Part shown: positions 1 to 64,000 of the stretch, in pieces | Layout: every line of letters starts with the position of its first letter | How positions within the stretch are numbered: the first letter of the stretch is position 1 | Source of the DNA: Candidatus Cryptobacteroides sp. | GTDB taxonomy: Bacteria; Bacteroidota; Bacteroidia; Bacteroidales; UBA932 | NCBI GenBank assembly: GCA_045600405.1 | Contig: JAZRXV010000142.1 | Span: 15,261 to 79,260, forward strand | DNA: 64,000 bases | Direction of reading: 5' to 3' | Program-made: the position numbers and the translations under genes | Notes under the pieces: generated by a model | Seen by the model: the letters and a program-made list of their open reading frames with translations, nothing else | What the model was told of the DNA's origin: nothing | Database searches by the model: none

Positions 1-2
1 AG

Positions 3-320
3 GGTGAACAATTCTTCTCATATACATACGTAAGTGATGCTGTTGCGGCTATGCTTTATATCATGATTAATGGAGAGAATGGGACGGCTTACAATGTTTC
101 AAATGAGAAATGTAATGTGCATCTGAAAGATTTTGCTCAGATGTGTGCGGAATGCAATGGTAAGGATGTAGTCTTTGACCTTCCTTCAGAAACTGAGCAA
201 AAGGGTTTCAGTATTGCAATGCAGGCAATTCTTGATAATAGTAAATTGAAGGGCATGGGATTCGTACCAAAGTATGATATGAAGGATGCTGTAAGTAGAA
301 CTGTAGAGATACTCAAATAG
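3..320 (+). CDS. NAD-dependent epimerase/dehydratase (nucleotide-sugar), C-terminal part; 5' end outside window
   Basis: Frame open from base 3: GEQFFSYTYVSDAVAAM...GTAYNVS...LDNSKLKGMGFVPKY, typical extended-SDR C-terminus. Confidence 0.8.
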   Translation, partial: GEQFFSYTYVSDAVAAMLYIMINGENGTAYNVSNEKCNVHLKDFAQMCAECNGKDVVFDLPSETEQKGFSIAMQAILDNSKLKGMGFVPKYDMKDAVSRTVEILK

Positions 321-322
321 TT

Positions 323-1039
323 ATGCAAAACCTCAAGATATTTGTATGTAGTCATAAACCCGTACCAAACATTTTACATGATGAAGTGTATACTCCAATT
401 CATTTGGAAAGGGTCAACTCTAAACATAAAGCAGAAATGACCGATTTCGTTGGTGATGACACTGGTGACAACATAAGTGCAAAGGGCCCACATTACAGCG
501 AGGGAACAGCTATTTACTGGATCTGGAAAAACGAACAAGACTGTAAATATGTTGGATTATCGCAATACAGAAGGCAATTTGATTTTCATTTTACAAATGA
601 GAACATCGAGACGTTTTTTTCAGATGGAACCGATGTGATATTGCCGAAGAAATATTTCCGTCCGAATAATCGTTTTTTTAGTGTTCTTACATATATGCAA
701 ATGGAGGATTTCTTAATCCTTAGAGGTGTTATGAAGAAACTCTGTCCCGAATATCTTCCAACTTTAAATAGTTTCCTTCGAGGATATATTGACTATCCTT
801 TCAATATGGTGATATGTCGCAAGGATCTGTATGACAAATATGCGGAATGGTTATTCTCTATCTGCAACGAGATGGAAAAATATGTAAAGTATTCTGAATA
901 TGTAAATTCAAGTAGATTGTTTGGCTATACAATCGAGCTGTTGACCCCCATATATTTTATTCATAACAGAAAGAAAATAAAGACAATGGATGTCCTGGTA
1001 GGGGGGGTAAAATTACCATGCCATTGCTTCATAAATTAG
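323..1039 (+). CDS. DUF4422-family glycosyltransferase; possibly frameshifted at a G7 tract
   Basis: Motifs KIFVCSHK, DDTGDNIS, YWIWKN, VGLSQYRR; polysaccharide-locus context. Confidence 0.8.
   Translation: MQNLKIFVCSHKPVPNILHDEVYTPIHLERVNSKHKAEMTDFVGDDTGDNISAKGPHYSEGTAIYWIWKNEQDCKYVGLSQYRRQFDFHFTNENIETFFSDGTDVILPKKYFRPNNRFFSVLTYMQMEDFLILRGVMKKLCPEYLPTLNSFLRGYIDYPFNMVICRKDLYDKYAEWLFSICNEMEKYVKYSEYVNSSRLFGYTIELLTPIYFIHNRKKIKTMDVLVGGVKLPCHCFIN
1001..1007 (+). repeat. Poly-G (G7) tract in the DUF4422 gene
   Basis: GGGGGGG in AT-rich DNA; an alternative frame is open from here to TAA at 1159-1161. Confidence 0.7.
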
Positions 1040-1172
1040 CTATGTTTATCTTGCAGAACTCGATATGGAGGTTAAGAAGAAATAAACCATTAAGTATAGA
1101 TTCTTCTTTTTACAGAGGGCGGCTACAGAATGGCGGTATCGAATTAGATTGTAGCTATTAAATTCTTGCAAT

Positions 1173-2081
1173 ATGAAATCAGAAAGTCAGATAATGAGTG
1201 AACTGTCACACAAAACACACTATTTGCGTGAGTTGACAGCAGATGAGTCGAAAGCACTAAAAGGTGCCATCCTTGATATATACAAGGATGTTGCAGCCTT
1301 GTGTGATAAGTACGGACTTACATATATGATGTCTGGTGGCACATGTCTGGGCGCTGTACGCCATCAAGGCTTTATACCTTGGGATGATGATTTGGACATC
1401 ATGATGCCAAGACAGGATTATGATGCGCTTATTGCATTATTGGAGAAAGGTGAACTCGGCCCAAACTATGAATTTACATATCCGAATGCAAAGGGAGATG
1501 CAAATACAGTTTTTCTTAAGGTATTTAGAAAAGGGTCTAAAGATGTTGAGATACACAACGTAAGTACTCCTTTCCCCAAAGGAATCTACCTCGATGTTTT
1601 TGCTCTCGATGCTGTACCTATGTCAAAATTTGCACAGAAGGCAAAGGGCTTCATTGCTAATGCTATTCAATTTATTGGAATAGCCAGACTATACAATCAG
1701 TATAAAAGCAAGGAATTGAAAGAGTATATGTCTATGGATCCTGATTTGGCGAGACGATATCGGCTGAAACAGTTCTTGGGAGCGATAACTTCGTTTGCTT
1801 CTCATGGAACATGGATATATTGGTTCGATCGCTTTGTGGCTTCATCAAAGGAGGGACACCAATGGGGTATCCCAACAGGACGCAAGTACTATTGTGGTGA
1901 AATCTTCGATAAGGAAGTATATGTTCCTGTAACAAAAGGAACCTTCGAAGGCCTTGACGTTAACTTGCCCCACGATACGGATCGATACCTGAAGAACCTC
2001 TACCGCAATTATATGGAATTACCACCTGTAGAAAAGCGGGAGCGACACTTTATTTGTGAATTAGAATTGCCGAGGGAATAG
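1173..2081 (+). CDS. licD: LicD-family phosphotransferase (phosphocholine/polyol-phosphate transfer)
   Basis: GGTCLGAVRHQGFIPWDDDLDI signature; LDVFALD; YLKNLYRNYMELPP. Confidence 0.9.
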   Translation: MKSESQIMSELSHKTHYLRELTADESKALKGAILDIYKDVAALCDKYGLTYMMSGGTCLGAVRHQGFIPWDDDLDIMMPRQDYDALIALLEKGELGPNYEFTYPNAKGDANTVFLKVFRKGSKDVEIHNVSTPFPKGIYLDVFALDAVPMSKFAQKAKGFIANAIQFIGIARLYNQYKSKELKEYMSMDPDLARRYRLKQFLGAITSFASHGTWIYWFDRFVASSKEGHQWGIPTGRKYYCGEIFDKEVYVPVTKGTFEGLDVNLPHDTDRYLKNLYRNYMELPPVEKRERHFICELELPRE

Positions 2082-2247
2082 TTGCTAATTATATGTATGG
2101 TTTGTATTATCTGAAAAATTACACAAAAGTCCATGGCTGACATCATGTCGTTGTACAAGAACGCTGGGTGGATTACGTTATTTGGGTCGACGAAAGCATC
2201 CTAGTGTGAGATTCTTCTCTCAAGTATACACATAATACAATTTCCGA

Positions 2248-3255
2248 ATGAGAAAAGATTATAATATTGCGGTGGTTATTCCCACCATGAATGAAGAAAA
2301 GTTCATTGCTCGTTGCTTGGACTCAGTCATCGCCCAGTCTTATCCATTCGAAGAGATGGATGTGATGGTGGTGGATGGTGGAAGTAAGGATCGAACAAGA
2401 GAGATTGTGGAAGAGTATCACGAAAAATATCCGAATGTCAGGTTATTGAATAATCCTGGCCGGATTCAATCAATCGCATTTAATATTGGTGTTAATAACT
2501 CAGATGCGCCATATATTGTGCGCCTTGATGCTCATGCATTGTATAAGCCATATTACATTGAGGGATGCATAAAAAGACTTATGGGAGATTCCAATAGGGG
2601 TAATGTGGGTGGACAGTGGGATATTCAACCACAAAATGACTCTCTGTGGGCAACGACAAATGCCATTTTGAATTATAGCAGGTTCGGAATTGGAGGTGCG
2701 TCTTATCGTGTTGGTGCGCAGGCTGGGAATGTCGATACAGTACCTTTCGGCTCATTTCCACGCTCTTTGGTGGAAAAAATTGGTGGTATGCGCGAAGATT
2801 TGCCAAGAGGAGAAGATAATGAATACAATTCCCGTATTCATAAGGCTGGGTACGATGTATATTTCGACCCTGAAATCGAATGTATATATTATGCTCGTCC
2901 TACACTTATTGCATCTTGTAAACAAATGTTTGTTAACGGAGAATCGATAGGGCATCTGTTCTATGTGGATAGAGAATCCATCGGCTTGAGACATCTTGTT
3001 CCGCTGTTGTTTGTTCTGGCTGTAATAGTTGGAGGAATCGGATCATTAATCTGCAAGCCGATATTTTATATATGGTTGGCTGGATTAGTGCTATACTTCT
3101 TGTGTGACATAGTTGCATCTGTGATGGCAGCGAAAGAACACGGATGGAAGTTTTTTCTTCCGTTGTTCCTGATGTTCTTCCTGGTGCATATCTCGTATGG
3201 TGTTGGATCAATCAAGGGATTTTTTACTGGAAGAAAATTGAAAAGTAAATTTTGA
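2248..3255 (+). CDS. Glycosyltransferase family 2 (ExoA-like) with C-terminal TM helices
   Basis: VVIPTMNEE, VVDGGSKD, RLDAH, GEDNEYNSRI; hydrophobic C-terminus. Confidence 0.9.
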   Translation: MRKDYNIAVVIPTMNEEKFIARCLDSVIAQSYPFEEMDVMVVDGGSKDRTREIVEEYHEKYPNVRLLNNPGRIQSIAFNIGVNNSDAPYIVRLDAHALYKPYYIEGCIKRLMGDSNRGNVGGQWDIQPQNDSLWATTNAILNYSRFGIGGASYRVGAQAGNVDTVPFGSFPRSLVEKIGGMREDLPRGEDNEYNSRIHKAGYDVYFDPEIECIYYARPTLIASCKQMFVNGESIGHLFYVDRESIGLRHLVPLLFVLAVIVGGIGSLICKPIFYIWLAGLVLYFLCDIVASVMAAKEHGWKFFLPLFLMFFLVHISYGVGSIKGFFTGRKLKSKF

Positions 3256-3257
3256 CA

Positions 3258-4379
3258 ATGTATCAAGAAAATCCAATTTTCCCCCTTTTCCGCCTCTCCC
3301 TCGGCACAGCCCCAGATGCTGGGGACCTCGACCTCTCTGCCCTTACCAAGGCGGACTGGGAGGCGTTGGTGAACCTTTCCTTCGAGCAAGGGGTAGCGGC
3401 ACTGGTGGTTGACGGACTTTCTAAGATTGAGGGGGCGGAGTTTGGTGATGAGGGACTTGAGTTGTTGGATTCTCCGGAGCTGGAGAGTATGAAGTACGAT
3501 CTTTTCGGGGGGATGATGAATGTGGAGACAGACTTTTCCCGCCACAAGGAGGTGATAGCGGAGCTTATGTCATTCTATTGTGATATAGCTGTCAAGCCTA
3601 TGCTGATAAAAGGTTACGGGCTGTCGTTGGATTATCCTGTGCCAGAGCACAGGGCATCGGGCGACATCGATGTGTACCTGTATCACCTCGGGGAGTATGC
3701 TGATCAGATGGTGAAGCGCAAATTGGGCATTGAGGTGAAACAGAATGAGGATAAGCACAGCGTGTTCGAGTTTGAGGGGATCACGGTGGAAAATCATGCG
3801 ACTTTTACGAATGTGGTGGAATATCCGTTCCATCGGCAATTGGAGGATTTCCTTCAGGCGGAGGCGGAGAAGGCGTGCCCTACGGAGATGGGTGGCGCTA
3901 CGATGTATCTGCCTCCGGCAATGTTCAATGCAGTGTTCCTGCCTTGCCACATAGCCGGTCATTTTGTGTATGGAGGGATGTCGCTCAAGCAGATAGTGGA
4001 TTGGGCGGTGTTCGTGGGCAAGCATCATAGTCAGATTGATTGGACGCGGGTGTTTGAACTGGCAAGTGGTGCTGGCTTCCTGCCGCTGCTTAAGGCATTG
4101 AATGGGATCGTGGTCCGGCATCTTGGTGTGGGGAAGGAGTGTGTGCCTGATGATTTCGGACCGGAAAGGGTTATGGACAGGGTGCTGGAGGAGTTGTTTG
4201 CTCCTGCTGCTGTCAGACATTCGGAGTCGTATTTCGCGAAGGCTTGCAGGTTCTTTGGTGCCAAGTGGAGGTTTTCCCTTGTGTTCCGGGACAATTATTA
4301 TATGACGTTTTTCAAACGTGGTTGGGCTTCGTTTCGTGGCCGCCATTTGAAGAACTCTAGAAATGTGTGGGCAAATTAA
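3258..4379 (+). CDS. Uncharacterised nucleotidyltransferase (NTP_transf_5-like)
   Basis: IKGYGLSLDYPVPEHRASGDIDVY and VENH motifs; ATG at 3258. Confidence 0.8.
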   Translation: MYQENPIFPLFRLSLGTAPDAGDLDLSALTKADWEALVNLSFEQGVAALVVDGLSKIEGAEFGDEGLELLDSPELESMKYDLFGGMMNVETDFSRHKEVIAELMSFYCDIAVKPMLIKGYGLSLDYPVPEHRASGDIDVYLYHLGEYADQMVKRKLGIEVKQNEDKHSVFEFEGITVENHATFTNVVEYPFHRQLEDFLQAEAEKACPTEMGGATMYLPPAMFNAVFLPCHIAGHFVYGGMSLKQIVDWAVFVGKHHSQIDWTRVFELASGAGFLPLLKALNGIVVRHLGVGKECVPDDFGPERVMDRVLEELFAPAAVRHSESYFAKACRFFGAKWRFSLVFRDNYYMTFFKRGWASFRGRHLKNSRNVWAN

Positions 4380-4390
4380 GGAATTGTTGC

Positions 4391-4398
4391 TAATTTTG
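4391..4398 (+). promoter_or_regulatory. Bacteroidetes -7 promoter element (TAATTTTG) for the YjbH-like gene
   Basis: Matches TAnnTTTG, 4 nt before the apparent start at 4403. Confidence 0.5.
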
Positions 4399-4402
4399 TC
4401 TC

Positions 4403-5221
4403 ATCAAACGCTTACCCTTCATATTGCTTTTGACTCTCGTGTCTTTGTCCGCAAATGCTCAGTTTACGGACAATACTACCGGTTTGCTCAATTGCCCTTC
4501 GGCAGAGATGGATGAGTCAGGGACGTTCACGATAACGAACAATTTCCTGAATAAGGAACTTCTTTCCAAAAAAACATCTCCCGGTTCCTATGGCGGATGG
4601 AACTACAATACCTTCGGTTACGGATTAGGCATCACGTTCTGGTCGCGTCTGGAGATTATCTATAGTTGCACGATTTTCAATAACAAGTGGAGTCCGACCT
4701 ACGACCAGATGGACTATAGGGCACGGATTCTGCTAAATCAGGACCGCCACTTTTCCGCAAAGGGTCTGCTGCTCAAGGAAGGCGACTTCGGTAAGAGTTG
4801 GGTTCCTGCCTTAGCGGTTGGAGTGAGCGATCCGGTAACAGGTTCCGGCGGAGGCGAGTACATTGGGTCTGACGTGTCTGGTTCTGCTGGTAACGGCTAT
4901 TTCAACCGCATGTATATTGTTGCCACAAAGCATTTCTCCTCTTCCTGGGGCGAACTTGGCGCATCTCTGGGTTACCAGTACAACCTCCGTCAGAATCCCC
5001 ATTACAACGCCCCCTGTGCTGCGGTGACATGGCGCCCAGTTTGGCTCAGTAACCGCTGGGTTGATCCTAAGTTTATCTTCGAATATGATGCCCGCACCCC
5101 TAACATTGGCTTCATTGCCGACATCTGGGATGACCGCTTCGAAGCCATGTTCTGCCTCCAGAACTTCCAGTGGGTATCGTTTGGGTTGCGCTTCAAGTTG
5201 AGGCTCAAGGGCGCGGAATAA
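4403..5221 (+). CDS. YjbH-like outer-membrane protein (polysaccharide-locus associated); apparent start codon is ATC
   Basis: Signal peptide (I/M)KRLPFILLLTLVSLSANA-Q; TGLLNCPSAEM, NQDRHFS, PALAVGVSDP, beta-barrel-like C-terminus FGLRFKL. Confidence 0.7.
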   Translation: MKRLPFILLLTLVSLSANAQFTDNTTGLLNCPSAEMDESGTFTITNNFLNKELLSKKTSPGSYGGWNYNTFGYGLGITFWSRLEIIYSCTIFNNKWSPTYDQMDYRARILLNQDRHFSAKGLLLKEGDFGKSWVPALAVGVSDPVTGSGGGEYIGSDVSGSAGNGYFNRMYIVATKHFSSSWGELGASLGYQYNLRQNPHYNAPCAAVTWRPVWLSNRWVDPKFIFEYDARTPNIGFIADIWDDRFEAMFCLQNFQWVSFGLRFKLRLKGAE

Positions 5222-5235
5222 AATATTATATCATT

Positions 5236-6522
5236 ATGAGTACTGATCTCAAAAGAAGGAATATCCCTTTCTCGCCTCCGGATATGAGTGAGGCTGAGGT
5301 GAATGAGGTGCGCGATGCTATCCTGAGCGGATGGATTACCACCGGTCCGCGAACCAAAGAACTTGAGAAGAAGATTTCGGATTATGTGGGTACGAACAAG
5401 ACTGTCTGTTTGAATTCGGCTACTGCAGCTATGGAGATGGCACTTCATCTGTTGGGCATCGGCCCAGGTGATGAGGTTATCGTGCCTGCATATACTTATA
5501 CGGCCACAGCTTCGGTGGTGGTGCACGTGGGGGCGACTCCGGTGTTTGTGGATATTCAGGACCCTGCGAAGAATTCGGGCAGTGTGGAGATGGATTACGA
5601 CAAGTTTGCGGATGCCATCACGGAGCGCACGAAGGTGGTTGTTCCGGTGGATCTGGCGGGTATTGTGGCGGACCTGGATAGGGTGTATGCCATCGTGGAG
5701 GCGAAGAAGAGCCTCTTCCGCCCGAAAAATGAGATTCAGAAGCGTTTCGGGCGCATTATCATTTCGTCGGATTGTGCACATTCGTTCGGGGCTCAGCGCA
5801 AGGGGCGGATGGCGGGCTCGATTGCCGATTTCTCGTCTTTCAGCTTCCACGCTGTGAAGAATTTCACGACTGCCGAAGGCGGTGCGCTCACTTGGAACCT
5901 TCCGTTTGGGGGCGAGCCTGTGGTGATGGATGCGGATACAACCGTTCCTGCCGTTGCGGGCGAGACTTGGGATGAGTATCTATACCGTCTGTCGCAGCTC
6001 TATTCGCTCCACGGCCAGAACAAGGATGCGCTTGCCAAGACTAAGCTTGGTGCCTGGGAGTATGATATCATCGGCCCTTGGTACAAGTGCAATATGACAG
6101 ATATTATGGCCGGCATGGGACTGGCTCAGTTCGAGAGGTACCCGGCACTGCTTGCCCGCCGGCGTGAGATTATCGGTAAGTACGATGCGGCTCTGAAGCC
6201 TCTTGGCATCCTTCCGCTGGAGCATTATGGACCGGATTGGGCAGGATGCGGTCATCTGTACATCTGCCGCATCCCTGGATTCAGCCGTGAGCAGACGAAT
6301 GATGTGATTACAGCTATGGCGGAGCGCGGGGTGGCGTGCAATGTGCACTACAAGCCTCTGCCGATGATGACCGCCTACAAGGCTTTGGGTGTTGATATTG
6401 CCGACTATCAGAATGCCTATAAGTTCTTCGAGAACGAAATAACATTGCCTTTGCACACCCGCTTGAGCGATGAGGATGTGTTGTATGTGATTGAGAGTTT
6501 AGTGGAGGCGCTGAAGGGCTGA
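5236..6522 (+). CDS. DegT/DnrJ/EryC1/StrS sugar aminotransferase
   Basis: IPFSPPD, SGWITTGP, DCAHSFG, SFHAVKNFTTAEGG (PLP Lys); start moved to ATG 5236. Confidence 0.92.
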   Translation: MSTDLKRRNIPFSPPDMSEAEVNEVRDAILSGWITTGPRTKELEKKISDYVGTNKTVCLNSATAAMEMALHLLGIGPGDEVIVPAYTYTATASVVVHVGATPVFVDIQDPAKNSGSVEMDYDKFADAITERTKVVVPVDLAGIVADLDRVYAIVEAKKSLFRPKNEIQKRFGRIIISSDCAHSFGAQRKGRMAGSIADFSSFSFHAVKNFTTAEGGALTWNLPFGGEPVVMDADTTVPAVAGETWDEYLYRLSQLYSLHGQNKDALAKTKLGAWEYDIIGPWYKCNMTDIMAGMGLAQFERYPALLARRREIIGKYDAALKPLGILPLEHYGPDWAGCGHLYICRIPGFSREQTNDVITAMAERGVACNVHYKPLPMMTAYKALGVDIADYQNAYKFFENEITLPLHTRLSDEDVLYVIESLVEALKG

Positions 6523-7115
6523 TGAAGAGGTTGTTTGATATTGTGGCATCGGGTTGCGGGCTCATCGTGCTGAGTCCCGTTTTTATGATTCTGGCAATTT
6601 GGATCAAGTTGGATTCCCCCGGGCCGGTGTTCTACCGCCAGGTGCGTGTTGGCCGTGGGAACAAGGATTTCCGCATATTCAAGTTCCGCTCGATGCGAGT
6701 TGGCTCCGACAAGGGATCGTTGGTGACTATAGGCGGCCACGACCCTCGCATCACGCGCTCCGGCTATTTTATCCGCAAATTCAAGCTGGACGAGTTTCCC
6801 CAGCTGATTAATGTGTTCGTGGGCGATATGTCGCTCGTTGGCCCCCGTCCCGAGGTGCGTCACTATGTGGATTACTGGACCCCCGAGCAGATGCATGTGT
6901 TGGATGTCCGTCCCGGCATCACCGACCCTGCCTCGATAAAGTTCAGGAATGAGAACGAGTTGATGGAGGCCGCCTCCGACCCCGAGAAATACTACATTGA
7001 GTTCATAATGCAGGAGAAAATAAAACTCTACCTGGAGTATGTGCTGAATCACTCCTTCTTTGGGGATATTGGGCTGATATTCAAGACCTTCTGGGTGATA
7101 GTGAACGAGAGATAG
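6522..7115 (+). CDS. Undecaprenyl-phosphate sugar-phosphate (priming) transferase, Bac_transf/PglC-like
   Basis: KRLFDI, KFRSM, KLDEFPQLINV, GDMSLVGPRP, RPGIT. Confidence 0.92.
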   Translation: MKRLFDIVASGCGLIVLSPVFMILAIWIKLDSPGPVFYRQVRVGRGNKDFRIFKFRSMRVGSDKGSLVTIGGHDPRITRSGYFIRKFKLDEFPQLINVFVGDMSLVGPRPEVRHYVDYWTPEQMHVLDVRPGITDPASIKFRNENELMEAASDPEKYYIEFIMQEKIKLYLEYVLNHSFFGDIGLIFKTFWVIVNER

Positions 7116-7248
7116 TTGGCGCTTTATGCAAATGACTGGCGTATTTCATCCCCAGTATAGCATGCATTCTGCCGGGCTGGCTCAGTACATATATATTGCG
7201 GTTAAGCATGGTTGAATAAATGCAGAAGATGAATGTTATTCAGTATTC

Positions 7249-7308
7249 GGCGTTACCGATGACGATGTCACATACATCATAGAAACCATCAAAAAAGCTA
7301 TAGCATAA
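7249..7308 (+). pseudogene. Relic C-terminus of a second DegT-type aminotransferase
   Basis: GVTDDDVTYIIETIKKAIA* resembles the end of the 5236-6522 protein (LSDEDVLYVIESLVEALKG*); in-frame stop at 7213 and no ATG upstream. Confidence 0.45.
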
Positions 7309-7313
7309 TTACT

Positions 7314-7454
7314 ATGGACAAGAAAGAACAGGAAAATACTCAGGTCAAGACTTGGATCTGTTCAGTGTGCGGCTATGAGCATGTCGGCACCGAGCCGCCG
7401 AAGAAATGCCCCAAGTGCGGGGTTGAGGCGATTTATTTCGACTCGGCTGACTAG
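7314..7454 (+). CDS. 46-aa stand-alone rubredoxin-like protein (short-spaced CxxC-x12-CxxC)
   Basis: Manual translation MDKKEQENTQVKTWICSVCGYEHVGTEPPKKCPKCGVEAIYFDSAD*; below the ORF-track cutoff. Confidence 0.8.
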   Translation: MDKKEQENTQVKTWICSVCGYEHVGTEPPKKCPKCGVEAIYFDSAD

Positions 7455-7467
7455 GTCATGGTGCGTG

Positions 7468-7556
7468 AGATTGCGGGTCGTTGCCCGCAATGACGCCTCC
7501 TACGTTGCCCGCAACGATGCTTCTTTAGGTACCTGCAATGACGTCTCTTTCGGTAC
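7468..7556. repeat. REP-like palindrome plus 3 tandem 24-bp units (array 1)
   Basis: AGATTGCGGGTCGTTGCCCGCAATGAC hairpin; units at 7480-7503, 7504-7527, 7528-7551. Confidence 0.9.
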
Positions 7557-7567
7557 GAAGTTCATGT

Positions 7568-7597
7568 TGTAATAGTAAAATATTACATATAACTTTG
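7568..7597 (+). promoter_or_regulatory. Promoter (-7 TAACTTTG) with a 7-6-7 palindromic operator candidate for the HTH gene
   Basis: TGTAATA-gtaaaa-TATTACA at 7568-7587; TAACTTTG at 7590-7597; ATG 4 nt later. Confidence 0.6.
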
Positions 7598-7601
7598 GGG
7601 T

Positions 7602-8366
7602 ATGAATTCGATTTATTTTGAAGAAAAAGGAGAGGCGCTCCTGGAGAAGATTGGGATGCCGAAGGCGGAGTTTGCCCGTAGGATGGGCATTCAGCGGCAG
7701 AATGTGAGGGTGCTATTCAAGAGCAAGGACCTCAGGGTGATCCGGCGGGCCGCGGATGTGATGGGGGTGCCGTGGATATTTCTGGTGGGCTATGCGGAAG
7801 AGCAGGATATATATCAGCTCCCGATTCCTTCTTACGAGGAGTATCTGGATTTTGCGAGGAAGTATCCGGACGAATTTGATGTTCAGGGGGATGATACCTG
7901 CGACGAGTCTTTTGAAATCGAGCCTGAGGACATTCCGACAGGAGACAGTGTTGAGGATAGGAGGGTAAGGCAGAAGATTATCTTCAGATTCTATAGGCAC
8001 TGGCGTGAAGTTCATCCGGAAATGAGGATGTTCAATGATAGCCTTGGAGACTGGATCTATGTGAGACATATATCCGTTGACGAGACAGCGGGACACGCTT
8101 CTTTGACTTATCTCTCAACGCTGGCTGTATTACAACTGGATACTATTTTGAGAGATGCTGTATATGTGGGAGAGAAGGCGGCAAGGAGTGAAACCAAGAA
8201 TCAGAGGTTGTTTACAAAGATGATTCAACTTAGACATACACTTCCCGGGATTGGCCGTGTAAGATTGATGGTAGGCGTGAAAAAGCAGGATGATACCAAA
8301 GTGCAATACTGTATCACTTCAATTGATGCTATGTTGATGGCAAAAAACAAGGCAGCCTCGAATTGA
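7602..8366 (+). CDS. XRE-type HTH fused to a putative BECR-fold (LPD3/PBECR-like) domain
   Basis: N-terminal GMPKAEFARRMGIQRQNV HTH; acidic linker; C-terminal alpha/beta domain ETAGHAS...LAVLQLDTILRDA...VRLMVGV...QYCIT; fold assigned by resemblance only. Confidence 0.55.
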   Translation: MNSIYFEEKGEALLEKIGMPKAEFARRMGIQRQNVRVLFKSKDLRVIRRAADVMGVPWIFLVGYAEEQDIYQLPIPSYEEYLDFARKYPDEFDVQGDDTCDESFEIEPEDIPTGDSVEDRRVRQKIIFRFYRHWREVHPEMRMFNDSLGDWIYVRHISVDETAGHASLTYLSTLAVLQLDTILRDAVYVGEKAARSETKNQRLFTKMIQLRHTLPGIGRVRLMVGVKKQDDTKVQYCITSIDAMLMAKNKAASN

Positions 8367-8374
8367 GACCGCCT
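8342..8374 (-). terminator. Intrinsic terminator overlapping the last codons of the 7602-8366 gene
   Basis: Minus strand AGGCGGUCUC-aauuc-GAGGCUGCCU followed by UGUUUUUU. Confidence 0.7.
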
Positions 8375-8470
8375 GTAGATTTGCCCACGTGAGCGGAACT
8401 GCTTCAGGAGCCAGGGCAACGTGTGCGGGACTTCGCGCTTTCATCGTAAGCCCATCCACTCTCACGATTT
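8342..8470 (-). ncRNA. Candidate ~130-nt structured small RNA convergent with the HTH-BECR gene
   Basis: Minus-strand TATCTTTG at 8475-8482; terminator at 8342-8374; internal helices whose A-C mismatches on + become G-U pairs on -. Confidence 0.55.
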
Positions 8471-8474
8471 GTTG

Positions 8475-8482
8475 CAAAGATA
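8475..8482 (-). promoter_or_regulatory. Bacteroidetes -7 element TATCTTTG with no plausible protein gene downstream
   Basis: caaagata on the + strand. Confidence 0.6.
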
Positions 8483-8510
8483 GTAATTTTTTGAAATAAC
8501 ATTACGTGTT

Positions 8511-9170
8511 ATGAACATACACATCATATACACAATCATTTTTGTGCTGCTCATTGCACTGGAGTTGCTATATTTCCGCATTGCGGATCATTTTAACATC
8601 ATCGATAAGCCCAACGAGCGGTCTTCTTACTCGAAGGTGGTGCTCCGGGGTGGAGGTGTTATCTTTGCGCTTTGTTTTTGGGTGTGGAGTGCCTTTTTCG
8701 GCTTCCATTATCCGTGGGCGCTGGTGGCTGTGACGCTGGCGGCCGGAATTTCGTTTGTGGATGACACCCGTTCGCTGCCTGACAGTGTGCGGCTGGTGGT
8801 GCAACTGGTGGCAATGATGCTGCTGTTCGTGGAACTGGGCATTATGCAGTGGTCAATGTGGTGGGTGGTGCTAATCGCGCTGTTCGTGAGTGTTGGTGCG
8901 ACGAACATCATCAACTTCATGGATGGTATAAACGGTATCACGGGTGGTTATTCGCTGGCGGTGCTGGTGCCTGTGTTTTTGGTGAATAGATTGCGGGTCG
9001 TTGCCCGCAATGACGCCTCCTACGGTACCCGCAATGACGCCTCCTACGTTGCCCGCAACGATGCTTCTTTAGGTACCTGCGATGGCGCCTCTTTCGGTAC
9101 CTGCAATGACGCCTCCTTCATTTCCCCGAAGGGGGCTTGTTCGTTTCTTCAGGCAGTTTCCTATTATTGA
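8511..9170 (+). pseudogene. Truncated WecA/MraY-family (glycosyl transferase 4) UndP GlcNAc-1-P transferase
   Basis: IIDKPNERSS..RGGG, SFVDD, NIINFMDGING present; then a 44-codon repeat insertion and a stop; C-terminal half (F-x-GD-x-G motif) absent. Confidence 0.75.
8988..9119. repeat. REP-like palindrome plus 5 tandem 24-bp units (array 2), in frame within wecA
   Basis: Same 12-bp leader as 7468; units start at 9000, 9024, 9048, 9072, 9096; encodes (VARNDASY)-like octapeptides. Confidence 0.9.
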
Positions 9171-9174
9171 ATAA

Positions 9175-10005
9175 CTACAGCGCCTCTATCATCCTCTCGA
9201 ATATCAGGGACATCTTGTCGGCGGCAAGGTCGGCCTGAAGGACCACGTCGTCACCGTCGTTGAGGTTGGCCTCGACGTTGAACGAATTGGAGACATTCGT
9301 GGATACGGACATGCCGAAGACCTTGATGCCGCAGTGACGGGCCACAATGACCTCCGGTATGGTGGACATTCCTACGAGGTCTGCACCGATAGAGCGGAAA
9401 TACCTGACTTCCGCAGGTGTCTCGTAGCTCGGGCCGGTCGTGCCGAGATACACGCCGCGCTTGATTTCAATTCCAAGCTCAGCGGCAGTTTTGAATGCAA
9501 GTTCCTGAAGGCCTTTGTCATAAGCGCAGGTCAGGTCAGGGAAGCGCGGGCCGAAATCATCCATGTTGGGACCAATCAGGGGATTTGGAAGCAGGTTGAT
9601 GTGATCGCGTATTACGGCCAGATCGCCGACTTTGAACGACGAATTCAATGCCCCGGAAGCATTTGACACGAATATGTATTCTATGCCCAGAAGTTTCATC
9701 ACACGTACGCCTATGGTGACAAGCTCCATCGGGTAGCCTTCATAGTAGTGGAACCGTCCCTGCATGGCGATTACGGGCTTTCCGCCAAGAGTGCCATATA
9801 TGAAATTCCCCTTATGTCCTATTGCAGTGGACTTCGGGAAATCCGGGATTTCCGAATATTTTACCGTGATGGGATCTTCTATCTTTCCGGCAAGTTTGCC
9901 GAGACCGCTGCCCAGTACAACGCCGACTGCCGGAGCCGGTCTGCTGCCAAGTCTGCTCCTGATGAATTCCGCGGCATTGCTGATACGCTCGAATCTGCTG
10001 TCCAT
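9175..10005 (-). CDS. punA: Purine-nucleoside phosphorylase (trimeric type)
   Basis: VLGSGLG, QGRFHYYEG, GPRFPD, GPSYETPAE, VGMSTIPE. Confidence 0.93.
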   Translation of the reverse strand: MDSRFERISNAAEFIRSRLGSRPAPAVGVVLGSGLGKLAGKIEDPITVKYSEIPDFPKSTAIGHKGNFIYGTLGGKPVIAMQGRFHYYEGYPMELVTIGVRVMKLLGIEYIFVSNASGALNSSFKVGDLAVIRDHINLLPNPLIGPNMDDFGPRFPDLTCAYDKGLQELAFKTAAELGIEIKRGVYLGTTGPSYETPAEVRYFRSIGADLVGMSTIPEVIVARHCGIKVFGMSVSTNVSNSFNVEANLNDGDDVVLQADLAADKMSLIFERMIEAL

Positions 10006-10011
10006 AAATTG

Positions 10012-11286
10012 TTATTGATTGATTTGATTGATGACTTTTCCGGCTTCGCGGAGTATCAGTTTCTCATCGGCGATTTCCTTGTGCCTCATGACAAACTCTC
10101 CGTTGCATATGACGGAATCTATGCAGTCATTATGCGAGGAATATACAAGATTTGCAAGGAAAGGGGCGGGGGAGAGGAAGAATGAGTTGTCCGTGTCGAT
10201 AATGGTAATGTCGGCCAGACGGCCTTCTTCAATCACACCGGCGTCAATCCCGAGCGCCTTGGCTCCATTGACCGTCGCGCATCTGAGCAGTTCGTCCAGA
10301 GGCATTGCTGCCGGATCCTTCCTCCAAGCTTTCTGCAGTATGGCGGAAGTCTTCATAGCCTCCAGGATATCCATGTTGTTGGAGGAAGCACAGCCGTCAG
10401 TGCCGATGCAGATATTTGCTCCTGCGTCCCGCAATTCGTTGTATTTGAATTTGTAACCTGATGCCAGCTTGAGGTTTGAATTGACGTTGTGAACGCAGTT
10501 TACGTGATTCGTACCGAGCAGTTCGATATCATGCTCGCTCAACCACAGTGTATGCGCTGCAATCAGGTTTGAATCCAGCATCCCGAGGGAGTCGAGGTAT
10601 TCCACCGGAGTCAGTCCTTTGTGGGCGGCCTTGCAGTCGGCCACTTCCTTTTCCGTCTCGGCGAGGTGGAGGTGAATCCTGAGGCCGTGTTCCCTTGCAA
10701 AGTCCCTTGCCCATTCGAGAAGTCCCTCGCTCACGGAATAAATGGCATGGCATCCTACCAGGAATGAGCCCGGATCCGGCCAGCAGCGGGACTTCTCATA
10801 CAGTTTGATGCACTGCTCCTTCTGATGCTCTGCTTCCATGGGGCCCATGCTGTCGCACAGGATGTATGCAATCATGGGACGGAGACCCATTTCAACGGAA
10901 GCCCTATGTCCGGCCGATGCGAACCAGTAGTGGTCGTTGAATGTGGTGGTGCCGGTCCTCATCATCTCCAGGCATGCCACCTTGGTGCCCCAATATACGT
11001 AATCTGCGTCGAACCTGCTTTCTATCTGCCAGATCTTATCGAGCCACTCGTGGAAGAGCATGTCTTCCCCGATGCCGCGCATCATGGACATTGCAGCATG
11101 TGTGTGCATGTTGACAAAACCGGGAATGGCTACTTTCCCGGTGCAATCCATGATCTCGATGTCGCCGGCAAGGTCCCATCGGGCTCCGGATCCCGCATCT
11201 TCAATCTTCCGGATCAGGTTTTTGGCGATGAGGACATCCTTCTGAGAACCGTCAACCGTGATATCCCGTAGAAGAATGGCTCCCAT
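10012..11286 (-). CDS. Amidohydrolase, MTA/SAH-deaminase-like
   Basis: PGFVNMHTH, HLHLAET, AAHTLW, SNLKLASG, GTDGCASSN; adjacent to PNP. Confidence 0.85.
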   Translation of the reverse strand: MGAILLRDITVDGSQKDVLIAKNLIRKIEDAGSGARWDLAGDIEIMDCTGKVAIPGFVNMHTHAAMSMMRGIGEDMLFHEWLDKIWQIESRFDADYVYWGTKVACLEMMRTGTTTFNDHYWFASAGHRASVEMGLRPMIAYILCDSMGPMEAEHQKEQCIKLYEKSRCWPDPGSFLVGCHAIYSVSEGLLEWARDFAREHGLRIHLHLAETEKEVADCKAAHKGLTPVEYLDSLGMLDSNLIAAHTLWLSEHDIELLGTNHVNCVHNVNSNLKLASGYKFKYNELRDAGANICIGTDGCASSNNMDILEAMKTSAILQKAWRKDPAAMPLDELLRCATVNGAKALGIDAGVIEEGRLADITIIDTDNSFFLSPAPFLANLVYSSHNDCIDSVICNGEFVMRHKEIADEKLILREAGKVINQINQ

Positions 11287-11289
11287 AGG

Positions 11290-11625
11290 CTAGAGATCCT
11301 CGAACTCGACGTCGGAATGCTCCCGCTGAGGAATCTCGCCGTTGAAACATTTGTTCTTGATGTAGTCAACGACTTCGTTCAGTCCTTCGGCGAACTTCTC
11401 GAAATCTTCCTTATAAAGGAAAATCTTGTGCTTGTCGTAGGTGAAACTGCCGTCAGGATTGTTGCGGCGCTTGCTCTCCGTGATGGTCAGATAAAAGTCA
11501 TTCTGTCCCTTGGTGGACTTGACGTCGAAAAAGTATGTGCGCTTTCCCGCCCTTACAGGTTTGGAGTAAACGTCTTCGGCGTCACGGCTCTCAAAGCGAC
11601 CGGAATCATAATCCTCTCTGTACAT
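11290..11625 (-). CDS. DUF3276 / PUR-alpha-like nucleic-acid-binding protein
   Basis: SKPVRAGKRTYFFDVK, YLTITESK, KHKIFLYKEDF; start at the second Met. Confidence 0.88.
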   Translation of the reverse strand: MYREDYDSGRFESRDAEDVYSKPVRAGKRTYFFDVKSTKGQNDFYLTITESKRRNNPDGSFTYDKHKIFLYKEDFEKFAEGLNEVVDYIKNKCFNGEIPQREHSDVEFEDL

Positions 11626-11652
11626 ATCGATATTTTTTAAAAGGTATGGGTA

Positions 11653-11690
11653 CAAAAATAGAATATTTTAGGGATTCATTGTTATCTTTG
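11653..11690. promoter_or_regulatory. Divergent -7 promoter pair (DUF3276 / nusB)
   Basis: TATTTTTG on - (11653-11660), TATCTTTG on + (11683-11690). Confidence 0.6.
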
Positions 11691-11714
11691 CATATAAAAT
11701 TTGCTTTGAAAAAT

Positions 11715-12632
11715 ATGTTGAACCGTAGAATTCTCCGTATCAAGGCCTTCAAGGCCGTATATAGTTACGCAGAAAATACCGGAATGACCCTCAAGGACGT
11801 CGAGTCATATCTCGAGCAGTCCTGTGAGTCCACCAGGGACCTTTATCTGTTCATGCTTTCCATTGTCGGGCCCGTCACCGATGAGGCCAGGTCCCGTATA
11901 GAGGCCTCCCGCAGCAAGTTCAATCCTACTGAAGAGGAACTTCACCCGAATATGAAATTCACTGAGAACCGTATCGCGCCGCTGATCTGCGGTGATCCGG
12001 ATTTCTCAAAGATCATATCGCGCAAGAAGATGTCGTGGGAGCAGTATGACATGCTCCTGAGGCATCTTTATGAGAAGATACGTGAACGGAAGTATTTCAA
12101 GGATTATCTTGAGAGCGGCGAGTCATCCATTGAAGAGGATGCCCGCTTGTGGATAAGGATATTCGAGCGCGAATTCGAAGACAATGAGGAACTTGAGGAT
12201 ATATTGGGGGATATATCCATCTTCTGGAGCGATGACCTTGCCTATGCGCTGATATGGTGCTGCCGTACCCTGCAGGCGCTTGGGGCCGGTGAACGTTGGA
12301 GCCTGCCTCCGCTCTTCCAGAGTGACCTCAAAGGCAATGAGGGCAAGGACAGCGACAAGGCTTTCGTCACCGGCCTGGTCCGTACTGCATATGCCAATTA
12401 CGAGAAATATACCCAGGCCGTGTCGGAGTGTACCCCGAAATGGGACCGCAACCGCATCTGTGCGACAGACCTGTCTCTCATCGTCTGCGGACTTGCCGAG
12501 GCTGATGCATTCCCGCTGATCGGATTCCGTACGACCATCAACGAGTACGTGGAGATCTCGAAGTACTACAGTACCCCTGAGAGCCGCGGATTCGTGAACG
12601 GATTGCTTGACAAATTAATCAACAAACACTGA
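11715..12632 (+). CDS. nusB: Transcription antitermination factor NusB (long Bacteroidetes form)
   Basis: MLNRRILRIK start; INEYVEISKYYSTPESRGFVNGLLD. Confidence 0.9.
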   Translation: MLNRRILRIKAFKAVYSYAENTGMTLKDVESYLEQSCESTRDLYLFMLSIVGPVTDEARSRIEASRSKFNPTEEELHPNMKFTENRIAPLICGDPDFSKIISRKKMSWEQYDMLLRHLYEKIRERKYFKDYLESGESSIEEDARLWIRIFEREFEDNEELEDILGDISIFWSDDLAYALIWCCRTLQALGAGERWSLPPLFQSDLKGNEGKDSDKAFVTGLVRTAYANYEKYTQAVSECTPKWDRNRICATDLSLIVCGLAEADAFPLIGFRTTINEYVEISKYYSTPESRGFVNGLLDKLINKH

Positions 12633-12633
12633 T

Positions 12634-12969
12634 ATGATAAATATGCTTTTACAGGCAGCTCCGGCTGCAGGCGCACCGGCCCAGGGCGGTGGCGCATCGA
12701 TGTGGATCATGCTCCTTCTCATCTTCGTTGTCATGTGGCTCTTCATGATCCGTCCGCAGCGCAAGCAGCAGAAGGAACTCGAGAATTTCCGCAATGCCCT
12801 TCAGAAAGGTGACAAGGTCATCACTGCCGGCGGTATATATGGTACCATCTCCGAGATCCAGGATACTTATGTCCTCATCAAGGTTGACGGGGATGTCAAG
12901 ATAAAGGTGGACAAGACTTCCATCCAGCGCGATCCTTCGCAGCCGGCTCCGACTGAAAAGAAAGGCTGA
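12634..12969 (+). CDS. yajC: Preprotein translocase subunit YajC
   Basis: FMIRPQRKQQK...KGDKVITAGGIYG. Confidence 0.93.
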   Translation: MINMLLQAAPAAGAPAQGGGASMWIMLLLIFVVMWLFMIRPQRKQQKELENFRNALQKGDKVITAGGIYGTISEIQDTYVLIKVDGDVKIKVDKTSIQRDPSQPAPTEKKG

Positions 12970-12971
12970 AA

Positions 12972-13889
12972 GTGAAGCACTGGGTCAGCCTTCTGCTCTG
13001 TATGCTGCTTTCGGCAGGCATATGGCTGGTACACAATCTCTCACAAAGATACAGCGAGATTGTGAGCGTGCCTGTTGTAGTTGAAAGCAACATTGAAGGC
13101 CATGCCCGCCGCTCCAGCTCGGAGATGACTGCTTCGGCCATGGTGAATGCCTCCGGATTCCATCTTATCCGGCTGGGATCCGCCAGCAAGAAGCCGGCTC
13201 TGGTTGAAATAGCCGCCGCTGACCTGGTACATACCGAAGGGGACTATTATGCCGTTCCCGTGGCCAGCATGTACAAGTATGTGTCCGATATATTCGGGGA
13301 CGGAGTCAATCTTGAGTCATTCATTTCCGGAGACCTTGAATTCAAGTTCCCTACGGAGAATCATAAGAAGGTGCCGGTGAAGCCGGTCCAGATCGTTTCC
13401 TTCAGGCCCCAGTACATGGCGGTCGGAGAGATGTCGGTCATTCCGGATTCGGTGGTGGTCTATGGCGATCCGATAAGGCTGGAAGGGGTGGAATCGGTTC
13501 TGACCAAGCCTATTTCGCACAAGGATATCAGGAACAGCGTTCATGGGAATGTTCGTCTTCAGATACCTCCGGGCATGAGACTTTCTCAGAAGGATGTGGT
13601 GTATTCCCTCGATGTGACGCGCTATGTCGAGATCGCTGCTACAGTGAAGGTGGGGACCAGGAACGTACCTTCCGGCAGGAAGCTGTCAGTATTGCCTTCC
13701 ACCGCGACGGTTGCATTCCGCTGTGTGTTTCCCATGATAGACAATCCTGTGGACAGGACGGAGTTCTATGTTGACTACAAGGACTTCGAGCAGTCCATAA
13801 CCGGACGCTGCGTTGTCCGTTGCGAGGGTCTTCCGGAAGGTGTCATCAGCTATGAGATCGACCCGGAGGTGTGTGAGTGTACGGAATGA
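12972..13889 (+). CDS. YbbR/CdaR-like domain protein
   Basis: N-terminal TM; KKVPV..., PDSVVVYG beta-rich repeats; yajC-ybbR-coaE synteny. Confidence 0.7.
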   Translation: MKHWVSLLLCMLLSAGIWLVHNLSQRYSEIVSVPVVVESNIEGHARRSSSEMTASAMVNASGFHLIRLGSASKKPALVEIAAADLVHTEGDYYAVPVASMYKYVSDIFGDGVNLESFISGDLEFKFPTENHKKVPVKPVQIVSFRPQYMAVGEMSVIPDSVVVYGDPIRLEGVESVLTKPISHKDIRNSVHGNVRLQIPPGMRLSQKDVVYSLDVTRYVEIAATVKVGTRNVPSGRKLSVLPSTATVAFRCVFPMIDNPVDRTEFYVDYKDFEQSITGRCVVRCEGLPEGVISYEIDPEVCECTE

Positions 13890-14827
13890 GGACCATACTT
13901 GTCACAGGTGCGATAGGAAGCGGTAAATCAGCGGTTTGCCGTTACCTTTCATCGAAGGGGTATCCTGTGTATGACAGTGATTCCCGTACGAAGGCACTGT
14001 ATGACAAGGTGCCGGGATTGAAAGAGAAGATTGAGGAGGCTCTCGGGATCCCTTTCGGGCAGCTTTCCGTGATTTTCGAGGACGAGGGGAAAAGGACATT
14101 GCTTGAGGGGATCGTCTATCCTCTGGTGGTGGATGATTTTGTGCAGTGGAGATCCGTTCAGGACAGGGGGACAGTGTTCCTCGAGTCGGCCCTGGCTCTT
14201 GAAAAACCGGTCTTCGACGCCTTGTATGACGAAGTGTGGCTCGTCGAGGCCCCTTTCCAGACAAGGCTGGAGCGCAATCCGAAGGTTGCCGGCAGGGATG
14301 CATTGCAGCACTTTGACAGGAGCAGGGCCGATATTGTGATTGAAAACGATTCGACAAAAGAAGTATTATATAAAAAGATAGATTTGATTATGAAGACAGA
14401 TTTGGCAAAGATACTTTCAGTATCAGGACAGCACGGACTATATGAATACGTTGCTCAGGCGCGCAACGGTGCCATAGCTGAGAGCTTGATTGACAAGAAA
14501 AGGACAGTGTTCACGTCATCCAGCCGTGTCACTACGCTGGAAGACATAGCTATCTATACGAGCGAAGGTGAGATGAAGCTCGCCGAAGTGTTCTCTGCAC
14601 TGCATTCATTCCTTGGTGACAAGGAGGCTCCGTCTCCGAAAGCGGAAGGAAAGGTCCTGGAGGAACTTTTCGCCGGAGCCATCCCTGATTATGATGCCGA
14701 CCGTTTCTATGTGTCGCATATGCGCAAGGTTGTCGACTGGTACTCCCAGTTGTCCAAATATGCATCCCTTGAGTTTGTGACTGACGAGGACCGCAAGGCG
14801 GAGGCTGAAGCGGCAAAGGAAGCATAA
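13886..14827 (+). CDS. coaE: Dephospho-CoA kinase fused in frame to a DUF5606-like domain
   Basis: TGAIGSGKS P-loop, YDSD; from 14390 MKTDLAKILSVSGQHGLY...LEDIAIYT...PDYDADRFYVSH. Confidence 0.8.
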   Translation: MRTILVTGAIGSGKSAVCRYLSSKGYPVYDSDSRTKALYDKVPGLKEKIEEALGIPFGQLSVIFEDEGKRTLLEGIVYPLVVDDFVQWRSVQDRGTVFLESALALEKPVFDALYDEVWLVEAPFQTRLERNPKVAGRDALQHFDRSRADIVIENDSTKEVLYKKIDLIMKTDLAKILSVSGQHGLYEYVAQARNGAIAESLIDKKRTVFTSSSRVTTLEDIAIYTSEGEMKLAEVFSALHSFLGDKEAPSPKAEGKVLEELFAGAIPDYDADRFYVSHMRKVVDWYSQLSKYASLEFVTDEDRKAEAEAAKEA

Positions 14828-14830
14828 TTG

Positions 14831-16102
14831 ATGAAGACCGTCCGCGTCATAACCCTTGGCTGCTCCAAGAACACCGTGGATACGGAGCATCTGCTGGCAT
14901 GCCTGCCTGCGGACCGTTTCAAGGTGTTTCCTGACGGAGCGGTGGATTATCTCCTTCTCAATACCTGCGGGTTCATCGGAGATGCCAAGGAGGAATCCGT
15001 TACTGCCATCCTTGAGGCGGTTGCGGCGAAGAATCGCGGCGAGGTGGGGCAGCTGATAGTGTTCGGCTGTCTTTCACAACGGTACATGAGAGAACTGAAG
15101 GAGGAAATCCCGGAGGTAGATGCCTGGTTCGGGGCACGGACGCTTGATCCGGTACTCGAGTATCTTGGGGCGGAGCCGCGAAGATACACTGACAGGTTCG
15201 TTGAAGAGCCAAGGGGGTATGCCTATCTGAAGATATCCGAAGGCTGTGACCGCCGGTGCTCATATTGCGCAATTCCGTTCATCCGGGGAGCCCACAGGTC
15301 TGTTCCGATTGAGGATCTGGTGGAAGAAGCCCGGAAACTGGCGGCAAAAGGAGTCAGGGAACTTATCCTTATTGCACAGGATACGACGTATTACGGACTT
15401 GACCTTTATCACCGTCGCGCCCTGGCCGGACTGATACGTGCCTTGAGCGCAGTTGAAGGCATAGAGTGGATACGTATCCACTATTCGTATCCGGCAGGTT
15501 TCCCTGAGGACGTCCTGGACGAAATGGCATCGAATCCTAAGGTATGCAAATATCTGGATATCCCTTTGCAGCATATTTCGGACAAGATGCTCGGAAATAT
15601 GCACCGTAATGTCGACGGGGCGTGGACGAGGGAGCTCCTTTCGCGCCTCAGGGCCGAAGTTCCGGGCGTGGTGCTCCGTACGACGATGATAGTCGGCCAC
15701 CCGGGAGAAGGGGAGGAGGAGTTCGATGAACTTCTTGACTTTGTGCGCGAAGCCAGGTTTGAGAGGCTTGGCGCATTCACATATTCCGAAGAGGAAGGTA
15801 CTTTCGGTGCGGAACATTTCAGGGATGATGTGCCGGAAGAGACGAAGCAGGAGAGGTATAATGCCCTGATGAGTCTCCAGAGCAGTATTTCGCTAGGGTT
15901 CAACCAGTCCAGGATAGGCTCGGTGGAGCGGGTGCTGGTGGATGACTGCGTCGATGGCACGCTTGTCTGCCGCAGCCAGTATGAAAGTCCCGAAGTGGAC
16001 GGCGAAATCCTTGTGAAAGGGAAGGCTGCCGTCGGCACCTTCATCAATGTCCGTATCATAGCTGCGGACGAATATGATCTTGTTGGTGAAATTATTCAGT
16101 AG
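14831..16102 (+). CDS. rimO: Ribosomal protein S12 methylthiotransferase
   Basis: LGCSKNTVDTE, NTCGFI, EGCDRRCSYCAIP radical-SAM motif, TRAM domain with PEVDG. Confidence 0.93.
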   Translation: MKTVRVITLGCSKNTVDTEHLLACLPADRFKVFPDGAVDYLLLNTCGFIGDAKEESVTAILEAVAAKNRGEVGQLIVFGCLSQRYMRELKEEIPEVDAWFGARTLDPVLEYLGAEPRRYTDRFVEEPRGYAYLKISEGCDRRCSYCAIPFIRGAHRSVPIEDLVEEARKLAAKGVRELILIAQDTTYYGLDLYHRRALAGLIRALSAVEGIEWIRIHYSYPAGFPEDVLDEMASNPKVCKYLDIPLQHISDKMLGNMHRNVDGAWTRELLSRLRAEVPGVVLRTTMIVGHPGEGEEEFDELLDFVREARFERLGAFTYSEEEGTFGAEHFRDDVPEETKQERYNALMSLQSSISLGFNQSRIGSVERVLVDDCVDGTLVCRSQYESPEVDGEILVKGKAAVGTFINVRIIAADEYDLVGEIIQ

Positions 16103-16111
16103 TAGTATATT

Positions 16112-17425
16112 ATGAAGGTTATGAAATTTGGCGGAACCTCCGTCGGTTCTGCAGCAAGGATCAAAGATGTAGCCGGTCTCATCACCGGTTACGGAAAGAA
16201 CATCATTGTGCTTTCCGCTATGTCAGGCACCACCAATTCCCTGGTAGAGATATCCGACTATCTCTACAACAGGAATACATACGGTGCCAGGGATGTCATC
16301 AACAAGCTTTCGGCCAAATATGACAACCACATTAAGGAACTGTATGAGACTGAGGAGTACAGGAATAAGGCTCTGGAGTACGTCCATGGCATATTCGACT
16401 ATCTCAAGACATTTACCAAGCAGCTGTACACGCAGGTTGAGGAGAAGATAATCCTTGCCCAGGGAGAACTCATGTCCACCCATATGATGTATTTCTATCT
16501 TCAGGAGAAAGGTGTTAAAGCGGCCCTGCTGCCGGCACTTGATTTCATGAAGATTGACATGCAGGGCGAGCCGGATGCCGATTTCATCAAGGCAGGGATT
16601 TCAGCCCAGCTCAAGGCCAATCCTGATGCAGACCTGTATATTACCCAGGGTTATATCTGCAGGAACACGCATGATGAGATTGACAACCTTCAGCGTGGCG
16701 GGTCCGACTATACGGCATCCCTGCTCGGGGCTGCCGTCGGGGCCGAAGAAATACAGATATGGACGGATATCGACGGTATGCACAACAACGATCCGCGTGT
16801 CGTGGACGGCACTGCCGCTGTCCGTCATCTTCATTTTGAAGAGGCTGCCGAGTTGGGATATTTCGGGGCGAAGATACTCCATCCGACATGTATTCAGCCG
16901 GCAAAATATGCCAATGTGCCGGTCCGTCTGCTGAATACGATGGACCCGTCGGCACCGGGAACCATCATTGACAACAGGTCGGAGAACGGCACTATCAAGG
17001 CCGTGGCCGCCAAGGACAACATCACGGCGATCCGGATCAAGTCTTCAAGGATGCTCCTTGCCCATGGATTCCTTCGTAAGGTTTTCGAAATCTTCGAGAG
17101 TTACAAGACTTCGATCGACATGATATGCACCTCCGAGGTGGGAGTGTCGATGTCGATAGACAATACTTCCCATCTGAATGAGATAATCCATGACCTGAAG
17201 CGCTACGGTACAGTATCTGTCGATCTGGACATGTGTATCATCTGTGTCGTCGGTGACATGGACTGGGAGAACGTGGGCTTTGAATCACGTGCCATGGATG
17301 CAATGAGGGACATTCCGGTACGAATGGTCTCATTCGGCGGCAGTAATTACAATATTTCCTTCCTTGTCAAGGAAGAGGACAAGGTGCGCGCACTCCGTTC
17401 ACTCAGTAAATGCCTTTTTGAATAA
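16112..17425 (+). CDS. lysC: Monofunctional aspartate kinase
   Basis: MKFGGTSVG, RGGSDYTA, two ACT domains; coupled to lysA. Confidence 0.9.
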   Translation: MKVMKFGGTSVGSAARIKDVAGLITGYGKNIIVLSAMSGTTNSLVEISDYLYNRNTYGARDVINKLSAKYDNHIKELYETEEYRNKALEYVHGIFDYLKTFTKQLYTQVEEKIILAQGELMSTHMMYFYLQEKGVKAALLPALDFMKIDMQGEPDADFIKAGISAQLKANPDADLYITQGYICRNTHDEIDNLQRGGSDYTASLLGAAVGAEEIQIWTDIDGMHNNDPRVVDGTAAVRHLHFEEAAELGYFGAKILHPTCIQPAKYANVPVRLLNTMDPSAPGTIIDNRSENGTIKAVAAKDNITAIRIKSSRMLLAHGFLRKVFEIFESYKTSIDMICTSEVGVSMSIDNTSHLNEIIHDLKRYGTVSVDLDMCIICVVGDMDWENVGFESRAMDAMRDIPVRMVSFGGSNYNISFLVKEEDKVRALRSLSKCLFE

Positions 17426-18582
17426 TGCTCAAAGGTAATTTCCCCGTAGAGAAGTTCGCGGGCATGCGAACCCCGTTCTACTACTATGATATCAATCTGC
17501 TGAGGCGTACCCTCGGGACAATCAGGGACCTGCTTGACAGCAGGCCCCGGTACCGTGTCCACTATGCCGTCAAGGCGAATTTCAATCCTGAAATACTGAG
17601 GGTCATCGCATCCTACGGTTTGGGGGCGGATTGTGTCAGCGGCGGAGAGGTTGCTGCGGCTCTTGATGCCGGTTTCCCTGCCGGAAGCATCGTGTTCGCC
17701 GGTGTCGGGAAGAGCGATGAGGAGATACGTTTCTCTCTTTCAAAATGCATCGGCCGTTTCAATGTGGAATCAGAGGCCGAACTGCTTGTCATCGATGAGA
17801 TTGCCGGAGAAATGGGATGCATTGCTCCCGTCAGCCTCAGGGTCAATCCCGATATAGGGGCACATACCCATGCGAACATCACCACCGGTCTGGCTGAGAA
17901 CAAGTTCGGCATCAATTACGAACAGCTGCCGGCTGTGATGGAGGCCTGCTTGAAACTGCGGAATGTCAAATACGAGGGCCTGCATTTCCATATCGGCTCA
18001 CAGATACTTGACATGTCCGATTTCGCGGCCCTGTGCAACCGTATCAACTCCCTCTCGGCATACCTCCGCAAGTGTGGACTCCCTGTCGGAGACATCAATG
18101 TCGGAGGCGGTCTCGGTATCAACTATGAGCATCCTAACCATCTTGATATGGCTGATTTCGGGAAGTATTTCGATACATTCGACAAGTTTCTGGAACTCGC
18201 CCCGGGACAGGTGGTCCATTTCGAACCGGGACGCAGTATCGTGGGACCGTGCGGTTCTTTGATTTCAAGGGTGCTGTATGTCAAGGAAGGTACGACGAGG
18301 AAGTTTGCCATCATTGACGGAAGCATGACCGAGCTGATCAGACCTGCCCTCTACAAGGCATATCACAGGGTTGAGAATATCTCATCATATGAGGCGGAAG
18401 AGATTTATGATGTTGTCGGCCCTGTCTGCGAAAGTTCGGACGTTTTCCTTAAGGGGGCGTCGATAGACAAGTGCCACAGGGGAGACTTCATTGCCATCAG
18501 GAGCGCCGGGGCCTATGGGGAATCCATGGCTTCGCAATACAACTGCCACCGTCTCCCGGAGGCCTTTTTCGACGGAATTTAA
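17425..18582 (+). CDS. lysA: Diaminopimelate decarboxylase
   Basis: YAVKAN, HFHIGSQ, NVGGG, EPGRS, GPVCESSD, GAYG. Confidence 0.93.
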   Translation: MLKGNFPVEKFAGMRTPFYYYDINLLRRTLGTIRDLLDSRPRYRVHYAVKANFNPEILRVIASYGLGADCVSGGEVAAALDAGFPAGSIVFAGVGKSDEEIRFSLSKCIGRFNVESEAELLVIDEIAGEMGCIAPVSLRVNPDIGAHTHANITTGLAENKFGINYEQLPAVMEACLKLRNVKYEGLHFHIGSQILDMSDFAALCNRINSLSAYLRKCGLPVGDINVGGGLGINYEHPNHLDMADFGKYFDTFDKFLELAPGQVVHFEPGRSIVGPCGSLISRVLYVKEGTTRKFAIIDGSMTELIRPALYKAYHRVENISSYEAEEIYDVVGPVCESSDVFLKGASIDKCHRGDFIAIRSAGAYGESMASQYNCHRLPEAFFDGI

Positions 18583-18594
18583 TAATATCATAAT

Positions 18595-20055
18595 ATGATC
18601 ACGCTGGTTATAAGCATCGTGGCATTGGTGCTTGGCTATCTGTTTTACGGCAAGTTTGTGGAGAAGGTTTACGGGCCCGATCCGGACAGGCTCACTCCGG
18701 CTTATGAAAAGCAGGATGGAAGCGACTATGTCCCTATGCCTTCCTGGAAGGTTTTCATGATCCAGTTCCTGAACATTGCCGGGACCGGTCCTATCTTCGG
18801 AGCCATACTCGGTGCCAAATTCGGACCTTCATGCTATCTGTGGATTGTGCTGGGATGTATTTTCGGAGGTGCGGTGCACGATTACCTCTCCGGAATGCTG
18901 TCCATCAGGCACGGTGGTGCGGGACTTCCGGGCATCATCGGCTACAATCTCGGGAACCGTACGAAAAATGTGATGCTGGTCTTCTCCGTGGTGATGCTGA
19001 TGCTTGTAGGTGCGGTGTTCGTATATAGTCCGGCAGTCATTCTGGGTGATATCGCCGGAGGTGGCACGGCTTCCGCCATCAGGATATGGACCATAGTAAT
19101 TCTGATATATTATATCATCGCCACACTGGTGCCTATTGACAAGATAATTGGCAAGATATACCCGTTGTTCGCGATAGCGTTGATATTCATGGCTGTCTCG
19201 TTGCTGGTCTGCCTTATCGCCAAGTGGCCTTCCGGAGTGCCTGAAATCTGGGACGGACTTCAGAACAGGACTCCCGAGGCCGGAAACATATTCCCATGCC
19301 TGTTCATCTCCATTGCCTGTGGCGCTGTGAGCGGATTTCATGCCACGCAGTCTCCTCTTATGGCCCGTTGCATGAAGAATGAGAAACTGGGCCGTCCTAT
19401 ATTCTATGGTTCAATGATCACCGAAGGCGTCATCGCTTTGATATGGGCTACCATTTCATCATATTTCTTCTATGGAGGCGGCAATGTGGAAATGGGTGCC
19501 GAATCCGTCAAGGCGGCCCCTGCAGTCGTATCTGCAGTATCCAAGAGCTGGTTGGGAACCTTCGGCAGCATTCTTGCCCTGCTCGGTGTCGTAGCGGCTC
19601 CTATCACCAGTGGAGATACGGCCCTGCGTTCTGCGAGACTCATCGTGGCGGAGGCATTCAAGGCCGATCAGTCCACGCGTCTAAGCAGATTGACTGTCAG
19701 CGTGCCTATCTTTGTCGTGACCGGGGCGCTGCTGTGGTTCAGCATAGCCGATGCCAACGGATTCGATGTGATATGGAGGTATTTCGGCTGGGCCAACCAG
19801 ACTCTGTCAGTTTTCACATTCTGGGCGATAACCGTGTATCTGGCGCGGCGCCGCAGGGGAGTGTATTATCTCATGACATTGCTGCCCGCATGTTTCATGA
19901 CCTCGGTCTGCAGTACATTCATACTCACTGCAAAGATCGGTTTCAACGTGCCTGTAGCAGCAATACCATATCTCGGTTTCGTTTTCTTCCTGGTGCCGAT
20001 GGCGATATTCTTCGTATGGCTGCACCGTCACGCGGATCAGAGGAATCCGGCATAA
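18595..20055 (+). CDS. cstA: Carbon starvation protein A family transporter
   Basis: IQFLNIAGTGPIFG, ACGAVSGFHATQ, PITSGDTA, YFGWANQ. Confidence 0.9.
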   Translation: MITLVISIVALVLGYLFYGKFVEKVYGPDPDRLTPAYEKQDGSDYVPMPSWKVFMIQFLNIAGTGPIFGAILGAKFGPSCYLWIVLGCIFGGAVHDYLSGMLSIRHGGAGLPGIIGYNLGNRTKNVMLVFSVVMLMLVGAVFVYSPAVILGDIAGGGTASAIRIWTIVILIYYIIATLVPIDKIIGKIYPLFAIALIFMAVSLLVCLIAKWPSGVPEIWDGLQNRTPEAGNIFPCLFISIACGAVSGFHATQSPLMARCMKNEKLGRPIFYGSMITEGVIALIWATISSYFFYGGGNVEMGAESVKAAPAVVSAVSKSWLGTFGSILALLGVVAAPITSGDTALRSARLIVAEAFKADQSTRLSRLTVSVPIFVVTGALLWFSIADANGFDVIWRYFGWANQTLSVFTFWAITVYLARRRRGVYYLMTLLPACFMTSVCSTFILTAKIGFNVPVAAIPYLGFVFFLVPMAIFFVWLHRHADQRNPA

Positions 20056-20077
20056 TAGAGAATCAATATTGTCCGTT

Positions 20078-21481
20078 ATGATTAACAGAAGGGATTTTTT
20101 GAAAGTTGCAGGTACATCGGCGGCAGCACTTGCGCTCGATCCTGTAAATGTCTTCGCTTCCACAGCAGGAAGCAGAAAGAGGATAAAAGGTGCGAATGAC
20201 AAAGTCAACGTAGCTTTTATCGGCATCGGTAACAAGGGACGTGAGGAGGCCGTCTTTGCATGGCAGACCGGTCTGTGCAACGTCCTCGCTATCTGTGATG
20301 TCAATATGGGAGCTCCCCATACTGCAGAGGTCATGGGCATGTTCCCGGAGGCAAAGAGATACACTGACTTCCGGCTGCTGTTCGATGAAATGGCCGGCAA
20401 GCTGGATGCTGTATTCATTGCTGTCCCTGATTTTGCGCATTTCCCGATCGCCATGCGTGCGCTCAAGGAAAATATCCATGTTTACTGCGAGAAACCGCTA
20501 TGCCGCACTTTCCATGAGTGCGAATTGCTTCTTGAAGAATCCAGACTTCATCCTGATCTGATCACCCAGCTCGGCAATCAGGGGCACTCCGGTCCGGCCT
20601 ATTTCCAGTTCAAGTCATGGACTGAGGCTGGAATAATCAAGAATATAACAAGGATAGACGCCCATATGAACAATTGGCGCCGCTGGCATCCATATGATGT
20701 AAATATCAAGAAATTCCCTGATTCCGAAACGATGCCGGAGACCATGCACTGGGATATCTGGCAGATGCAGACGATGTATCATGACTACTCAGCCAAGTTC
20801 GATACCGGCAACTGGCGTGGCTGGTATGACTTCGGTATGGGGGCTCTTGGCGACTGGGGGGCTCATATTCTCGATTCATGCCATCAGTTCCTTGATCTTG
20901 GCCTTCCTACAGAGGTGAGCATGCTCAAAGCCGAAGGACATAATGATTATTTCTTCCCGAAGGCTTCCACAATACAGTTCAAATTCCCGCGCAGAGGGAC
21001 GAAACCGGCCCTTACCCTCACCTGGTATGACGGGCAGGAGAATCCGGCCCCTGTACCTGAAGGCTATTGGTGTAACTTCCACGATGAAGACAAGGGATGC
21101 GGAAAGATTCTCTATGGCGATGAGCTGATTTTTGCCGGAGGAGCACACCGTACAGCTCTGCACATCGTTCCTGAGCACCTTCACAAGGAACTGGAGGCAA
21201 GCGGCAGAATTCCGGCCACGCCTGAAATGCCGGAGGATTTCCTTATCAATCATCACAGGAATTTCCTGAGATCCATCCTGGGATTGGAGGAGCCTCATTC
21301 ACCTTTCGAAGTCGCAGTCCCGCTGTGCCAGGTCCTGAACCTTGGCGTTATCGCCCAACGGCTCAATACTTCATTCCATTTCGACCGGACCACACACGAG
21401 ATTGTTGACAATCCGTTCGCAAATGCACTTCTCGCCGGAATACCGCCAAGAAAGGGATGGGAGGATTATTACAGACTTTAA
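20078..21481 (+). CDS. Gfo/Idh/MocA oxidoreductase with Tat-like signal
   Basis: NRRDFLK, IGIGNKG, HVYCEKP, GALGDWGAHILD. Confidence 0.88.
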   Translation: MINRRDFLKVAGTSAAALALDPVNVFASTAGSRKRIKGANDKVNVAFIGIGNKGREEAVFAWQTGLCNVLAICDVNMGAPHTAEVMGMFPEAKRYTDFRLLFDEMAGKLDAVFIAVPDFAHFPIAMRALKENIHVYCEKPLCRTFHECELLLEESRLHPDLITQLGNQGHSGPAYFQFKSWTEAGIIKNITRIDAHMNNWRRWHPYDVNIKKFPDSETMPETMHWDIWQMQTMYHDYSAKFDTGNWRGWYDFGMGALGDWGAHILDSCHQFLDLGLPTEVSMLKAEGHNDYFFPKASTIQFKFPRRGTKPALTLTWYDGQENPAPVPEGYWCNFHDEDKGCGKILYGDELIFAGGAHRTALHIVPEHLHKELEASGRIPATPEMPEDFLINHHRNFLRSILGLEEPHSPFEVAVPLCQVLNLGVIAQRLNTSFHFDRTTHEIVDNPFANALLAGIPPRKGWEDYYRL

Positions 21482-21491
21482 CGTTTGAAGC

Positions 21492-22205
21492 ATGAAATTC
21501 CGTAGTTTTTTCACCGTCGTATCCCTTATTGTCCTTACTGCCTGCAACGCCGGTTGGACTCCTATGTCCAATGGCAATGATCTTTCAGGATGGACCGATG
21601 TGCATGGTAATCCTGTGCCGGAAAGCCTTTGGTGCTCAATGGACGGAGTTATTGTTTCCCATCCGGACATTGATGCCGAATCGTCAGGTGATATCCAGTC
21701 TGCTCCGGCAGGGACGATGGACATCATTAGCGCAGGAGTATATAAGGATTTCAAGCTCAAGCTTGAATTCAAACTTGAAGCTGGCTCCAACGGCGGGATC
21801 AAGTACTTCATCAATCCGGGGACATTCAGCAATCCGTCGGTGGGCTTTGAATATCAGGTGATAGACGATGAGAAATTCGGCGAATATCATTTCGATATCA
21901 ACAATGTCCAGACAACGGCATCATTATATGACATCCTTTCCTCAAACAAGCAGGATGCCGATTTCAAGCCATACGAGTGGAATCAGGCAATGATTGTTGT
22001 CAGAGGAGGGAGGGTCGAGCATTGGCTGAACGGGGCCAAAGTCCTTGAACTTGACCGTTTTTCACCTTCTTTCGATGTCCTTGTCGTCAATAGCAAGTTC
22101 AGGAACGAAAAAGGTTTCGGAAAACTTGAAGGAGGACATATCCTCCTTCAAGACCATGGATGCAGAGTGTATTACAGGAATATACGGATCAAGGAGCTGA
22201 AATAG
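21492..22205 (+). CDS. DUF1080 (3-keto-disaccharide hydrolase-like) lipoprotein
   Basis: Lipobox LTAC; NGNDLSGW, NGGIKY, EYQVID, LQDHG, YRNIRIKEL. Confidence 0.88.
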   Translation: MKFRSFFTVVSLIVLTACNAGWTPMSNGNDLSGWTDVHGNPVPESLWCSMDGVIVSHPDIDAESSGDIQSAPAGTMDIISAGVYKDFKLKLEFKLEAGSNGGIKYFINPGTFSNPSVGFEYQVIDDEKFGEYHFDINNVQTTASLYDILSSNKQDADFKPYEWNQAMIVVRGGRVEHWLNGAKVLELDRFSPSFDVLVVNSKFRNEKGFGKLEGGHILLQDHGCRVYYRNIRIKELK

Positions 22206-23222
22206 CTATTTTTCCTTGATTCCGCCTGCTGAAATCAGATATTCCGCAATCTGGACGGCGTTGAGTGCAGCGCCCTTCTTGATCTGGTCACCGGAAAGCC
22301 AGAGGGTGAGTCCGTTATCGTTGGCCAGATCCTTGCGGACGCGTCCTACGAAAACATTGTCCTTGCCTCCTGTGAAGAGCGGCATAGGGTATGTCTGCGT
22401 TGACGGATCATCCTGAAGGGTGAGTCCCGGTGCGGCTGCGATGGCCTCCTGGACTGTCTTGATGTCCAACGGTTTCTCGGTCTCGATCCATACCGCTTCA
22501 GAGTGTGACCTCAGGGACGAGATCCTGACGCACATCGCTGAGCAACGGACATCCGAGTGGAGTATCTTCCTGGTCTCGTTGAACATCTTCATCTCCTCCT
22601 TTGTATAGCCGTTGTCTGTGAAAACGTCAATCTGAGGGATGACGTTGTATGCCAGCTGATAAGCGAATTTGTTGATTGTGACAGGGTTGCCTTCAACTAT
22701 GTCCTTGTACTGCTGCTGAAGCTCGGCCATAGCCTGTGCTCCGGCACCGGATGCGGACTGGTAACTTGCCACGTGTATCCTGGTGATGTGTGACAGCTGC
22801 TCGATAGGCTTGAGGACGACAACCATCATGATTGTGGTGCAGTTAGGATTGGCGATGATGCCGCGAGGTCTTACAAGGGCATCTTCAGCGTTGCACTCAG
22901 GGACAACCAGAGGCACATCCGCGTCCATGCGGAATGCGCTGGAGTTGTCAATCATGACAGCACCGTACTTGGTGATGGTCTCGGCAAATTCGCGTGAAGT
23001 CCCGGCTCCGGCTGAGGTGAATGCGATATCCACGTCCTTGAAATCATCGTTGTGCTGGAGAAGTTTCACTTCATATTCCTTCCCCTTGAACTTATATTTT
23101 CGTCCTGCACTGCGGCTTGAACCGAACAGTACAAGTTCATCGATTGGAAAATCCCTTTCTTCGAGGACCTTGAGGAACTCCTGTCCTACGGCCCCGCTTG
23201 CGCCTACAATTGCTACTTTCAT
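22206..23222 (-). CDS. asd: Aspartate-semialdehyde dehydrogenase
   Basis: [41 protein letters not shown]. Confidence 0.95.
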
Positions 23223-23235
23223 GGCTTAATATATT

Positions 23236-25662
23236 TTAGATGTTCGCTATGCTCATGATGTCGGCGAATACTCCGGCGGCAGTTACGCTCGCACCAGCTC
23301 CGTAGCCCTGAATGAGAAGAGGGTGCTGGTTGTATCGCTCTGTGGTGATGAGCACGATATTGTTCGATCCGTCAAGGACATAGAATGAATGGAGCATTTC
23401 GACAGCCTGGAGGGAGACTGAAAGTTTCCCTTCGTCCATCTTTGCAACGAACCTCCATCTCTTGTTGTCGGCTTCCAGTTCTTTTCTCTCTTCTTCGAAC
23501 TTCTCGTCCAGAGCAGGAAGCTTCTTCCAGAATTCGTCCAAGCTGCAGTCGAAGAAATCGGCAGGAATGAAAAGTTTGGCTTCGACATCCTCCTGATTGA
23601 CCTTGTAGCCTGCTTCGCGTGCCAGGATGACGAGTTTTCGGATTACATCCTTGCCGGAAAGGTCTATACGAGGATCCGGTTCGGAAAATCCCTGCTCTTT
23701 TGCCATGCGGACGGTTTCGCTGAAAGGAATGTCCTTTGAAATGGTGTTGAATATGAAGTTGAGGGTGCCGCTTACGACAGCCTCGATCTTGAGTATCTTG
23801 TCCCCGCTGTTGACGAGGTCGTTGATAGTACCGATGATAGGCAGTCCTGCACCGACATTGGTCTCGAAAAGGAATTTGACACCGCGTCTGCGTGCAGTCT
23901 CCTTGAGGGAGATGTAGTTGTCATAATCGGAGGATGCTGCTATCTTGTTCGCCGCCACCACTGAGATTCCGTTTTCGAAGAGTTCCTTGTATATCGTCGC
24001 GACTTCGGCGCTTGCGGTACAGTCGACGAATACGGAATTGAAAATGTTCATCCCGATCACCTCGTTCTTGAGGGTCTCGAGATCCATAGGGATGCCGTCC
24101 TTCAGCAGCTCGGAATAGTTGCTGATGTCAATCCCGTTGCGGTCGAAGATTCCCTTTGAACTGCGGGCGATGCCGACAATGTTGAGTTTGAGGTTGCGCT
24201 CCCGTATGAGTTTCTCCTTCTGGGCCGCAATCTGTTCGATGAGTTTCCCGCCGACGGTGCCTATTCCGCATATGAACAGGTTCAGTTCCTGGCATTCGGA
24301 GAGGAAGAAACTGTCATGTATGACGTTGAGGCTCTTGCGGAGGTTCTTGCCGTCCACGACGAAGGAGATGTTGGTTTCATCTGAACCCTGGGCGCATGCA
24401 ATCACGCTTATGCCGTTGCGTCCGAGGGTGCTGAACAGCTTGCCTGCAAGTCCGGGATGGCCGAGCATATTGTCGCCTACCACTGCCACGGTTGCAAGAC
24501 CGTGCATCACCTTGATTGGGTTGATGGCACCAAGCTTTATCTCATGGGCGAATTCTTCGCTCAGCACCTTTACGGCAAGTCCGGCATCGCATGCGTCCAC
24601 TCCGAAAGTGATACCTGTCTCGGATGAGGTCTGACATATCATGAACACGCTGATGCAGTTGTCCGCCAGGGTGCTGAAGATGCGTCCGTCGACACCGATT
24701 ATTCCGACCATGGAGTTTCCTGAGAGGGTCAGGAGGCAGGTGTCGTTGATTGACGAGATTCCTGTGATAGGTTTTCCGTTGAGGCATTTATCCTTGATGA
24801 CGGATCCGGGAGCCTCTGGATTGAAGGTGTTCTTGATCCTGATAGGGATGTGCTTTGCCCTGACTGGATGGAGGGTAGGGGGATAGATGACCTTTGCTCC
24901 GAAATTGCAAAGCTCCATCGCCTCCTGATAACTGAGTTCGCTGATGACGTAGGATGTCTTTATGACGCGTGGGTCCGCTGTCATGAATCCGTCTACATCC
25001 GTCCAAATTTCAAGGATCTCTGCGTCGAGGGCTGCTGCGATGATGCTTGCGGTATAATCCGATCCGCCCCTTCCGAGGTTGGTGATTTCGCCGCTGTCCC
25101 TGTCCCTGGAAATGAATCCCGGGACAATGGCCGCCTTTCCTGAGAATGAGGCGAATGCCTCTGATAGAAGCTTGCTTGAGAGTTCGATGTCAGGATAGTC
25201 CTTCTTGCCCTGATGGAAAGTCTTGATGAAATCAAGGGAGTCCATTCTGGCGGCCCCTTCGATAAGGGCCGTGACAATCATTGAAGAGCATCTTTCTCCG
25301 AAACTTACTATTTCGTTCGCCGTGCGGCTTGTGAGTATGTGCAGCAGTGACACTCCTCGGAGAAGGTCTCCCAACTGGTCAAGCAGCAGGTCGATTTCCT
25401 GATCCAGATCCTTTCTTCTGTCAGGGTTGCCGATTACGGATGTAATGTCGTGATGACGCTCCTTCAGTGACTGGAATTCAGCAATATAGGAAGTGTCGCC
25501 GGCCTCCGCCATCTTTCCCATGGCGATGAGCTGGTCAGTGACTCCGCCCAGAGCGGATACGACAATTGCCACCGGCTCTGCCTGTGACTCGACGATGTTC
25601 TTGACTTGAAGAAGGCTATCCTTGGAACCGACGGATGACCCGCCGAATTTTAGAACTTTCAT
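23236..25662 (-). CDS. thrA: Bifunctional aspartate kinase/homoserine dehydrogenase I
   Basis: KFGGSSV, GRGGSDY, ACT domains, GIGTVG, ETNVGAGLP, GYGAGASVTA. Confidence 0.95.
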   Translation of the reverse strand: MKVLKFGGSSVGSKDSLLQVKNIVESQAEPVAIVVSALGGVTDQLIAMGKMAEAGDTSYIAEFQSLKERHHDITSVIGNPDRRKDLDQEIDLLLDQLGDLLRGVSLLHILTSRTANEIVSFGERCSSMIVTALIEGAARMDSLDFIKTFHQGKKDYPDIELSSKLLSEAFASFSGKAAIVPGFISRDRDSGEITNLGRGGSDYTASIIAAALDAEILEIWTDVDGFMTADPRVIKTSYVISELSYQEAMELCNFGAKVIYPPTLHPVRAKHIPIRIKNTFNPEAPGSVIKDKCLNGKPITGISSINDTCLLTLSGNSMVGIIGVDGRIFSTLADNCISVFMICQTSSETGITFGVDACDAGLAVKVLSEEFAHEIKLGAINPIKVMHGLATVAVVGDNMLGHPGLAGKLFSTLGRNGISVIACAQGSDETNISFVVDGKNLRKSLNVIHDSFFLSECQELNLFICGIGTVGGKLIEQIAAQKEKLIRERNLKLNIVGIARSSKGIFDRNGIDISNYSELLKDGIPMDLETLKNEVIGMNIFNSVFVDCTASAEVATIYKELFENGISVVAANKIAASSDYDNYISLKETARRRGVKFLFETNVGAGLPIIGTINDLVNSGDKILKIEAVVSGTLNFIFNTISKDIPFSETVRMAKEQGFSEPDPRIDLSGKDVIRKLVILAREAGYKVNQEDVEAKLFIPADFFDCSLDEFWKKLPALDEKFEEERKELEADNKRWRFVAKMDEGKLSVSLQAVEMLHSFYVLDGSNNIVLITTERYNQHPLLIQGYGAGASVTAAGVFADIMSIANI

Positions 25663-25704
25663 AAGGTATGTTCAACTAACTTGATAAAGGTATGTGTTTT
25701 CGTG

Positions 25705-25732
25705 CAAAAATACAAATAAAAGCGTAAATTTG
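25705..25732. promoter_or_regulatory. Overlapping divergent -7 promoters (thrA / nadE)
   Basis: TATTTTTG on - (25705-25712), TAAATTTG on + (25725-25732). Confidence 0.6.
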
Positions 25733-25752
25733 CTGAAATAGGAATTGTCTAT

Positions 25753-26484
25753 ATGGATTATAATGCATTGAAAGTACAGTGCGTGGCATGGATACGCGAC
25801 TGGTTTGAAAGGAATGGAAAGGGATGTTGTGCCGTACTTGGCATGAGCGGCGGCAAGGACAGTACCGTGGCGGCGGCGCTGTGTGCCGAGGCCTTGGGGA
25901 AGGACATGGTCGTCGGGGTCGCCATGCCTGCGGAAGGACAGAGCCTGAACGGTGCTGACAAGATATGCGAATATCTGGGCATCAGATATATCTGTGCGCC
26001 GATCCATGATATAATAAAGGGTTTTGATGCGGTCCGGGCCGTACTTCCGGAAAGTTTTTCCAACCAGACGGAACAGAATATCCCTCCCCGGGTTAGGATG
26101 GCGGTGGTATATGCCATTTCCCAGACATTGAAGGGCCGTGTCGTGAACACTTGCAATCTTTCGGAAGACTGGGTCGGGTATGCTACCAGATGGGGGGATT
26201 CCGTCGGTGATTTCAGTCCTCTCGGAGGCCTTGTGGTCCAGGAGATCAAGGGAATAGGGCATGCCCTCGGTATCCCGGCGGAATGGGTGGACAAGATTCC
26301 TGACGATGGGCTGCCTCACAGCTGCTCCGATGAGGAGAAATTCGGTTTTACCTATGAGGTGCTTGACCGGTATATCAGGACAGGGGAGTGTGACGATGAA
26401 GCCGTGAAGGCGAAGATTGATTCCATGCACGCGCGCAACCTCTTCAAAATGTCCATGCCGGAGGCGTTTGTGCCTGAAGTTTGA
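25753..26484 (+). CDS. nadE: NH3-dependent NAD+ synthetase (no glutaminase domain)
   Basis: GMSGGKDS, NIPPRVRM, NTCNLSE..GYATRWGD, SDEEKFGFTY. Confidence 0.88.
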   Translation: MDYNALKVQCVAWIRDWFERNGKGCCAVLGMSGGKDSTVAAALCAEALGKDMVVGVAMPAEGQSLNGADKICEYLGIRYICAPIHDIIKGFDAVRAVLPESFSNQTEQNIPPRVRMAVVYAISQTLKGRVVNTCNLSEDWVGYATRWGDSVGDFSPLGGLVVQEIKGIGHALGIPAEWVDKIPDDGLPHSCSDEEKFGFTYEVLDRYIRTGECDDEAVKAKIDSMHARNLFKMSMPEAFVPEV

Positions 26485-26529
26485 GCGTCGCTGATGCAAA
26501 TGCGGCTGCGTGCTGAGTCTTTGGAATAA

Positions 26530-26852
26530 GGCCGGGCCGTAAGCCGGTTTCTGTTTTTGAATTCGTCATTTATCTTCGCAACCTACCCCCTGGCATCGGG
26601 CGGGCAGCCCTCATCTGCCAGTATATTTGGTTTTGCAGGTCCCGGTGCCGTACTCCCCGCACATCGCTGTACGGAGCCGTGGGCTCTTGCCCCACGTTTT
26701 CACCCTTGCCGCGCTGAAACGCCCTTGCGGGCTCGCCCGGCGGTTGTTTTCTGTTACGGCTTGCCTGAGGTTACCCCCATCTGCGCTTTCCGCAGCGGGA
26801 TGCCCTTCCCTGTCCGGACTTTCCTCTCATATGAGCGACGAATCGCCCGGCC
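26530..26852 (-). ncRNA. rnpB: RNase P RNA (type A)
   Basis: Minus strand GAGGAAAGUCC ... GGGUGAAA ... ACAGAAACCGGCUUA; complementary ends; promoter TATCTTTG at 26871-26878. Confidence 0.95.
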
Positions 26853-26906
26853 TTTATTTCAAAGAGTTTGCAAAGATAGTCCTTTTCCTTGATGCGGCAA
26901 AAGGCA

Positions 26907-27662
26907 CTATCTGATTTCTTTCAATGTGATTTCGTACAGTTTCGGCCAGTTTTTCCCGGTAAGGTATATTTTGCCGTCGGCCGGGTTGCGGGCGATGCCG
27001 TTCAGAACATCCGTGTCAGGGGTCCTGAGATTTTTGGGCAGAAGTCCTGTGCAGTCCACCGTGGCTTCCACTTCTCCTGTCCCGGGATTTATGATGACAA
27101 TCATGTCCGTTGTGTAGACGTTGGCCCATATTCTTCCGTCTATCCATTCGAGTTCGTTGAGATATTTGACCGGTCTGCCATTCAGCGTGACGTTCAGGCT
27201 CTTTTCGAGCTTGAATGATGGGGTGAGGAAATATATCTTGGATGATCCGTCCGACGCCACAAGGGATTTCCCATCGGTTGTGAGGCCCCAACCCTCACGC
27301 GGGTAGGAGTACGTCTGCTTGTATTCCAGGGTTTCGGCATCATATACGAACGCAACCTTGTTGAGCCATGTCAGCATGAACATTTCGTTGCCCAGTATCA
27401 CGCTTCCTTCTCCGAAGTATTTGCGGGCGAAATCCAATTTCCTCGTGACCTTGCCGGTCTCGAGCTCGACTATGCGGAAACTGCTGGTCCCGAATTCTCC
27501 CGTGCTTTCGTACAGCGTCCCGTCATTGAAGAAAAGCCCCTGGGTGTATGCCTTGCTGTCATGAGGATATTCCTTGACGACATTCACCTTGTATTGCCTG
27601 ACCTTTGCCGAGCAGCTGCAGCAGCTCAGCAGGATTGCCATTATGCACAGTAACTTTTTCAT
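26907..27662 (-). CDS. Glutaminyl-peptide cyclotransferase (beta-propeller type), probable lipoprotein
   Basis: YTQGL, LYESTG, FGEG, EGWGLT, LNELE, VLNGIA, TGKNW. Confidence 0.92.
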   Translation of the reverse strand: MKKLLCIMAILLSCCSCSAKVRQYKVNVVKEYPHDSKAYTQGLFFNDGTLYESTGEFGTSSFRIVELETGKVTRKLDFARKYFGEGSVILGNEMFMLTWLNKVAFVYDAETLEYKQTYSYPREGWGLTTDGKSLVASDGSSKIYFLTPSFKLEKSLNVTLNGRPVKYLNELEWIDGRIWANVYTTDMIVIINPGTGEVEATVDCTGLLPKNLRTPDTDVLNGIARNPADGKIYLTGKNWPKLYEITLKEIR

Positions 27663-27682
27663 ATTTGTTACAAAAATAGTAA

Positions 27683-27717
27683 AAAACGAAAAAACCTCGC
27701 TGTCACAGCGAGGTTTT
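27683..27717. terminator. Perfect-hairpin intrinsic terminator (longer U-tract on the minus strand)
   Basis: AAAACCTCGCTG-tca-CAGCGAGGTTTT at 27691-27717. Confidence 0.85.
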
Positions 27718-27809
27718 ACGGTTAGTTAGTAGTGTATACCTTAAAGAAGGTTAATTATTGTTGGTTAGAAGTCTCCGGAAGAACCCGGAGTAGAGTTGTT
27801 TCATTTCCA
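27685..27809 (-). ncRNA. Candidate ~125-nt small RNA (contains a 17-codon ORF)
   Basis: Minus-strand TTGC-N18-TATCTTTG (27814-27843); internal hairpin 27773-27790; terminator 27691-27717. Confidence 0.55.
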
Positions 27810-27927
27810 AAGGCAAAGATACGGCAATTTTTCATATCCGCAATATTTTTCTAAAAATTTTTTCGGATTGCCGTAATTTGATTTTAAAATAATTTATTAA
27901 CTATGATTGTTATCGCGCAGCGCTATA

Positions 27928-28602
27928 TTATTTCAGCAGTTCCGGCCTCAACAGCCTGGTACGTTCGAGAGCCTGCTCGTCCTGCCATGCCTGGATCAGT
28001 TTCGGATTGCCGCTGAGAAGGATGTCCGGGACTTTCCAACCATTGAAATCGGCCGGTCTGGTATAGACGGGAGGGGAGAGCAGGTTGTCCTGGAAGGAAT
28101 CACTCAAAGCCGATGTCTCGTCTGTCAGGGCCCCCGGAATCAGCCGTACAATGGAATCTGCAAGGAGCGCTGCCGGGATTTCACCGCCGCTTACCACATA
28201 GTTCCCCACAGATATTTCACGTGTGATCAGGTGTTCGCGTATGCGATGGTCTATCCCCTTGTAGTGCCCGCATAGTATTATTATGTTGCCGAGCAGGGAC
28301 AGCTCGTTGGATATTCCCTGGTCAAGGAGATTTCCGTCCGGAGACATGTATATTATTTCGTCGTAGTCCCTTTCGGCCTTGAGTTCCTCGATCATGCGGA
28401 AAACAGGCTCGACCATCATCACCATGCCGGCATCTCCGCCATAGGAATAGTCATCCACGTTCTTGCGCGGACCGATACCGTACTTTCTGAGATTGTGGAC
28501 GTGGATTTCAACTATACCTTTCCTGATTGCGCGTCCGACGATGGAGTGGCTCAGGGGGCTCTCCAGCAGTTCGGGGACGACAGATAGGATGTCAATTCGC
28601 AT
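27928..28602 (-). CDS. trmD: tRNA (m1G37) methyltransferase
   Basis: [37 protein letters not shown]. Confidence 0.95.
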
Positions 28603-28622
28603 AATACTGTTTATTTGTACGG

Positions 28623-28658
28623 CAAATTTACGGAATTTGCTGAAATTTCTTATATTTG
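28623..28658. promoter_or_regulatory. Divergent -7 promoter pair (trmD / DUF349)
   Basis: TAAATTTG on - (28623-28630), TATATTTG on + (28651-28658). Confidence 0.6.
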
Positions 28659-28689
28659 TCAATTATAACCTTATACAAACTCTAGAAAC

Positions 28690-30525
28690 ATGAGCGAAAA
28701 TAACATTCCTGAGAAGATCCAAGAGATCATTTCAGACGTAGAAGAAAAGGCCGCGGAAGTGGTCGGAGAAATCAAGGAGGAAATCGCAGAAGCCAAGGAG
28801 AACCTGGCCGAAGCCAAGGAAAACATTGCGGATGCAATTGAGGACAAGGTTGATGATGTGAAGGAGTCGGTATCGAATTTCGCAGACAAGACACTTGCCG
28901 AGCTTTCCGATATGTTCCAGAACCTTAAGGAAAGCGCGGACCGCATGTCCAGGTCCAAGGAGGCCGAGTCCATCAAGTCCGCTTTCTACAAGCTCCTTAC
29001 CAAGTTGAAGGGAGAGAATCCTGATGTTGCCGCCGAAGGCAGCCAGAACAATCCTTTCGAGGCCGTGGAACAGAATTTCAAGGCTCTCTATTCCGACTAT
29101 AAGAAAGAACGCGCGGAATTCAACAAGCAGCAGGATTCCCAGAGAGAGGAGAACCTCGTTGCCAAGAAGGCCATTATCGAGGAACTCAAGGCTCTTGTTG
29201 AGAACGAGGAGGATGTTAGCGCTCAGTTCCCGGCTTTCCGCGAACTTCAGAACCGCTGGAGGGAAGCCGGTCCTGTCCCTGCGACCGCATACCGCGATAT
29301 AAATGATACATATCAGTTCTATGTCGAGAAATTCTACGACATGGTCAAGATAAACCGTGATCTCCGCGACCTTGATTTCAAGAAGAATCTCGAGGCCAAG
29401 GAGGCGTTCTGCTCGGCAGCGGAGAAGCTTTCCGAGAATGAGAACGTCGTCTCTGCATTCCATGAACTGCAGAAGCTTCATGAGCAGTGGAAGGAGTTCG
29501 GCCCTGTGGCCAAGGAGAAGCGTGACGATATATGGAACCGCTTCAAGGCTGCCACCGCTGTCATCAACAAGAAGTATCAGGCTCATTTCGAGGAGATCAA
29601 GGGGCAGCAGGCCGCGAACCTTGTGGCGAAGACCGCTCTATGCGAGAAGGTTGAGGAGATTGCTGCAAAGGAAGTCAAGTCTTCCGGTGAATGGAACACC
29701 CTTTCCAAGGAGATCGAGGATGTCCAGGCCGAGTGGAAGAAGATCGGTTTCGCAACCAAGAAGGAGAATCAGAAGATATACGACCGTTTCCGTGCTGCCT
29801 GTGATGCATTTTATGCACGCAAGCGCGAATACTATACCGAGTTCAAGGGCAATATGAACGACAACCTTGAGAAGAAGCTCGATATCATACGCCAGGCTGA
29901 GGAACTCAAGGAAAGTACCGAGTGGAAGAAGGCTACCGACCAGTTCATTGCATTGCAGAAGCAGTGGAAGGAGATAGGTGCCGTGCCTCGTAAGAAGAGT
30001 GAGCAGCTTTGGAAGAAATTCCGTGGCGCATGCGATGAATTCTTCGCCAAGAGGGATGCGAATTCAACACCGGAGAATGATTTTTACGGCAATCTGAAAG
30101 CCAAGAAGGCCCTTGTGCAGGAGATCCTTGCATTCGAGCCGACCGATAATGAGACAGCCAATGCCGAGGCCATGCGTGCATTCACCGAGCGCTGGCGTGC
30201 TATCGGGCATGTCCCGTTCAAGGAGAAGGACGGTATCGCATCTGAATATAAGGATGCGATGCAGCAGAAATTCCCTCTCTATGCCCAGCCTAGGGGTGGG
30301 GCACTACGTGGAAAGGGTCCGCGCAGTCCTAAGGATGCGCTTGTGGAGAAGTACAATGCCCTTCAGCAGGATATCGTCACCTATGAGAACAATATAGGAT
30401 TCTTCTCCGCTTCGAAGAACAGCGAACCTTTGATCAACCAGATGAAGGAGAGGATAGAGCAGGCCAAGGCTGAGCTCAAGGCTCTTGAGGAGCAGATCCG
30501 CAAGGCAGAGGAGGGCGAGCAGTAA
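28690..30525 (+). CDS. DUF349 repeat protein
   Basis: Repeated NL..K..LCE / LQ..WK.IG.VP....LW..F...CD.FF; TYENNIGFF. Confidence 0.88.
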   Translation: MSENNIPEKIQEIISDVEEKAAEVVGEIKEEIAEAKENLAEAKENIADAIEDKVDDVKESVSNFADKTLAELSDMFQNLKESADRMSRSKEAESIKSAFYKLLTKLKGENPDVAAEGSQNNPFEAVEQNFKALYSDYKKERAEFNKQQDSQREENLVAKKAIIEELKALVENEEDVSAQFPAFRELQNRWREAGPVPATAYRDINDTYQFYVEKFYDMVKINRDLRDLDFKKNLEAKEAFCSAAEKLSENENVVSAFHELQKLHEQWKEFGPVAKEKRDDIWNRFKAATAVINKKYQAHFEEIKGQQAANLVAKTALCEKVEEIAAKEVKSSGEWNTLSKEIEDVQAEWKKIGFATKKENQKIYDRFRAACDAFYARKREYYTEFKGNMNDNLEKKLDIIRQAEELKESTEWKKATDQFIALQKQWKEIGAVPRKKSEQLWKKFRGACDEFFAKRDANSTPENDFYGNLKAKKALVQEILAFEPTDNETANAEAMRAFTERWRAIGHVPFKEKDGIASEYKDAMQQKFPLYAQPRGGALRGKGPRSPKDALVEKYNALQQDIVTYENNIGFFSASKNSEPLINQMKERIEQAKAELKALEEQIRKAEEGEQ

Positions 30526-32375
30526 TGGACAAAAATTCGGCAATCGGATTCGTCCTTATCATCGCAATATTATTCGGTTTCGGAGCCATCCAGACAAACC
30601 GCGCCAGGAAGCAGATGGCCATCCAGGCGCAGCTCGATTCGATTGCGCTTGCAGAGCAGATAGCCAATCTGCCGGCTGTGGATGCATCCGCGGCCCAGGC
30701 TGCCGTGATAGATTCTCTTATTTCCGCGACTGCGATTTATAAGGATTCGTCACTTGAATCGGCCTTCAAGGCTGAAGCCCGGGTGGCAGTGCTCGAGAAT
30801 GCGAAGATAAAGGTTGAATTCACCACGAAGGGCGCGAGGCCGCAGTCCGTGCTTGTCAAGGATTATTTCAACTATGACAGTACCGACCTCTATATACTCA
30901 GGCCTGATAAGTGCATGTATTCCATCAGCCTCTATACAGGAGAGTTTATAGAGACCAAGGATTTCAATTTCGAGATAGCCTCACAGACCGATTCTTCCAT
31001 TGTGATGCGCCTGCCTTTCTCAGGAGGCGGATGCATAGAGCAGAGATACGTGTTGCATGAGGACAGTTATGCCCTTGACAATACCTTGGCATTTGTCGGG
31101 ATGGGGGAAGTCATTCCGCGTAATGTAAGTTCTTTCGATCTTGATTTCGATGCCGTCATCCCAAGGATGGAGAAGGGGTACAAGAATGAATCCACCTACT
31201 CCAAACTTGATTTCTATTATGATGGAGACAAGAAGCCTGTGGAAATAGGCCGCGGACGCAGCGGCAGCAAGCGCGTGGATTCGAAGCTGAGCTGGTTCGC
31301 ATTCCAGCAGCAGTTCTTCTCAGCCATCATGCGTGCTCCGAAGGAATTCTCATCAGGAGAGCTGAGCATCAATTTCATACCTCAGGATGACGCGTCCCGT
31401 GACCTTATGTCCTGTAGTGCAAAGATGCGCGTGGACTTTGAACGTTCGGAGAATGTCGAGGTGCCGTTCGAGTTCTATTTCGGCCCGAACCATTTCCAGA
31501 CACTCAAGTCCTTCGACAGGAAATACGAGAAGATAATCCCTCTTGGAGGATGGCTGGTCGGCTGGTTCACCAGGTTCGTCATAATCCCTCTGTTCAACTG
31601 GCTGCATCAGTTCTTTGACAATTTCGGTATCATCATTCTTCTTATGACCATCATCATAAAGGTAGTCGTGATGCCGTTCACCAACAAGTCATTCCTGTCA
31701 TCAGCCAAGATGGCCGCCCTCAAGCCTGAGATCGAGAAGATCAATAACAAATATCCGAAGCAGGAGGATGCAATGAAGAAACAGCAGGCCACCATGGACC
31801 TGTACAAGAGGGCGAATGTCAGTCCTATGGGAGGTTGCCTCCCTACGCTCCTGACTTTCCCTATTCTTTGGGCAATGTTCCGTTTCTTCCCGGCTTCCAT
31901 AGAACTCCGCCAGCAGCCTTTCCTGTGGTGCCATGACCTTTCTGCTTATGACAGCATCATCGATTATGGCACGAAGGTGCCTATCTTCGGAGACCACCTG
32001 TCACTTTTCGCTCTTCTCATGGCTGTGACCATGTGGGTTTACTCCAAGATGACCATGTCCAACCAGGCTGCCTCCAACGATCCGAGCGCTGCATCGATGA
32101 AGTTCATGAGCGTCTGGATGATGCCTATCATGATGTTCTTCATCTGTAACAGCCTTTCAGCCGCATTGAGCTACTATTACCTTCTCTCCCAATTCTTCTC
32201 CATTATCCAGAACTGGGTTATCAAGAAGTGGTTCGTGCATCCTGAGAAGATACTTGCAAAAGTGCGCTCATCAGAAGGCAAGCCACTGCCGAAGAGCAAA
32301 TGGCAGCAGAAACTCGAGGCTGCCCAGAAACTTCAGGAACAGCAACTTAAGGAGCAGCAGAGAAAACGCCGTTAG
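30525..32375 (+). CDS. yidC: Membrane protein insertase YidC
   Basis: QQFFS, YFGP, SPMGGCLP, PILWAMF, LRQQPFLW.HDLS. Confidence 0.93.
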   Translation: MDKNSAIGFVLIIAILFGFGAIQTNRARKQMAIQAQLDSIALAEQIANLPAVDASAAQAAVIDSLISATAIYKDSSLESAFKAEARVAVLENAKIKVEFTTKGARPQSVLVKDYFNYDSTDLYILRPDKCMYSISLYTGEFIETKDFNFEIASQTDSSIVMRLPFSGGGCIEQRYVLHEDSYALDNTLAFVGMGEVIPRNVSSFDLDFDAVIPRMEKGYKNESTYSKLDFYYDGDKKPVEIGRGRSGSKRVDSKLSWFAFQQQFFSAIMRAPKEFSSGELSINFIPQDDASRDLMSCSAKMRVDFERSENVEVPFEFYFGPNHFQTLKSFDRKYEKIIPLGGWLVGWFTRFVIIPLFNWLHQFFDNFGIIILLMTIIIKVVVMPFTNKSFLSSAKMAALKPEIEKINNKYPKQEDAMKKQQATMDLYKRANVSPMGGCLPTLLTFPILWAMFRFFPASIELRQQPFLWCHDLSAYDSIIDYGTKVPIFGDHLSLFALLMAVTMWVYSKMTMSNQAASNDPSAASMKFMSVWMMPIMMFFICNSLSAALSYYYLLSQFFSIIQNWVIKKWFVHPEKILAKVRSSEGKPLPKSKWQQKLEAAQKLQEQQLKEQQRKRR

Positions 32376-32386
32376 TTATTTTCAGG

Positions 32387-33058
32387 ATGATTTCAGAAAG
32401 GCTCAATGGAATTAGGAATGAACTGTCACCGGGCGTGGATCTGGTGGCAGTTTCGAAATTCCATCCCGTCGAAGCCATTCTCGAGGCCTATGAGGCCGGT
32501 CATCGCGTGTTCGGAGAGTCCCGTCCCCAGGAATTTGCCGCGAAGGTGCCGGCGCTGCCGTCCGATATAAAGTGGCATTTCATAGGGCATCTCCAGACCA
32601 ATAAATTGAAATTGGTCCTCCCGTATGCCGCCATGGTCCAGTCAGTGGATTCGTTGAAACTTCTTGAGGCCATAGACAAATGGGGGAGTGAAAACGGCAG
32701 GGTGATCCCGGTATTGCTTGAACTCCACCTTGGGGCGGAGGAGACCAAGCAGGGATTTCATGAGGAGGAGATATTGGATATACTTTTCAACGTGGTCAAC
32801 AGTGACGGACGCAGGTATCCGAATGTCAGGATATGCGGGCTTATGGGAATGGCCACTAATACTGACGATGAGGAAACGGTTCGAGCTGATTTTTCGCGTA
32901 TAAGTGACTTCAACGATTATGTCAAGGACCTTTTCCCTGAACTGGAAGACTTCAAGGAATTGTCGATAGGAATGTCGGCAGACTGGTGGCTGGCCCTGGA
33001 ATATGGTGCGACAATCATAAGGGTCGGGACTGCTATTTTTGGAGAAAGAGTTTATTGA
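32387..33058 (+). CDS. yggS: PLP homeostasis protein
   Basis: VAVSKFH, WHFIGHLQTNK, GLMGMA, LSIGMS, RVGTAIFG. Confidence 0.93.
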   Translation: MISERLNGIRNELSPGVDLVAVSKFHPVEAILEAYEAGHRVFGESRPQEFAAKVPALPSDIKWHFIGHLQTNKLKLVLPYAAMVQSVDSLKLLEAIDKWGSENGRVIPVLLELHLGAEETKQGFHEEEILDILFNVVNSDGRRYPNVRICGLMGMATNTDDEETVRADFSRISDFNDYVKDLFPELEDFKELSIGMSADWWLALEYGATIIRVGTAIFGERVY

Positions 33059-33069
33059 ATTTAAGCAAT

Positions 33070-35004
33070 ATGAGACATTTTTCTTTACCAAAGGATGGCG
33101 GATTGCTTGAGGATAAAGTCCCTCAGGGAATCCTGCACAGTTTCGAAAAGATCGTTACTGATATCTATGACCTTCAGTCCTCCGCGAGTGAAAAGGTCGC
33201 CGATGTGATCGCTGCTGCTGTCAATGGCTTTGATGCAGCCGGTGAGGGAAGACTCTTCAAGTTGGGACTGACAACCGGAAAGACGCCTATTTCCTTGTAT
33301 AAGTCGCTTGTCCGCAAGTATGAGGAAGGGACTGTCTCTTTCAAGAATGTGGAGGTGTACTCCATTGATGAGTACTATCCGGTACGCAGTGATGAGATGC
33401 AGAGCCGCAATTACAAGCTCCATAAGGAATTCCTTGACCTGATAGACATTGCCAAGGAAAATATCCATATTCCTGACGGAACGGTAGACGCTTCCGCCTT
33501 GAGTGATTATTGCGCGGAATATGACCGTAAGGCCAGTGAACTGGACATTCTTGTGATCGGAATCGGTGAGAAAGGACAGGTCGGATTCAATGAGTCAGGT
33601 GCTTCTGGGCACAGCCGCACACGTGCGGTGCTTCTTACATACCAGGCCCGCAAGCGTCAGGCTGAGAACTTCAACGGTGACATAGATATGACTCCGACCA
33701 TGGCCATCACCATGGGCATAGATACCATGATGAGTGCCAGACAGGTGATTCTCATGGCATTCGGTGAGGGCAAGGCGGACGTGGTGAAGAATATGGTCGA
33801 AATGAAGGCGAACAATTCCTGCCCGGCTTCGATATTCCAGCATCATCGCAATGTCCGTCTCTATGTCGATGAGACTGCTGCCAGCATGCTCACCAGGGTT
33901 GTCGCTCCATGGCGCATAGGACCATGCGAATGGACACCGAAATTCCGCCGCAAGGCTGTCATCTGGCTTTGCGAGACAGTAGGCAAGCCTATCCTGAAAC
34001 TTACGCTCAAGGATTATCTTGAGAATTCCCTCAGCGAGCTCGTCAACCTGTATGGACCATTTGACAAGATCAATATCGACGTGTTCAATGACCTCCAGCA
34101 CACCATTACCGGTTGGCCGGGAGGAAAACCTGATGCTGACGACAGCACAAGGCCTGTCTCATCCAAGCCATTCCCTAAGACAGTGCTCATATTCTCACCT
34201 CATCCTGATGATGACGTGATATCGATGGGCGGTACTTTCATCCGTCTGGTGCATCAGGGGCACAATGTCCATGTGGCATATGAAACATCGGGAAGCATCG
34301 CTGTGCATGATGATGTGGTTGTGCAGCATATGGATGCGGCTTGCGAACTCGGATTCGGGAACAAGCGGGATGAAATCGAGGCTGTGATAAAGACAAAGGT
34401 TGCCGGAGAGCCTGAGCCTCGTGAACTTCTTTCCGTAAAGGCGGCCATCCGCCGTTCCGAAGCGAAGGGCGCTGTCCGCAGTTTCGGTCTGAATGACAAG
34501 ACGAATGTCCATTTCCTCAACCTTCCGTTCTATGAGTCCGGTTCCACCCTCAAACTGCCAAGCACTCAGGTGGACGTGGATATCATCAAGAAACTGATGA
34601 AGGACCTTCAGCCGGATCAGATATATATGGCCGGTGACCTTGCTGATCCTCATGGCACCCACCGCGTATGTACGGAAGCGGCTCTTGAGGCCCTTGAACA
34701 GCTTCGTGAAGAAGGAGAACCGTGGGTGGGGACGTGCAATGTCTGGATGTACCGCGGCGCATGGATGGAATGGGAACTCTGCCGTGTCGATATGGCCGTC
34801 CCTCTGAGCCCGGACGAAGTCGTGGAGAAACGCTATGCAATTTACCATCATCTGTCCCAGAAGGACATAGTGCCGTTCCCGGGAGACGATCCGCGTGAAT
34901 TCTGGCAGCGTGCCGAGGACAGGACACAGGCTACTGCCCGCCATTACAATGATCTCGGAATGGCTGAGTATCAGGCAATAGAGGTATTCCTCAAGCTTTA
35001 TTGA
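33070..35004 (+). CDS. Glucosamine-6-phosphate deaminase-like domain fused to a PIG-L/LmbE deacetylase-like domain
   Basis: LGLTTGKTP, DEYY, GIGEKGQVGFNE, AITMG; then SPHPDDD and DPHGTH. Confidence 0.85.
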   Translation: MRHFSLPKDGGLLEDKVPQGILHSFEKIVTDIYDLQSSASEKVADVIAAAVNGFDAAGEGRLFKLGLTTGKTPISLYKSLVRKYEEGTVSFKNVEVYSIDEYYPVRSDEMQSRNYKLHKEFLDLIDIAKENIHIPDGTVDASALSDYCAEYDRKASELDILVIGIGEKGQVGFNESGASGHSRTRAVLLTYQARKRQAENFNGDIDMTPTMAITMGIDTMMSARQVILMAFGEGKADVVKNMVEMKANNSCPASIFQHHRNVRLYVDETAASMLTRVVAPWRIGPCEWTPKFRRKAVIWLCETVGKPILKLTLKDYLENSLSELVNLYGPFDKINIDVFNDLQHTITGWPGGKPDADDSTRPVSSKPFPKTVLIFSPHPDDDVISMGGTFIRLVHQGHNVHVAYETSGSIAVHDDVVVQHMDAACELGFGNKRDEIEAVIKTKVAGEPEPRELLSVKAAIRRSEAKGAVRSFGLNDKTNVHFLNLPFYESGSTLKLPSTQVDVDIIKKLMKDLQPDQIYMAGDLADPHGTHRVCTEAALEALEQLREEGEPWVGTCNVWMYRGAWMEWELCRVDMAVPLSPDEVVEKRYAIYHHLSQKDIVPFPGDDPREFWQRAEDRTQATARHYNDLGMAEYQAIEVFLKLY

Positions 35005-36109
35005 TTTCTTCAATCATTGCTTTTGCGACAGAACGTGATGCGCCGGACCCGCCAAGGCTCCGGCGTATTTCGTCATAGTCATCAAGCATCCTTTGACGGT
35101 ACGGGGCATCGTTGAGCAGGCGCGAGACTTCCTCGCAAACCTTGTCCACGGTGAAATCATCCTGTACCAGTTCCTTGAAGGCCGCACGGTCTATGCAAAG
35201 GTTACCGAGGGAAATGAACTTGATGTGGTCCATGACTTTGAGGATGTACTTTGCAATGAATGCGGTGACGGGAGATGTGCTCCAGCAAACAACTTGCGGA
35301 GTGGATATAAGTGCGGCTTCAAGCGAGGCTGTGCCGGAATTGATTATTGCAGCATCGGCGAATCTCAGGATGTCATACGTGCGTCCGAACAGCAATGTGA
35401 CGTTCTTACGGTCCCCGATATGTTTCCGATAGTCATCTTCGCTCCTGGCCGGAGCTCCCGCAATTACGACGTCGACTCCGAGCCTGTCGGCAACCTCCAT
35501 GCATACCGGCATCATCCTGTCTATCTCGCCTTTTCTCGAGCCCGCAAGGAGTGCGATGTATTTTCCTGCTACCGGACGCTCATATCCGTGGCTATCGATG
35601 GCATCGATCAGCGGATTGCCTTTGTAAATGAACGGCACCTGCTTCTCTGTGAAATATGGAATTTCGAAAGGGAATATGATGAACAGACGGTCAATATATT
35701 TGCGCAGTTTCCTGTTCCTGCTCTCCCGGGAGGCCCATGTCTTCGGGGCTATATAGTAGAATACACGGATGCCCTTTCCATGGCAGAACCTTGCAATCTT
35801 CATATTGAAACCGGGATAGTCTATCAATATCACGACATCAGGTTCCCATCCGGCTATGTCTTTCTTGCATAAACTGATGTTGCCCAGCAGTTTGCCGGCT
35901 TTGACAAGTACGTCGCCGAAACCCATTACCGCGCCTTCCTTGAAATGGCGTACGGGTTCCGCGTTCCCTGACGGATCTATGGCGGCGCTCATGAGGTCTC
36001 CGCCCCAGAAACGGAAAGATGCCTCCGGGTCTTCTTCCTTGAGCCCGAGTATGAGGTTTGAACCGTGAAGGTCTCCGGATGCTTCTCCGGCAATGATGTA
36101 ATATTTCAT
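34991..36109 (-). CDS. lpxB: Lipid-A-disaccharide synthase
   Basis: IAGEASGDLHG, IDYPGFN, LLAGSR, SGTASLE. Confidence 0.93.
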   Translation of the reverse strand: MKYYIIAGEASGDLHGSNLILGLKEEDPEASFRFWGGDLMSAAIDPSGNAEPVRHFKEGAVMGFGDVLVKAGKLLGNISLCKKDIAGWEPDVVILIDYPGFNMKIARFCHGKGIRVFYYIAPKTWASRESRNRKLRKYIDRLFIIFPFEIPYFTEKQVPFIYKGNPLIDAIDSHGYERPVAGKYIALLAGSRKGEIDRMMPVCMEVADRLGVDVVIAGAPARSEDDYRKHIGDRKNVTLLFGRTYDILRFADAAIINSGTASLEAALISTPQVVCWSTSPVTAFIAKYILKVMDHIKFISLGNLCIDRAAFKELVQDDFTVDKVCEEVSRLLNDAPYRQRMLDDYDEIRRSLGGSGASRSVAKAMIEEINKA

Positions 36110-36918
36110 CTGAAATTGCAATCAAATTCCAGGTCGCGCAGGCGTCCTGTCTCTTCGTAATCTGTCCTGTCTGTCTTCAAGGCCACTATCGTTATGTAAC
36201 CGCATGCAACATAATGGTGGTCGGCCGGCTCGATATTGTTGTCGTTGTCGGCCAGGTCACCGACAATCATATATGCTTTTTCTCCTTCCTCCAGTACAGG
36301 CTTGACGGGAAGCCCGGTGTCGTAGGTCGTGAACTCCCTTTCCCAATGGTTGATGCCCTGATGGCAGATTCTTATACCCCTGATGTCTTTCTTCCCCGCA
36401 TTAGGGAAATTGATGTTGTAATAAAGCCCGAATTTGCGTCTGCGGTGCTTCAGGAGCTTTTTCAGGATCCCGGGGAGGAATTCGCGCACCGCGCTCAGGT
36501 CAGCATTCCTGTCATGGTCATCCATGGATATTCCGAAAGATGGGATTCCGGCCAGTGCGCCTTCCTCGGCCGCGCCAAGTGTGGCGGAATAGATGGTCGC
36601 GGACCCGGTGTTGGACCCATGGTTTATTCCGGCGACTACAAGGTCAGGTTTCCTGTCAATGAAGATTTCGTTCAAGGCGAACTTGATACAGCTTGCAGGG
36701 GTTGCATCCGCATACCACCATCGTTCCCCCTTGGTGTCCATAAGTTTCTTGACAGCGATCGGCCTGCCTCCCATGGTGACGGCTATGGACATCGCCGACT
36801 GCTGGAATTTGGGCGCTACGACCGTCACATCCCCGAATCCGCGTAGTATTTCTACAAGGACCTGCAGGCCGGGTGCGGTGTAATCGTCATCGTTGGTGAC
36901 AAGAATGTGCATAAGCAT
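36106..36918 (-). CDS. surE: 5'/3'-nucleotidase SurE
   Basis: ILVTNDD, VVAP..QSA, TPASC, GINHGSN, NINFP; upstream of lpxB. Confidence 0.88.
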   Translation of the reverse strand: MLMHILVTNDDDYTAPGLQVLVEILRGFGDVTVVAPKFQQSAMSIAVTMGGRPIAVKKLMDTKGERWWYADATPASCIKFALNEIFIDRKPDLVVAGINHGSNTGSATIYSATLGAAEEGALAGIPSFGISMDDHDRNADLSAVREFLPGILKKLLKHRRRKFGLYYNINFPNAGKKDIRGIRICHQGINHWEREFTTYDTGLPVKPVLEEGEKAYMIVGDLADNDNNIEPADHHYVACGYITIVALKTDRTDYEETGRLRDLEFDCNFR

Positions 36919-36931
36919 GTTAATAATATCA

Positions 36932-36971
36932 CAAAGATAATTGATTTTCACATTAAAATTTGATAAATTTG
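36932..36971. promoter_or_regulatory. Divergent -7 promoter pair (surE / gap)
   Basis: TATCTTTG on - (36932-36939), TAAATTTG on + (36964-36971). Confidence 0.6.
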
Positions 36972-37028
36972 CGTGCCAAATTTTGGGAGGCACGGTTGGA
37001 ATTAAGTTTAACTCTTTATAAAAACTAA

Positions 37029-38030
<1,002 letters not shown>

Positions 38031-38048
38031 TTTGAATCCGCATAACGT

Positions 38049-38084
38049 AAAGAAGGCGACCGGTTCATTCCGGCCGCCTTCTTT
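38049..38084 (+). terminator. Intrinsic terminator after gap
   Basis: AAAGAAGGCGACCGG-ttcatt-CCGGCCGCCTTCTTT. Confidence 0.8.
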
Positions 38085-38218
38085 GTGAAGGGGCCCTGCC
38101 CCCTTACCCGCCACTGTCGTGGCTGCCCCCGCGGCTCCCGGCCTACCGACATCGCAAGAGCTCCGTCCCGCCTCCGCCGGGCGCGTTGGGATGCGCCTTT
38201 TCTGCGTTGTTGCTATGT

Positions 38219-38288
38219 TGCAGAAGGAGTGTCATTCCTGGAGGCTTTTTAAAGGGGAGATGCCTCCAGGAATGACACTCCTTCTGCA
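38219..38288. repeat. Perfect 27-bp inverted repeat (REP/REPIN-like)
   Basis: TGCAGAAGGAGTGTCATTCCTGGAGGC-N16-GCCTCCAGGAATGACACTCCTTCTGCA. Confidence 0.9.
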
Positions 38289-38373
38289 GCGGCACACACG
38301 GTCAGTATCTGTGGGATTCTTGTTAATTATGTTAGCTTTTCTTATATTTGCTTGTAAATTAATAAGATAAATT

Positions 38374-39570
38374 ATGCGGGCTAAGTCCTTTATTCCTTTG
38401 ATCTCGTTGTTGATCGCCGTTTCCAGTATCCCTGTGTCAGGTCAAGTTTATTCCAGGACGGATTGGGCGGAGAGATGCCTGGATGACATCATGTCTGTCA
38501 TATCCTCCAGGCTTCCGGAATCCAATGGCGCACTCACTACAGAATCTCTTGAAATGGATGAGGAGAGTCTGGTGTTCACATATTCCGTCGCTGATCCCGG
38601 CTTATATGAAAGATTCAAGCGCCAGCAGCCCCAACTGGTGGCCGCATATTCCAGAAGCATGCAGAAAACCCTTGATGCCAACGGCCTGTTGCTGGTCCTG
38701 TTGTCCGATTTCGGAGTATCGGTAAAAAACGTATATTGTAATCCATCAAGGACGGATTCCATTTCCGTGATCATTCCGGTAGAAGAGTATGCAAAGATTA
38801 TCGGAAATCTCGTGACTGATAGTACGAGACATGATGCGGCGCGGAATTATCTGAAATGTTGTTTCCCTAATGACGGTGGGGATATGTCGGTGAACCTGAC
38901 GGACGAAGAATTGATCTTCTCACAAAGAGTCCATGAAAAGAAGGATGATTACCCGAAAATGGATGGACGAGAGGTCGTACACGACATAATCCGCGATACA
39001 TATGTTCAGGGCCTGGATACCAGGATTCTTTATGACCTGTGCGGATTCCTTGACGTTGACAGCAGGAATATTCTTATATTCGATGACCAGAGTGTCAGCA
39101 CGGATTACTCTGTCGGAGAGATATTTGAAGCCTATGTTGATGCATTGGAAATCACAAATTTCCTTGCATGGGATAAGGCAACGTCTGACGGGGATATCAA
39201 AGTGGTTTATTCAGACGAGGGTGTTGTCCAGCACAACATTGAGCATAATGATTTCTGGAAATCTTTTAAAAGTCCGGAATTCAAGGGGCGTGATAAGAAT
39301 GCCTTTGCAAAATGGGTGTCCGGCATGCTGGTTTATCCGGAAAACGCGAAAAGGTACGGTGTGGAGGGAGTTGTGAAGTTGAGGTTCACAATTGATGAAG
39401 AGGGCAATGTCACGGATATTGTTGTATTGGAAAGTGCGTGTCCATCAATGGACAAGGAAGCTGTGAGAGTGGTCAGCAAATCTCCGAAATGGACTCCGGC
39501 AATGGCGGACGGGCAAAAGGTCAAGTGTACTTTTGATTTCCCGGTTATTTTCAAATTAAAATCAGAGTAA
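38374..39570 (+). CDS. Exported protein with a C-terminal TonB domain
   Basis: Signal peptide; YPENAKRYGVEGVVKLRFTIDEEG...DKEAVRVV..SPKWTPA. Confidence 0.8.
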   Translation: MRAKSFIPLISLLIAVSSIPVSGQVYSRTDWAERCLDDIMSVISSRLPESNGALTTESLEMDEESLVFTYSVADPGLYERFKRQQPQLVAAYSRSMQKTLDANGLLLVLLSDFGVSVKNVYCNPSRTDSISVIIPVEEYAKIIGNLVTDSTRHDAARNYLKCCFPNDGGDMSVNLTDEELIFSQRVHEKKDDYPKMDGREVVHDIIRDTYVQGLDTRILYDLCGFLDVDSRNILIFDDQSVSTDYSVGEIFEAYVDALEITNFLAWDKATSDGDIKVVYSDEGVVQHNIEHNDFWKSFKSPEFKGRDKNAFAKWVSGMLVYPENAKRYGVEGVVKLRFTIDEEGNVTDIVVLESACPSMDKEAVRVVSKSPKWTPAMADGQKVKCTFDFPVIFKLKSE

Positions 39571-40218
39571 AATTGTTCCGGAGATTACGTTCAGTTCTTC
39601 AATTGAGTTGATGATGTAATCAGGATTGACCTGCCTGAGCATTTCTTCCGTGTGGTTGCCCCAGGTGACACCGCATACTTTGCATCCTGCGGCCTGTCCC
39701 ATCATCAGGTCGAATGTGGTGTCTCCGACCACCAATGCGTCATCAGGTGTTATACCATGGTTTTTCAGAATCAGGTTGACGATATCCGGGGCCGGCTTAT
39801 GGTTTTGGACATCTTCTGCGCAATAGGCGTCGCAGAAATATTGACTTATGCCAAGATTGTCTGATATGAGTTTCAGGGACCGGTGGCTGCGCGATGTGGC
39901 AATCACCATCCGTATCCCTCTTTCCTGAAGTGAAGTGAGGGTTTCCTTTACGCCGGGGAATGCTTTGATTGTCGGAATGGCAGTCTCGTCGAATACGCTG
40001 CGGTAGGTCCTTACACACTCGTCGGCCAGTTCGTCGCTTATCCCCTTGACCGCTACCAGGAAATTCTTCTTGAGCGGCAGTCCTATTGTGGCGGTTATTT
40101 CGCTGTCAGTAGGCGAAGGGATGCCCAGTATCTCCATTGTCTTCTTGAAAGTGGCAATGATCCCGGCATTGGTGTCAGCCAGGGTGCCGTCAAAATCGAA
40201 TATGATATAGCTGGCCAT
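39562..40218 (-). CDS. HAD-family hydrolase (phosphoglycolate-phosphatase-like)
   Basis: FDFDGTL, ATS, KPAPD, VGDTTFD, GVTWG. Confidence 0.88.
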   Translation of the reverse strand: MASYIIFDFDGTLADTNAGIIATFKKTMEILGIPSPTDSEITATIGLPLKKNFLVAVKGISDELADECVRTYRSVFDETAIPTIKAFPGVKETLTSLQERGIRMVIATSRSHRSLKLISDNLGISQYFCDAYCAEDVQNHKPAPDIVNLILKNHGITPDDALVVGDTTFDLMMGQAAGCKVCGVTWGNHTEEMLRQVNPDYIINSIEELNVISGTILL

Positions 40219-40469
40219 CTTTATCCTGATTTCCTTTGCAAAGGTAAGAAGCTGTTTTGAATTTATCAATCTCGATTCTTAAGGATCTTTTCGTCATCTT
40301 TGCTGCCTTCACTCAGTCATGCAGCAACAACTGCACTCCTTCGTTCAGGCATCAAACCTGCTCGAAAATATCTCATGATAAACTTCGGTGACAAATTTCA
40401 AAACAGCTTCTATACTATTGGGAATTTTTTTCTAAATTTGTACAAATGGTCAAATACAAATCAATCTAT

Positions 40470-41687
40470 ATGATGAAGAGAATTTATATTGTTTTTGCCG
40501 CAATTGCCGCTTTTTCCGCAGTTGCCGGTGCACAGGCCAAGCCGAAAGTGGAATGGCCTGACTACAAGTTCGAGACAGTCAAGGCAAACCCTATCACTTC
40601 AGTGAAGAATCAGGCATCCAGCGGTACCTGCTGGGCTTTTTCTGCCATAGGTTTCGTTGAGTCGGAAATCATAAGGATCAACAATATCAAGGATGAAGCT
40701 AAATATCCGGATCTGTCCGAGTTCTTTGTCGTGAGCCATTCGTATTCTGACCGTGCGGAGAAGTATGTCCGTCTGGACGGGAATCTTACATTCGGAGCAG
40801 GTTCCGAGGCTGATGATGTCATTGACGTCATACGTGAATACGGTATGGTTCCGAACGAGGCCATGACAGGAATGAATTATGGCACACCTCTTCCGGCACA
40901 GTCAGAGTTGGATGCAGTCCTCAGGGCCTATGTCCAGGCAGTCGCCAAGGTCCCTAACCGCAACGGCCTGACAACTGCGTGGAAGCGTGGTTTCGACGGA
41001 ATTCTTTCAGCATATCTTGGAGAATATCCTGAGTCTTTCACCGTTGACGGAAAGGAATATACCCCGGCATCATACCGTGACGCCATGAAATTCAATCCTG
41101 ACGATTATGTGTCGATCACTTCATACACACACCATCCATTCTATACACAGTTCGCTGTGGAGGTTTGTGACAACTGGCGTTGGAACAAGTCATACAATGT
41201 CCCTATTGATGAGTTGATGGCGACTTTGGACAATGCCCTTGAGAACGGCTATACTGTGGCGTGGGGTGCAGACGTAAGCGATCCCGGTTTCACCCGTGAC
41301 GGCTATGCCATTCTCGTTGATGTCGCAAAGACGGCTGCTGCCGGTTCCGATCAGGATCACTGGGTAGGACCTGCAGACGCTCAGAAGAAGGAGACCGCGG
41401 CAAAGCCTGACAAGCCTGTAGTCGAGAAGGAGGCCACTCAGGAGACACGCCAGAAGGGATTCGACGAGAAGAACATCACAGATGACCACGGCATGCAGAT
41501 TTATGGTATCGCCAAGGACCAGTGGGGCAACAAATATTACATGGTGAAGAATTCATGGGGCAAGACCGGCAAGTTCGATGGCCTGTGGTATGCTTCTGAG
41601 GCATATGTCCGCAATCAGACCCTGGATATCATGGTGCATAAGACTGCGGTCCCTAAGGATGTTACAAAGAAACTTGGTATCAAGTAA
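40470..41687 (+). CDS. C1-family cysteine aminopeptidase (PepC-like), exported
   Basis: NQASSGTCWAFS, DDHGM, VKNSWG; signal peptide; start could be 40446. Confidence 0.9.
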   Translation: MMKRIYIVFAAIAAFSAVAGAQAKPKVEWPDYKFETVKANPITSVKNQASSGTCWAFSAIGFVESEIIRINNIKDEAKYPDLSEFFVVSHSYSDRAEKYVRLDGNLTFGAGSEADDVIDVIREYGMVPNEAMTGMNYGTPLPAQSELDAVLRAYVQAVAKVPNRNGLTTAWKRGFDGILSAYLGEYPESFTVDGKEYTPASYRDAMKFNPDDYVSITSYTHHPFYTQFAVEVCDNWRWNKSYNVPIDELMATLDNALENGYTVAWGADVSDPGFTRDGYAILVDVAKTAAAGSDQDHWVGPADAQKKETAAKPDKPVVEKEATQETRQKGFDEKNITDDHGMQIYGIAKDQWGNKYYMVKNSWGKTGKFDGLWYASEAYVRNQTLDIMVHKTAVPKDVTKKLGIK

Positions 41688-42406
41688 TGTCTATCAGAAA
41701 GTATATCCCAAATACAGTCACCTCGATGAATCTCGTATGCGGAGTCATCGGGGTGGTTTTCGCTTTCAAGGGACGCTTTGACATCGCCTTCCCCTTGATG
41801 CTTCTTGCTGCTGTCTTCGATTTCCTCGATGGTTTCGCAGCCCGTGCGCTTGATTCGTATTCTGACATGGGCAGGGAACTGGATTCACTCTGTGATCTCG
41901 TGAGTTTCGGAGTGCTGCCTTCCATCATGCTGTACAGCCTGATGAAAACCTGCTCGTTCGGGGAGAACTGGACATGCTGGATCCCTTTGGTGATTGCTGT
42001 TTTCAGCGCTCTCAGGCTTGCCAAGTTCAATGTGGATGAGCGTCAGCATGACAGTTTTATAGGATTACCGACGCCTGCCTGTGCTATCCTGTGCGGTGCG
42101 CTGTGCTATTTCGTGGCCAGCACTCCGGCCAGTCTCCTGTCCACATGGGCTTCGGGACCGGTTTTCATTCCTCTGCTGTCCGTAGTTGTGTCATATCTGC
42201 TGGTGAGTGAGATACCGATGTTCTCCCTCAAGTTCCATAAGGATGACCCTTCCGGCCTGAAGGGCAAAAGGCTGGCCATGGCGCTGACTGTCGTGGCGGC
42301 CGCGATTGTCGCCCTGATATTCTCGCTGAACTGGTCTTTCGTACCTATGGTGACTTTCGTCCTGTACGTACTTAAGAATATTGTTTACCGTATTGTCGGT
42401 ATTTAA
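41687..42406 (+). CDS. pssA: CDP-diacylglycerol--serine O-phosphatidyltransferase
   Basis: DFLDGFAAR...GRELDSLCD, LRLAKFN, FIGLPTP. Confidence 0.9.
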   Translation: MSIRKYIPNTVTSMNLVCGVIGVVFAFKGRFDIAFPLMLLAAVFDFLDGFAARALDSYSDMGRELDSLCDLVSFGVLPSIMLYSLMKTCSFGENWTCWIPLVIAVFSALRLAKFNVDERQHDSFIGLPTPACAILCGALCYFVASTPASLLSTWASGPVFIPLLSVVVSYLLVSEIPMFSLKFHKDDPSGLKGKRLAMALTVVAAAIVALIFSLNWSFVPMVTFVLYVLKNIVYRIVGI

Positions 42407-42448
42407 GGCCGTTTTTTTGTAAATTTGCATTACAATCAGTCATCGGGG

Positions 42449-43534
42449 ATGAAATTCAAGTCAATTGCCGCTCTTGCTTTGCTTCCGGCCGCAGTCTCAT
42501 GTGTGATGAGAACCGAGGCCGGCGCCGACATGCATCCGTTCGTTTCCGCCATCCTTCAGGACCGGTACGGCGATGATTACAGGATGCTGCAGGCCACAGC
42601 ATGCCCGGACCCTGATGGTGATGTCTATATCATCGGCGACGAGGAGCATGTCCTGCATCTTGCAGATTATCTGTCAATTTGCGACCTGCATGATAATGTC
42701 GACGGTTCTGCCGGGCCTGACGGCCTTCCTGATTTTGCCGGGGAGACAATATCATGCATAGTGGATACCTCATCGGTCATCTCCGGTGAACGCTTCCGTG
42801 AGTCAGTTGTCCGCTGCGTCCTGGAGGCTGTCGACACTGTCTTTCACATCACTCCGTATGATATCGAGGGGATAGGACACAAGGCCCCGGCCAAACTGAT
42901 TGTTCTTGCCTGTCCTCAGTATTCCAGATTGTCATCGCATGATATCGATACTTTGCTGACTGCTTCGGGGTCCGGGATCCGTTTCATTTCATCTACGGAT
43001 GATGTGTTCGGGAATCTTGCCGCGGCGCGCTCCGGTAAGGAATTCTCTCTGAGTGTGATAAGTGACAGTAAGTATTCCGATTACGACCTGTATGAGGACA
43101 GTTTCCGTAATGCGTGCAAGCGTGCCGGTGTGCCGGACGGGAAACTGACCGTATTCCCGGCCTCACCGTCGAATCCCGACAGCCTGATGCTATCAATTCT
43201 TGATTCCTATACCGGCTCCGGGGCCGATGAGGCCATCAATGCTTTCGTCGTAGATGATTGCTCCTTTGATGTCAATGAATTGAAAGCCAGCCTGGCCAGT
43301 CTGGTTTCCGTAACCAATGAACGTTCCGTGAAATACGGCAAACTCGTTTCGCAGGATTTCCGGATGGCCGGTACCGTGGATATCGTGACATCGTTATGTT
43401 ACGACGCTCTAAGGAAAGGCAATTTATTCACTCACAATATAGCCAAACCTCAGGTCAGTATCTATTATGTCACCCCGGAACCGGAAGGTGGCAGTGGACT
43501 GTTCCTAGTGCCTGGATTTTATGTACAAAATTAG
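42449..43534 (+). CDS. Lipoprotein, probable degenerate Asp/Glu-racemase-family homologue
   Basis: Lipobox AVSC; DNVDG...PDGLPDFAGE and KLIVLAC; canonical ACNT and LGCTH motifs not intact. Confidence 0.5.
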   Translation: MKFKSIAALALLPAAVSCVMRTEAGADMHPFVSAILQDRYGDDYRMLQATACPDPDGDVYIIGDEEHVLHLADYLSICDLHDNVDGSAGPDGLPDFAGETISCIVDTSSVISGERFRESVVRCVLEAVDTVFHITPYDIEGIGHKAPAKLIVLACPQYSRLSSHDIDTLLTASGSGIRFISSTDDVFGNLAAARSGKEFSLSVISDSKYSDYDLYEDSFRNACKRAGVPDGKLTVFPASPSNPDSLMLSILDSYTGSGADEAINAFVVDDCSFDVNELKASLASLVSVTNERSVKYGKLVSQDFRMAGTVDIVTSLCYDALRKGNLFTHNIAKPQVSIYYVTPEPEGGSGLFLVPGFYVQN

Positions 43535-44189
43535 CATTTCGCCTGAAGAGATAGATAGTATGCCGCAGGGGACATTCCCTGGGGACATACATGTGATTAC
43601 TAAAGGTGGTTTTGAGTATGCGAAGGCGATAGCGTACCTCAAGCAGCAGAAAGTGATAGGGTTTGATACGGAGACCCGTCCGGTGTTCGAACCGGGCAAG
43701 CCTCACAGGCATACAGCCCTGCTTCAGTTGTCAGGGGCAGACCGTGCATATCTTTTCCGGGTGCATAAGATGGGTATGCGCAGACTTGTCTGCTCCATAC
43801 TCTCCAATCCGAATATTATCAAGGTCGGAGCTGCCGTCCATGATGATATCAGGGGCCTGCAATATTATTCCAAATACGAGCCCCGCGGTTTTGTCGACCT
43901 TCAGAAAATAGTGTGGGAGTGGGGTATAAGGGATAAGAGCGTCAAGAAAATGGCTGCCAACATCCTCGGGTGCAGGATATCCAAGACCCAGCAGCTTTCC
44001 AATTGGGAGGCTCCGGAATTGAGCCCGTCCCAGCAGATGTATGCGGCCACCGATGCATGGGTGTGCCGCGAGATGTATCTAAGGCTGCTATCTTCCGAGA
44101 AGCATCCTCTCACTCCGGAACAGCTTGCTCCTGCACCTCCTCAGAATCAGATAAAAAATGATCAGGATAATACTGAAAAAAGGGCGTGA
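43521..44189 (+). CDS. 3'-5' exonuclease (DEDDy, WRN/RNase D-like)
   Basis: GFDTETRP, LLQLS, SNWE, YAATDAW. Confidence 0.88.
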   Translation: MYKISISPEEIDSMPQGTFPGDIHVITKGGFEYAKAIAYLKQQKVIGFDTETRPVFEPGKPHRHTALLQLSGADRAYLFRVHKMGMRRLVCSILSNPNIIKVGAAVHDDIRGLQYYSKYEPRGFVDLQKIVWEWGIRDKSVKKMAANILGCRISKTQQLSNWEAPELSPSQQMYAATDAWVCREMYLRLLSSEKHPLTPEQLAPAPPQNQIKNDQDNTEKRA

Positions 44190-45342
44190 CGAGTCGTTGC
44201 GCCGCTTTCATCCGTGGGTTTTTTCAGGAGCGATAGCCCAGATTCAGGGCTCCCCGGCAGAAGGGGACCTGGTTGCCGTTCACACCGCAGACGGGCAGTT
44301 CCTTGCCTGTGGCCATTATCAGATCGGCTCCATTGCCGTAAGGGTGTTGAGTTTCAACGGGGATCCAACTGCATCCGATTTCTGGTACAATGCCATTTCA
44401 AGGGCATATTCCGTGCGTGCATCCATCAATCTTGAGGATACTACCTGTTTCCGCCTGGTACATGGTGAGGGTGACGGGCTTCCGGGTCTTATCATCGACT
44501 GGTATGACGGCGTTTGCGTGATGCAGGCCCACAGTGTCGGTATGTTCAGGTCAAAGACCCGGATCTGCGAGGCTCTGAAAGCCGTTTTCGGGGATTCGCT
44601 GAAAGCTGTGTACGACAAGAGCTCAGGGACTGCTCCTTTCAAGGCCGGACTGGATCTTGTTGACGGCTATCTTTGGAAAAGAGACGGTTTTTCAGGTGCC
44701 GAGAATGAAGTCCTGGAGAACGGCAGGAAATTCATAGTCAATTGGGAGGAGGGGCAGAAAACAGGCTTCTTCCTTGACCAGAGGGATAACAGGGCCCTCG
44801 TGGGGAGACTTGCCAAAGGCAGGAAAGTGCTTAACCTTTTCTGCTATACGGGCGGTTTCAGCGTCTATGCTGCCACTGCGGGTGCGGTTTCCGTGGATTC
44901 TGTGGATTCTTCCGCAAGGGCCATAGACCTGGTCAACAGGAATATGGAGCTCAATCATCCTGATTCTGCATCTTATGAGAGTTACTGCACGGATGCCATA
45001 GAATTCCTCGGTAAGTGTGAGGAAGGGAAATATGACCTGATAATCGTGGACCCTCCTGCATTCGCAAAGCACAGGGGAGCATTGCACAACGCCCTGAGGG
45101 CCTATCAGAGGCTGAATGCCGCAGCCATATCAAAAGTGGCGCCGGGAGGATTCGTCTTCACTTTCAGCTGCTCCCAGGTGGTGGACAAGATCACTTTTGC
45201 CAACACCGTTTTCTCCGCAGCTGCCCAGACAGGACGGAGTGTGCGCATACTTGACCGCCTTTGCCAGGGTGCGGATCATCCGGTCAACATATATCATCCT
45301 GAGGGTGAGTATCTGAAGGGACTGCTGTTGTATGTTGAATAA
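44158..45342 (+). CDS. rlmI: 23S rRNA m5C1962 methyltransferase-like
   Basis: HPWVFSG, HGEGDGLPG, GQKTGFFLDQRDNR, DPPAFAK, FSCS, EYLKG. Confidence 0.88.
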   Translation: MIRIILKKGRDESLRRFHPWVFSGAIAQIQGSPAEGDLVAVHTADGQFLACGHYQIGSIAVRVLSFNGDPTASDFWYNAISRAYSVRASINLEDTTCFRLVHGEGDGLPGLIIDWYDGVCVMQAHSVGMFRSKTRICEALKAVFGDSLKAVYDKSSGTAPFKAGLDLVDGYLWKRDGFSGAENEVLENGRKFIVNWEEGQKTGFFLDQRDNRALVGRLAKGRKVLNLFCYTGGFSVYAATAGAVSVDSVDSSARAIDLVNRNMELNHPDSASYESYCTDAIEFLGKCEEGKYDLIIVDPPAFAKHRGALHNALRAYQRLNAAAISKVAPGGFVFTFSCSQVVDKITFANTVFSAAAQTGRSVRILDRLCQGADHPVNIYHPEGEYLKGLLLYVE

Positions 45343-45399
45343 TTTTTTGTAAATTTGTTCGAACGTGAACGTTTAACATTAAACCATAATCAATTAAAC

Positions 45400-46095
45400 A
45401 TGAAAAAGTATTTTGCAGAGTGCATCGGAACAATGGTTCTGACACTTTTGGGCTGCGGTACCGCAGTTTTCGTAGGTTGCGGTGATACAGCTGGCGTATT
45501 TGCCACAGCTGCAGCATTCGGACTTTCTGTAATTGCGATGGCTTATACCATCGGCGCAATCTCAGGTTGCCATATCAATCCTGCAATCACCCTCGGTGTC
45601 GTCCTCAGCAAGAGGATGAGCTGGAAGGATGCATGCGGATATTGGGCCGGTCAGTTCATCGGTGGTCTCATCGGTGCTGCTATCCTCTTCGCCATCGTCA
45701 AGGTGACAGGGGCTCCTGGCGCAATGGGCAATCCTGCCGGACTCGGCACCAACGGTGTTGCCAATGCTGGCGGTGCAGGTGGTGCATGCCTCGTCGAAAT
45801 CGTTGCCACATTCCTCTTTGTCCTTGTTGTTCTCGGGACAACTGACGACAAGAAGGGCGCCGGCAACCTTGCAGGTCTCGCCATCGGTCTTACCCTTGTA
45901 CTCATCCACCTCGTGTGCATCAACCTCACCGGCACATCAGTCAACCCGGCCCGTTCATTCGGACCAGCTGTTTTCGCCGGCGGACAGGCTCTCAAGGATG
46001 TCTGGGTATTCATCGTTGCTCCTTTCATCGGTGGCGCTCTTGCTGCTCCGGTTTGGAAGTGCCTCGCCTGCGAGTGCGGAAAGTGCGAGAAATAA
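45400..46095 (+). CDS. MIP-family aquaporin
   Basis: SGCHINPA and TSVNPARS motifs; about 6 TM helices. Confidence 0.92.
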   Translation: MKKYFAECIGTMVLTLLGCGTAVFVGCGDTAGVFATAAAFGLSVIAMAYTIGAISGCHINPAITLGVVLSKRMSWKDACGYWAGQFIGGLIGAAILFAIVKVTGAPGAMGNPAGLGTNGVANAGGAGGACLVEIVATFLFVLVVLGTTDDKKGAGNLAGLAIGLTLVLIHLVCINLTGTSVNPARSFGPAVFAGGQALKDVWVFIVAPFIGGALAAPVWKCLACECGKCEK

Positions 46096-46116
46096 TCCCT
46101 ATTCAGCAATTTCAAC

Positions 46117-46145
46117 GGGCCGGCTGCTTTGAGCCGGCCTTTTTT
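46117..46145 (+). terminator. Intrinsic terminator after the aquaporin gene
   Basis: GGCCGGCT-gctttg-AGCCGGCC-TTTTTT. Confidence 0.85.
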
Positions 46146-46224
46146 ATGCCCTTTGTGATGGAAAAACCGTGAAAAACTTGGCTTTGCGGATACTTTTTGC
46201 TATTTTTCTGCGATATATTGTGAT

Positions 46225-47253
46225 ATGGAAAGACATGTGTTGCATTTGGACCGCCGCTTTGATTTTGAGTGTGGTGGGTATATAGATTCTCCGGACCTGG
46301 TTTATTTCACTTCCGCCAGGGAATACAGACCGGGGGAGAAAGTTGTGTGGGTGTGTCATGCATTGACCGGCAATTCGAATCCGGAAGACTGGTGGCCCGA
46401 GATGGTAGGTCCCGGACGGCTTTTCGATCCGGACAAATATTATATCGTCTGCGTCAGTATGCTGTGCTCTCCATATGGTGAGTGCAGTCCGGCAACGATC
46501 AATCCGGCAACCGGCCGTCCTTATCTTCTTGATTTCCCCAAAACGACCATAAGGGATGTCGTCAATGCCAATATTCTTGTAAGGAAGCATCTTGGGATCG
46601 AGAAGATAGATATGATGCTCGGGCCGTCCATCGGAGGTTTTCAGACGGTCGAGTGGACATACATGGAGCCGGATGTCATACTGAATTCCGTGTTCCTTGC
46701 AACGTCCGTCAAGGCTCTCCCGTTCCTCACTGCTTTCAATGAGTCGCAGAGGATGGCGCTTCGTGCTGACAGTACCTTCATGGCAGCCGAGGACATCCAC
46801 GGCGGCGAGGCCGGTCTGATGTGCGCCCGTTCGATAGCCCTGATTTCGTATAGGACCAGTATGGGATACAATGTCAGCCAGAAGGAGGAGGACGTTGATG
46901 TGATATTCTCCGATAAAGCTGCGTCATATCAGCGCTATCAGGGGCTCAAGCTTGTCAGGAGGGGCTTTGATGCCTATGGCTACTGGTACCTTTCCTATGC
47001 GCTCGACTCGATGAATGTAGGCCGTGGACGCGGTGGCGTGGAGAACGCCCTGCGGTCTATCAAGGCACACTGCATACTGATCGGCATCACTACCGACCAG
47101 CTGTTCCCGTCCGATCTTCTGAAGGAGGCGTCGGAGATAATTCCGGATGCCGATTTCCACGAGATCGACTCAATTTTCGGTCATGACGGTTTTCTCATTG
47201 AGAATGAACAGCTTGACGCTATACTCAGACCATACGTAGAAAAATACCTTTAG
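46225..47253 (+). CDS. metX: Homoserine O-acyltransferase (MetX family)
   Basis: CHALTG, GPSIGG, TDQLFP, GHDGFLIE. Confidence 0.9.
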   Translation: MERHVLHLDRRFDFECGGYIDSPDLVYFTSAREYRPGEKVVWVCHALTGNSNPEDWWPEMVGPGRLFDPDKYYIVCVSMLCSPYGECSPATINPATGRPYLLDFPKTTIRDVVNANILVRKHLGIEKIDMMLGPSIGGFQTVEWTYMEPDVILNSVFLATSVKALPFLTAFNESQRMALRADSTFMAAEDIHGGEAGLMCARSIALISYRTSMGYNVSQKEEDVDVIFSDKAASYQRYQGLKLVRRGFDAYGYWYLSYALDSMNVGRGRGGVENALRSIKAHCILIGITTDQLFPSDLLKEASEIIPDADFHEIDSIFGHDGFLIENEQLDAILRPYVEKYL

Positions 47254-47255
47254 AA

Positions 47256-48671
47256 ATGGCAAGAAACATTTCCGTCTGCGATATTACATTGCGGAAGTCT
47301 GCGGACAATTCCGGCAGCGCACTTCCGTTCCGGATCAAGATCGAAGTCGCCAAACTTCTTTCGGGGCTCGGTGTATCCGTTATAGAAACTTCCCCTATAC
47401 TTAATGGGAAGACAGATTATTTCCTGGTCAAATCCCTGGCATCAGCAGTGTCTGCCAGCACGGTCTCCGTGCCTGTCAATATACTTGATGCCGCCAGTCC
47501 GGCAACGGCATGGGATGCACTGAAGGATGCAGCGCATCCGAGGCTTCAGGTGCCCGTACCGGTCAGCACTGTCCAGATGGAATACTTCTGCCACAAGAAG
47601 CCGGAGGGAATCCTGAAGCTCGTCGCTGACAATGTCGCTGCGTGTGCGGCCCTTTGCCCGGAGGTAGAATTCGTCGCCGAGGATTTCGGACGCAGTGACC
47701 CCGACTTCCTTATGTCGGCCATTGATACGGCTGTCAGCAATGGCGCCAAGGTAATAACGGTTGCCGATGCTGCCGGTAACCTTCTGGAAGATGAATTCTT
47801 CGCATCCATCAGGAAGATACGTGAGGCTATCCCGGCGGAAGTCAAATTGGGAGTGTATTGTTCCAATGACCTCTATCTTGCTGACTCCTGCGCGGTTTCT
47901 GCGGTCAGGGCCGGTGCTGATGAGGTCAAGGTCGTATCCATGGGCAATCCGACGGTCTCCCTCAAGAGGTTCCCGCGCATCCTCAATGCAAAGGCTGATG
48001 TATGCGATGCCGTTTGTGGTGTGAAACTCACCGAACTTGACCATGTCATAGCCAAGATCCATAAGTTGTGTGAAGTATGCCGTGCGAAGTCTCCTACTTC
48101 TCTGGGGCTGCCTTCCGGCAGCGATGAGATACGTCTCTCTGTCCATGATGACATGGCATCGGTGCTCAATGTCATCAGCAGCCTTGGATATGACCTCGGC
48201 GAAGAGGACAGCAGGAAGGTCTATGATGCATTCGTACGCCTCTCATCCGGTGACAAGGTAATAGGAGCCAAGGAGATAGATGCTATCGTTGCATCTGTGG
48301 CATTCCAGGTGCCTCCAACCTTCCATATGGAGAGTTTTGTGATAAATACGGGCAATGTTATGACGCCTACCTGCCACATAAGACTGAGGAAAGGTGATGA
48401 GATGCTTGAAAGCGTGTGCATAGGTGACGGACCTGTGGATGCCGCATTCCTTGCAATAGAGAAGGTTGTCGGCCGTCATTTCGAACTGGATGATTTCCAG
48501 GTCCGGAGCGTTACGGAAGGCCGGGAAGCCATGGGTGAGACCATAGTCCGTCTGCGTCACGACGGACGCCTTTATTCGGGAAGGGGAGTCTCAAAGGATA
48601 TCATAGCATCAGGCGTGCTTGCATACCTGAATGCTGTCAATAAGATAGCATACGAGGAGGAACAGGCTTGA
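47256..48671 (+). CDS. Degenerate 2-isopropylmalate-synthase-like protein with intact C-terminal regulatory domain
   Basis: DITLRKSAD instead of DTTLRDGEQ; GVYCSND instead of HxHND; conserved GDGPVDA...GRGVSKDII. Confidence 0.8.
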   Translation: MARNISVCDITLRKSADNSGSALPFRIKIEVAKLLSGLGVSVIETSPILNGKTDYFLVKSLASAVSASTVSVPVNILDAASPATAWDALKDAAHPRLQVPVPVSTVQMEYFCHKKPEGILKLVADNVAACAALCPEVEFVAEDFGRSDPDFLMSAIDTAVSNGAKVITVADAAGNLLEDEFFASIRKIREAIPAEVKLGVYCSNDLYLADSCAVSAVRAGADEVKVVSMGNPTVSLKRFPRILNAKADVCDAVCGVKLTELDHVIAKIHKLCEVCRAKSPTSLGLPSGSDEIRLSVHDDMASVLNVISSLGYDLGEEDSRKVYDAFVRLSSGDKVIGAKEIDAIVASVAFQVPPTFHMESFVINTGNVMTPTCHIRLRKGDEMLESVCIGDGPVDAAFLAIEKVVGRHFELDDFQVRSVTEGREAMGETIVRLRHDGRLYSGRGVSKDIIASGVLAYLNAVNKIAYEEEQA

Positions 48672-51148
48672 AACTCTCATTTTCAACAAGAGGCTGGACC
48701 GATCTCGGCTGGGATGAGGTTATGCAGAGCGCCTGCGAGATGCGTTTCTCGGGGATAGAGGTATATAATGTATTCAAGAGCCCGGAACTTACGGGCATAG
48801 GCGGACCTTTCCACAAATATTCCGTCATGCAGACCGCCAGAGGTCTCAGGGGGCGTGGCTTGACCATACCGTGCTTCGACAGTTCCAACGATATTTCCGA
48901 AGACGGTGCAGGGATGCTGACTGAAGTCGGAGACCTTATCCGCCTGGCGTCCGATATGGGATCCGGCTATGTCTGTGTCTTTGCAAAGGAGGACAGACAG
49001 GACGTGATAAGGCGGAATCTTGACAGTCTGATACCGCTCGCCCGTCAGAAGGGTGTGACCATACTTATCAAGACCAGCGGAGTCTTTTCGGATACATCCC
49101 TTCTGCGTGCGCTCATGGACGATTTTGCCTGTGACCAGATCGCTGTGCTCTGGGATGTGCATCATCCATACAGGGACAAGGGCGAGAACCCTGTGGATTC
49201 AATCAAGAACCTCGGTGCCTATGTCAGACATGTGCATCTGAGGGACAGCGATGACAGCGGTGCATATTGTATGGTAGGGGAAGGCACTTTCCCTCTGGCC
49301 GAGGTCATGAGGTCGTTGTCCTCCATTGACTATGATGGTTATGTCTCATTGGAATGGAAGCCTGACTGGATGCGGGAGATGGTCGACAGGGACGTGATCT
49401 TCCCATATTTCGTCAATTACATGGAGCGTTTCGAACGGGTCGATCCGCGCCGTAAGGACAGACTTTATCCCAACCATGACGGAAGCGGGTACTATGTATG
49501 GAAAAAGGATGATCTCATCGATCTGACCTTCTCCAAGGTGCTTGACAGGATGGTCGAAGAATTCCCTGACCAGTATTGCTTCAAATACACGACTTTGGAC
49601 TATACCAGGACTTATTCGGAATTCCGCAGGGATGTTGACGATTTTGCAAGGGCTCTGGTGTCGCTTGGCGTCCGTCCCGGAAGCAAGGTCAGCGTATGGG
49701 CTACCAATGTACCGGCATGGTACATTACTTTCTGGGCAACGGTGAAGATAGGTGCCGTCCTCGTGACCATGAACACCGCATACAAGTCCCATGAGGCCGA
49801 GTATCTGCTCAGGCAGTCCGACACCCATACCCTTGTCATGATTGACAGCAGCCTTGACTCCAACTATCGCAAGATAATAAACGAACTCTGTCCTGAGATA
49901 AAGAAGAGCGTGGCGGGGGAGCCCCTTCATTGCTCGAGACTTCCTTTCCTCAGGAATGTCATATCGGTAGGTTTCAAGCAGAAAGGCTGCCTCACATTCG
50001 AGGAAGCCATGGCGCGCAAGGCCATGGTGCCGTATGAAACAGTGGCCGGTATGGCGGCTGAAGTGCGTCCGGACGATGTATGCAACATGCAGTACACCTC
50101 CGGGACCACCGGATTCCCGAAGGGAGTGATGCTCACGCATTACAATGTCGTGAACAATGGTAAATGTATCGGCGACAGGATGGGTCTTTCCACGGCGGAC
50201 AGGATGATGATACAGGTTCCTATGTTCCATTGTTTCGGCATGGTGCTTTCCATGACCTCTTCGATCACCCATGGGGCGACACTATGCCCTATGCCTTATT
50301 TCTCCGCCAAGTCTTCGCTGTCCTGTATCAATCAGGAGCATATCACCTGCTTCAACGGGGTGCCGACCATGTTCATAGCCATGTTCAACCATCCGGATTA
50401 CCGCAAGACGGATTTCTCCTATATGCGTACGGGCATAATGGCCGGTTCGGGCTGCCCTCCGGAACTTATGCGCAGGGCTGCCAGGCCGGATGAGATGAAT
50501 ATGCGCGGGATAGTGAGCGTTTACGGTCAGACCGAGACCGCCCCGGGATGCACGATGTCATCATGGACGGACAGCATTGACGTCAGGTGCGACACTGTAG
50601 GATATCCGTTCCCTCATGTCCAGTGCAAGGTGATAAATCCTGAGACCGGAGAGCCTGTGAAGCCGGGTGAAAACGGGGAGTTCTGCTCCCGCGGATACAA
50701 TACCATGAAGGGCTATTACAAGATGCCGGATGCCACGGCACAGGCTATAGACGCTGATGGATGGATGCATTCCGGGGATCTGGCATGTGCTGATGAGGAT
50801 GGGAACTACCGCATCACCGGCCGTCTTAAGGATATGATAATCCGTGGTGGTGAGAACCTGTATCCTAAGGAGATAGAGGAATTTATCTATACTCATCCTT
50901 TCGTGAAGGATGTGCAGGTCATCGCTATCCCTGACAAGAAATATGGGGAGGAGGCAATGGCATGCATAGTGCTGAAGGATGGCTGCAGTATCACCGAGCC
51001 TGAGATGCGCGAGTATATCACCGGGCATCTGGCACGTCACAAGGTCCCGAAATACATCGAATTCGTCGAAGGTTTCCCTATGAATGCTGCAGGAAAGGTC
51101 CTGAAGTACAAGATGAGGGAAGAATATATCGCCAAGCTTGGCTTGTAG
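48668..51148 (+). CDS. Xylose-isomerase-like TIM barrel fused to an AMP-dependent acyl-CoA synthetase
   Basis: WDVHH, HVHLRD, SLEW in aa 1-250; QYTSGTTGFPKG, YGQTE, GRLKDMIIRGGEN, GKVLK after; TTG start overlaps the upstream TGA. Confidence 0.85.
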   Translation: MKLSFSTRGWTDLGWDEVMQSACEMRFSGIEVYNVFKSPELTGIGGPFHKYSVMQTARGLRGRGLTIPCFDSSNDISEDGAGMLTEVGDLIRLASDMGSGYVCVFAKEDRQDVIRRNLDSLIPLARQKGVTILIKTSGVFSDTSLLRALMDDFACDQIAVLWDVHHPYRDKGENPVDSIKNLGAYVRHVHLRDSDDSGAYCMVGEGTFPLAEVMRSLSSIDYDGYVSLEWKPDWMREMVDRDVIFPYFVNYMERFERVDPRRKDRLYPNHDGSGYYVWKKDDLIDLTFSKVLDRMVEEFPDQYCFKYTTLDYTRTYSEFRRDVDDFARALVSLGVRPGSKVSVWATNVPAWYITFWATVKIGAVLVTMNTAYKSHEAEYLLRQSDTHTLVMIDSSLDSNYRKIINELCPEIKKSVAGEPLHCSRLPFLRNVISVGFKQKGCLTFEEAMARKAMVPYETVAGMAAEVRPDDVCNMQYTSGTTGFPKGVMLTHYNVVNNGKCIGDRMGLSTADRMMIQVPMFHCFGMVLSMTSSITHGATLCPMPYFSAKSSLSCINQEHITCFNGVPTMFIAMFNHPDYRKTDFSYMRTGIMAGSGCPPELMRRAARPDEMNMRGIVSVYGQTETAPGCTMSSWTDSIDVRCDTVGYPFPHVQCKVINPETGEPVKPGENGEFCSRGYNTMKGYYKMPDATAQAIDADGWMHSGDLACADEDGNYRITGRLKDMIIRGGENLYPKEIEEFIYTHPFVKDVQVIAIPDKKYGEEAMACIVLKDGCSITEPEMREYITGHLARHKVPKYIEFVEGFPMNAAGKVLKYKMREEYIAKLGL

Positions 51149-51172
51149 AATACTGAAATCTTAACCTGTCTG

Positions 51173-52753
51173 TCAGGCCTCTTCTTCATCGGCAAGTGAA
51201 GAGGAGGCCTTTACAGTAACTGTGCGTTCGTAGCATTTGAACATGGAGTCTATCTTCTCCTTGTCGGCGACCTTCGAGAATAAACTGACTGCCGGTACGA
51301 CCACCATTCCTGAAAGCATTGCGAGTACGCCGGCATTGATAGGTGAAGTGAAGTACGGTGAAAGGAAGGTCTTTCCTGTGAAAGTGCAGTACATGCAAGC
51401 GCACATGATAAGGACTCCGACAGCAAAACTTACCCATACTGAGGCTTTGGTGGTGCGTTTCCAATAAAGGCCATAGAGGAACGGGGCGAGGAATGCTCCT
51501 GCCAGGGCACCCCAGGATATGCCCATAAGTTGGGCGATGAAGGTGACCGAACTCTTTGCCTGTATGATTGCAAGGACGGATGAGACCGCTATGAAGAACA
51601 ATACGAAAATGCGTATCCAGCCGAGTTTCGCCTTGTCGCTCATGCGCTTTCCTGTATGTTCGGCGGCGGGTGCTATGATGTCCAGGGTCAGGGTGGACCC
51701 TGATGTGAGTACCAGTGATGACAGGGTGGACATCGATGCCGAAAGGACAAGGATTATCACGATGGCGATCATTAGGTCAGGCAGGGACTCGAGCATGGAA
51801 GGAACAATGCTGTCGTATACGGGTGCTCCTGCTGCCGTATACTCGATGGTCCCTGAGTACAGCCTGCCGAAACCTCCGAGGAAGTAGCATCCTCCTGCGA
51901 CGATCAGGGCAAACATGGTGGAGATGAACGTTCCTTTGCGGATTGCGTCCTCGTCACGGATTGCGTAGAATTTGCCGACCATCTGAGGAAGTCCCCAAGT
52001 TCCGAGAGATGTCAGAAGGACGACACCAAGAAGATATATCGGCTGAGGGCCGAGGAAGGAAACGAACGCTCCATTAAGCCCCGGTGCGCTTTCTGCCTGA
52101 ATTGATGAAAGGCTCTGGACAGCCTGTGTGAAACCTCCGTTGAATTTCAGTACCGAGAATACCACGGCGCAGATTCCCACAAGCATTATCAAACCTTGTA
52201 TGAAGTCGTTGATTGCAGTTGCCATATAACCTCCCACCAGGACATATATGCCGGTCAGGATTGCCATGGCAAGCACGCACCATGCATAGTCGATGCCGAA
52301 AGCCATGCCGAACAGGCGTGACAGACCGTTATACAGGGATGCGGTGTAAGGAATCAGGAATACGAAGACAATTACTGAAGCCGCGACCTTGAGTGCCCTG
52401 GAACCGAATCGTGCGCCGAAGAAATCGGGCATTGTTGCACTGTGCAGATGCTGTGTCAGCAGACGGGTGCGCCTTCCGAGTATCCTCCAGGCCAGCAGGG
52501 AGCCGATAAGTGCATTTCCGAGTCCTATCCAGGTTGATGCGAGGCCGTATTTCCATCCGAACTGTCCTGCATATCCCACGAAGATGACGGCGGAGAAATA
52601 GGATGTTCCGAATGCGAAGGCTGTAAGCCAGGAACCGACATTGCGTCCTCCGAGGACGAAACCCTGTACGTTTGACGCGGTCTTGCGGCAATAGATGCCT
52701 ACACCGATCATAATGGCGAAGAATATCGCCAGGAGAGAAATCTTGAGAAACAT
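51173..52753 (-). CDS. Sodium:solute symporter family transporter
   Basis: FVLGGR, SYFSAVIFVG, DFIQG, LSASMSTLSS; multiple TM helices; own TACCTTTG promoter near 52777-52784. Confidence 0.9.
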   Translation of the reverse strand: MFLKISLLAIFFAIMIGVGIYCRKTASNVQGFVLGGRNVGSWLTAFAFGTSYFSAVIFVGYAGQFGWKYGLASTWIGLGNALIGSLLAWRILGRRTRLLTQHLHSATMPDFFGARFGSRALKVAASVIVFVFLIPYTASLYNGLSRLFGMAFGIDYAWCVLAMAILTGIYVLVGGYMATAINDFIQGLIMLVGICAVVFSVLKFNGGFTQAVQSLSSIQAESAPGLNGAFVSFLGPQPIYLLGVVLLTSLGTWGLPQMVGKFYAIRDEDAIRKGTFISTMFALIVAGGCYFLGGFGRLYSGTIEYTAAGAPVYDSIVPSMLESLPDLMIAIVIILVLSASMSTLSSLVLTSGSTLTLDIIAPAAEHTGKRMSDKAKLGWIRIFVLFFIAVSSVLAIIQAKSSVTFIAQLMGISWGALAGAFLAPFLYGLYWKRTTKASVWVSFAVGVLIMCACMYCTFTGKTFLSPYFTSPINAGVLAMLSGMVVVPAVSLFSKVADKEKIDSMFKCYERTVTVKASSSLADEEEA

Positions 52754-52795
52754 GACCAACTATGCTACTAACAGCACAAAGGTAAGAAATATATG

Positions 52796-53698
52796 TTATA
52801 AAACCATCCCTGACGAATGTCTGTTCTGATTGCGGAATTCGGATGCTGTGATTCCGACATATTGCTTGAAGGCGCAGCAGAACCTGCTGGCGGACTCGTA
52901 GCCTGTTTCGAACGCTATCTCCTTTATACTTTTGTCGGAAGATGTGAGCAGTGTCTTGGCGTGGTTCATCCTCTGGTTGAGGGAGTATTCCGCCATGGAC
53001 ATCCCCGTTATTGTCTTGAACTGGTCCCGGAGCAGGGAATAGCTCATGCCGAGCTGTGAGGCTATCTCGGAAGGGGAGATGTGCGCTGAAAGGTCTTCCC
53101 TCAGCAGTATCTGGGCTTTCTGTATCTTTTCAAGATTCTTTATCCTCGTGGCCGAAGCGTTGGCAATTTTGTGATAGACATACCCCAGGAGTGCGTAGAT
53201 GAAACCTCCTATGGCCTGCTGGCTTCCGAGTTTATCCGAATTTGCCAGATACAGGATGCGTCCATAGATGTCGAACACGGTATCGCTGCTGCCTATCGGC
53301 AGGACAGGATTCTGCCTGCTGAAGAAATTGCCTATCATGGCATCCAGATGACTGTCTCCGCGGAATCCCACCCATATCTCGGTCCATCCGGTTTCTTCTT
53401 CCGGACAGTATTCGTGCTCTTCGCCGGGGAACACTATTATCATGTCCCCTTCGCTGACCTTCGTGCGGGGACATGACTTGCTCCAGAAGTAACCCTGCCC
53501 GCTTGTTATGTACACCAGCTGGTATTCGTCAAGGGTGCGGCCGCTGCCCGGGAAAAGATATTTTTCCGGGTGGGGAAGCGAAGGATAGAGGGTGTGGGGA
53601 GCGCTCGTCTGCTTGCCGACTGTGGTGCATACGAGCCCCCATAATTCATCTTTGCCCTGGTGGGCGAGATAATGCATCCTGTCTTCTTTTGCAATCAT
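52796..53698 (-). CDS. AraC-family transcriptional regulator
   Basis: Cupin-like N-terminus GRTLDEYQLVYI, PGEEHEY; C-terminal SIKEIAFETGY...F...FK...G.T.SEFR. Confidence 0.92.
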   Translation of the reverse strand: MIAKEDRMHYLAHQGKDELWGLVCTTVGKQTSAPHTLYPSLPHPEKYLFPGSGRTLDEYQLVYITSGQGYFWSKSCPRTKVSEGDMIIVFPGEEHEYCPEEETGWTEIWVGFRGDSHLDAMIGNFFSRQNPVLPIGSSDTVFDIYGRILYLANSDKLGSQQAIGGFIYALLGYVYHKIANASATRIKNLEKIQKAQILLREDLSAHISPSEIASQLGMSYSLLRDQFKTITGMSMAEYSLNQRMNHAKTLLTSSDKSIKEIAFETGYESASRFCCAFKQYVGITASEFRNQNRHSSGMVL

Positions 53699-53722
53699 TG
53701 GAGCGGGTGGATGGGTTCACTG

Positions 53723-53793
53723 CAAATATAGCATATATTTTATGTTTTTGCCAAAAGTTCGGGTCCGCCTCTCCGGTCTGGCAAAAACATAAA
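53723..53793. promoter_or_regulatory. araC -7 promoter plus a 15-bp inverted-repeat operator candidate
   Basis: TATATTTG on - (53723-53730); TTTATGTTTTTGCCA (53739-53753) / TGGCAAAAACATAAA (53779-53793). Confidence 0.6.
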
Positions 53794-53882
53794 TCCTTAT
53801 GTTATTTTCGGGAAATAAGTTCCCCGTATTTTTCGTTTCTTTGTTATAACTGAAATCAGGCAAAACTTTAACCGATATAACA

Positions 53883-55226
53883 ATGGCAAATGTTGTAATC
53901 ATGCCCAAGCAGGGCCAGTCAGTCGAAAGCTGTATTGTAACGGAATTCAAGAAAAAAGTCGGAGACAAAGTATCTGCAGGCGAGGTCCTGTTCAGCTACG
54001 AGACCGACAAGGCTTCTTTCGAGGAGGAGTCAAAATTCGACGGTACCGTACTTGCGTGCTTCTTCAATGACGGGGATGAAATCCCTTGTCTGACAAACGT
54101 AATGGTGATAGGAAACGAAGGCGAGTCCGTGGACGAGTTCAAGCCGTCGGCGGGCGGTGCATCGGATAGTGCCGCGCAGGCTGTGTCCGAGGAGTCTTCA
54201 GTCCAGGTTGAGGAGGAAGCGCCGTCCTTTGCTTCCGGTCCGGTGGTGGCCGGGGCTCCTGTGTCTCCGCGTGCACGTAAGCTGGCGGTAGAGACGGGAG
54301 TGGATCCGTCCACCGTAGCAGGCTCAGGTCCTTACGGACGGATAATAGAGCGCGATATCGAGGCTGCCGCTGCGTCACGTCCGGCCCTTAGCGGACTTGC
54401 CCGGGCAAAGATGGCGGAAGGCGGATATGCCGCACCGCAGCATGGCTCCGGCCTTGCCGGAATGGCAAAAGGTGGCGACCTCAAAGTGTGCAAGCCTAAC
54501 CATACGGACATTGCAGGAGAAGGCTCCGAATTTCAGGTGGTCAAGATGAGCAACATGCGCAAGCTCATCGCCAAGTCCATGTACAATTCCCTGCAGAATT
54601 CCGCTCAGCTCACTCATATGCTCGGTGCTGACGCCCGCAGGATACAGGCTCTCCGCAAGAAGGCCAAGAAGGCTCTCGAGGAAGGCCGCATAGATGCCAA
54701 CATCACCATCAATGACTTCGTCTGCTTTGCAGTTGTCAAGGCTCTCCAGAAGTTCCCTAACCTCAATTCCCACTGCCTCGGTGATTCCATGAGGCTCTTC
54801 AGCTCAGTCAACCTCGGTTGCGCAGTCGATACCGAGCGCGGTCTCATGGTGCCTGCAGTGCTCCATGCCGATGAACTTAACATAATCGGTCTCAGCAAGC
54901 AGCTCAAGAAGATCGCTGAAGATGCGAAGAAGGGCTGCGTGAATCCTGACCTCCTTTCTCCGGAAGCCGCGTCATTCACCGTATCCAACCTCGGCGGTTT
55001 CGGAGTGGAATGGTTCACTCCTATAATCAACGTTCCTCAGAGTGCTATCCTTGGGGTCGGAACCATCGTCCCTCGTCCTAAGGACCTCGGCGGCGGAGTG
55101 TATGCGTTTGTGCCGTACATGGGCCTGTCCCTTACCTATGACCATCGCGCTGTCGATGGTGGCGAGGCAACCCGTTTCCTCAAGCAGATCGCGGTCGAAA
55201 TAGAAAACCTTGAAGTTGAATTTTAA
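53883..55226 (+). CDS. Dihydrolipoamide acyltransferase (E2)
   Basis: Lipoyl ETDKA; E3-binding SPRARKLA..GSGPYGRI; catalytic DHRAVDG. Confidence 0.92.
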   Translation: MANVVIMPKQGQSVESCIVTEFKKKVGDKVSAGEVLFSYETDKASFEEESKFDGTVLACFFNDGDEIPCLTNVMVIGNEGESVDEFKPSAGGASDSAAQAVSEESSVQVEEEAPSFASGPVVAGAPVSPRARKLAVETGVDPSTVAGSGPYGRIIERDIEAAAASRPALSGLARAKMAEGGYAAPQHGSGLAGMAKGGDLKVCKPNHTDIAGEGSEFQVVKMSNMRKLIAKSMYNSLQNSAQLTHMLGADARRIQALRKKAKKALEEGRIDANITINDFVCFAVVKALQKFPNLNSHCLGDSMRLFSSVNLGCAVDTERGLMVPAVLHADELNIIGLSKQLKKIAEDAKKGCVNPDLLSPEAASFTVSNLGGFGVEWFTPIINVPQSAILGVGTIVPRPKDLGGGVYAFVPYMGLSLTYDHRAVDGGEATRFLKQIAVEIENLEVEF

Positions 55227-55241
55227 AACAAATATCATATC

Positions 55242-56621
55242 ATGTACGATTTAGCGATTATCGGTGCGGGTCCCGGCGGTTATGTTGCAGCCGAGCGTGC
55301 AGGTGCGAAAGGCCTCAGCGTGGTGCTTTTCGAAAAGAATGAACTTGGTGGCGTATGTCTCAACGAGGGCTGTATCCCGACCAAGACTCTCCTTTACAGT
55401 GCCAAGGTGTTTGATTATGCGAGACATTCTGACAAGTATGGAGTGAAGGTGGAGAACGCCGAAGTTGACTTCCCTGAGATAATGAAGCGCAAGACCAAAG
55501 TCGTCCGCAAGCTTGTCGGTGGAGTCAAGGCCAAGATGAAGGGCGCAAAGGTGGAGGTTGTCAAGGGAGAGGCCATGATCCAGGGCCGTTCTGCCGAAGG
55601 TATCACCATCAAGTGCGGCGATGCGGACTATCAGGTGCGCAACCTCCTTATCTGCACCGGATCCGAGGCTACGGTTCCTCCTATCCCTGGACTTAAGGAT
55701 GCAGGTGACGTCATTGCGACCAACCGTGAGATCCTTTCCCTCGAAGAGCAGCCGAAGGAACTTGTCATCATCGGCGGTGGAGTTATTGGAATGGAGTTCG
55801 CAAGTTTCTTCAACAGCATTGGTACAAAGGTTACCGTTGTCGAGATGCTTCCGAAGATACTCGGACCGCTTGATGATGAGATCAGCGGCATGCTCCAGGG
55901 CATATATGAGAAGAAGGGCGTGGAGTTCAATCTCCGCTGCAAGGTCGTCGGCATCGAGGGCAATACCGTCGTTTACGAGGATCCTGAAGGAAAGACCTGC
56001 CGCGTCAGCGGTGACAGGATACTTGTCAGCGTGGGGCGCCGTGCCAATATCCAGGGCTTCGGTCTGGAGAATCTCGGTATCGAGCTGGCAAAGAATCCTG
56101 CCGGACGTCCTTACGGCATCAAGGTGGATGACCGCATGCGTACCAATATCCCTAACGTGTATGCTGCAGGTGACGTCACGGGCTTCAGCCTGCTTGCGCA
56201 CACTGCAAGCCGTGAAGGCGAGGTTGCAATCAATAATATTTGCGGAGTCGAGGATCATATGAGGTATGATGCGATCCCTGGTGTCGTGTACACCAATCCT
56301 GAGGTGGCCGGTGTCGGTCTTACCGAGCAGGAGGCTGCGGCCAAGGGTACAGACTGCACTGTGGTCAAGCTTCCGATGGCATATGCCGGACGCTTTGTCG
56401 CCGAGAATGAAGGCGGCGAGGGAATATGCAAGGTCATCGTTGGCAAGAAGCACCACGAGGTGCTCGGTGTCCACATGCTCGGCAACCCTTGCTCCGAGAT
56501 GATACACAGCGCCTGCATAGCAATCGAGGCCGAGATGACGGTCGAGCAGCTCAAGGAAGTCGTGTTCCCTCATCCTACAGTGTCAGAAATAGTCAAGGAA
56601 ACAATATTCACATTGAAATAA
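55242..56621 (+). CDS. lpdA: Dihydrolipoamide dehydrogenase (E3)
   Basis: GAGPGG, GGVCLNEGCIP, GGGVIG, HPTVSE. Confidence 0.95.
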   Translation: MYDLAIIGAGPGGYVAAERAGAKGLSVVLFEKNELGGVCLNEGCIPTKTLLYSAKVFDYARHSDKYGVKVENAEVDFPEIMKRKTKVVRKLVGGVKAKMKGAKVEVVKGEAMIQGRSAEGITIKCGDADYQVRNLLICTGSEATVPPIPGLKDAGDVIATNREILSLEEQPKELVIIGGGVIGMEFASFFNSIGTKVTVVEMLPKILGPLDDEISGMLQGIYEKKGVEFNLRCKVVGIEGNTVVYEDPEGKTCRVSGDRILVSVGRRANIQGFGLENLGIELAKNPAGRPYGIKVDDRMRTNIPNVYAAGDVTGFSLLAHTASREGEVAINNICGVEDHMRYDAIPGVVYTNPEVAGVGLTEQEAAAKGTDCTVVKLPMAYAGRFVAENEGGEGICKVIVGKKHHEVLGVHMLGNPCSEMIHSACIAIEAEMTVEQLKEVVFPHPTVSEIVKETIFTLK

Positions 56622-56636
56622 TTAAATCCCAATACC

Positions 56637-59111
56637 ATGCCTAAGTCATTATATGTAGATCCACAGGTCGTCAGACAGACCGGTGAAATCACTTTCAAAC
56701 CAATCCCTGTCTGCCAGTACAACAAATCCGTAAAGGATGAACTTGCCGAAGGCAATTTCACCAAGGATGACATTCTCCGCATCTACCGCGACATGTTTGT
56801 GATCCGTGAGTTCGAAACCATGCTCAACCTTGTCAAGACCACCGGTGGATACAACGGAACAGAGTACAACAACCCGGGCCCTGCCCACCTTTCAGCCGGT
56901 CAGGAAGCCGCCGCTGTCGGTATGGCCTATGCACTTGATACCGATGACTTCATCTTCGGTTCCCACCGTTCGCATGGTGAGATTCTGGCAAAGGGACTCC
57001 GTTCAATCCAGATTCTCCCTGATGACGAACTCGAGAAGATAATGAACGAGTTCTGGGGCGGCGCTACTGTAGCAGTCGCAAAGAAGGGATTCACCGGCAC
57101 CACCAAGGAACTCGGCGTCCGTTTCCTTCTCTATGGTGCAATGGCGGAAATCTTTGCACGCGTGACCGGTTTCAACAAAGGTCTCGGCGGATCAATGCAT
57201 ACTTTCTTCACTCCATTCGGTATCTATCCGAATAATGCAATCGTAGGTGGTTCGGGATCCATTGCAGTAGGTGCCGCACTTTATAAGAAGGTCAATCGCA
57301 AGAAGGGTATCGTCGTTGCCAATCTCGGTGACGGTGCCATGGGCCGCGGCCCTGTGCTCGAAGGTATGACCTTCGCATCGATGGACCAGTTCCATACCCT
57401 TTGGGAGGGTGATATGAAGGGTGGCCTTCCTGTCCTGTTCAATATCATGAACAACCAGTACGCTATGGGTGGACAGACCCGCGGCGAGACCATGGGCTAT
57501 GATTTCGCAGCCCGTCTCGGTGCTGGGTTCAACCCTGACGAGATGCATGCAGAGCGCGTGGACGGTTACAATCCTCTTGCTGTCATCGACGCATTCCGCA
57601 GGAAGAAGGCTCTCCTTGAGAAGAAGGAGGGACCGGCCCTTCTCGATGTCGTGACATACCGCTACAGCGGCCACTCTCCAAGCGACCAGTCCTCATACCG
57701 TACCAAGGAAGAGATCGAGGCCTGGCTCAAGGAAGACTGCATCATTGCCTTTGGTGAGAAATTGAAAGCCGCAGGCCTTGCTGATGACGCTGCTCTCGAA
57801 GCTATCCAGAAATCTGTCAAGGACGTAATGTTCGACTGTTACAAGCTTGCCATCGATCCTGAACTCTCGCCTCGCATGGACCTTGTCAAGGACAACGAAC
57901 TTCTTGGTGACATGATGTTCTCCAACGGTAGCGTTGATTCCATGAGCGATGCCAAGCCTGACGTGCTTATGCCTCTTGAGGACAATCCTCGCGTCAAGCA
58001 GATCGCCGGCAAAGAGCGCTTCCATGTTGACAAGGACGGCAAGCCGGTCAGCAAGATGAAGACATTCAATATCCGCGACGGTATCTTCGAGGCCGTTGTG
58101 GACAGGTTCTACAAGGATGCTTCCCTCGTTGCATACGGTGAGGAGAACCGTGAATGGGGCGGTGCGTTCGCAGTTTACCGCGGACTTACCGAAGCGCTTC
58201 CATATCACCGTCTGTTCAACTCTCCTATTTCCGAGGCGGCCATCATAGGCACATCCATCGGATATGCCATGTGCGGTGGCCGTGTAATACCGGAAATCAT
58301 GTACTGCGACTTCCTCGGTTGCTGCGGAGACGAGATATTCAACCAGCTCCCTAAGTGGCAGGCTATGTCCGGCAATATCCTCAAGATGCCTGTTGTCGTA
58401 CGTGTATCCGTAGGTTCCAAGTACGGCGCACAGCATTCACAGGACTGGACGTCCCTCTGTACCCATATCCCGGGTCTCAAGGTCGTGTTCCCAGTCACTC
58501 CGTATGATGCCAAGGGTCTCATGAATGCAGCACTTCAGGGTACCGACCCTGTCATCTTCTTCGAGAGCCAGCGCATTTACGACATGGGTGAGAAGTTCCA
58601 TGAGGGCGGTGTGCCTGAGGGATATTATGAGATTCCTTTCGGTGAGCCTGATGTCAAGCGTCAGGGCAAGGATGTAACCTTCCTGACGATCGGAGCCACC
58701 CTTTACCGTGCTCTTGCCGCTGCAGACATGCTTAAGGAGAAATACGGCATGGAGGCAGAGGTGATAGACGCACGCACCATGGTACCGTTCAATTATGAGA
58801 AGGTCATCGAGTCAGTCAAGAAGACCGGACGTATCATCATAGCCGGTGACGCTACCGCACGCGGATCATTCCTCAACGATCTTGCTGCCAATATCACTGA
58901 TATGTGCTTCGATTATCTCGATGCCGCTCCTGTGGTGCTCGGTTCACGCAACTGGATTACGCCTTGCCATGAACTTGAGGCAGCGTTCTTCCCTCAGCCG
59001 GAATGGTTCCTTGATGCGATCAATGAGAAGATGGTCCCTCTCAAGGACTATACTCCTACCACCAACATGACGGCTGCACAGCAGGTGATCCGTTCAAAGA
59101 AGGGTATATAG
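56637..59111 (+). CDS. Fused E1 alpha/beta ThDP-dependent dehydrogenase (PDH/acetoin-dehydrogenase-like)
   Basis: GQEA, SHRSHG, GDGA...NNQY, YRYSGHS; beta part SPISEAAIIG, GAQHSQ, EVIDART. Confidence 0.88.
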   Translation: MPKSLYVDPQVVRQTGEITFKPIPVCQYNKSVKDELAEGNFTKDDILRIYRDMFVIREFETMLNLVKTTGGYNGTEYNNPGPAHLSAGQEAAAVGMAYALDTDDFIFGSHRSHGEILAKGLRSIQILPDDELEKIMNEFWGGATVAVAKKGFTGTTKELGVRFLLYGAMAEIFARVTGFNKGLGGSMHTFFTPFGIYPNNAIVGGSGSIAVGAALYKKVNRKKGIVVANLGDGAMGRGPVLEGMTFASMDQFHTLWEGDMKGGLPVLFNIMNNQYAMGGQTRGETMGYDFAARLGAGFNPDEMHAERVDGYNPLAVIDAFRRKKALLEKKEGPALLDVVTYRYSGHSPSDQSSYRTKEEIEAWLKEDCIIAFGEKLKAAGLADDAALEAIQKSVKDVMFDCYKLAIDPELSPRMDLVKDNELLGDMMFSNGSVDSMSDAKPDVLMPLEDNPRVKQIAGKERFHVDKDGKPVSKMKTFNIRDGIFEAVVDRFYKDASLVAYGEENREWGGAFAVYRGLTEALPYHRLFNSPISEAAIIGTSIGYAMCGGRVIPEIMYCDFLGCCGDEIFNQLPKWQAMSGNILKMPVVVRVSVGSKYGAQHSQDWTSLCTHIPGLKVVFPVTPYDAKGLMNAALQGTDPVIFFESQRIYDMGEKFHEGGVPEGYYEIPFGEPDVKRQGKDVTFLTIGATLYRALAAADMLKEKYGMEAEVIDARTMVPFNYEKVIESVKKTGRIIIAGDATARGSFLNDLAANITDMCFDYLDAAPVVLGSRNWITPCHELEAAFFPQPEWFLDAINEKMVPLKDYTPTTNMTAAQQVIRSKKGI

Positions 59112-59112
59112 T

Positions 59113-60207
59113 ATGAATATTCTCGACGTCAACGCACATCTCCACACTCCTTATTCCTTCAGCGCCTTCAACGATGTGCCGCAGGCACTCGACATGTCTG
59201 CTGAGGAAGGAGTGAAGGTAGTGGGTATCAACGATTTCTATTCGCTTGACGGATATGGACAGTGGAGTGAAGAGTGCGGCATGCGCCGCCTCTTCCCCCT
59301 TTTCAACATAGAGTTCATCTCCCTCAATGTCGAAGATCAGACCGCCGGCGTAAGGGTCAATGACCCTAACAATCCCGGCCGTACCTATCTCAGCGGAAAG
59401 GGACTGGCATATCCTGTGATACTCAAGGGTCAGGAAGCCGCCCGGCTCGCTGCAGTCAAGGCTGAATCCAATGCTCAGGTGGAGAAGATGTGCGGTAAGC
59501 TCAACGCCCATCTTGATGCCGTTGGAGCCGGATTCAACATCGATTTCGGCAAGGTCCGCGAAGAACTTACAAAGGGTTCCATCCGCGAAAGGCATCTCGC
59601 CAAGGCTCTCCGCCTTGCCGTGGAGGCCAACGTCAATACCGGTGTCGAGGCCTTCTATTCCCGTCTCTTCAGTGGTAAGGCTCTCAAGTCATCGCTTGAC
59701 AATCCGGCAGCCCTTGAGAATGAAATACGCGGCAACCTTCTGAAATCCGGTGGCGCGGCATTCGTTCCCGAGGATCCGTCAGCATTCCTTCCTATGCAGA
59801 CTGTCTGTGACATCATCAAGGCGGCAGGCGGTATTCCGACCTATCCTTTCCTGGCTGATGACGCCAAGGGATGTTTCACCGATTTCGAAGGAGATCTGCA
59901 GAAATGCGCGGACATACTCAAGCGGAGGGGAATCCATTCGGTAGAGTTTATTACAACCCGCAACACCACAGCCGTACTCGAACAGTACGCTTCCTATCTT
60001 GTGGATGAGGGTTTCGTGGTGACCTTCGGCTCGGAGCACAATACGCCTGCGCTTGAGCCGATAAAACTGCGTACACGGGATTGTGACCATTTGAGCGAAA
60101 AGCTCCGTGAGATCAATTATCGAGGAGCATGCTACGTTGCCGCCCATCAGGCCGGTCTCGACAGCGTTGACGCAGGTGATGAAATCATAACTAAAGCAAC
60201 CATATGA
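59113..60207 (+). CDS. PHP-domain-like metallo-hydrolase
   Basis: NAHLHTPYS, GINDFY, NIEF, GSEHN. Confidence 0.7.
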   Translation: MNILDVNAHLHTPYSFSAFNDVPQALDMSAEEGVKVVGINDFYSLDGYGQWSEECGMRRLFPLFNIEFISLNVEDQTAGVRVNDPNNPGRTYLSGKGLAYPVILKGQEAARLAAVKAESNAQVEKMCGKLNAHLDAVGAGFNIDFGKVREELTKGSIRERHLAKALRLAVEANVNTGVEAFYSRLFSGKALKSSLDNPAALENEIRGNLLKSGGAAFVPEDPSAFLPMQTVCDIIKAAGGIPTYPFLADDAKGCFTDFEGDLQKCADILKRRGIHSVEFITTRNTTAVLEQYASYLVDEGFVVTFGSEHNTPALEPIKLRTRDCDHLSEKLREINYRGACYVAAHQAGLDSVDAGDEIITKATI

Positions 60208-62162
60208 CTACACTGGAATCATTGATAGCCATTTCCCGCAAGTACGGGGCCGACCCGCGCTATGTAATCGCCGGCGGCGGCAACACTTCATGCAAGGATG
60301 ACAGGCATCTTTGGATAAAGGCCAGCGGCCATGCCCTGGCTTCCATAGACGAAGAAGGTTTTGCTGTCCTTGACAGGTCCCTCCTGAACATGATGGGGGA
60401 GAAGCAATACAGCAAGGATAGCGCAGAACGTGAGGCCCAGGTCAAGAATGACCTTGCAAATGCGAACCTTACGAAGGACAGACGCCCGTCCGTGGAGACA
60501 TCGCTCCACAACTGCATGGGTTATACCTTCGTAGTGCATACGCACCCCACTGCCGTCAATGCCCTGATGTGCTCTGCAGATGCACAGCAGGCATGTGCGG
60601 AGCTTTTCCCGGATGCACTTTATATTCCATACACGGATCCAGGCTATACACTTTTCAAGAAAGTATATGACAGGATCCGGGAATACAAGGCTGCTGCCGG
60701 CAAGGAGCCTCAGGTCATTTTCCTCCAGAACCATGGTATTTTCGTGGGAGCCGACTCCGTAGAGGAGATAGAGAAGATATATGATGAAGTATTCTCCAAA
60801 CTGGCAGCGAAGCTACCTGCAATCCCGGAAGGGGATAGCCCTGTTTGTGAATGTATTTCCGAGACTGTTCCGGCTATACGCTCCATCCTCAGCCGCAGCG
60901 GGCGCGGACTCAAGACCCTCAGGATTACCAGCAATGCCATTGTGGCTTCGTTTACGGAAAGCCGCGAAGCGTTCAAGGCTGTCTCCGTTCCTTTCTCCCC
61001 TGATGAGATTGTTTACTGCAAGTCGGAATATATCTATATCGATCCGAAGGATGCGGATGACCTCCTTAAACAGGCCGAGAAAAAGATTGAGGCATACGTC
61101 GAAAAGCGCGGCCATACTCCTAAGGTGATCCTCATAAAGGGAATAGGTCTTGTCGCTGTTGGCGATAACGCCAGGAATGCCGCCATTGTCACCGATGTGT
61201 TCACAGATGCCATGAAGATAGCGTATTCGTCAGCAGCCTTCGGTGGACCTCATCCGATGACAAAGCGCCAGATCGAATTCATAGACAACTGGGAGGTGGA
61301 GAATTACCGCCGCAAGGTCAGCGCTTCCAAGGCATGCGGACGTGTCGAGGGCAAGACCATCATAGTTACCGGCGCCGCTCAGGGGTTCGGTGAGGGGATA
61401 GCCCGCAACCTTGTGCTTCAGGGTGCGAACATCGTTGTCGCAGACCTCAATGAGGCGGTTGGGCAGAAGACAGCCGATTCCTTCAATGAAATCGCAGGAA
61501 ACAACAGGGCTATCTTCGTGAAGACCAACGTTGCCGACATGGAAAGCCTTCATAACCTCATGCGTCAGACCGTACTCAATTTCGGTGCTCTGGATGCATT
61601 CGTCAGCAATGCCGGCGTCCTCCGTGCAGGTGGACTGGAGGCCATGACTCCTGAGAATTTCGAGTTTGTCACGAACATCAACTATAAGGCTTATTTCTTC
61701 TGTGCGAAGGTGGCCAGCCATATAATGAAGATCGAGACATCTTATGATCCGGAGTATTTCGCCGACATTATCCAGGTCAATTCGAAGAGCGGTCTGCGTG
61801 GCTCAAAGGCTAATTTCGCATATGCCGGTGGAAAGTTCGGCGGTATAGGTCTCACCCAGTCCTTCGCCCTTGAACTCGCTCCGTTCCGTGTCAAGGTCAA
61901 CAGCATATGTCCGGGCAACTTCTATGACGGACCGCTCTGGAGCAATCCTGTCAACGGCCTGTTCATCCAGTACCTCGCAGCAGGCAAAGTGCCGGGAGCC
62001 AAGACTGTGGATGACGTCAAGACCTTCTATCTCAATCAGGTGCCTATGCACAAGGGATGCAACCCTGAAGATGTGACCAAGGCAATTCTTTATGCAATAG
62101 AGCAGACCGGCGAGACCGGACAGGCAATTCCTGTCACCGGAGGTCAGGTTATGCTTTCTTAA
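60204..62162 (+). CDS. Class II aldolase fused to an SDR (sorbitol-6-phosphate-dehydrogenase-like)
   Basis: GGGNTS, RPSVETSLH, HTHP, NHG; then TGAAQGFG, NAG, NSKSG, YAGGK. Confidence 0.88.
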   Translation: MTTLESLIAISRKYGADPRYVIAGGGNTSCKDDRHLWIKASGHALASIDEEGFAVLDRSLLNMMGEKQYSKDSAEREAQVKNDLANANLTKDRRPSVETSLHNCMGYTFVVHTHPTAVNALMCSADAQQACAELFPDALYIPYTDPGYTLFKKVYDRIREYKAAAGKEPQVIFLQNHGIFVGADSVEEIEKIYDEVFSKLAAKLPAIPEGDSPVCECISETVPAIRSILSRSGRGLKTLRITSNAIVASFTESREAFKAVSVPFSPDEIVYCKSEYIYIDPKDADDLLKQAEKKIEAYVEKRGHTPKVILIKGIGLVAVGDNARNAAIVTDVFTDAMKIAYSSAAFGGPHPMTKRQIEFIDNWEVENYRRKVSASKACGRVEGKTIIVTGAAQGFGEGIARNLVLQGANIVVADLNEAVGQKTADSFNEIAGNNRAIFVKTNVADMESLHNLMRQTVLNFGALDAFVSNAGVLRAGGLEAMTPENFEFVTNINYKAYFFCAKVASHIMKIETSYDPEYFADIIQVNSKSGLRGSKANFAYAGGKFGGIGLTQSFALELAPFRVKVNSICPGNFYDGPLWSNPVNGLFIQYLAAGKVPGAKTVDDVKTFYLNQVPMHKGCNPEDVTKAILYAIEQTGETGQAIPVTGGQVMLS

Positions 62163-62180
62163 TTTTTAAAAGACACCATC

Positions 62181-63446
62181 ATGAAAACCAAAGCAGTCAG
62201 ATTATACGGTAAAGAAGACCTCCGTCTCGAGGAATTCGAACTTCCACAGATCAAGGAAGACGAGATACTTGCCAAAGTGGTGAGCGACAGCATCTGCATG
62301 TCCTCATATAAATCATCACACCAGGGACCCGAGCATAAGAGGGTTCCTGATGACGTAGCCATCCATCCTACCATCATCGGTCACGAATTTGCGGGAGAGA
62401 TTGTTGAGGTCGGCAAGAAGTGGCAGGACAGTTTCAAACCTGGTGACAAGTTCTCCATCCAGCCTGCCCTTACATATGAGGGCGGTCCTGTCGGTGTGCT
62501 CAGTGCTCCGGGATACTCATATCAGTATATTGGCGGAGATGCCACCTATGTGGTCATTCCTCATGAAGTGATGGATCAGGGATGTCTGCTTCCATATAAT
62601 GGAGAGGGCTTTTATCCGGCATCGCTCAGCGAGCCGCTGTCCTGTGTCGTGGGCGCCATGCATGCCTGCTACCACACGACTCCGGGGTCTTATGTCCATT
62701 CCATGGAGATCAAGGATGGTGGCAGACTTGCACTCCTTGCCGGTGTAGGCCCTATGGGACTTGCATGTATCAATTATGTGCTTCACCGTGAAGACCGTCA
62801 TCCGGCCCTCTTCGTCGTCACTGATATAGATCAGGCGCGTCTGGACCGTGCGGCAAGCCTTTATACTAAGGAATTTGCCGCCAGCCGCGGCATCGACCTC
62901 AGGTATGTCAATACCAAGGATTGCGATGCGGTTGCCGAGCTCCGTGCAATCACAGGAGGGGAGGGATATGATGAGGTAGTGGTCATGGCACCTGTCCCGG
63001 CAGTAGTTGAGCAGGCCGATGCCATACTTGCCTTCGACGGCTGCCTCAATTTCTTCTCAGGTCCTTCAAAGTCCGATTTCAAGGCTCCGTTCAATTTCTA
63101 CAACGTGCACTATGCATCAACACATGTGGTCGGCACCAGCGGTGGCAATACGGACGACATGAAGGAAGCCCTCTATCTTATGGGCAAGGGAATGGATCCT
63201 GCAGGATTGGTGACCCATATCGGAGGCCTGAACGCCGTGATAGACACGACACTCAACCTTCCTTCCATTCCGGGTGGTAAGAAACTCATTTATACACACA
63301 TCGACCTTCCTCTCACTGCGATAGCGGATTTTGCGGTGCTCGGAAAGACCGATCCTATGTTCGCTGAACTCGCCAGACTCTGTGCAGCCCATAATGGTCT
63401 ATGGAATGTAGAAGCTGAGAATTACCTGCTCAATTATAAAAAATAA
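62181..63446 (+). CDS. L-sorbose-1-phosphate-reductase-like Zn-dependent dehydrogenase
   Basis: RLYGKEDLRLE, DSICMSSYK, IIGHEF, EPLSC, GPMG, GTSGG. Confidence 0.82.
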   Translation: MKTKAVRLYGKEDLRLEEFELPQIKEDEILAKVVSDSICMSSYKSSHQGPEHKRVPDDVAIHPTIIGHEFAGEIVEVGKKWQDSFKPGDKFSIQPALTYEGGPVGVLSAPGYSYQYIGGDATYVVIPHEVMDQGCLLPYNGEGFYPASLSEPLSCVVGAMHACYHTTPGSYVHSMEIKDGGRLALLAGVGPMGLACINYVLHREDRHPALFVVTDIDQARLDRAASLYTKEFAASRGIDLRYVNTKDCDAVAELRAITGGEGYDEVVVMAPVPAVVEQADAILAFDGCLNFFSGPSKSDFKAPFNFYNVHYASTHVVGTSGGNTDDMKEALYLMGKGMDPAGLVTHIGGLNAVIDTTLNLPSIPGGKKLIYTHIDLPLTAIADFAVLGKTDPMFAELARLCAAHNGLWNVEAENYLLNYKK

Positions 63447-63450
63447 CGAT

Positions 63451-64000
63451 ATGACCCCAACCAACTACCTTGCAGTGGATCTTGGAGCCACCAGCGGACG
63501 CACCATTATTGCCTCCTATGACGGAGACAAGGTCGAGATGAACGAGTTCACACGTTTCAAGAACCCTATCATCCAGACCGGCGGCCACATGTTCTGGGAT
63601 CTCCCGCATCTGTATGACGAGATCATCATCGCTCTCAAGAAAGTCGCATCCGAAGGTATCAAGATTGACTCCATCGGTATCGATACCTGGGGAGTGGACT
63701 TTGCCTTCTTCGGCAAGGACGGCCAGCTGCTGGGCCTCCCTTATTGCTACAGGGACCCGCACACCGATGGCGCCATCGACCGCTATTGCACCGAACATGA
63801 CAAGCGCGGTGTGTATGAGCGCACCGGTATCCAGTTCATGGATATCAACTCGCTTTTCCAGCTGGACACCCTCAAAAGGGAGAATTGCGAGGCCCTGAAG
63901 CATGCGGACAAGATACTCTTCACGCCTGATGCCCTTATCTATATGCTGACCGGCAAGGCAATATGCGAGTATACCATAGCTTCAACTTCCCAGATTCTCA
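63451..64000 (+). CDS. Rhamnulokinase-like FGGY kinase (runs off the window end)
   Basis: Manual translation MTPTNYLAVDLGATSGR...SIGIDTWGVDF...YRDPHT...TGIQFMDINSLFQL. Confidence 0.88.
   Translation, partial: MTPTNYLAVDLGATSGRTIIASYDGDKVEMNEFTRFKNPIIQTGGHMFWDLPHLYDEIIIALKKVASEGIKIDSIGIDTWGVDFAFFGKDGQLLGLPYCYRDPHTDGAIDRYCTEHDKRGVYERTGIQFMDINSLFQLDTLKRENCEALKHADKILFTPDALIYMLTGKAICEYTIASTSQIL

Follow-up and report, generated by a model that had tools for sequence, protein, structure and literature searches.

A helix-turn-helix protein with an LPD3-like domain and a convergent structured RNA form a candidate RNA-inhibited toxin module in Bacteroidales

Within a 64,000-nt stretch of a Candidatus Cryptobacteroides sp. 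contig (the window, at its full length), we describe a self-contained cassette of two genes and about 0.9 kb, at positions 7568-8482, in which the gene for a predicted RNase with a fused DNA-binding domain faces a convergent gene for a structured non-coding RNA (Table 1). Protein gene and RNA gene together are a self-contained two-gene module, and we assign a probability of roughly 0.55 to the reading in which the RNA inhibits the nuclease domain by binding it, toxin synthesis is kept down by the HTH, and a loss of RNA supply frees the toxin. The HTH-fused LPD3/BECR-fold protein would then be a toxic RNase, held inactive by a small RNA that is labile, is made continuously and binds the protein by its shape, docking on the nuclease domain either as a mimic of its substrate or as a plug of the active site. 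The HTH would meanwhile repress the toxin promoter via the palindrome. A cell that lost the cassette, or whose transcription was shut off by a phage, would release the nuclease, with addiction or abortive infection as the outcome. As for the target of the nuclease, the nearest folds hint weakly at tRNA or ribosome-linked RNA.

Table 1. Positions of cassette features, numbered from the first nucleotide of the window
Feature	Positions	Strand	Basis
Inverted-repeat operator, GTAAW-N8-WTTAC type	7568..7587	.	HTH-linked occurrence
Bacteroidota -7 box, 4 nt before the ATG	7590..7597	+	TAnnTTTG consensus
254-aa gene: Xre HTH, acidic linker, LPD3-like BECR-fold domain	7602..8366	+	ORF and homologues
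Xre/Cro-type HTH, aa ~3-66	7608..7799	+	structure match to DdrO HTH
LPD3-like domain, aa 102-244, predicted RNase	7905..8333	+	model and structure matches
Candidate active-site His165	8094-8096	+	residue conservation
Candidate active-site Thr239	8316-8318	+	residue conservation
Intrinsic terminator of the small RNA, stem 8374-8350, U-tract to 8342	8342..8374	-	sequence
Structured non-coding RNA, class I, predicted ~130 nt	8342..8470	-	model R1, covariation
Pseudoknot: loop 8431 and 8429-8427 with 3' tail 8386-8383	8383..8431	-	93.3% paired
Closing helix P2/P3: 8466-8455 with 8397-8388	8388..8466	-	87% paired, two-sided changes 6/9
Short hairpin P6, three-way junction	8401..8411	-	80-87% paired
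Arm P4/P5: 8453-8450 with 8417-8414	8414..8453	-	82.5% paired
Arm P4/P5: 8447-8445 with 8421-8419	8414..8453	-	92.0% paired
Arm P4/P5: 8436-8435 with 8426-8425, closes the pseudoknot loop	8414..8453	-	100% paired
Bacteroidota -7 promoter box of the small RNA, TATCTTTG	8475..8482	-	115/121 loci vs 53/1,411 control ORFs

The RNA gene has both ends of a transcription unit, and its own ends were placed from the positions of promoter and terminator. TAnnTTTG is the -7 promoter consensus of Bacteroidota in the available portion of PMC7366714, and this box lies on the minus strand 50-260 nt past the end of the domain in 115 of 121 distinct loci (what remained of 149 loci that include the C-terminal end of the domain once 28 had been dropped as duplicates or for having less than 200 nt of flank). 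The plus strand carries it past the domain end in 43/121, and in the control a convergent box followed 53 of 1,411 ORFs of at least 250 aa from the same genome. At the other end, the final ~25 nt of the ORF are shared with the RNA terminator, and a run of at least 5 U in 8 nt was present on the RNA strand in all 72 distinct class I loci and on the mRNA strand in only 20, so that the mRNA may read through its weak terminator and overlap the whole RNA in antisense. A preliminary description, made from the letters of the window, had proposed a minus-strand box and a terminator overlapping the last codons, and both the sequence and the 115/121 loci agree with it. No RNA run contained as much as half of the sampled words; in four of the nine runs listed, assembled contigs of relatives span the cassette together with the predicted RNA start, and are silent on strand and ends.

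Searches for something already known, or for something coding, came back empty at this position. Across the window, Rfam 15 matched only RNase P RNA, elsewhere (class A, 26524-26854, minus strand); a further Rfam scan gave two chance matches, neither on the RNA, and Rfam 15 run on 14 loci spanning the RNA classes found tRNA and tmRNA only. The preliminary description had named as checks an Rfam scan and a search for a conserved RNA downstream of homologues: the former places no known family on the RNA, and the latter finds an RNA that is present and covarying. No conserved ORF was found in the RNA, and a small-peptide antitoxin was rejected because there is no such ORF and the core lengths fall in all three frames. 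Nor is there an immunity ORF 3' of the protein gene, a place that the RNA gene occupies.

Taken alone, the window RNA folds modestly better than its shuffles (z -2.29 for the minus strand and -1.20 for the plus), and it matches model R1 at 8368-8476 with 58.1 bits, the window being part of the R1 training set. The class I fold was built from a MAFFT alignment of 48 RNAs, with the structure taken from mutual information and inspection. In it, P1, P2 and P3 close a three-way junction with a P4/P5 arm and the hairpin P6, and a pseudoknot joins the P5 loop to the 3' tail; the junction has invariant bases, and G-U pairs are frequent on one strand. Across the 48 relatives 89.0% of the positions concerned are paired, with two-sided changes in 20/30 pairs, a score reached by 0/500 shuffles and compared with 30-48% pairing in slid controls, all for related sequences and a structure scored on the alignment from which it was derived. 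RNAalifold recovered 4 pairs only, those of the pseudoknot helix, and none of the nested stems. The column pair 41-67, in the P4/P5 arm, has the second-highest corrected mutual information and the highest of any that base-pairs, and the pseudoknot helix shows two-sided changes in 3/5 family pairs, with U8430 bulged. Both arms of the outer helix P1, present in most relatives, are missing from the window and from L001-L003.

This fold keeps part of what had first been drawn. The long closing helix (8466-8455 with 8397-8388) stands as originally placed, being 87% paired with 6/9 two-sided changes, while two shorter helices of the preliminary description, possible in this sequence, fall to 62.0% and 61.2% pairing over the 48 relatives and were given up. 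A pseudoknot, which it had drawn with one of the two, does exist (93.3% paired), but with the partners of these helices exchanged. The knot also no longer serves as a hallmark of the system, as several clades use plain hairpins without an evident one. It is the RNA fold, not complementarity to the mRNA, that is under conservation: outside the overlap the longest RNA-mRNA complement was 7.31 nt against 7.22 nt in shuffles (58 loci). An RNA acting in trans as antisense was rejected, there being no excess of complementarity over shuffles in those 58 loci.

Pairing of gene and RNA is, as far as the sequenced loci indicate, nearly obligatory. Among 105 distinct intact genes, the convergent promoter is strict in 102; in L126 it is a variant, the RNA being intact; and L048 has its RNA upstream, on the same strand as the gene, with no other RNA copy present in the 5.7-kb locus. 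An intact RNA is thus adjacent in 104/105, L041 being the sole intact gene with a truncated RNA. Where the gene is broken or partial, promoter and RNA are kept in 14/16 cases and lost in 2/16. Model R1 gave 15 matches in 13 of 80 genomes, 10 of them beside a family gene, 2 orphan and 3 at contig ends. The clear orphans are L161 and L163, in which the RNA survives without the gene, as antitoxins do; the apparent orphans L165, L170 and L172 were discounted for their position at contig ends. Second RNA copies occur in L015 and L058, and in L023:247-450 and L048:2243-2450 a class I RNA is fused behind tRNA-Ala(GGC), upstream of the gene. The 3' end of the tRNA is duplicated beyond the cassette in L023, which suggests that this cassette integrated at the tRNA. 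At L163:800-1620, the orphan class I RNA is convergent on a HicAB toxin-antitoxin pair.

The convergent layout also invites a type I-like reading, in which the mRNA would read through, the RNA would pair with its 3' end and cause decay or transcriptional interference, and the fold would just stabilise the RNA. Type I loci are typically convergent and overlap at their 3' ends: in txpA/ratA and bsrG/SR4 the genes lie tail to tail with a short 3' overlap and a convergent antitoxin RNA. The genes of the module are likewise tail to tail with a short 3' overlap, the RNA terminator covering the last codons and the mRNA-strand U-tract being good in just those 20 of 72 loci. A cis-antisense RNA, however, would have no need of a conserved pseudoknot and invariant junction bases, nor is complementarity outside the overlap in excess. 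Orphan, duplicated and upstream same-strand copies of the RNA are kept as well, and at L048, where the RNA is upstream and on the same strand, no cis-antisense action is possible. Most of the type I toxins known so far are small peptides, whereas the module protein is a folded, enzyme-like product of 254 aa beside an RNA with a conserved tertiary fold. We regard antisense action as an unlikely account of the module.

More distant homologues keep the promoter, position and terminator, with RNA folds that differ. Class II RNA (16 sequences) forms a three-way junction of ~60 nt, possibly with a pseudoknot at the 5' end, and further clades have hairpins with conserved internal loops, in two copies in L129, L153 and L157. 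Mapped on the protein tree, RNA class changes label 9 times against 31.2 times when shuffled, on a quick version of that tree, which shows clustering only and in which cut-off loci such as L102 are labelled class I by default. This suggests that RNA class tracks protein clade, as cognate pairs would and as linkage or kinship alone also can. An HTH-less paralogue in the same genome (L115; G000 contig C47 13343-13750) has a class II RNA with the three-way junction, the possible 5' pseudoknot and ~130 nt of extra leader ahead. In L170:1400-1558, which ends at a contig edge, one promoter precedes a class II and then a class I RNA, possibly an array of mixed antitoxins.

With Pfam LPD3, 16 of 251 genomes yielded 22 matches in all, and 15 were left once four already-seen loci, one false match and two matches internal to a 3,158-aa protein had been taken out. 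All 15 of these gene-terminal LPD3 domains (from 11 Bacteroidales genomes; loci L173-L179, L181-L183, L188, L189 and L192-L194, with L182 a MuF fusion) have a convergent box 108-201 nt further on, where local background predicts ~2.1/15, the size of the search window having been picked after the data were seen. Each is accompanied by a short hairpin RNA with a U-tract, and five have two tandem units. Where LPD3 is internal to giant phage-type polyvalent ORFs, TAnnTTTG occurs in frame on the reverse strand ~126-136 nt past the domain in 3/4 related loci (polyvalent-ORF loci L180:1501-2030, L209, L210, L211 and L190, those of L211 and L190 being one-letter box variants seen by eye); these boxes possibly represent RNA genes hidden in coding sequence.

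A broader generalisation can be put forward tentatively, as a guess somewhat more apt to fail than to hold: LPD3-type RNase domains of Bacteroidota, and perhaps all PBECR domains, would have RNA immunity as a rule, each domain with its own convergent antidote RNA, the fold of which is re-invented clade by clade. The unit would then appear in solo, HTH-fused and MuF-fused genes, as in-frame antisense promoters within giant phage proteins, and in the form of RNAs, orphan or arrayed, that guard against incoming toxins. Were this rule true, a large family of phage and chromosomal effectors would gain the immunity factor it has been missing, and these RNA antitoxins would form a class of their own, unrelated to type III.

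Alternatively, the RNA could be a positive subunit that the BECR domain needs, a scaffold, activator or sensor, with the ribonucleoprotein as the working enzyme. Near-obligate pairing and a complex conserved fold would both be expected of such a subunit, as would a promoter-like box kept in frame past LPD3 in giant phage proteins (3/4 loci). On the other hand, the RNA has no variable guide-like segment with an mRNA target, its folds vary between pseudoknotted junctions and single hairpins, and a pure activator would hardly be expected to persist once its gene has decayed or to occur as an orphan, as this RNA does, so that we hold a positive role to be rather improbable.

On the protein side, the model of the LPD3-like domain (pLDDT 96.5) has an N-terminal helix followed by a sheet of 4-5 strands, as in BECR-fold RNases. 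Against 48,161 solved chains, all of the ten matches that VIA-align ranks highest for it are RNases or toxins of the BECR type, namely BrnT, two CdiA-CTs, two RelE, YxiD, a Salmonella TA toxin, colicin D, MqsR and 3ao9, which we take to be colicin E5. These matches are individually weak (Z 4.0-4.8, none reaching Z 5; rmsd 3.0-4.8; 73-83 aligned). Neither Foldseek nor a sequence (HMM) search of the PDB returned anything significant with the domain, and fold searches with the full-length protein gave HTH matches only, the HTH itself aligning with that of DdrO at VIA-align Z 8.8 (rmsd 2.2, 63 aligned) and matching Pfam HTH_3 weakly (E 0.19). The best viral-model match of the domain is an LPD3 protein (E 8.9e-6). 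With Pfam LPD3 (PF18798) the window protein scores 14.9 bits, under the 27-bit cut-off; 33/40 homologues match at E<=0.05, 5/40 pass the cut-off, and a paralogue in its own genome scores 28.1 bits. A profile comparison with a true LPD3 gave E 0.0015 at probability 17, and no PADLOC, PHROG or NCBIfam model was matched by more than 1/63 family members. The LPD3/PBECR-like assignment made in the preliminary description is thus borne out by LPD3 matches in homologues, the top viral match and the BECR structural matches; of the fold comparisons made for this domain, Foldseek lends it no support and the VIA-align top ten do.

Residue conservation was assessed in 101 representatives of less than 70% identity. 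R123, N145, E161, T173, Q201 and Y236 are conserved at 94-100%, 91% have Thr or Ser at position 239, and position 165, in the first helix of the domain, is His in 62% and K/Q/R in 28%, the His being not invariant. A helix His with a terminal-strand Thr/Ser is the active-site pattern of PBECR domains in the available text of PMC5512222, and colicin-like toxins have a His in the pre-core helix (bioRxiv 10.64898/2026.08.28.747851, as far as that text was accessible); the pattern at positions 165 and 239 appears to fit both. From the structure matches and this residue pattern, RNase activity of the BECR-like domain is predicted. The same HTH is also joined to other C-terminal domains (L101, L103, L110, L113; DUF1016_N in P0179 and ORF6N in P0249), and P0153 and P0265 have an LPD3-like domain joined to methyltransferase-like regions, fusions that look like modular swapping.

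Upstream of the gene, the plus-strand palindrome, box and 254-aa ORF of the preliminary description were found as placed when the sequence was re-read, and from the position of the box the mRNA is probably leaderless or near-leaderless. The operator occurs in 75 of 78 HTH-fused loci and in 0/38 loci without the HTH (counted over loci with at least 450 nt upstream, not deduplicated), with a spacer of 8 nt in 64/64 distinct cases. It is likely the binding site of the fused HTH, and its presence with the HTH and absence without it points to autoregulation of the protein gene. An operator of its own would also suit a non-toxic, RNA-sensing regulator, with the BECR domain a dead RNA-binding module and the HTH controlling transcription according to the RNA; His165 is replaced in 38% of representatives, and RNA binding has been proposed for an inactive PBECR (PMC5512222, available text). 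Yet many members without an HTH keep the RNA (40 loci), and the six polar residues named above are conserved almost throughout, which makes a purely regulatory protein quite improbable in our view.

If the RNA does inhibit the nuclease, the closest functional parallel would be type III toxin-antitoxin systems, for which the available part of PMC5086642 describes RNA inhibition of a toxin protein in three families with one shared layout, defined by an antitoxin that is upstream, co-transcribed, set off from the toxin gene by a terminator and tandemly repeated in short units. Like ToxIN/AbiQ, CptIN and TenpIN, the module combines a predicted endoribonuclease with a cognate non-coding RNA and no protein antitoxin. 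The RNA has a pseudoknot (shown for class I, possible for class II, and larger than the simple H-type), and some loci have tandem RNA units (L129, L153, L157 and several LPD3 loci). Unlike the type III antitoxins of that description, the module RNA is downstream and convergent with its own promoter (on the opposite strand in 115/121 loci, with an upstream same-strand copy in L023 and L048 only) and forms one ~130-nt multi-helix unit with no repeat family inside the cassette. The protein is LPD3/BECR-like with a fused HTH and operator, and some clades have plain hairpins. No Pfam, PADLOC or NCBIfam match of the module protein was to ToxN, CptN or TenpN, and no type III toxin is among the best 50 VIA-align matches of the domain. 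The preliminary description had judged the layout to be unlike canonical type III, and the downstream convergent RNA without tandem short repeats agrees with that. The module would work like type III but differs from it in layout and in having no tandem short repeats.

With LPD3 (PF18798) and PBECR domains of polyvalent and MuF proteins, as set out in the accessible text of PMC5512222, the module shares sequence and structure similarity, the His and Thr/Ser pattern and the occurrence in solo and fused forms; it differs from them in that its clade is chromosomal, HTH-fused and mostly under the Pfam cut-off. With the colicin-like and RelE-like BECR toxins (colicin D/E5, CdiA-CT, YxiD, BrnT, RelE, MqsR) it shares the helix and antiparallel sheet and a candidate pre-core His. 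The examples in the available part of bioRxiv 10.64898/2026.08.28.747851 are neutralised by proteins, whereas the module has an RNA gene instead of an immunity ORF. The accessible text of PMC5512222 treats LPD3 as a domain of unknown function and gives no RNA partner or immunity factor for it, and none of the consulted portions of PMC5512222, PMC5576092, PMC8040213, bioRxiv 10.64898/2026.08.28.747851 and 10.64898/2026.09.22.753630 has an LPD3/PBECR RNA partner. A literature search that stopped short of most subscription journals found no paper describing one. The RNA family and the protein-RNA pairing appear to be undescribed, and some of the motifs may be listed in the supplements of PMC8040213, which hold thousands of candidate RNAs.

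If the proposed inhibition is true, a BECR RNase under the control of a convergent, separately transcribed RNA would be an independent solution to the RNA-inhibited toxin, and several unrelated RNA folds serving one protein family would offer a natural model of RNA-protein co-adaptation. The RNA would also be a testable partner for LPD3 and a route to its function, and the whole unit, at 0.9 kb, lends itself to simple toxicity, rescue and cognate-swap tests.

Homologues number 1,161 at E<=0.001 and similar length among 1,463 candidates. By genome, any match (including HTH-only and weak ones) was found in 53/301 of the host family, with 4/400 in the order outside that family, 8/121 in a second family and 0/400 among other genomes drawn from the phylum. 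A tblastn search of phage and plasmid collections gave no family match, and viral contigs held no relative of the protein family and none of the L179 domain; 14 RNA-motif matches in viral contigs were rejected as chance, with no gene nearby. The unit is patchy and often broken, like an accessory module. Neighbouring ORFs matched PADLOC models in 22 of 120 cases against 1/51 for window genes, a comparison that covers 120 of 211 neighbour ORFs, includes some housekeeping look-alikes and uses an unmatched control.

The nearest named relatives are Candidatus Cryptobacteroides and Bacteroidales assemblies. In three relatives whose protein is 83-90% identical, the genes around the cassette are unrelated, so the link of the cassette to a polysaccharide locus is incidental. 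An empty site was not found, the sole relative with the downstream wecA gene having a different upstream gene. That the segment acts as DNA, the end or attachment site of a mobile cassette with an outward element promoter, is very improbable, for although the cassette is patchy, has unrelated neighbours and in one case sits at the 3' end of a tRNA-Ala, accompanied by a short duplication, its promoter, body and strand-polar terminator make up a full transcription unit in 72/72 class I loci, its G-U pairs are frequent on one strand, and the unit has no recombinase.

Three further observations concern the immediate surroundings in the window. Just upstream of the cassette, at 7308-7454, lies a rubredoxin-like ORF of 48 aa (PF21349, E 5.3e-13). 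Downstream, at 8511-9170, a WecA/MraY-like gene of 219 aa, compared with 350 aa in one relative, runs into a repeat array with a period of 24 nt (8988-9124). The same 24-nt-period repeat recurs at 7468-7556, with short matches on other contigs, and is likely a REP-like element that broke the WecA/MraY-like gene.

Follow-up and report, generated by a model that had tools for sequence, protein, structure and literature searches.

The locus

The window is a 64,000-nt stretch of a Candidatus Cryptobacteroides sp. contig; all positions are counted from its first letter. The region of interest holds the following features:

46117..46146, + strand: terminator-like hairpin, 3′ of the upstream MIP gene
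46225..47253, + strand: metX-like acyltransferase (profile score below cut-off)
47256..48671, + strand: pseudo-LeuA, 471 aa; its DRE-TIM barrel lacks the metal ligands, subdomain I is missing, and both subdomain II and a LeuA regulatory domain remain
47268..47945, + strand: degenerate HMGL-like barrel (pseudo-LeuA aa 5–230; Pfam, conserved positions)
48267..48647, + strand: LeuA_dimer allosteric domain (pseudo-LeuA aa 338–464; Pfam, alignment)
48668..51148, + strand: TIM-barrel::acyl-CoA ligase fusion, 826 aa, TTG start; predicted isovalerate-CoA ligase
48746..49366, + strand: xylose-isomerase-like barrel (ligase aa 27–233; AP_endonuc_2)
49544..51097, + strand: ANL adenylate-forming domain (ligase aa 293–810), complete motif set
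51173..52759, − strand: sodium:solute symporter (SSF), convergent neighbour, 24 nt after the ligase stop

As the sequence-only reading had described it, the frame of the LeuA homologue (pseudo-LeuA) is intact, its TGA stop overlaps the TTG start of the 826-aa frame by 4 nt, the metX-like gene ends 2 nt upstream (at 47253) and the symporter gene converges on the pair. The metX-like gene is probably co-transcribed with pseudo-leuA here; the hairpin would mark the 5′ boundary of a metX–pseudo-leuA–ligase transcript. Promoter-like sites in the window were found at near chance level. The metX-like gene is not a conserved part of the pseudo-LeuA/ligase module, being adjacent in 3 of 80 related loci and in one more genome. 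A methionine link via metX was considered and rejected as not general; a B12 methionine synthase-like gene was likewise seen in 3 of the 80 loci.

A LeuA homologue without its catalytic residues

Pseudo-LeuA shares barrel fold, subdomain II and regulatory domain with the short bacterial form of LeuA (TIGR00973/NF002086; PDB 3ewb, 3rmj, 3fig). However, it is ∼30–40 aa shorter, lacks the metal ligands, the GERAGN loop and the subdomain-I His and Tyr, scores far below cut-offs, has invariant residues of its own and is coupled to a ligase, not to leuCDB. The barrel fold and the C-terminal LeuA_dimer domain were both seen by Pfam, in the predicted model (pLDDT 92) and by Foldseek, with a match of the model to 3ewb at TM 0.93 by target and rmsd 1.6 Å. 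All NCBIfam LeuA and CimA models fell below cut-off; the LeuA profile gave 276 bits versus 52–57 bits for the CimA models, and in FastTree trees, with weakly supported deep branches, the family clustered with LeuA and away from two CimA-like outgroups. Profile scores and trees speak against a CimA identity.

The losses of residues read from the sequence alone were all found, and an alignment of 124 family sequences extended them to the family. In the window's protein RDGEQ is replaced by R13-K-S-A-D and HxH by Y201-C-S203, and GERAGN is absent. Among the 124 sequences, the metal Asp of the active-site helix is retained in 8 and the Arg in 45; the His-x-His and Asn positions, which we take to be metal ligands, are kept in 2 and 1 (the two His) and in 5 (Asn) sequences; the GERAGN loop is shortened. 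All 124 members have lost the subdomain-I segment to which the catalytic His and Tyr belong, a deletion that the sequence-only reading had not mentioned. PMC9860122 states that these His and Tyr complete the IPMS active site and that the accessory domain is required for IPMS catalysis.

The C-terminal regulatory domain is well kept, as had been claimed: GDGPVDA occupies residues 390–396, motifs are near invariant among the 124 sequences, and G390, G392, G442, D448, A460 and N462 do not vary at all. The barrel has conserved family-specific positions as well (F25, P102, S104, E109, Y110, K115), which could form a partner surface; D9, D143, R146, D171 and K115 are conserved across the 124 sequences. 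Pfam found no DNA-binding domain in pseudo-LeuA.

Simple decay, with dN/dS near 1, had been named as a possible refutation. For the pairs with dS of 0.1–1.2 (153 of 2278), median dN/dS was 0.31 for the pseudo-LeuA barrel, 0.20 for the regulatory domain and 0.12 for the ligase, well below 1 and indicative of purifying selection. The best 150 matches of pseudo-LeuA, clustered at 50%, left ∼100 near-full-length representatives. We characterize pseudo-LeuA as a large conserved family that has lost its catalytic residues family-wide and is under purifying selection.

The fused ligase and its coupling to pseudo-LeuA

The 826-aa product was rightly described as a fusion with a complete adenylate-forming domain: Pfam placed AP_endonuc_2 at residues 27–233, AMP-binding at 293–684 and AMP-binding_C at 735–810. 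The ANL motifs (P-loop, YG-TE, GD, R-D and Lys810) are invariant, and the ANL fold is present. The top profile for the C-terminal domain was PRK12583/NF009233 (E 5.5e-196); the ligase stays under the PRK12583 cut-off (652 versus 832) and differs from these proteins by an extra 270-aa N-terminal barrel.

The ligase gene lies directly 3′ of pseudo-leuA in 78 of the 80 related loci, the remaining two being contig edges. Lack of co-occurrence in other genomes had also been named as a refutation, and the pair withstood this check too. The two genes overlap in 52 of 77 measurable pairs (by 4 nt in 48), and among 151 evenly drawn genomes (the Bacillota family draw) the ligase was present in 32 of 32 pseudo-LeuA carriers. 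Intact pseudo-leuA frames span two phyla. Two deviating forms were seen ahead of the ligase: a 153-aa copy made of the regulatory domain only (genome G211) and a barrel-only copy without this domain (G216). The pair is encoded by numerous bacteria of gut and rumen.

Clostridia often have the ligase, many of them without pseudo-LeuA (14 of 30 loci; 10 of 44 genomes). These lone ligases likewise stand behind leucine T-boxes; therefore, the ligase family as a whole does not need the partner. Five positions of the ligase barrel (Glu/Asp/His/His/Glu) we take from the AP_endonuc_2 family consensus to be a metal site. This site is complete in 24 of 24 lone copies, along with two conserved Arg, versus 12 of 86 paired copies, and 12 of the 14 genomes with a lone ligase have canonical leuA over cut-off, as against 1 of 15 paired ones (leuB: 12 of 14 and 2 of 15); as lone ligases are largely a single clade, these contrasts represent few independent events, confounded with genome size and kinship. 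The window's ligase has Lys135 in place of the first metal-ligand Glu, as do most paired copies. The leuA contrast suggested that canonical LeuA could moonlight as a partner of lone ligases. However, the pseudo-LeuA-specific residues were no more frequent in 10 LeuAs of ligase-bearing genomes (9 lone, 1 paired) than in 10 controls, which leaves the idea without sequence support.

Leucine T-boxes, neighbours and pathway genes

A T-box motif precedes the pair in 44 of 77 loci; Rfam confirmed 14 of the 15 scanned. The specifier was CUG, CUC or CUA (leucine) in all 46 leaders read, which come from Bacillota. In control leaders the specifier was AUC (isoleucine) for MbcS-like ligases (5 of 5) and AAC for a class II D/K/N tRNA synthetase. 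A serine specifier (UCU) was ruled out: the base before CUN is changed in two leaders, and all have a UGGU bulge, which is read by the discriminator rule. No T-box was found upstream of the pair at 16 Bacteroidota loci, and positions 40000–60000 of the window gave no match to the T-box (RF00230) or any other Rfam family. Neither AMP-binding nor CoA-ligase entries occur in the supplement of a T-box survey (PMC2494555).

Neighbours among the 80 loci included MbcS-like ligases (30), VorB (26), PFOR (21) and IlvE (4). The MbcS-like ligases near the module are found in sets of XRE, cupin and MbcS-like genes beside Vor genes, with isoleucine T-boxes. At one locus (L029) the pair is situated amid ilv–leuCD–cimA-like...leuB genes, in a genome without leuA over cut-off. 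The linked PFOR forms its own clade and exists beside a housekeeping copy. We observed replacements of Ala219 by Val (21 of 21), Leu121 by Met (16 of 21) and Ile843 by Ala (14 of 14 readable) in this clade; these positions line the pyruvate methyl pocket (PMC5020499).

Canonical leuA over cut-off was present in only 4 of 50 pseudo-LeuA carriers, all four among the 15 Bacteroidota. LeuB over cut-off was present in 12 of 50 carriers and in 0 of the 35 outside Bacteroidota, and on this ground residual IPMS activity feeding leuBCD was rejected. In the window's genome (assembly 81% complete), neither a linked PFOR paralogue nor a class IV aminotransferase was found, nor any leuB or leuD homologue of expected score; this genome encodes a Vor-type 2-oxoacid:ferredoxin oxidoreductase outside the window.

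Proposed route from isovalerate to leucine

We consider it likely, with a probability of about 0.6, that the module makes leucine from isovalerate and that in it the dead LeuA partners the ligase as a sensor of leucine. Leucine T-boxes and neighbours (regulation and context) make isovalerate a highly probable substrate. The predicted flux direction, the binding of leucine and the feedback, taken along with the substrate, carry the overall figure just given.

The barrel::ligase fusion would convert isovalerate, ATP and CoA to isovaleryl-CoA. A 2-oxoacid:ferredoxin oxidoreductase (in the window's genome the Vor-type enzyme, in relatives the PFOR paralogue linked to the pair) would join isovaleryl-CoA with CO2, using reduced ferredoxin, to yield 2-oxoisocaproate, and a transaminase would turn this into leucine; LeuA, LeuCD and LeuB would be bypassed. 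Leucine would bind to the intact C-terminal domains of the pseudo-LeuA dimer, which would then signal to the ligase, probably via the latter's eroded N-terminal barrel, so that plentiful leucine would stop the use of ATP and CoA. Leucine as the ligand is suggested by the ancestry of the regulatory domain; the homologous CimA domain binds isoleucine.

Salvage of branched-chain acids, proposed from the sequence alone, is supported, while its 'BCAA' narrows to leucine and isovalerate by virtue of the leucine T-boxes. The MbcS-like ligases with isoleucine T-boxes cover 2-methylbutyrate and isobutyrate. Staphylococcus aureus MbcS uses these two acids and isovalerate poorly, according to PMC10026030, leaving a gap that the barrel::ligase would fill.

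A wider account can be offered only tentatively. The module would be the genetic basis of isovalerate carboxylation; the de novo leucine sensor LeuA would have been duplicated, killed and rewired onto a salvage ligase, whose barrel site, once replaced, decayed to a docking domain; a remodelled NifJ-type PFOR paralogue would fix CO2 onto isovaleryl-CoA, and the cassette would have spread from Clostridia to Bacteroidales.

Alternative explanations

One could suppose the same salvage route with pseudo-LeuA as mainly a structural or activating subunit (a HisZ-like activator or stabiliser) needed after barrel decay, leucine feedback being absent or secondary. Fixed stoichiometry is suggested by the translational overlap, the pseudo-LeuA barrel, too, has new invariant residues (F25, E109, Y110, K115), ligase barrel erosion goes with pairing, and the barrel-only copy of G216 would fit; yet within pseudo-LeuA conservation is highest in the regulatory domain, and the G211 copy retains nothing else. 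We regard this reading as rather unlikely. If instead the leucine sensor had another target than the ligase (the carboxylating oxidoreductase, for example, or gene expression), frequent PFOR or Vor neighbours would be explained, and reductive carboxylation is the costly step of the route. However, the sole constant neighbour is the ligase, and pseudo-LeuA lacks a DNA-binding domain; this target is improbable. So, to the same degree, is leucine formation by other chemistry, with the ligase acting on another acid (e.g. 2-hydroxyisocaproate or isocaproate) or with a new metal-independent site in the LeuA-like barrel. The intact metal-type barrel site and two Arg of lone ligases, superfluous for a simple isovalerate route, speak for it, as does conservation of D9, D143, R146, D171 and K115 in pseudo-LeuA; but canonical LeuA shares the first four of these, which look structural, most paired copies have lost the ligase barrel site, and oxidoreductase neighbours together with the mirror-image MbcS/Vor operon under isoleucine T-boxes fit carboxylation of a C5 acyl-CoA. 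A decaying leuA pseudogene standing beside the ligase by chance would account for the missing catalytic residues and for the leuB and leuD searches in the window's genome; it is already contradicted by fixed synteny, the ∼100 representatives and low dN/dS, as well as by intact frames in two phyla and the pLDDT of the model, and has next to no probability.

The sequence-only reading had three genes, with the convergent symporter bringing a branched-chain acid in for the ligase. In the survey of loci the coupling of pseudo-LeuA and ligase held, while the symporter, which adjoins the pair in the window, was adjacent in 0 of 80. At the level of genomes its gene is commoner in carriers: within the genus 5 of 7 carriers have it, against 25 of 294, and in the Bacillota family draw 19 of 32, against 39 of 119, counts that include kin and are not independent. 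In the four other genus carriers having a symporter it is on other contigs, and 14 symporter loci of the genus showed no conserved neighbours. Among 20 loci, Rfam placed a tyrosine (UAC) T-box directly upstream of the symporter in two, and a motif indicated one in a third; in four the symporter has an acyl-CoA ligase on one side and IorA on the other, a phenylalanine leader being present at one of them; such Bacillota orthologues argue against the role of acid importer for the module, which we judge quite unlikely. The module does not include the symporter, which may import some acid, an aryl acid or aromatic amino acid being the more likely cargo, and likely belongs to a separate aromatic-acid route.

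Relation to known systems and significance

Leucine sensing by pseudo-LeuA would have a parallel in HisZ, a catalytically dead HisRS paralogue which, according to PMC9734150 and PMC10795190, regulates short-form HisG. Pseudo-LeuA is, in the same manner, a dead paralogue of an amino-acid-binding enzyme, conserved and co-encoded with its predicted target enzyme, and is predicted to sense the end product for the first step to the same amino acid. The differences are an unrelated fold, an ANL ligase in a salvage route as the proposed target and, for pseudo-LeuA, a role that we infer. S. aureus MbcS (NF047394) and MbcS-like proteins are ANL ligases for short branched acids that occur in the same loci or genomes as the module. 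They are only ∼24–26% identical to the ligase domain of the barrel::ligase, which differs from the MbcS-like proteins by its leucine (not isoleucine) T-boxes and TIM-barrel N-terminus.

Reports that anaerobes of rumen and gut make leucine from isovalerate go back to the 1960s, and this ability is one reason why branched-chain volatile acids are growth factors. For rumen bacteria, carboxylation of isovalerate to leucine is known through labelling (Allison, Bryant and Doetsch 1962; Allison et al. 1966), as cited in PMC7356843; chemistry and habitat match what is predicted for the module. In the literature searched we found no gene assigned to the isovalerate activation step of this route and no paper on the pseudo-LeuA/ligase module.

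The ligase, the regulator and the PFOR paralogue are candidate genes for direct testing. If the proposed route is true, carriers should not be called strict leucine auxotrophs in metabolic models, nor the gene leuA in databases. The dead LeuA would then be a new pseudoenzyme regulator controlling an enzyme of unrelated fold, and the linked PFOR a single-chain variant fixing CO2 onto a larger acyl group.

The locus and its dead LeuA

The gene order of the locus is metX-like gene, a gap of 2 nt, LeuA homologue, a 4-nt overlap, fused ligase and convergent symporter; the coordinates and motifs that the sequence-only reading gave for it were all correct on re-check. The assembly (G000) is of Bacteroidales type and 81% complete; its nearest relatives with a name carry the label Candidatus Cryptobacteroides.

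47256-48671 (+): pseudo-LeuA, LeuA homologue without active-site residues, 471 aa; regulatory domain (LeuA_dimer) at aa 338-464
48668-51148 (+): barrel::ligase, 826-aa fusion of a xylose-isomerase-like TIM barrel and an ANL acyl-CoA ligase
51173-52759 (-): sodium:solute symporter (SSF)
52796-53698: AraC regulator, divergent, adjoining the dehydrogenase-type cluster
53883-59111 (+): E2, E3 and fused E1 alpha-beta (824 aa), a 2-oxoacid/acetoin dehydrogenase-type cluster
59113-60207: 364-aa ORF after this cluster, no Pfam match

A profile search (best 150 matches) gave ∼100 near-full-length representatives of pseudo-LeuA relatives at 50% clustering; residues were counted in an alignment of 124 members and eight longer LeuA-like sequences. 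Among the positions that we take to be metal ligands, the Asp is retained in 8/124 members, the two His in 2/124 and 1/124, and the Asn in 5/124; the subdomain-I segment bearing a His and a Tyr is absent from all 124. Regulatory-domain residues G390, G392, G442, D448, A460 and N462 are invariant (124/124), and the earlier claim, that metal and catalytic residues were lost with the regulatory domain conserved, is borne out across the alignment. Near-invariant residues specific to the family are F25 and K115 (124 of 124 each), E109 (123), P102 and Y110 (121 each) and Q351 (115). According to a portion of PMC9860122, IPMS catalysis requires the accessory domain.

Simple decay, with dN/dS near 1, was not seen: the barrel had a median of 0.31 and the regulatory domain one of 0.20 (153 of 2278 pairs, dS 0.1-1.2; pairs involving the window were saturated). 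The predicted structure (pLDDT 92) matches IPMS barrels, and in trees with weak deep branches the family groups with LeuA, separately from two CimA-like outgroups. Pseudo-LeuA is a conserved family rather than a casualty; judged by catalytic residues, it is not a member of LeuA. Four other full-length LeuA-like proteins (∼500 aa; P0245, P0250, P0251 and P0263) lie outside the family with partly eroded catalytic motifs, possibly as independent degenerations.

Coupling to the ligase

Gene co-occurrence, a check proposed with the sequence-only reading, held for pseudo-LeuA and the ligase. Among the best 80 of at least 562 relatives from a genome scan, barrel::ligase lies directly 3′ of pseudo-LeuA in 78 loci, the remaining two being contig edges; metX adjoins in three. 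All 77 measurable ligases are in-frame barrel fusions, and the two genes overlap by 4 nt in 48/77 pairs and by 1 nt in 4/77. An even draw from the family of G087 contained full pseudo-LeuA in 32/151 genomes, each with the ligase (same contig in 29, split between contigs in three). The window's genus has pseudo-LeuA in only 7/301 genomes; as Bacteroidales ligases are nested inside Clostridia in a midpoint-rooted tree, the module (pseudo-LeuA plus ligase) was likely transferred from Clostridia into Bacteroidales.

T-boxes and the ligase substrate

A T-box motif was present within 600 nt upstream of the module in 44/77 loci (0/16 in Bacteroidota), with Rfam confirmation in 14/15 scanned. The specifier, assigned by the rule described in part of PMC2494555, was CUG, CUC or CUA in 46/46 leaders read (43 listed, two of them resolved by further reading, and three read by eye). 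Control leaders gave AUC (Ile) before MbcS-like ligases (5/5) and AAC before a class II tRNA synthetase (one case). According to a passage of PMC10026030, 2-methylbutyrate and isobutyrate are substrates of S. aureus MbcS, which activates isovalerate only poorly. Divergent from the module at L041, L049, L054 and L060 is an Ile (AUC) T-box operon with two XRE-cupin-MbcS-like ligases, a 229-aa P-loop protein without assigned family and Vor subunits, a candidate for 2-methylbutyrate/isobutyrate salvage.

Of 300 Clostridia-class genomes scored, 152 had a match to the ligase barrel, with many of the matches in fusions of ∼820-870 aa; the best 30 loci comprised 16 paired with pseudo-LeuA and 14 lone (one with just 144 nt upstream). 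Lone ligases likewise stand behind T-boxes (12 among 18 scanned loci; CUC in 10/10 read), so it is the ligase that carries the link to leucine. Five barrel positions, presumably a metal site by the xylose-isomerase-like family consensus, are all intact in 24/24 lone versus 12/86 paired ligases (one of the 86 counted twice); the window's ligase has Lys at the first. Canonical leuA is retained in 12/14 lone-ligase genomes versus 1/15 paired. Because lone copies are largely one clade, these contrasts amount to few events. Stand-alone ligases with an intact metal-type site behind T-boxes (CUC where read) occur at L200, L205, L206, L208, L209, L214, L216, L218, L225, L103, L104 and L107.

Pathway neighbours

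Neighbours among the 80 loci include MbcS-like ligase (30), VorB (26), PFOR (21) and IlvE (4), all lower bounds as some ORFs were missed by the ORF caller. Two Bacteroidales loci place the module among ilvD-ilvB-ilvC (L023) or leuC-leuD-cimA-like genes with leuB 3′ of PFOR (L029).

The PFOR 3′ of the ligase is, where present, a second copy in the genome. This NifJ-type paralogue (L030:11914-15402 and 20 other loci) travels with the module across phyla, is 62-100% like its counterparts there and ∼53-56% like housekeeping copies, and groups as a separate clade when a quick tree is built. Relative to D. africanus PFOR, its pyruvate-pocket residues are changed: Ala219 to Val (21/21), Leu121 to Met (16/21) and Ile843 to Ala (14/14 readable; three truncated, four not parsed). 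These residues surround the pyruvate methyl group, according to a section of PMC5020499. The substitutions suggest a changed acyl preference, and the paralogue is a candidate isovaleryl-CoA carboxylating enzyme. Leucine formation by isovalerate carboxylation is stated in part of PMC7356843, citing Allison's papers.

Searches of carrier genomes for 50 of the 80 loci found leuA over cut-off in 4/50 and leuB in 12/50, all Bacteroidota; eight of these have leuB and a CimA-like gene, with leuA not over cut-off. The family draw had canonical leuA in 1/32 carriers versus 22/119 others (G200, recognised as canonical, included; kin are not independent and assemblies are incomplete). G000 itself encodes an MbcS-like ligase, Vor alpha/beta/gamma and housekeeping PFOR; the linked PFOR paralogue is absent, and its 81% complete assembly yielded no ilvB, ilvC, ilvD, cimA or leuD, no leuB over cut-off and no class IV aminotransferase. 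Of its two VorB-like matches, on contigs C39 and C54, one stands where a contig ends and adjoins the MbcS-like ligase.

The symporter

The proposal that SSF imports the acid for the module was not supported: it adjoins pseudo-LeuA/ligase in 0/80 loci, and some of its Bacillota orthologues have Tyr T-boxes or IorA neighbours. SSF occurs in 30/301 genomes of the window's genus, including 5/7 carriers, adjoins the module in the window only, and had no conserved neighbours among 14 genus loci; the Bacillota draw had it in 19/32 carriers versus 39/119 others. Among 20 SSF loci, an Rfam T-box reading UAC (Tyr) lies immediately 5′ of the gene in two, and the motif gave a T-box in a third; in four, SSF is flanked by an acyl-CoA ligase and IorA (one profiled, with a UUC (Phe) leader; the others recognised by eye). 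An IorA homologue is present in G000. SSF is more likely to act in aromatic salvage, which would run in parallel in these organisms; the orthologues at L183, L188, L190 and L196, with a Tyr T-box or acyl-CoA ligase/IorA flanks and a Phe T-box, are candidate aryl-acid salvage transporters.

Possible function

Our search of literature and supplements, with most subscription journals outside its scope, found no paper on the module. One could suppose that it performs other chemistry; the leucine specifiers and the linked PFOR are consistent with leucine salvage from isovalerate, to which we give a probability of about 0.85. Pseudo-LeuA could be a purely structural activator, or control a target other than the ligase, its near-constant neighbour. 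Natural truncations point opposite ways: before a shortened ligase in G211 only the regulatory domain remains (L113:632-1093, 153 aa), and before the ligase in G216 only the barrel (L114:8126-8968, 280 aa).

We consider it fairly probable that salvage from isovalerate involves the dead LeuA as the ligase's leucine-feedback partner. Its predicted mode of action is that of HisZ, the dead HisRS paralogue regulating short-form HisG: the ligase would lead isovalerate into leucine salvage, and the dead LeuA would feed the leucine level back on the ligase.

What the first reader, a model, noticed from the sequence alone, without database searches (positions are those of the whole stretch)
52796..64000. 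Lipoate-dependent dehydrogenase complex hard-wired into a ketose-phosphate catabolic operon for an unknown sugar
Seen: a tight operon of E2, E3, fused E1, PHP, aldolase/SDR, SorE-like reductase and RhaB-like kinase (gaps under 20 nt), divergent from araC. Known: SorE plus sorbitol-6-P dehydrogenase convert a ketose-1-P to a ketose-6-P via a polyol-P. Class II aldolases release DHAP plus a carbonyl fragment. Acetoin-dehydrogenase-type E1/E2/E3 complexes cleave alpha-hydroxyketones to acyl-CoA plus an aldehyde. Anaerobic Bacteroidales normally oxidise pyruvate with PFOR. Inference: this E1 is probably not a PDH. It may oxidatively cleave a ketose phosphate, or a hydroxyketone released from a branched or deoxy sugar, which would be an uncharacterised pathway.
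Basis: partly seen in the sequence, partly recalled or inferred. Interest (0 to 1): 0.7.

Follow-up and report, generated by a model that had tools for sequence, protein, structure and literature searches.

The report
Rhamnose/fucose operon with acetyl-CoA cleavage complex
This tightly packed operon in an uncultured Bacteroidales genome joins rhamnose uptake and activation genes to its own thiamine/lipoate enzyme complex, which likely splits a rearranged rhamnose- or fucose-derived sugar phosphate straight into acetyl-CoA, a route that has not been measured.

Summary
The operon is real: araC divergent from E2, E3, fused E1, PHP-fold, aldolase/SDR, SorE-like and kinase genes, gaps -4 to 18 nt. 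The sugar is not unknown. Past the window come rhaA, rhaT, lplA and a FucA-like aldolase; fucI-fucP lie elsewhere in the genome. The E1 forms its own clade and fails the PDH cut-offs. Among 399 Clostridia genomes, 72 of 81 with this E1 carry the SorE-like gene and 66 the PHP-fold gene (3 of 318 others). In the genus sample it never co-occurs with canonical RhaD (0 of 13; all 5 RhaD genomes lack it). Best reading (0.45): SorE/SrlD-like enzymes move the carbonyl next to the methyl group, and E1/E2/E3 cleave the 1-deoxyketose-6-phosphate to acetyl-CoA plus tetrose-4-phosphate. The PHP-fold protein lacks at least four canonical metal ligands and may be an epimerase. A matching Caldicellulosiruptor cluster is published as a predicted, untested lactaldehyde dehydrogenase (rival, 0.25). 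C. saccharolyticus makes 1,2-propanediol 1:1 from rhamnose, which counts against a main flux there. This scan found this operon family at least seven times before on other DNA.

The parts
52796..53698 (-). AraC-family regulator, divergent; probable rhamnose (RhaR-type) activator of the operon (inferred)
   Evidence: homologues at 34-41% identity sit just upstream of rhaB in relatives
53883..55226 (+). E2: one lipoyl domain, E3-binding domain, acyltransferase domain
   Evidence: below every NCBIfam E2 cut-off
55242..56621 (+). E3 dihydrolipoyl dehydrogenase
   Evidence: TIGR01350 499.8 bits, cut-off 408.8
56637..59111 (+). Fused E1 alpha/beta, 824 aa, ThDP-dependent; own clade within the AcoA / alphaproteobacterial-PDH group
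59113..60207 (+). PHP-fold protein (RNase AM/TrpH type) with an altered metal site; candidate epimerase/isomerase (inferred) or atypical phosphatase
   Evidence: found almost only in genomes with the E1
60204..62162 (+). Fusion of a class II aldolase-like region (FucA-type Glu and three Zn His kept) and an SrlD-like polyol-phosphate dehydrogenase; not RhaEW
62181..63446 (+). SorE/YggP-family Zn-dependent ketose-1-phosphate reductase
   Evidence: 50% to Klebsiella SorE, 57% to E. coli YggP
63451..64000 (+). Rhamnulokinase-like kinase (472 aa, runs past the window). Beyond it: rhaA, rhaT, a small hydrolase, a 230-aa lplA, and a convergent tandem FucA-like aldolase

Best explanation
This operon carries L-rhamnose uptake, isomerase and kinase genes together with a dedicated thiamine/lipoate E1-E2-E3 complex, which likely cleaves a rhamnose- or fucose-derived 1-deoxyketose-6-phosphate into acetyl-CoA and a tetrose-4-phosphate. 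Steps: (1) RhaT/RhaA/RhaB, and FucP/FucI encoded elsewhere, make L-rhamnulose-1-P and L-fuculose-1-P (homology shown, activity inferred). (2) The aldolase-like domains and the PHP-fold protein likely adjust C3/C4 to give 6-deoxy-L-sorbose-1-P (inferred, weakest step). (3) The SorE-like enzyme reduces C2 with NADH, giving 1-deoxy-D-glucitol-6-P in reversed numbering (inferred from family). (4) The SrlD-like domain oxidises the carbon next to the methyl group, giving 1-deoxy-D-fructose-6-P, an acetoin-like methyl ketol (inferred). (5) E1 cleaves C2-C3 as AcoAB cleaves acetoin, E2 makes acetyl-CoA and E3 makes NADH; D-erythrose-4-P enters the pentose phosphate pathway through transketolase (inferred). 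If step 2 is skipped, both sugars give D-threose-4-P instead. I split the 0.45 as about 0.25 with step 2 and 0.20 without.
For: Rhamnose context: the contig end overlaps contig C53 by an exact 141 bp, continuing rhaA-rhaT-lplA; RhaA is 51% and RhaB 42% identical to the E. coli proteins, RhaB only 25% to FucK. Fucose context: 10 of 13 E1-bearing genus genomes have FucI against 1 of 12 others; fucI sits upstream of the E1 operon in 5 of 80 PHP-anchored metagenome loci and in 2 of 49 loci (FucI over cut-off). Dedicated module: in 399 Clostridia genomes a SorE-like gene is in 72 of 81 E1 genomes vs 24 of 318 others, and the PHP-fold gene in 66 of 81 vs 3 of 318 (kin are not independent). Replaces the usual route: canonical RhaD is in 0 of 13 E1 genomes of the genus and in 5 of the 6 rhaA genomes without E1; lactaldehyde reductase passes its cut-off only in one E1-negative genome; one RhaD genome keeps a lone E3 (79% to ours) at the end of its rha operon. 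The SorE/SrlD pair matches known phospho-sugar families, and with their usual stereochemistry only 6-deoxy-L-sorbose-1-P, of the three 6-deoxyketoses tested, yields a central metabolite (SorE substrate recalled). E1 keeps the ThDP motif and both catalytic His, has an AcoA-like HR motif, and adds family-specific inserts and invariant basic residues. Rhizobial orthologues (53-54%) lie beside ketose kinases, which fits a ketose-phosphate donor.
Against: No substrate was tested. C. saccharolyticus, whose rhamnose-induced cluster has the same gene types, ferments rhamnose to 1,2-propanediol, acetate, H2 and CO2 at 1:1:1:1 (PMC4187192), which is what aldolase cleavage plus lactaldehyde reduction gives, so this route cannot carry the main flux there under those conditions. 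E1 genomes still hold aldolase-type domains with intact catalytic residues (12 of 13 have the tandem FucA-like protein), so aldolase cleavage is not excluded. Rhamnulose-1-P and fuculose-1-P have the opposite C3 configuration to SorE's recalled substrate, so either an unproven epimerisation or a changed specificity is needed. No transaldolase or FBP aldolase was found in the 81%-complete genome (the control rang nowhere). 9 of 81 clostridial E1 genomes lack a SorE match and 15 lack the PHP gene; several E1 loci show no sugar module nearby, so the family is not tied to one pathway.
Confidence: 0.45

Rival explanations
1. The aldolase domains split rhamnulose-1-P and fuculose-1-P to DHAP and L-lactaldehyde, and the complex disposes of the three-carbon piece, either oxidising lactaldehyde to lactyl-CoA or cleaving hydroxyacetone made from it to acetyl-CoA plus formaldehyde. 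The first form is the published prediction for C. bescii Athe_0702-4.
For: PMC8579813 states this prediction. E1 genomes of the genus keep catalytically intact aldolase domains and none passes the lactaldehyde reductase cut-off; the own genome shows no LutB. AcoAB-type enzymes act on small hydroxyketones (recalled).
Against: It leaves the SorE-like and SrlD-like phospho-sugar oxidoreductases and the PHP-fold protein without a role, although they are the genes most tightly linked to the E1. It does not explain why canonical RhaD is missing from E1 genomes. The 1:1 propanediol yield counts against it too.
Confidence: 0.25
2. The complex is a divergent pyruvate or 2-oxoacid dehydrogenase that is only co-regulated with the rhamnose genes, for example to supply NADH.
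For: It is the only E1 of the PDH/BCKDH type found in the genome. The fold and catalytic residues are those of PDH/BCKDH E1. Some E1 loci stand without sugar genes. JGI labels close homologues 2-oxoisovalerate dehydrogenase E1 (automatic label).
Against: Below the PDH cut-offs (208 vs 393.85); separate long-stemmed clade apart from the PDH and BCKDH-type rows; five ferredoxin-oxidoreductase alpha-domain matches in the genome; near one-to-one presence with the PHP-fold gene.
Confidence: 0.12
3. The SorE/SrlD/E1 module serves another sugar (L-sorbose, a rare ketose or a polyol) and E1 cleaves an ordinary ketose phosphate to a glycolyl unit; the rha genes are neighbours.
For: The C. bescii authors label srlD/sorE 'Sorbose?'. 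Rhizobial and some clostridial E1 copies lie beside xylulokinase-, ribulokinase- or fructokinase-like genes, an arabinitol dehydrogenase-like gene and a psicose 3-epimerase-like gene.
Against: In Bacteroidota and Clostridia the recurring neighbours are rhaA, rhaB, rhaT and fucI in several independent gene orders. SorE plus SrlD on L-sorbose-1-P give fructose-6-P, which needs no E1.
Confidence: 0.1

Closest known systems
Caldicellulosiruptor rhamnose cluster (C. bescii Athe_0695-0706; C. saccharolyticus Csac_0865-0876), PMC8579813 and PMC4187192
   Same: Same gene types: fucA-like, predicted aldolase, srlD, sorE, lipoylation genes, E2, E3, single-gene E1, rhaA. One fetched clostridial locus (L107) has the same srlD<>sorE-lipB-lipA-E2-E3-E1 order. 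Reported as rhamnose-induced, function unassigned.
   Different: DeoR regulators and LipA/LipB there, AraC and LplA here; srlD separate there, fused here. The authors predict lactaldehyde disposal and do not tie SorE/SrlD to the complex. I could not fetch the Athe_0704 sequence, so orthology rests on gene order and annotation.
Acetoin dehydrogenase system AcoABCL
   Same: ThDP E1 alpha/beta, lipoyl E2, E3; AcoA-like motifs; tree neighbourhood. Proposed chemistry, cleavage of a methyl ketol to acetyl-CoA plus an aldehyde, is the same.
   Different: Alpha and beta are fused, 32-36% identity to the separate-subunit references, a 43-residue alpha insert and a long linker; E2 fails the AcoC model; sugar-phosphate gene context.
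L-sorbose / glucitol module SorE + SorD/SrlD (Klebsiella, E. coli)
   Same: SorE-family reductase at 50% and SrlD-family dehydrogenase; head-to-tail carbonyl shift.
   Different: No PTS; kinase-made 6-deoxyketose-1-P instead; SDR only 32% to SrlD and fused to an aldolase-like region; product would be a methyl ketone.
RhaEW (YuxG) rhamnulose-1-P aldolase / lactaldehyde dehydrogenase, PMC3870299
   Same: Aldolase II + SDR architecture in a rha locus.
   Different: 253.6 bits vs cut-off 567.75, 23-28% identity; the SDR half is SrlD-like, and in Clostridia the two halves are separate genes.

Membership tests
Pyruvate dehydrogenase E1 | Score over the curated PDH E1 alpha/beta cut-offs | tested here: not met
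   TIGR03182 208 vs 393.85; TIGR03181 146.2 vs 411.35; NF006667 225.1 vs 321
Pyruvate dehydrogenase E1 | Groups with PDH E1 in a tree | tested here: not met
   27 family rows form their own clade (SH-aLRT 100, stem 2.43), apart from annotated PDH rows; quick tree, few references
Pyruvate dehydrogenase E1 | Oxidative decarboxylation of pyruvate | not testable with these tools
   needs an assay
2-oxoacid/acetoin dehydrogenase E1 superfamily | ThDP motif, catalytic His in alpha and beta, E1 beta fold, linked E2 and E3 | tested here: met
   GDG..N at 231-273, H346, E533, H599 invariant in 24 rows; TM 0.88 to BCKDH/PDH beta
Acetoin dehydrogenase AcoAB | Separate AcoA and AcoB, AcoC-type E2, sequence grouping with AcoA | tested here: not met
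   fused E1; 34% to an annotated acoA/B pair; E2 47.8 bits vs 307 on the AcoC model; not inside the reference clade
Acetoin dehydrogenase AcoAB | Cleaves acetoin | not testable with these tools
   needs an assay
Branched-chain 2-oxoacid dehydrogenase (fused Bacteroidales type) | Groups with the ~680-aa fused E1 of Bacteroidales | tested here: not met
   25% identity, separate clade; the label BCKDH for those rows is recalled
RhaEW | TIGR02632 cut-off; RhaW-type SDR | tested here: not met
   a true RhaEW from a relative scores 947
SorE/YggP ketose-1-phosphate reductase family | Full-length similarity to SorE with Zn and NAD motifs | tested here: met
   50% SorE, 57% YggP over about 420 aa; substrate not tested
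SrlD sorbitol-6-phosphate dehydrogenase | NF009050 cut-off | tested here: inconclusive
   own domain 210 vs 307 but it is the best SDR model; a clostridial counterpart passes, 391 vs 307
PHP phosphoesterase (RNase AM/TrpH type) | PHP barrel fold | tested here: met
   Foldseek E 3.5e-12 to RNase AM, pLDDT 88
PHP phosphoesterase (RNase AM/TrpH type) | Full set of ligands for three metals | tested here: not met
   H9, H11, E67 and E308 kept; the RNase AM D20, H45, H198 and H257 positions read F16, F42, F246 and N310; H83 position ambiguous (ligand list recalled)
L-rhamnose catabolism genes | RhaA, RhaB, RhaT homologues in one operon | tested here: met
   RhaA 51% to E. coli; RhaB 492.7 vs cut-off 527.95 and RhaT 364.4 vs 369, both just under
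L-rhamnose catabolism genes | Canonical RhaD and lactaldehyde reductase | tested here: not met
   not found in the 81%-complete genome, nor in any of 13 E1 genomes of the genus

The most novel reading that the evidence does not exclude
A widespread third route for L-rhamnose and L-fucose in anaerobes: both sugars converge on 6-deoxy-L-sorbose-1-P through a PHP-fold epimerase, are flipped by SorE/SrlD to 1-deoxy-D-fructose-6-P, and are cleaved by a new class of lipoyl-dependent ketose-phosphate dehydrogenase to acetyl-CoA, erythrose-4-P and NADH, with no lactaldehyde or propanediol lost.
Probability: 0.2. Interest if true: 0.82.

Novelty: new variant of a known kind. Interest (0 to 1): 0.6.

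Why it matters
Rhamnose and fucose are major pectin and mucin sugars, and textbook anaerobic routes lose half their carbon as lactaldehyde, propanediol or propionate. This module is in 81 of 399 sampled Clostridia genomes and 13 of 25 genomes of this gut/rumen Bacteroidales genus, where it appears to replace RhaD. If the best reading holds it is a new activity for the PDH superfamily (a sugar phosphate as donor), it changes predicted fermentation products of gut, rumen and digester communities, and it removes a common mis-annotation as PDH or BCKDH. It is directly testable, because a culturable, genetically tractable carrier (C. bescii) and defined candidate substrates exist. Tempering: the rhamnose link is already a published prediction and all chemistry here is inferred.

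Tried and rejected
Plain PDH or BCKDH: rejected as best reading on cut-offs, tree and co-occurrence. RhaEW with lactate then PDH: rejected, the fusion fails the model and its SDR is SrlD-like; no LutB found. Homoserine link for the Rhizobium pRL8 orthologue: one passage only lists pRL80081 as a hydrolase; not pursued. Transketolase beside E1 in six genomes or loci of one sub-lineage: those genomes keep PHP, aldolase/SDR and kinase elsewhere (4 of 4 checked), so it is probably one rearrangement and weak evidence. Housekeeping FBP aldolase as the epimerising step: none found in the incomplete genome, undecided. No RNA holder was listed for the operon. The Atlas gave no answer for the PHP-fold protein. 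E1 fold search returned only known E1, transketolase and OGDH folds, nothing on substrate. No complex prediction was run. The careful tree did not finish; the quick tree is cited. Literature searches for a characterised version: 0 papers; only PMC8579813; no listed paper held the sorbose-reductase terms; none showed a biochemical study. van de Werken 2008 was not held and is known only through PMC4187192.


Full report
Observation. The eight ORFs are present as described, with gaps of 15, 15, 1, -4, 18 and 4 nt from E2 to the kinase and a 184-nt spacer to the divergent araC. Domain scans give E2, E3 (over cut-off), a fused E1 alpha/beta, an aldolase II + SDR fusion, a Zn-ADH and an FGGY kinase. 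The 364-aa protein has no family hit but folds like RNase AM/TrpH-type PHP proteins. Relatives at 83-91% are mostly uncultured rumen and gut Bacteroidales, several titled Candidatus Cryptobacteroides.

The sugar. The contig runs 1.3 kb past the window and ends inside an L-rhamnose isomerase gene. Its end overlaps contig C53 by an exact 141 bp, so the operon continues rhaA, rhaT, a small hydrolase gene, a 230-aa lplA, then a convergent 434-aa tandem class II aldolase. RhaA is 416 aa and 51% identical to E. coli RhaA; the kinase is 42% to RhaB and 25% to FucK. fucI and fucP lie on another contig. In the 80 E1 loci from other genomes, many cut short, rhaT occurs in 16, rhaA in 14, rhaB in 13 and the tandem aldolase in 26. 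In 80 metagenome loci anchored on the PHP-fold gene, 48 show the E1, 5 have fucI upstream and 4 have rhaA. So the operon serves 6-deoxy-L-hexoses, not an unknown sugar.

The module is dedicated. The same draw of Clostridia genomes was searched four times. The E1 is in 81 of 399, a SorE-like gene in 96 of 399, the PHP-fold gene in 69 of 400 and a rhamnulokinase-like gene in 194 of 399. 72 of 81 E1 genomes have SorE against 24 of 318 others; 66 of 81 have the PHP gene against 3 of 318; 69 of 81 have the kinase against 125 of 318. Kin are not independent and the genomes are incomplete, so I rely on the counts, not the p-values. I fetched 40 of the 90 listed clostridial matches, chosen for long contigs; with 9 earlier loci, SorE lies within the stretch in 22 of 49, PHP in 15, the kinase in 9 and fucI in 2. 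Against this, several loci show E2-E3-E1 with only a regulator or with other kinases.

It replaces the usual route in this genus. Among 25 genomes (own plus 24), 13 have the E1, 17 rhaA, 5 canonical RhaD, 11 fucI and 12 the tandem aldolase. No genome has both E1 and RhaD; of the 17 rhaA genomes 11 have E1, 5 have RhaD and 1 has neither, its contig ending in rhaA. One genome of another family has E1 and a partial 43% RhaD-like match. Lactaldehyde reductase passes its cut-off in 1 of 41 genomes, an E1-negative one, where it follows rhaA. One RhaD genome ends its rha operon with a lone E3, 79% identical to ours, which looks like a remnant. Completeness is 61-98%, so absences are soft.

What the enzymes are. 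The E1 scores below PDH cut-offs. In a quick tree of 42 rows, the 27 family members form one clade (support 100, stem 2.43) in an unresolved fork with AcoA-like and alphaproteobacterial PDH-like references, apart from Firmicutes-type and fused Bacteroidales E1s (references carry database labels, not measured functions). It keeps the ThDP motif and catalytic residues and has family-specific inserts. The Zn-ADH is 50% to Klebsiella SorE and 57% to E. coli YggP. The SDR domain is 32% to SrlD, 27% to SorD and 27% to RhaW, and 40-44% to clostridial counterparts that are 44-52% to SrlD, one of which passes the SrlD cut-off. The fusion is not RhaEW. Its aldolase-like region and the first half of the tandem aldolase keep the FucA-type Glu and three Zn His; the second half is degenerate. 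The PHP-fold protein keeps four metal ligands and has lost at least four others (ligand list recalled), so 'phosphoesterase' is not established; a one-metal isomerase or epimerase is my inference, by analogy with uronate isomerase (recalled).

Mechanism. On a 6-deoxyketose-1-P this puts the carbonyl beside the methyl group and gives an acetoin-like ketol, whose ThDP cleavage yields an acetyl unit. Formal bookkeeping shows that rhamnulose-1-P and fuculose-1-P both give acetyl plus D-threose-4-P (or L-erythrose-4-P), while 6-deoxy-L-sorbose-1-P, the C3 epimer of fuculose-1-P and the exact deoxy analogue of SorE's substrate, gives 1-deoxy-D-fructose-6-P and then acetyl plus D-erythrose-4-P. I favour that route, with the aldolase domains and the PHP-fold protein doing the stereochemical adjustment. 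Transketolase is present. Shown: gene content, homology, co-occurrence. Inferred: every reaction. Rhizobial orthologues (16 of the 40 rows shown, 53-54%) lie with a lipoyl domain, an alpha/beta hydrolase and ketose kinases but no SorE, SrlD or PHP gene in the three regions read, which suggests the wider family takes kinase-made ketose phosphates of more than one kind.

What is in print. PMC8579813 (passages; rows of supplementary files 2, 3, 4 and 6; file 7 unreadable) predicts that Athe_0702-4, homologous to acetoin dehydrogenase and in the RhaR2 cluster, handles L-lactaldehyde, lists srlD and sorE as 'Sorbose?' and Athe_0697 as hypothetical. PMC4187192 (passages) reports strong induction of Csac_0865-0876 on rhamnose, says the other genes' function is unclear, and gives 1,2-propanediol, acetate, H2 and CO2 at 1:1:1:1. 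That ratio counts against the complex carrying the main flux in that organism. PMC3870299 (passages) describes RhaEW and has no occurrence of 'dehydrogenase complex', 'lipoate' or 'acetoin'. PMC8269263 has no occurrence of rhamnose. PMC5118466, one passage. The other papers were seen only as search listings. Searches showed no biochemical study; most subscription papers are outside the library.

Earlier scan notes. At least seven follow-ups on other genomes reached a similar reading and one read a related E1 as merely co-regulated. My flip-and-cleave idea was noted before I opened them; they are not independent support. New here: the RhaD exclusion and lone E3, the altered PHP metal site, and the 6-deoxy-L-sorbose-1-P convergence.

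Verdict. A real, conserved, uncharacterised rhamnose/fucose module with its own E1-E2-E3. It works most likely like acetoin dehydrogenase on a sugar-phosphate donor, but it is not a member of AcoAB, PDH or RhaEW by the tests run. New variant of a known kind; interest 0.6.

Noticed in passing
window 47256-52759 (+): Three adjacent ORFs upstream of araC: a 471-aa protein that reads like isopropylmalate synthase with an altered N-terminal motif, an 826-aa ORF that seems to fuse a TIM-barrel sugar isomerase-like domain to an acyl-CoA synthetase, and a 528-aa sodium:solute symporter. Labels come from reading the translations, not from a scan.
   Followed up: no
L019-L024, L028, L029, L036, L037, L040, L044, L046, L048, L061, L014, L015: A 1091-aa gene that reads like a tricorn protease sits between the aldolase/SDR and SorE genes in 17 of 80 loci; in the own genome its homologue is on another contig.
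   Followed up: no
L094 8012-8704 (-) and G000:C53 16712-17257: The lipoate ligase is only 230 aa and lacks the C-terminal part of the TIGR00545 model; a small alpha/beta-hydrolase-like ORF lies between rhaT and lplA, and its homologues recur near the operon in several loci.
   Followed up: partly
window E1, residue 562: The own E1 has Cys where most orthologues have Arg in the beta-domain motif after D558.
   Followed up: no
L098, L099, L100 (rhizobial plasmids): E1 orthologues with a free lipoyl domain and an alpha/beta hydrolase instead of a full E2, beside ketose kinases and sugar ABC transporters; would release a free acid rather than an acyl-CoA.
   Followed up: partly
L049, L078, L163-L166: A sub-lineage has split transketolase genes divergent from E2-E3-E1-SorE, with the PHP, aldolase/SDR and tandem aldolase genes moved elsewhere.
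   Followed up: yes
L074 13140-13805, L131 3503-4171, L131 8095-8742, L140 5462-6109: Transaldolase or fructose-6-phosphate-aldolase-like genes sit inside the module in three loci, which would fit tetrose-phosphate or 1-deoxyfructose-6-phosphate handling.
   Followed up: partly
L169, L171: Two RhaD-type operons of the genus are followed by a glycerol-1-phosphate dehydrogenase-like gene, and a GlpT-like transporter lies downstream; in L171 a HAD-like ORF sits between them. Possibly another lactaldehyde route.
   Followed up: no
L105 3822-5975: A 717-aa glycyl radical enzyme below all cut-offs lies between SorE and E2 in one clostridial locus.
   Followed up: no
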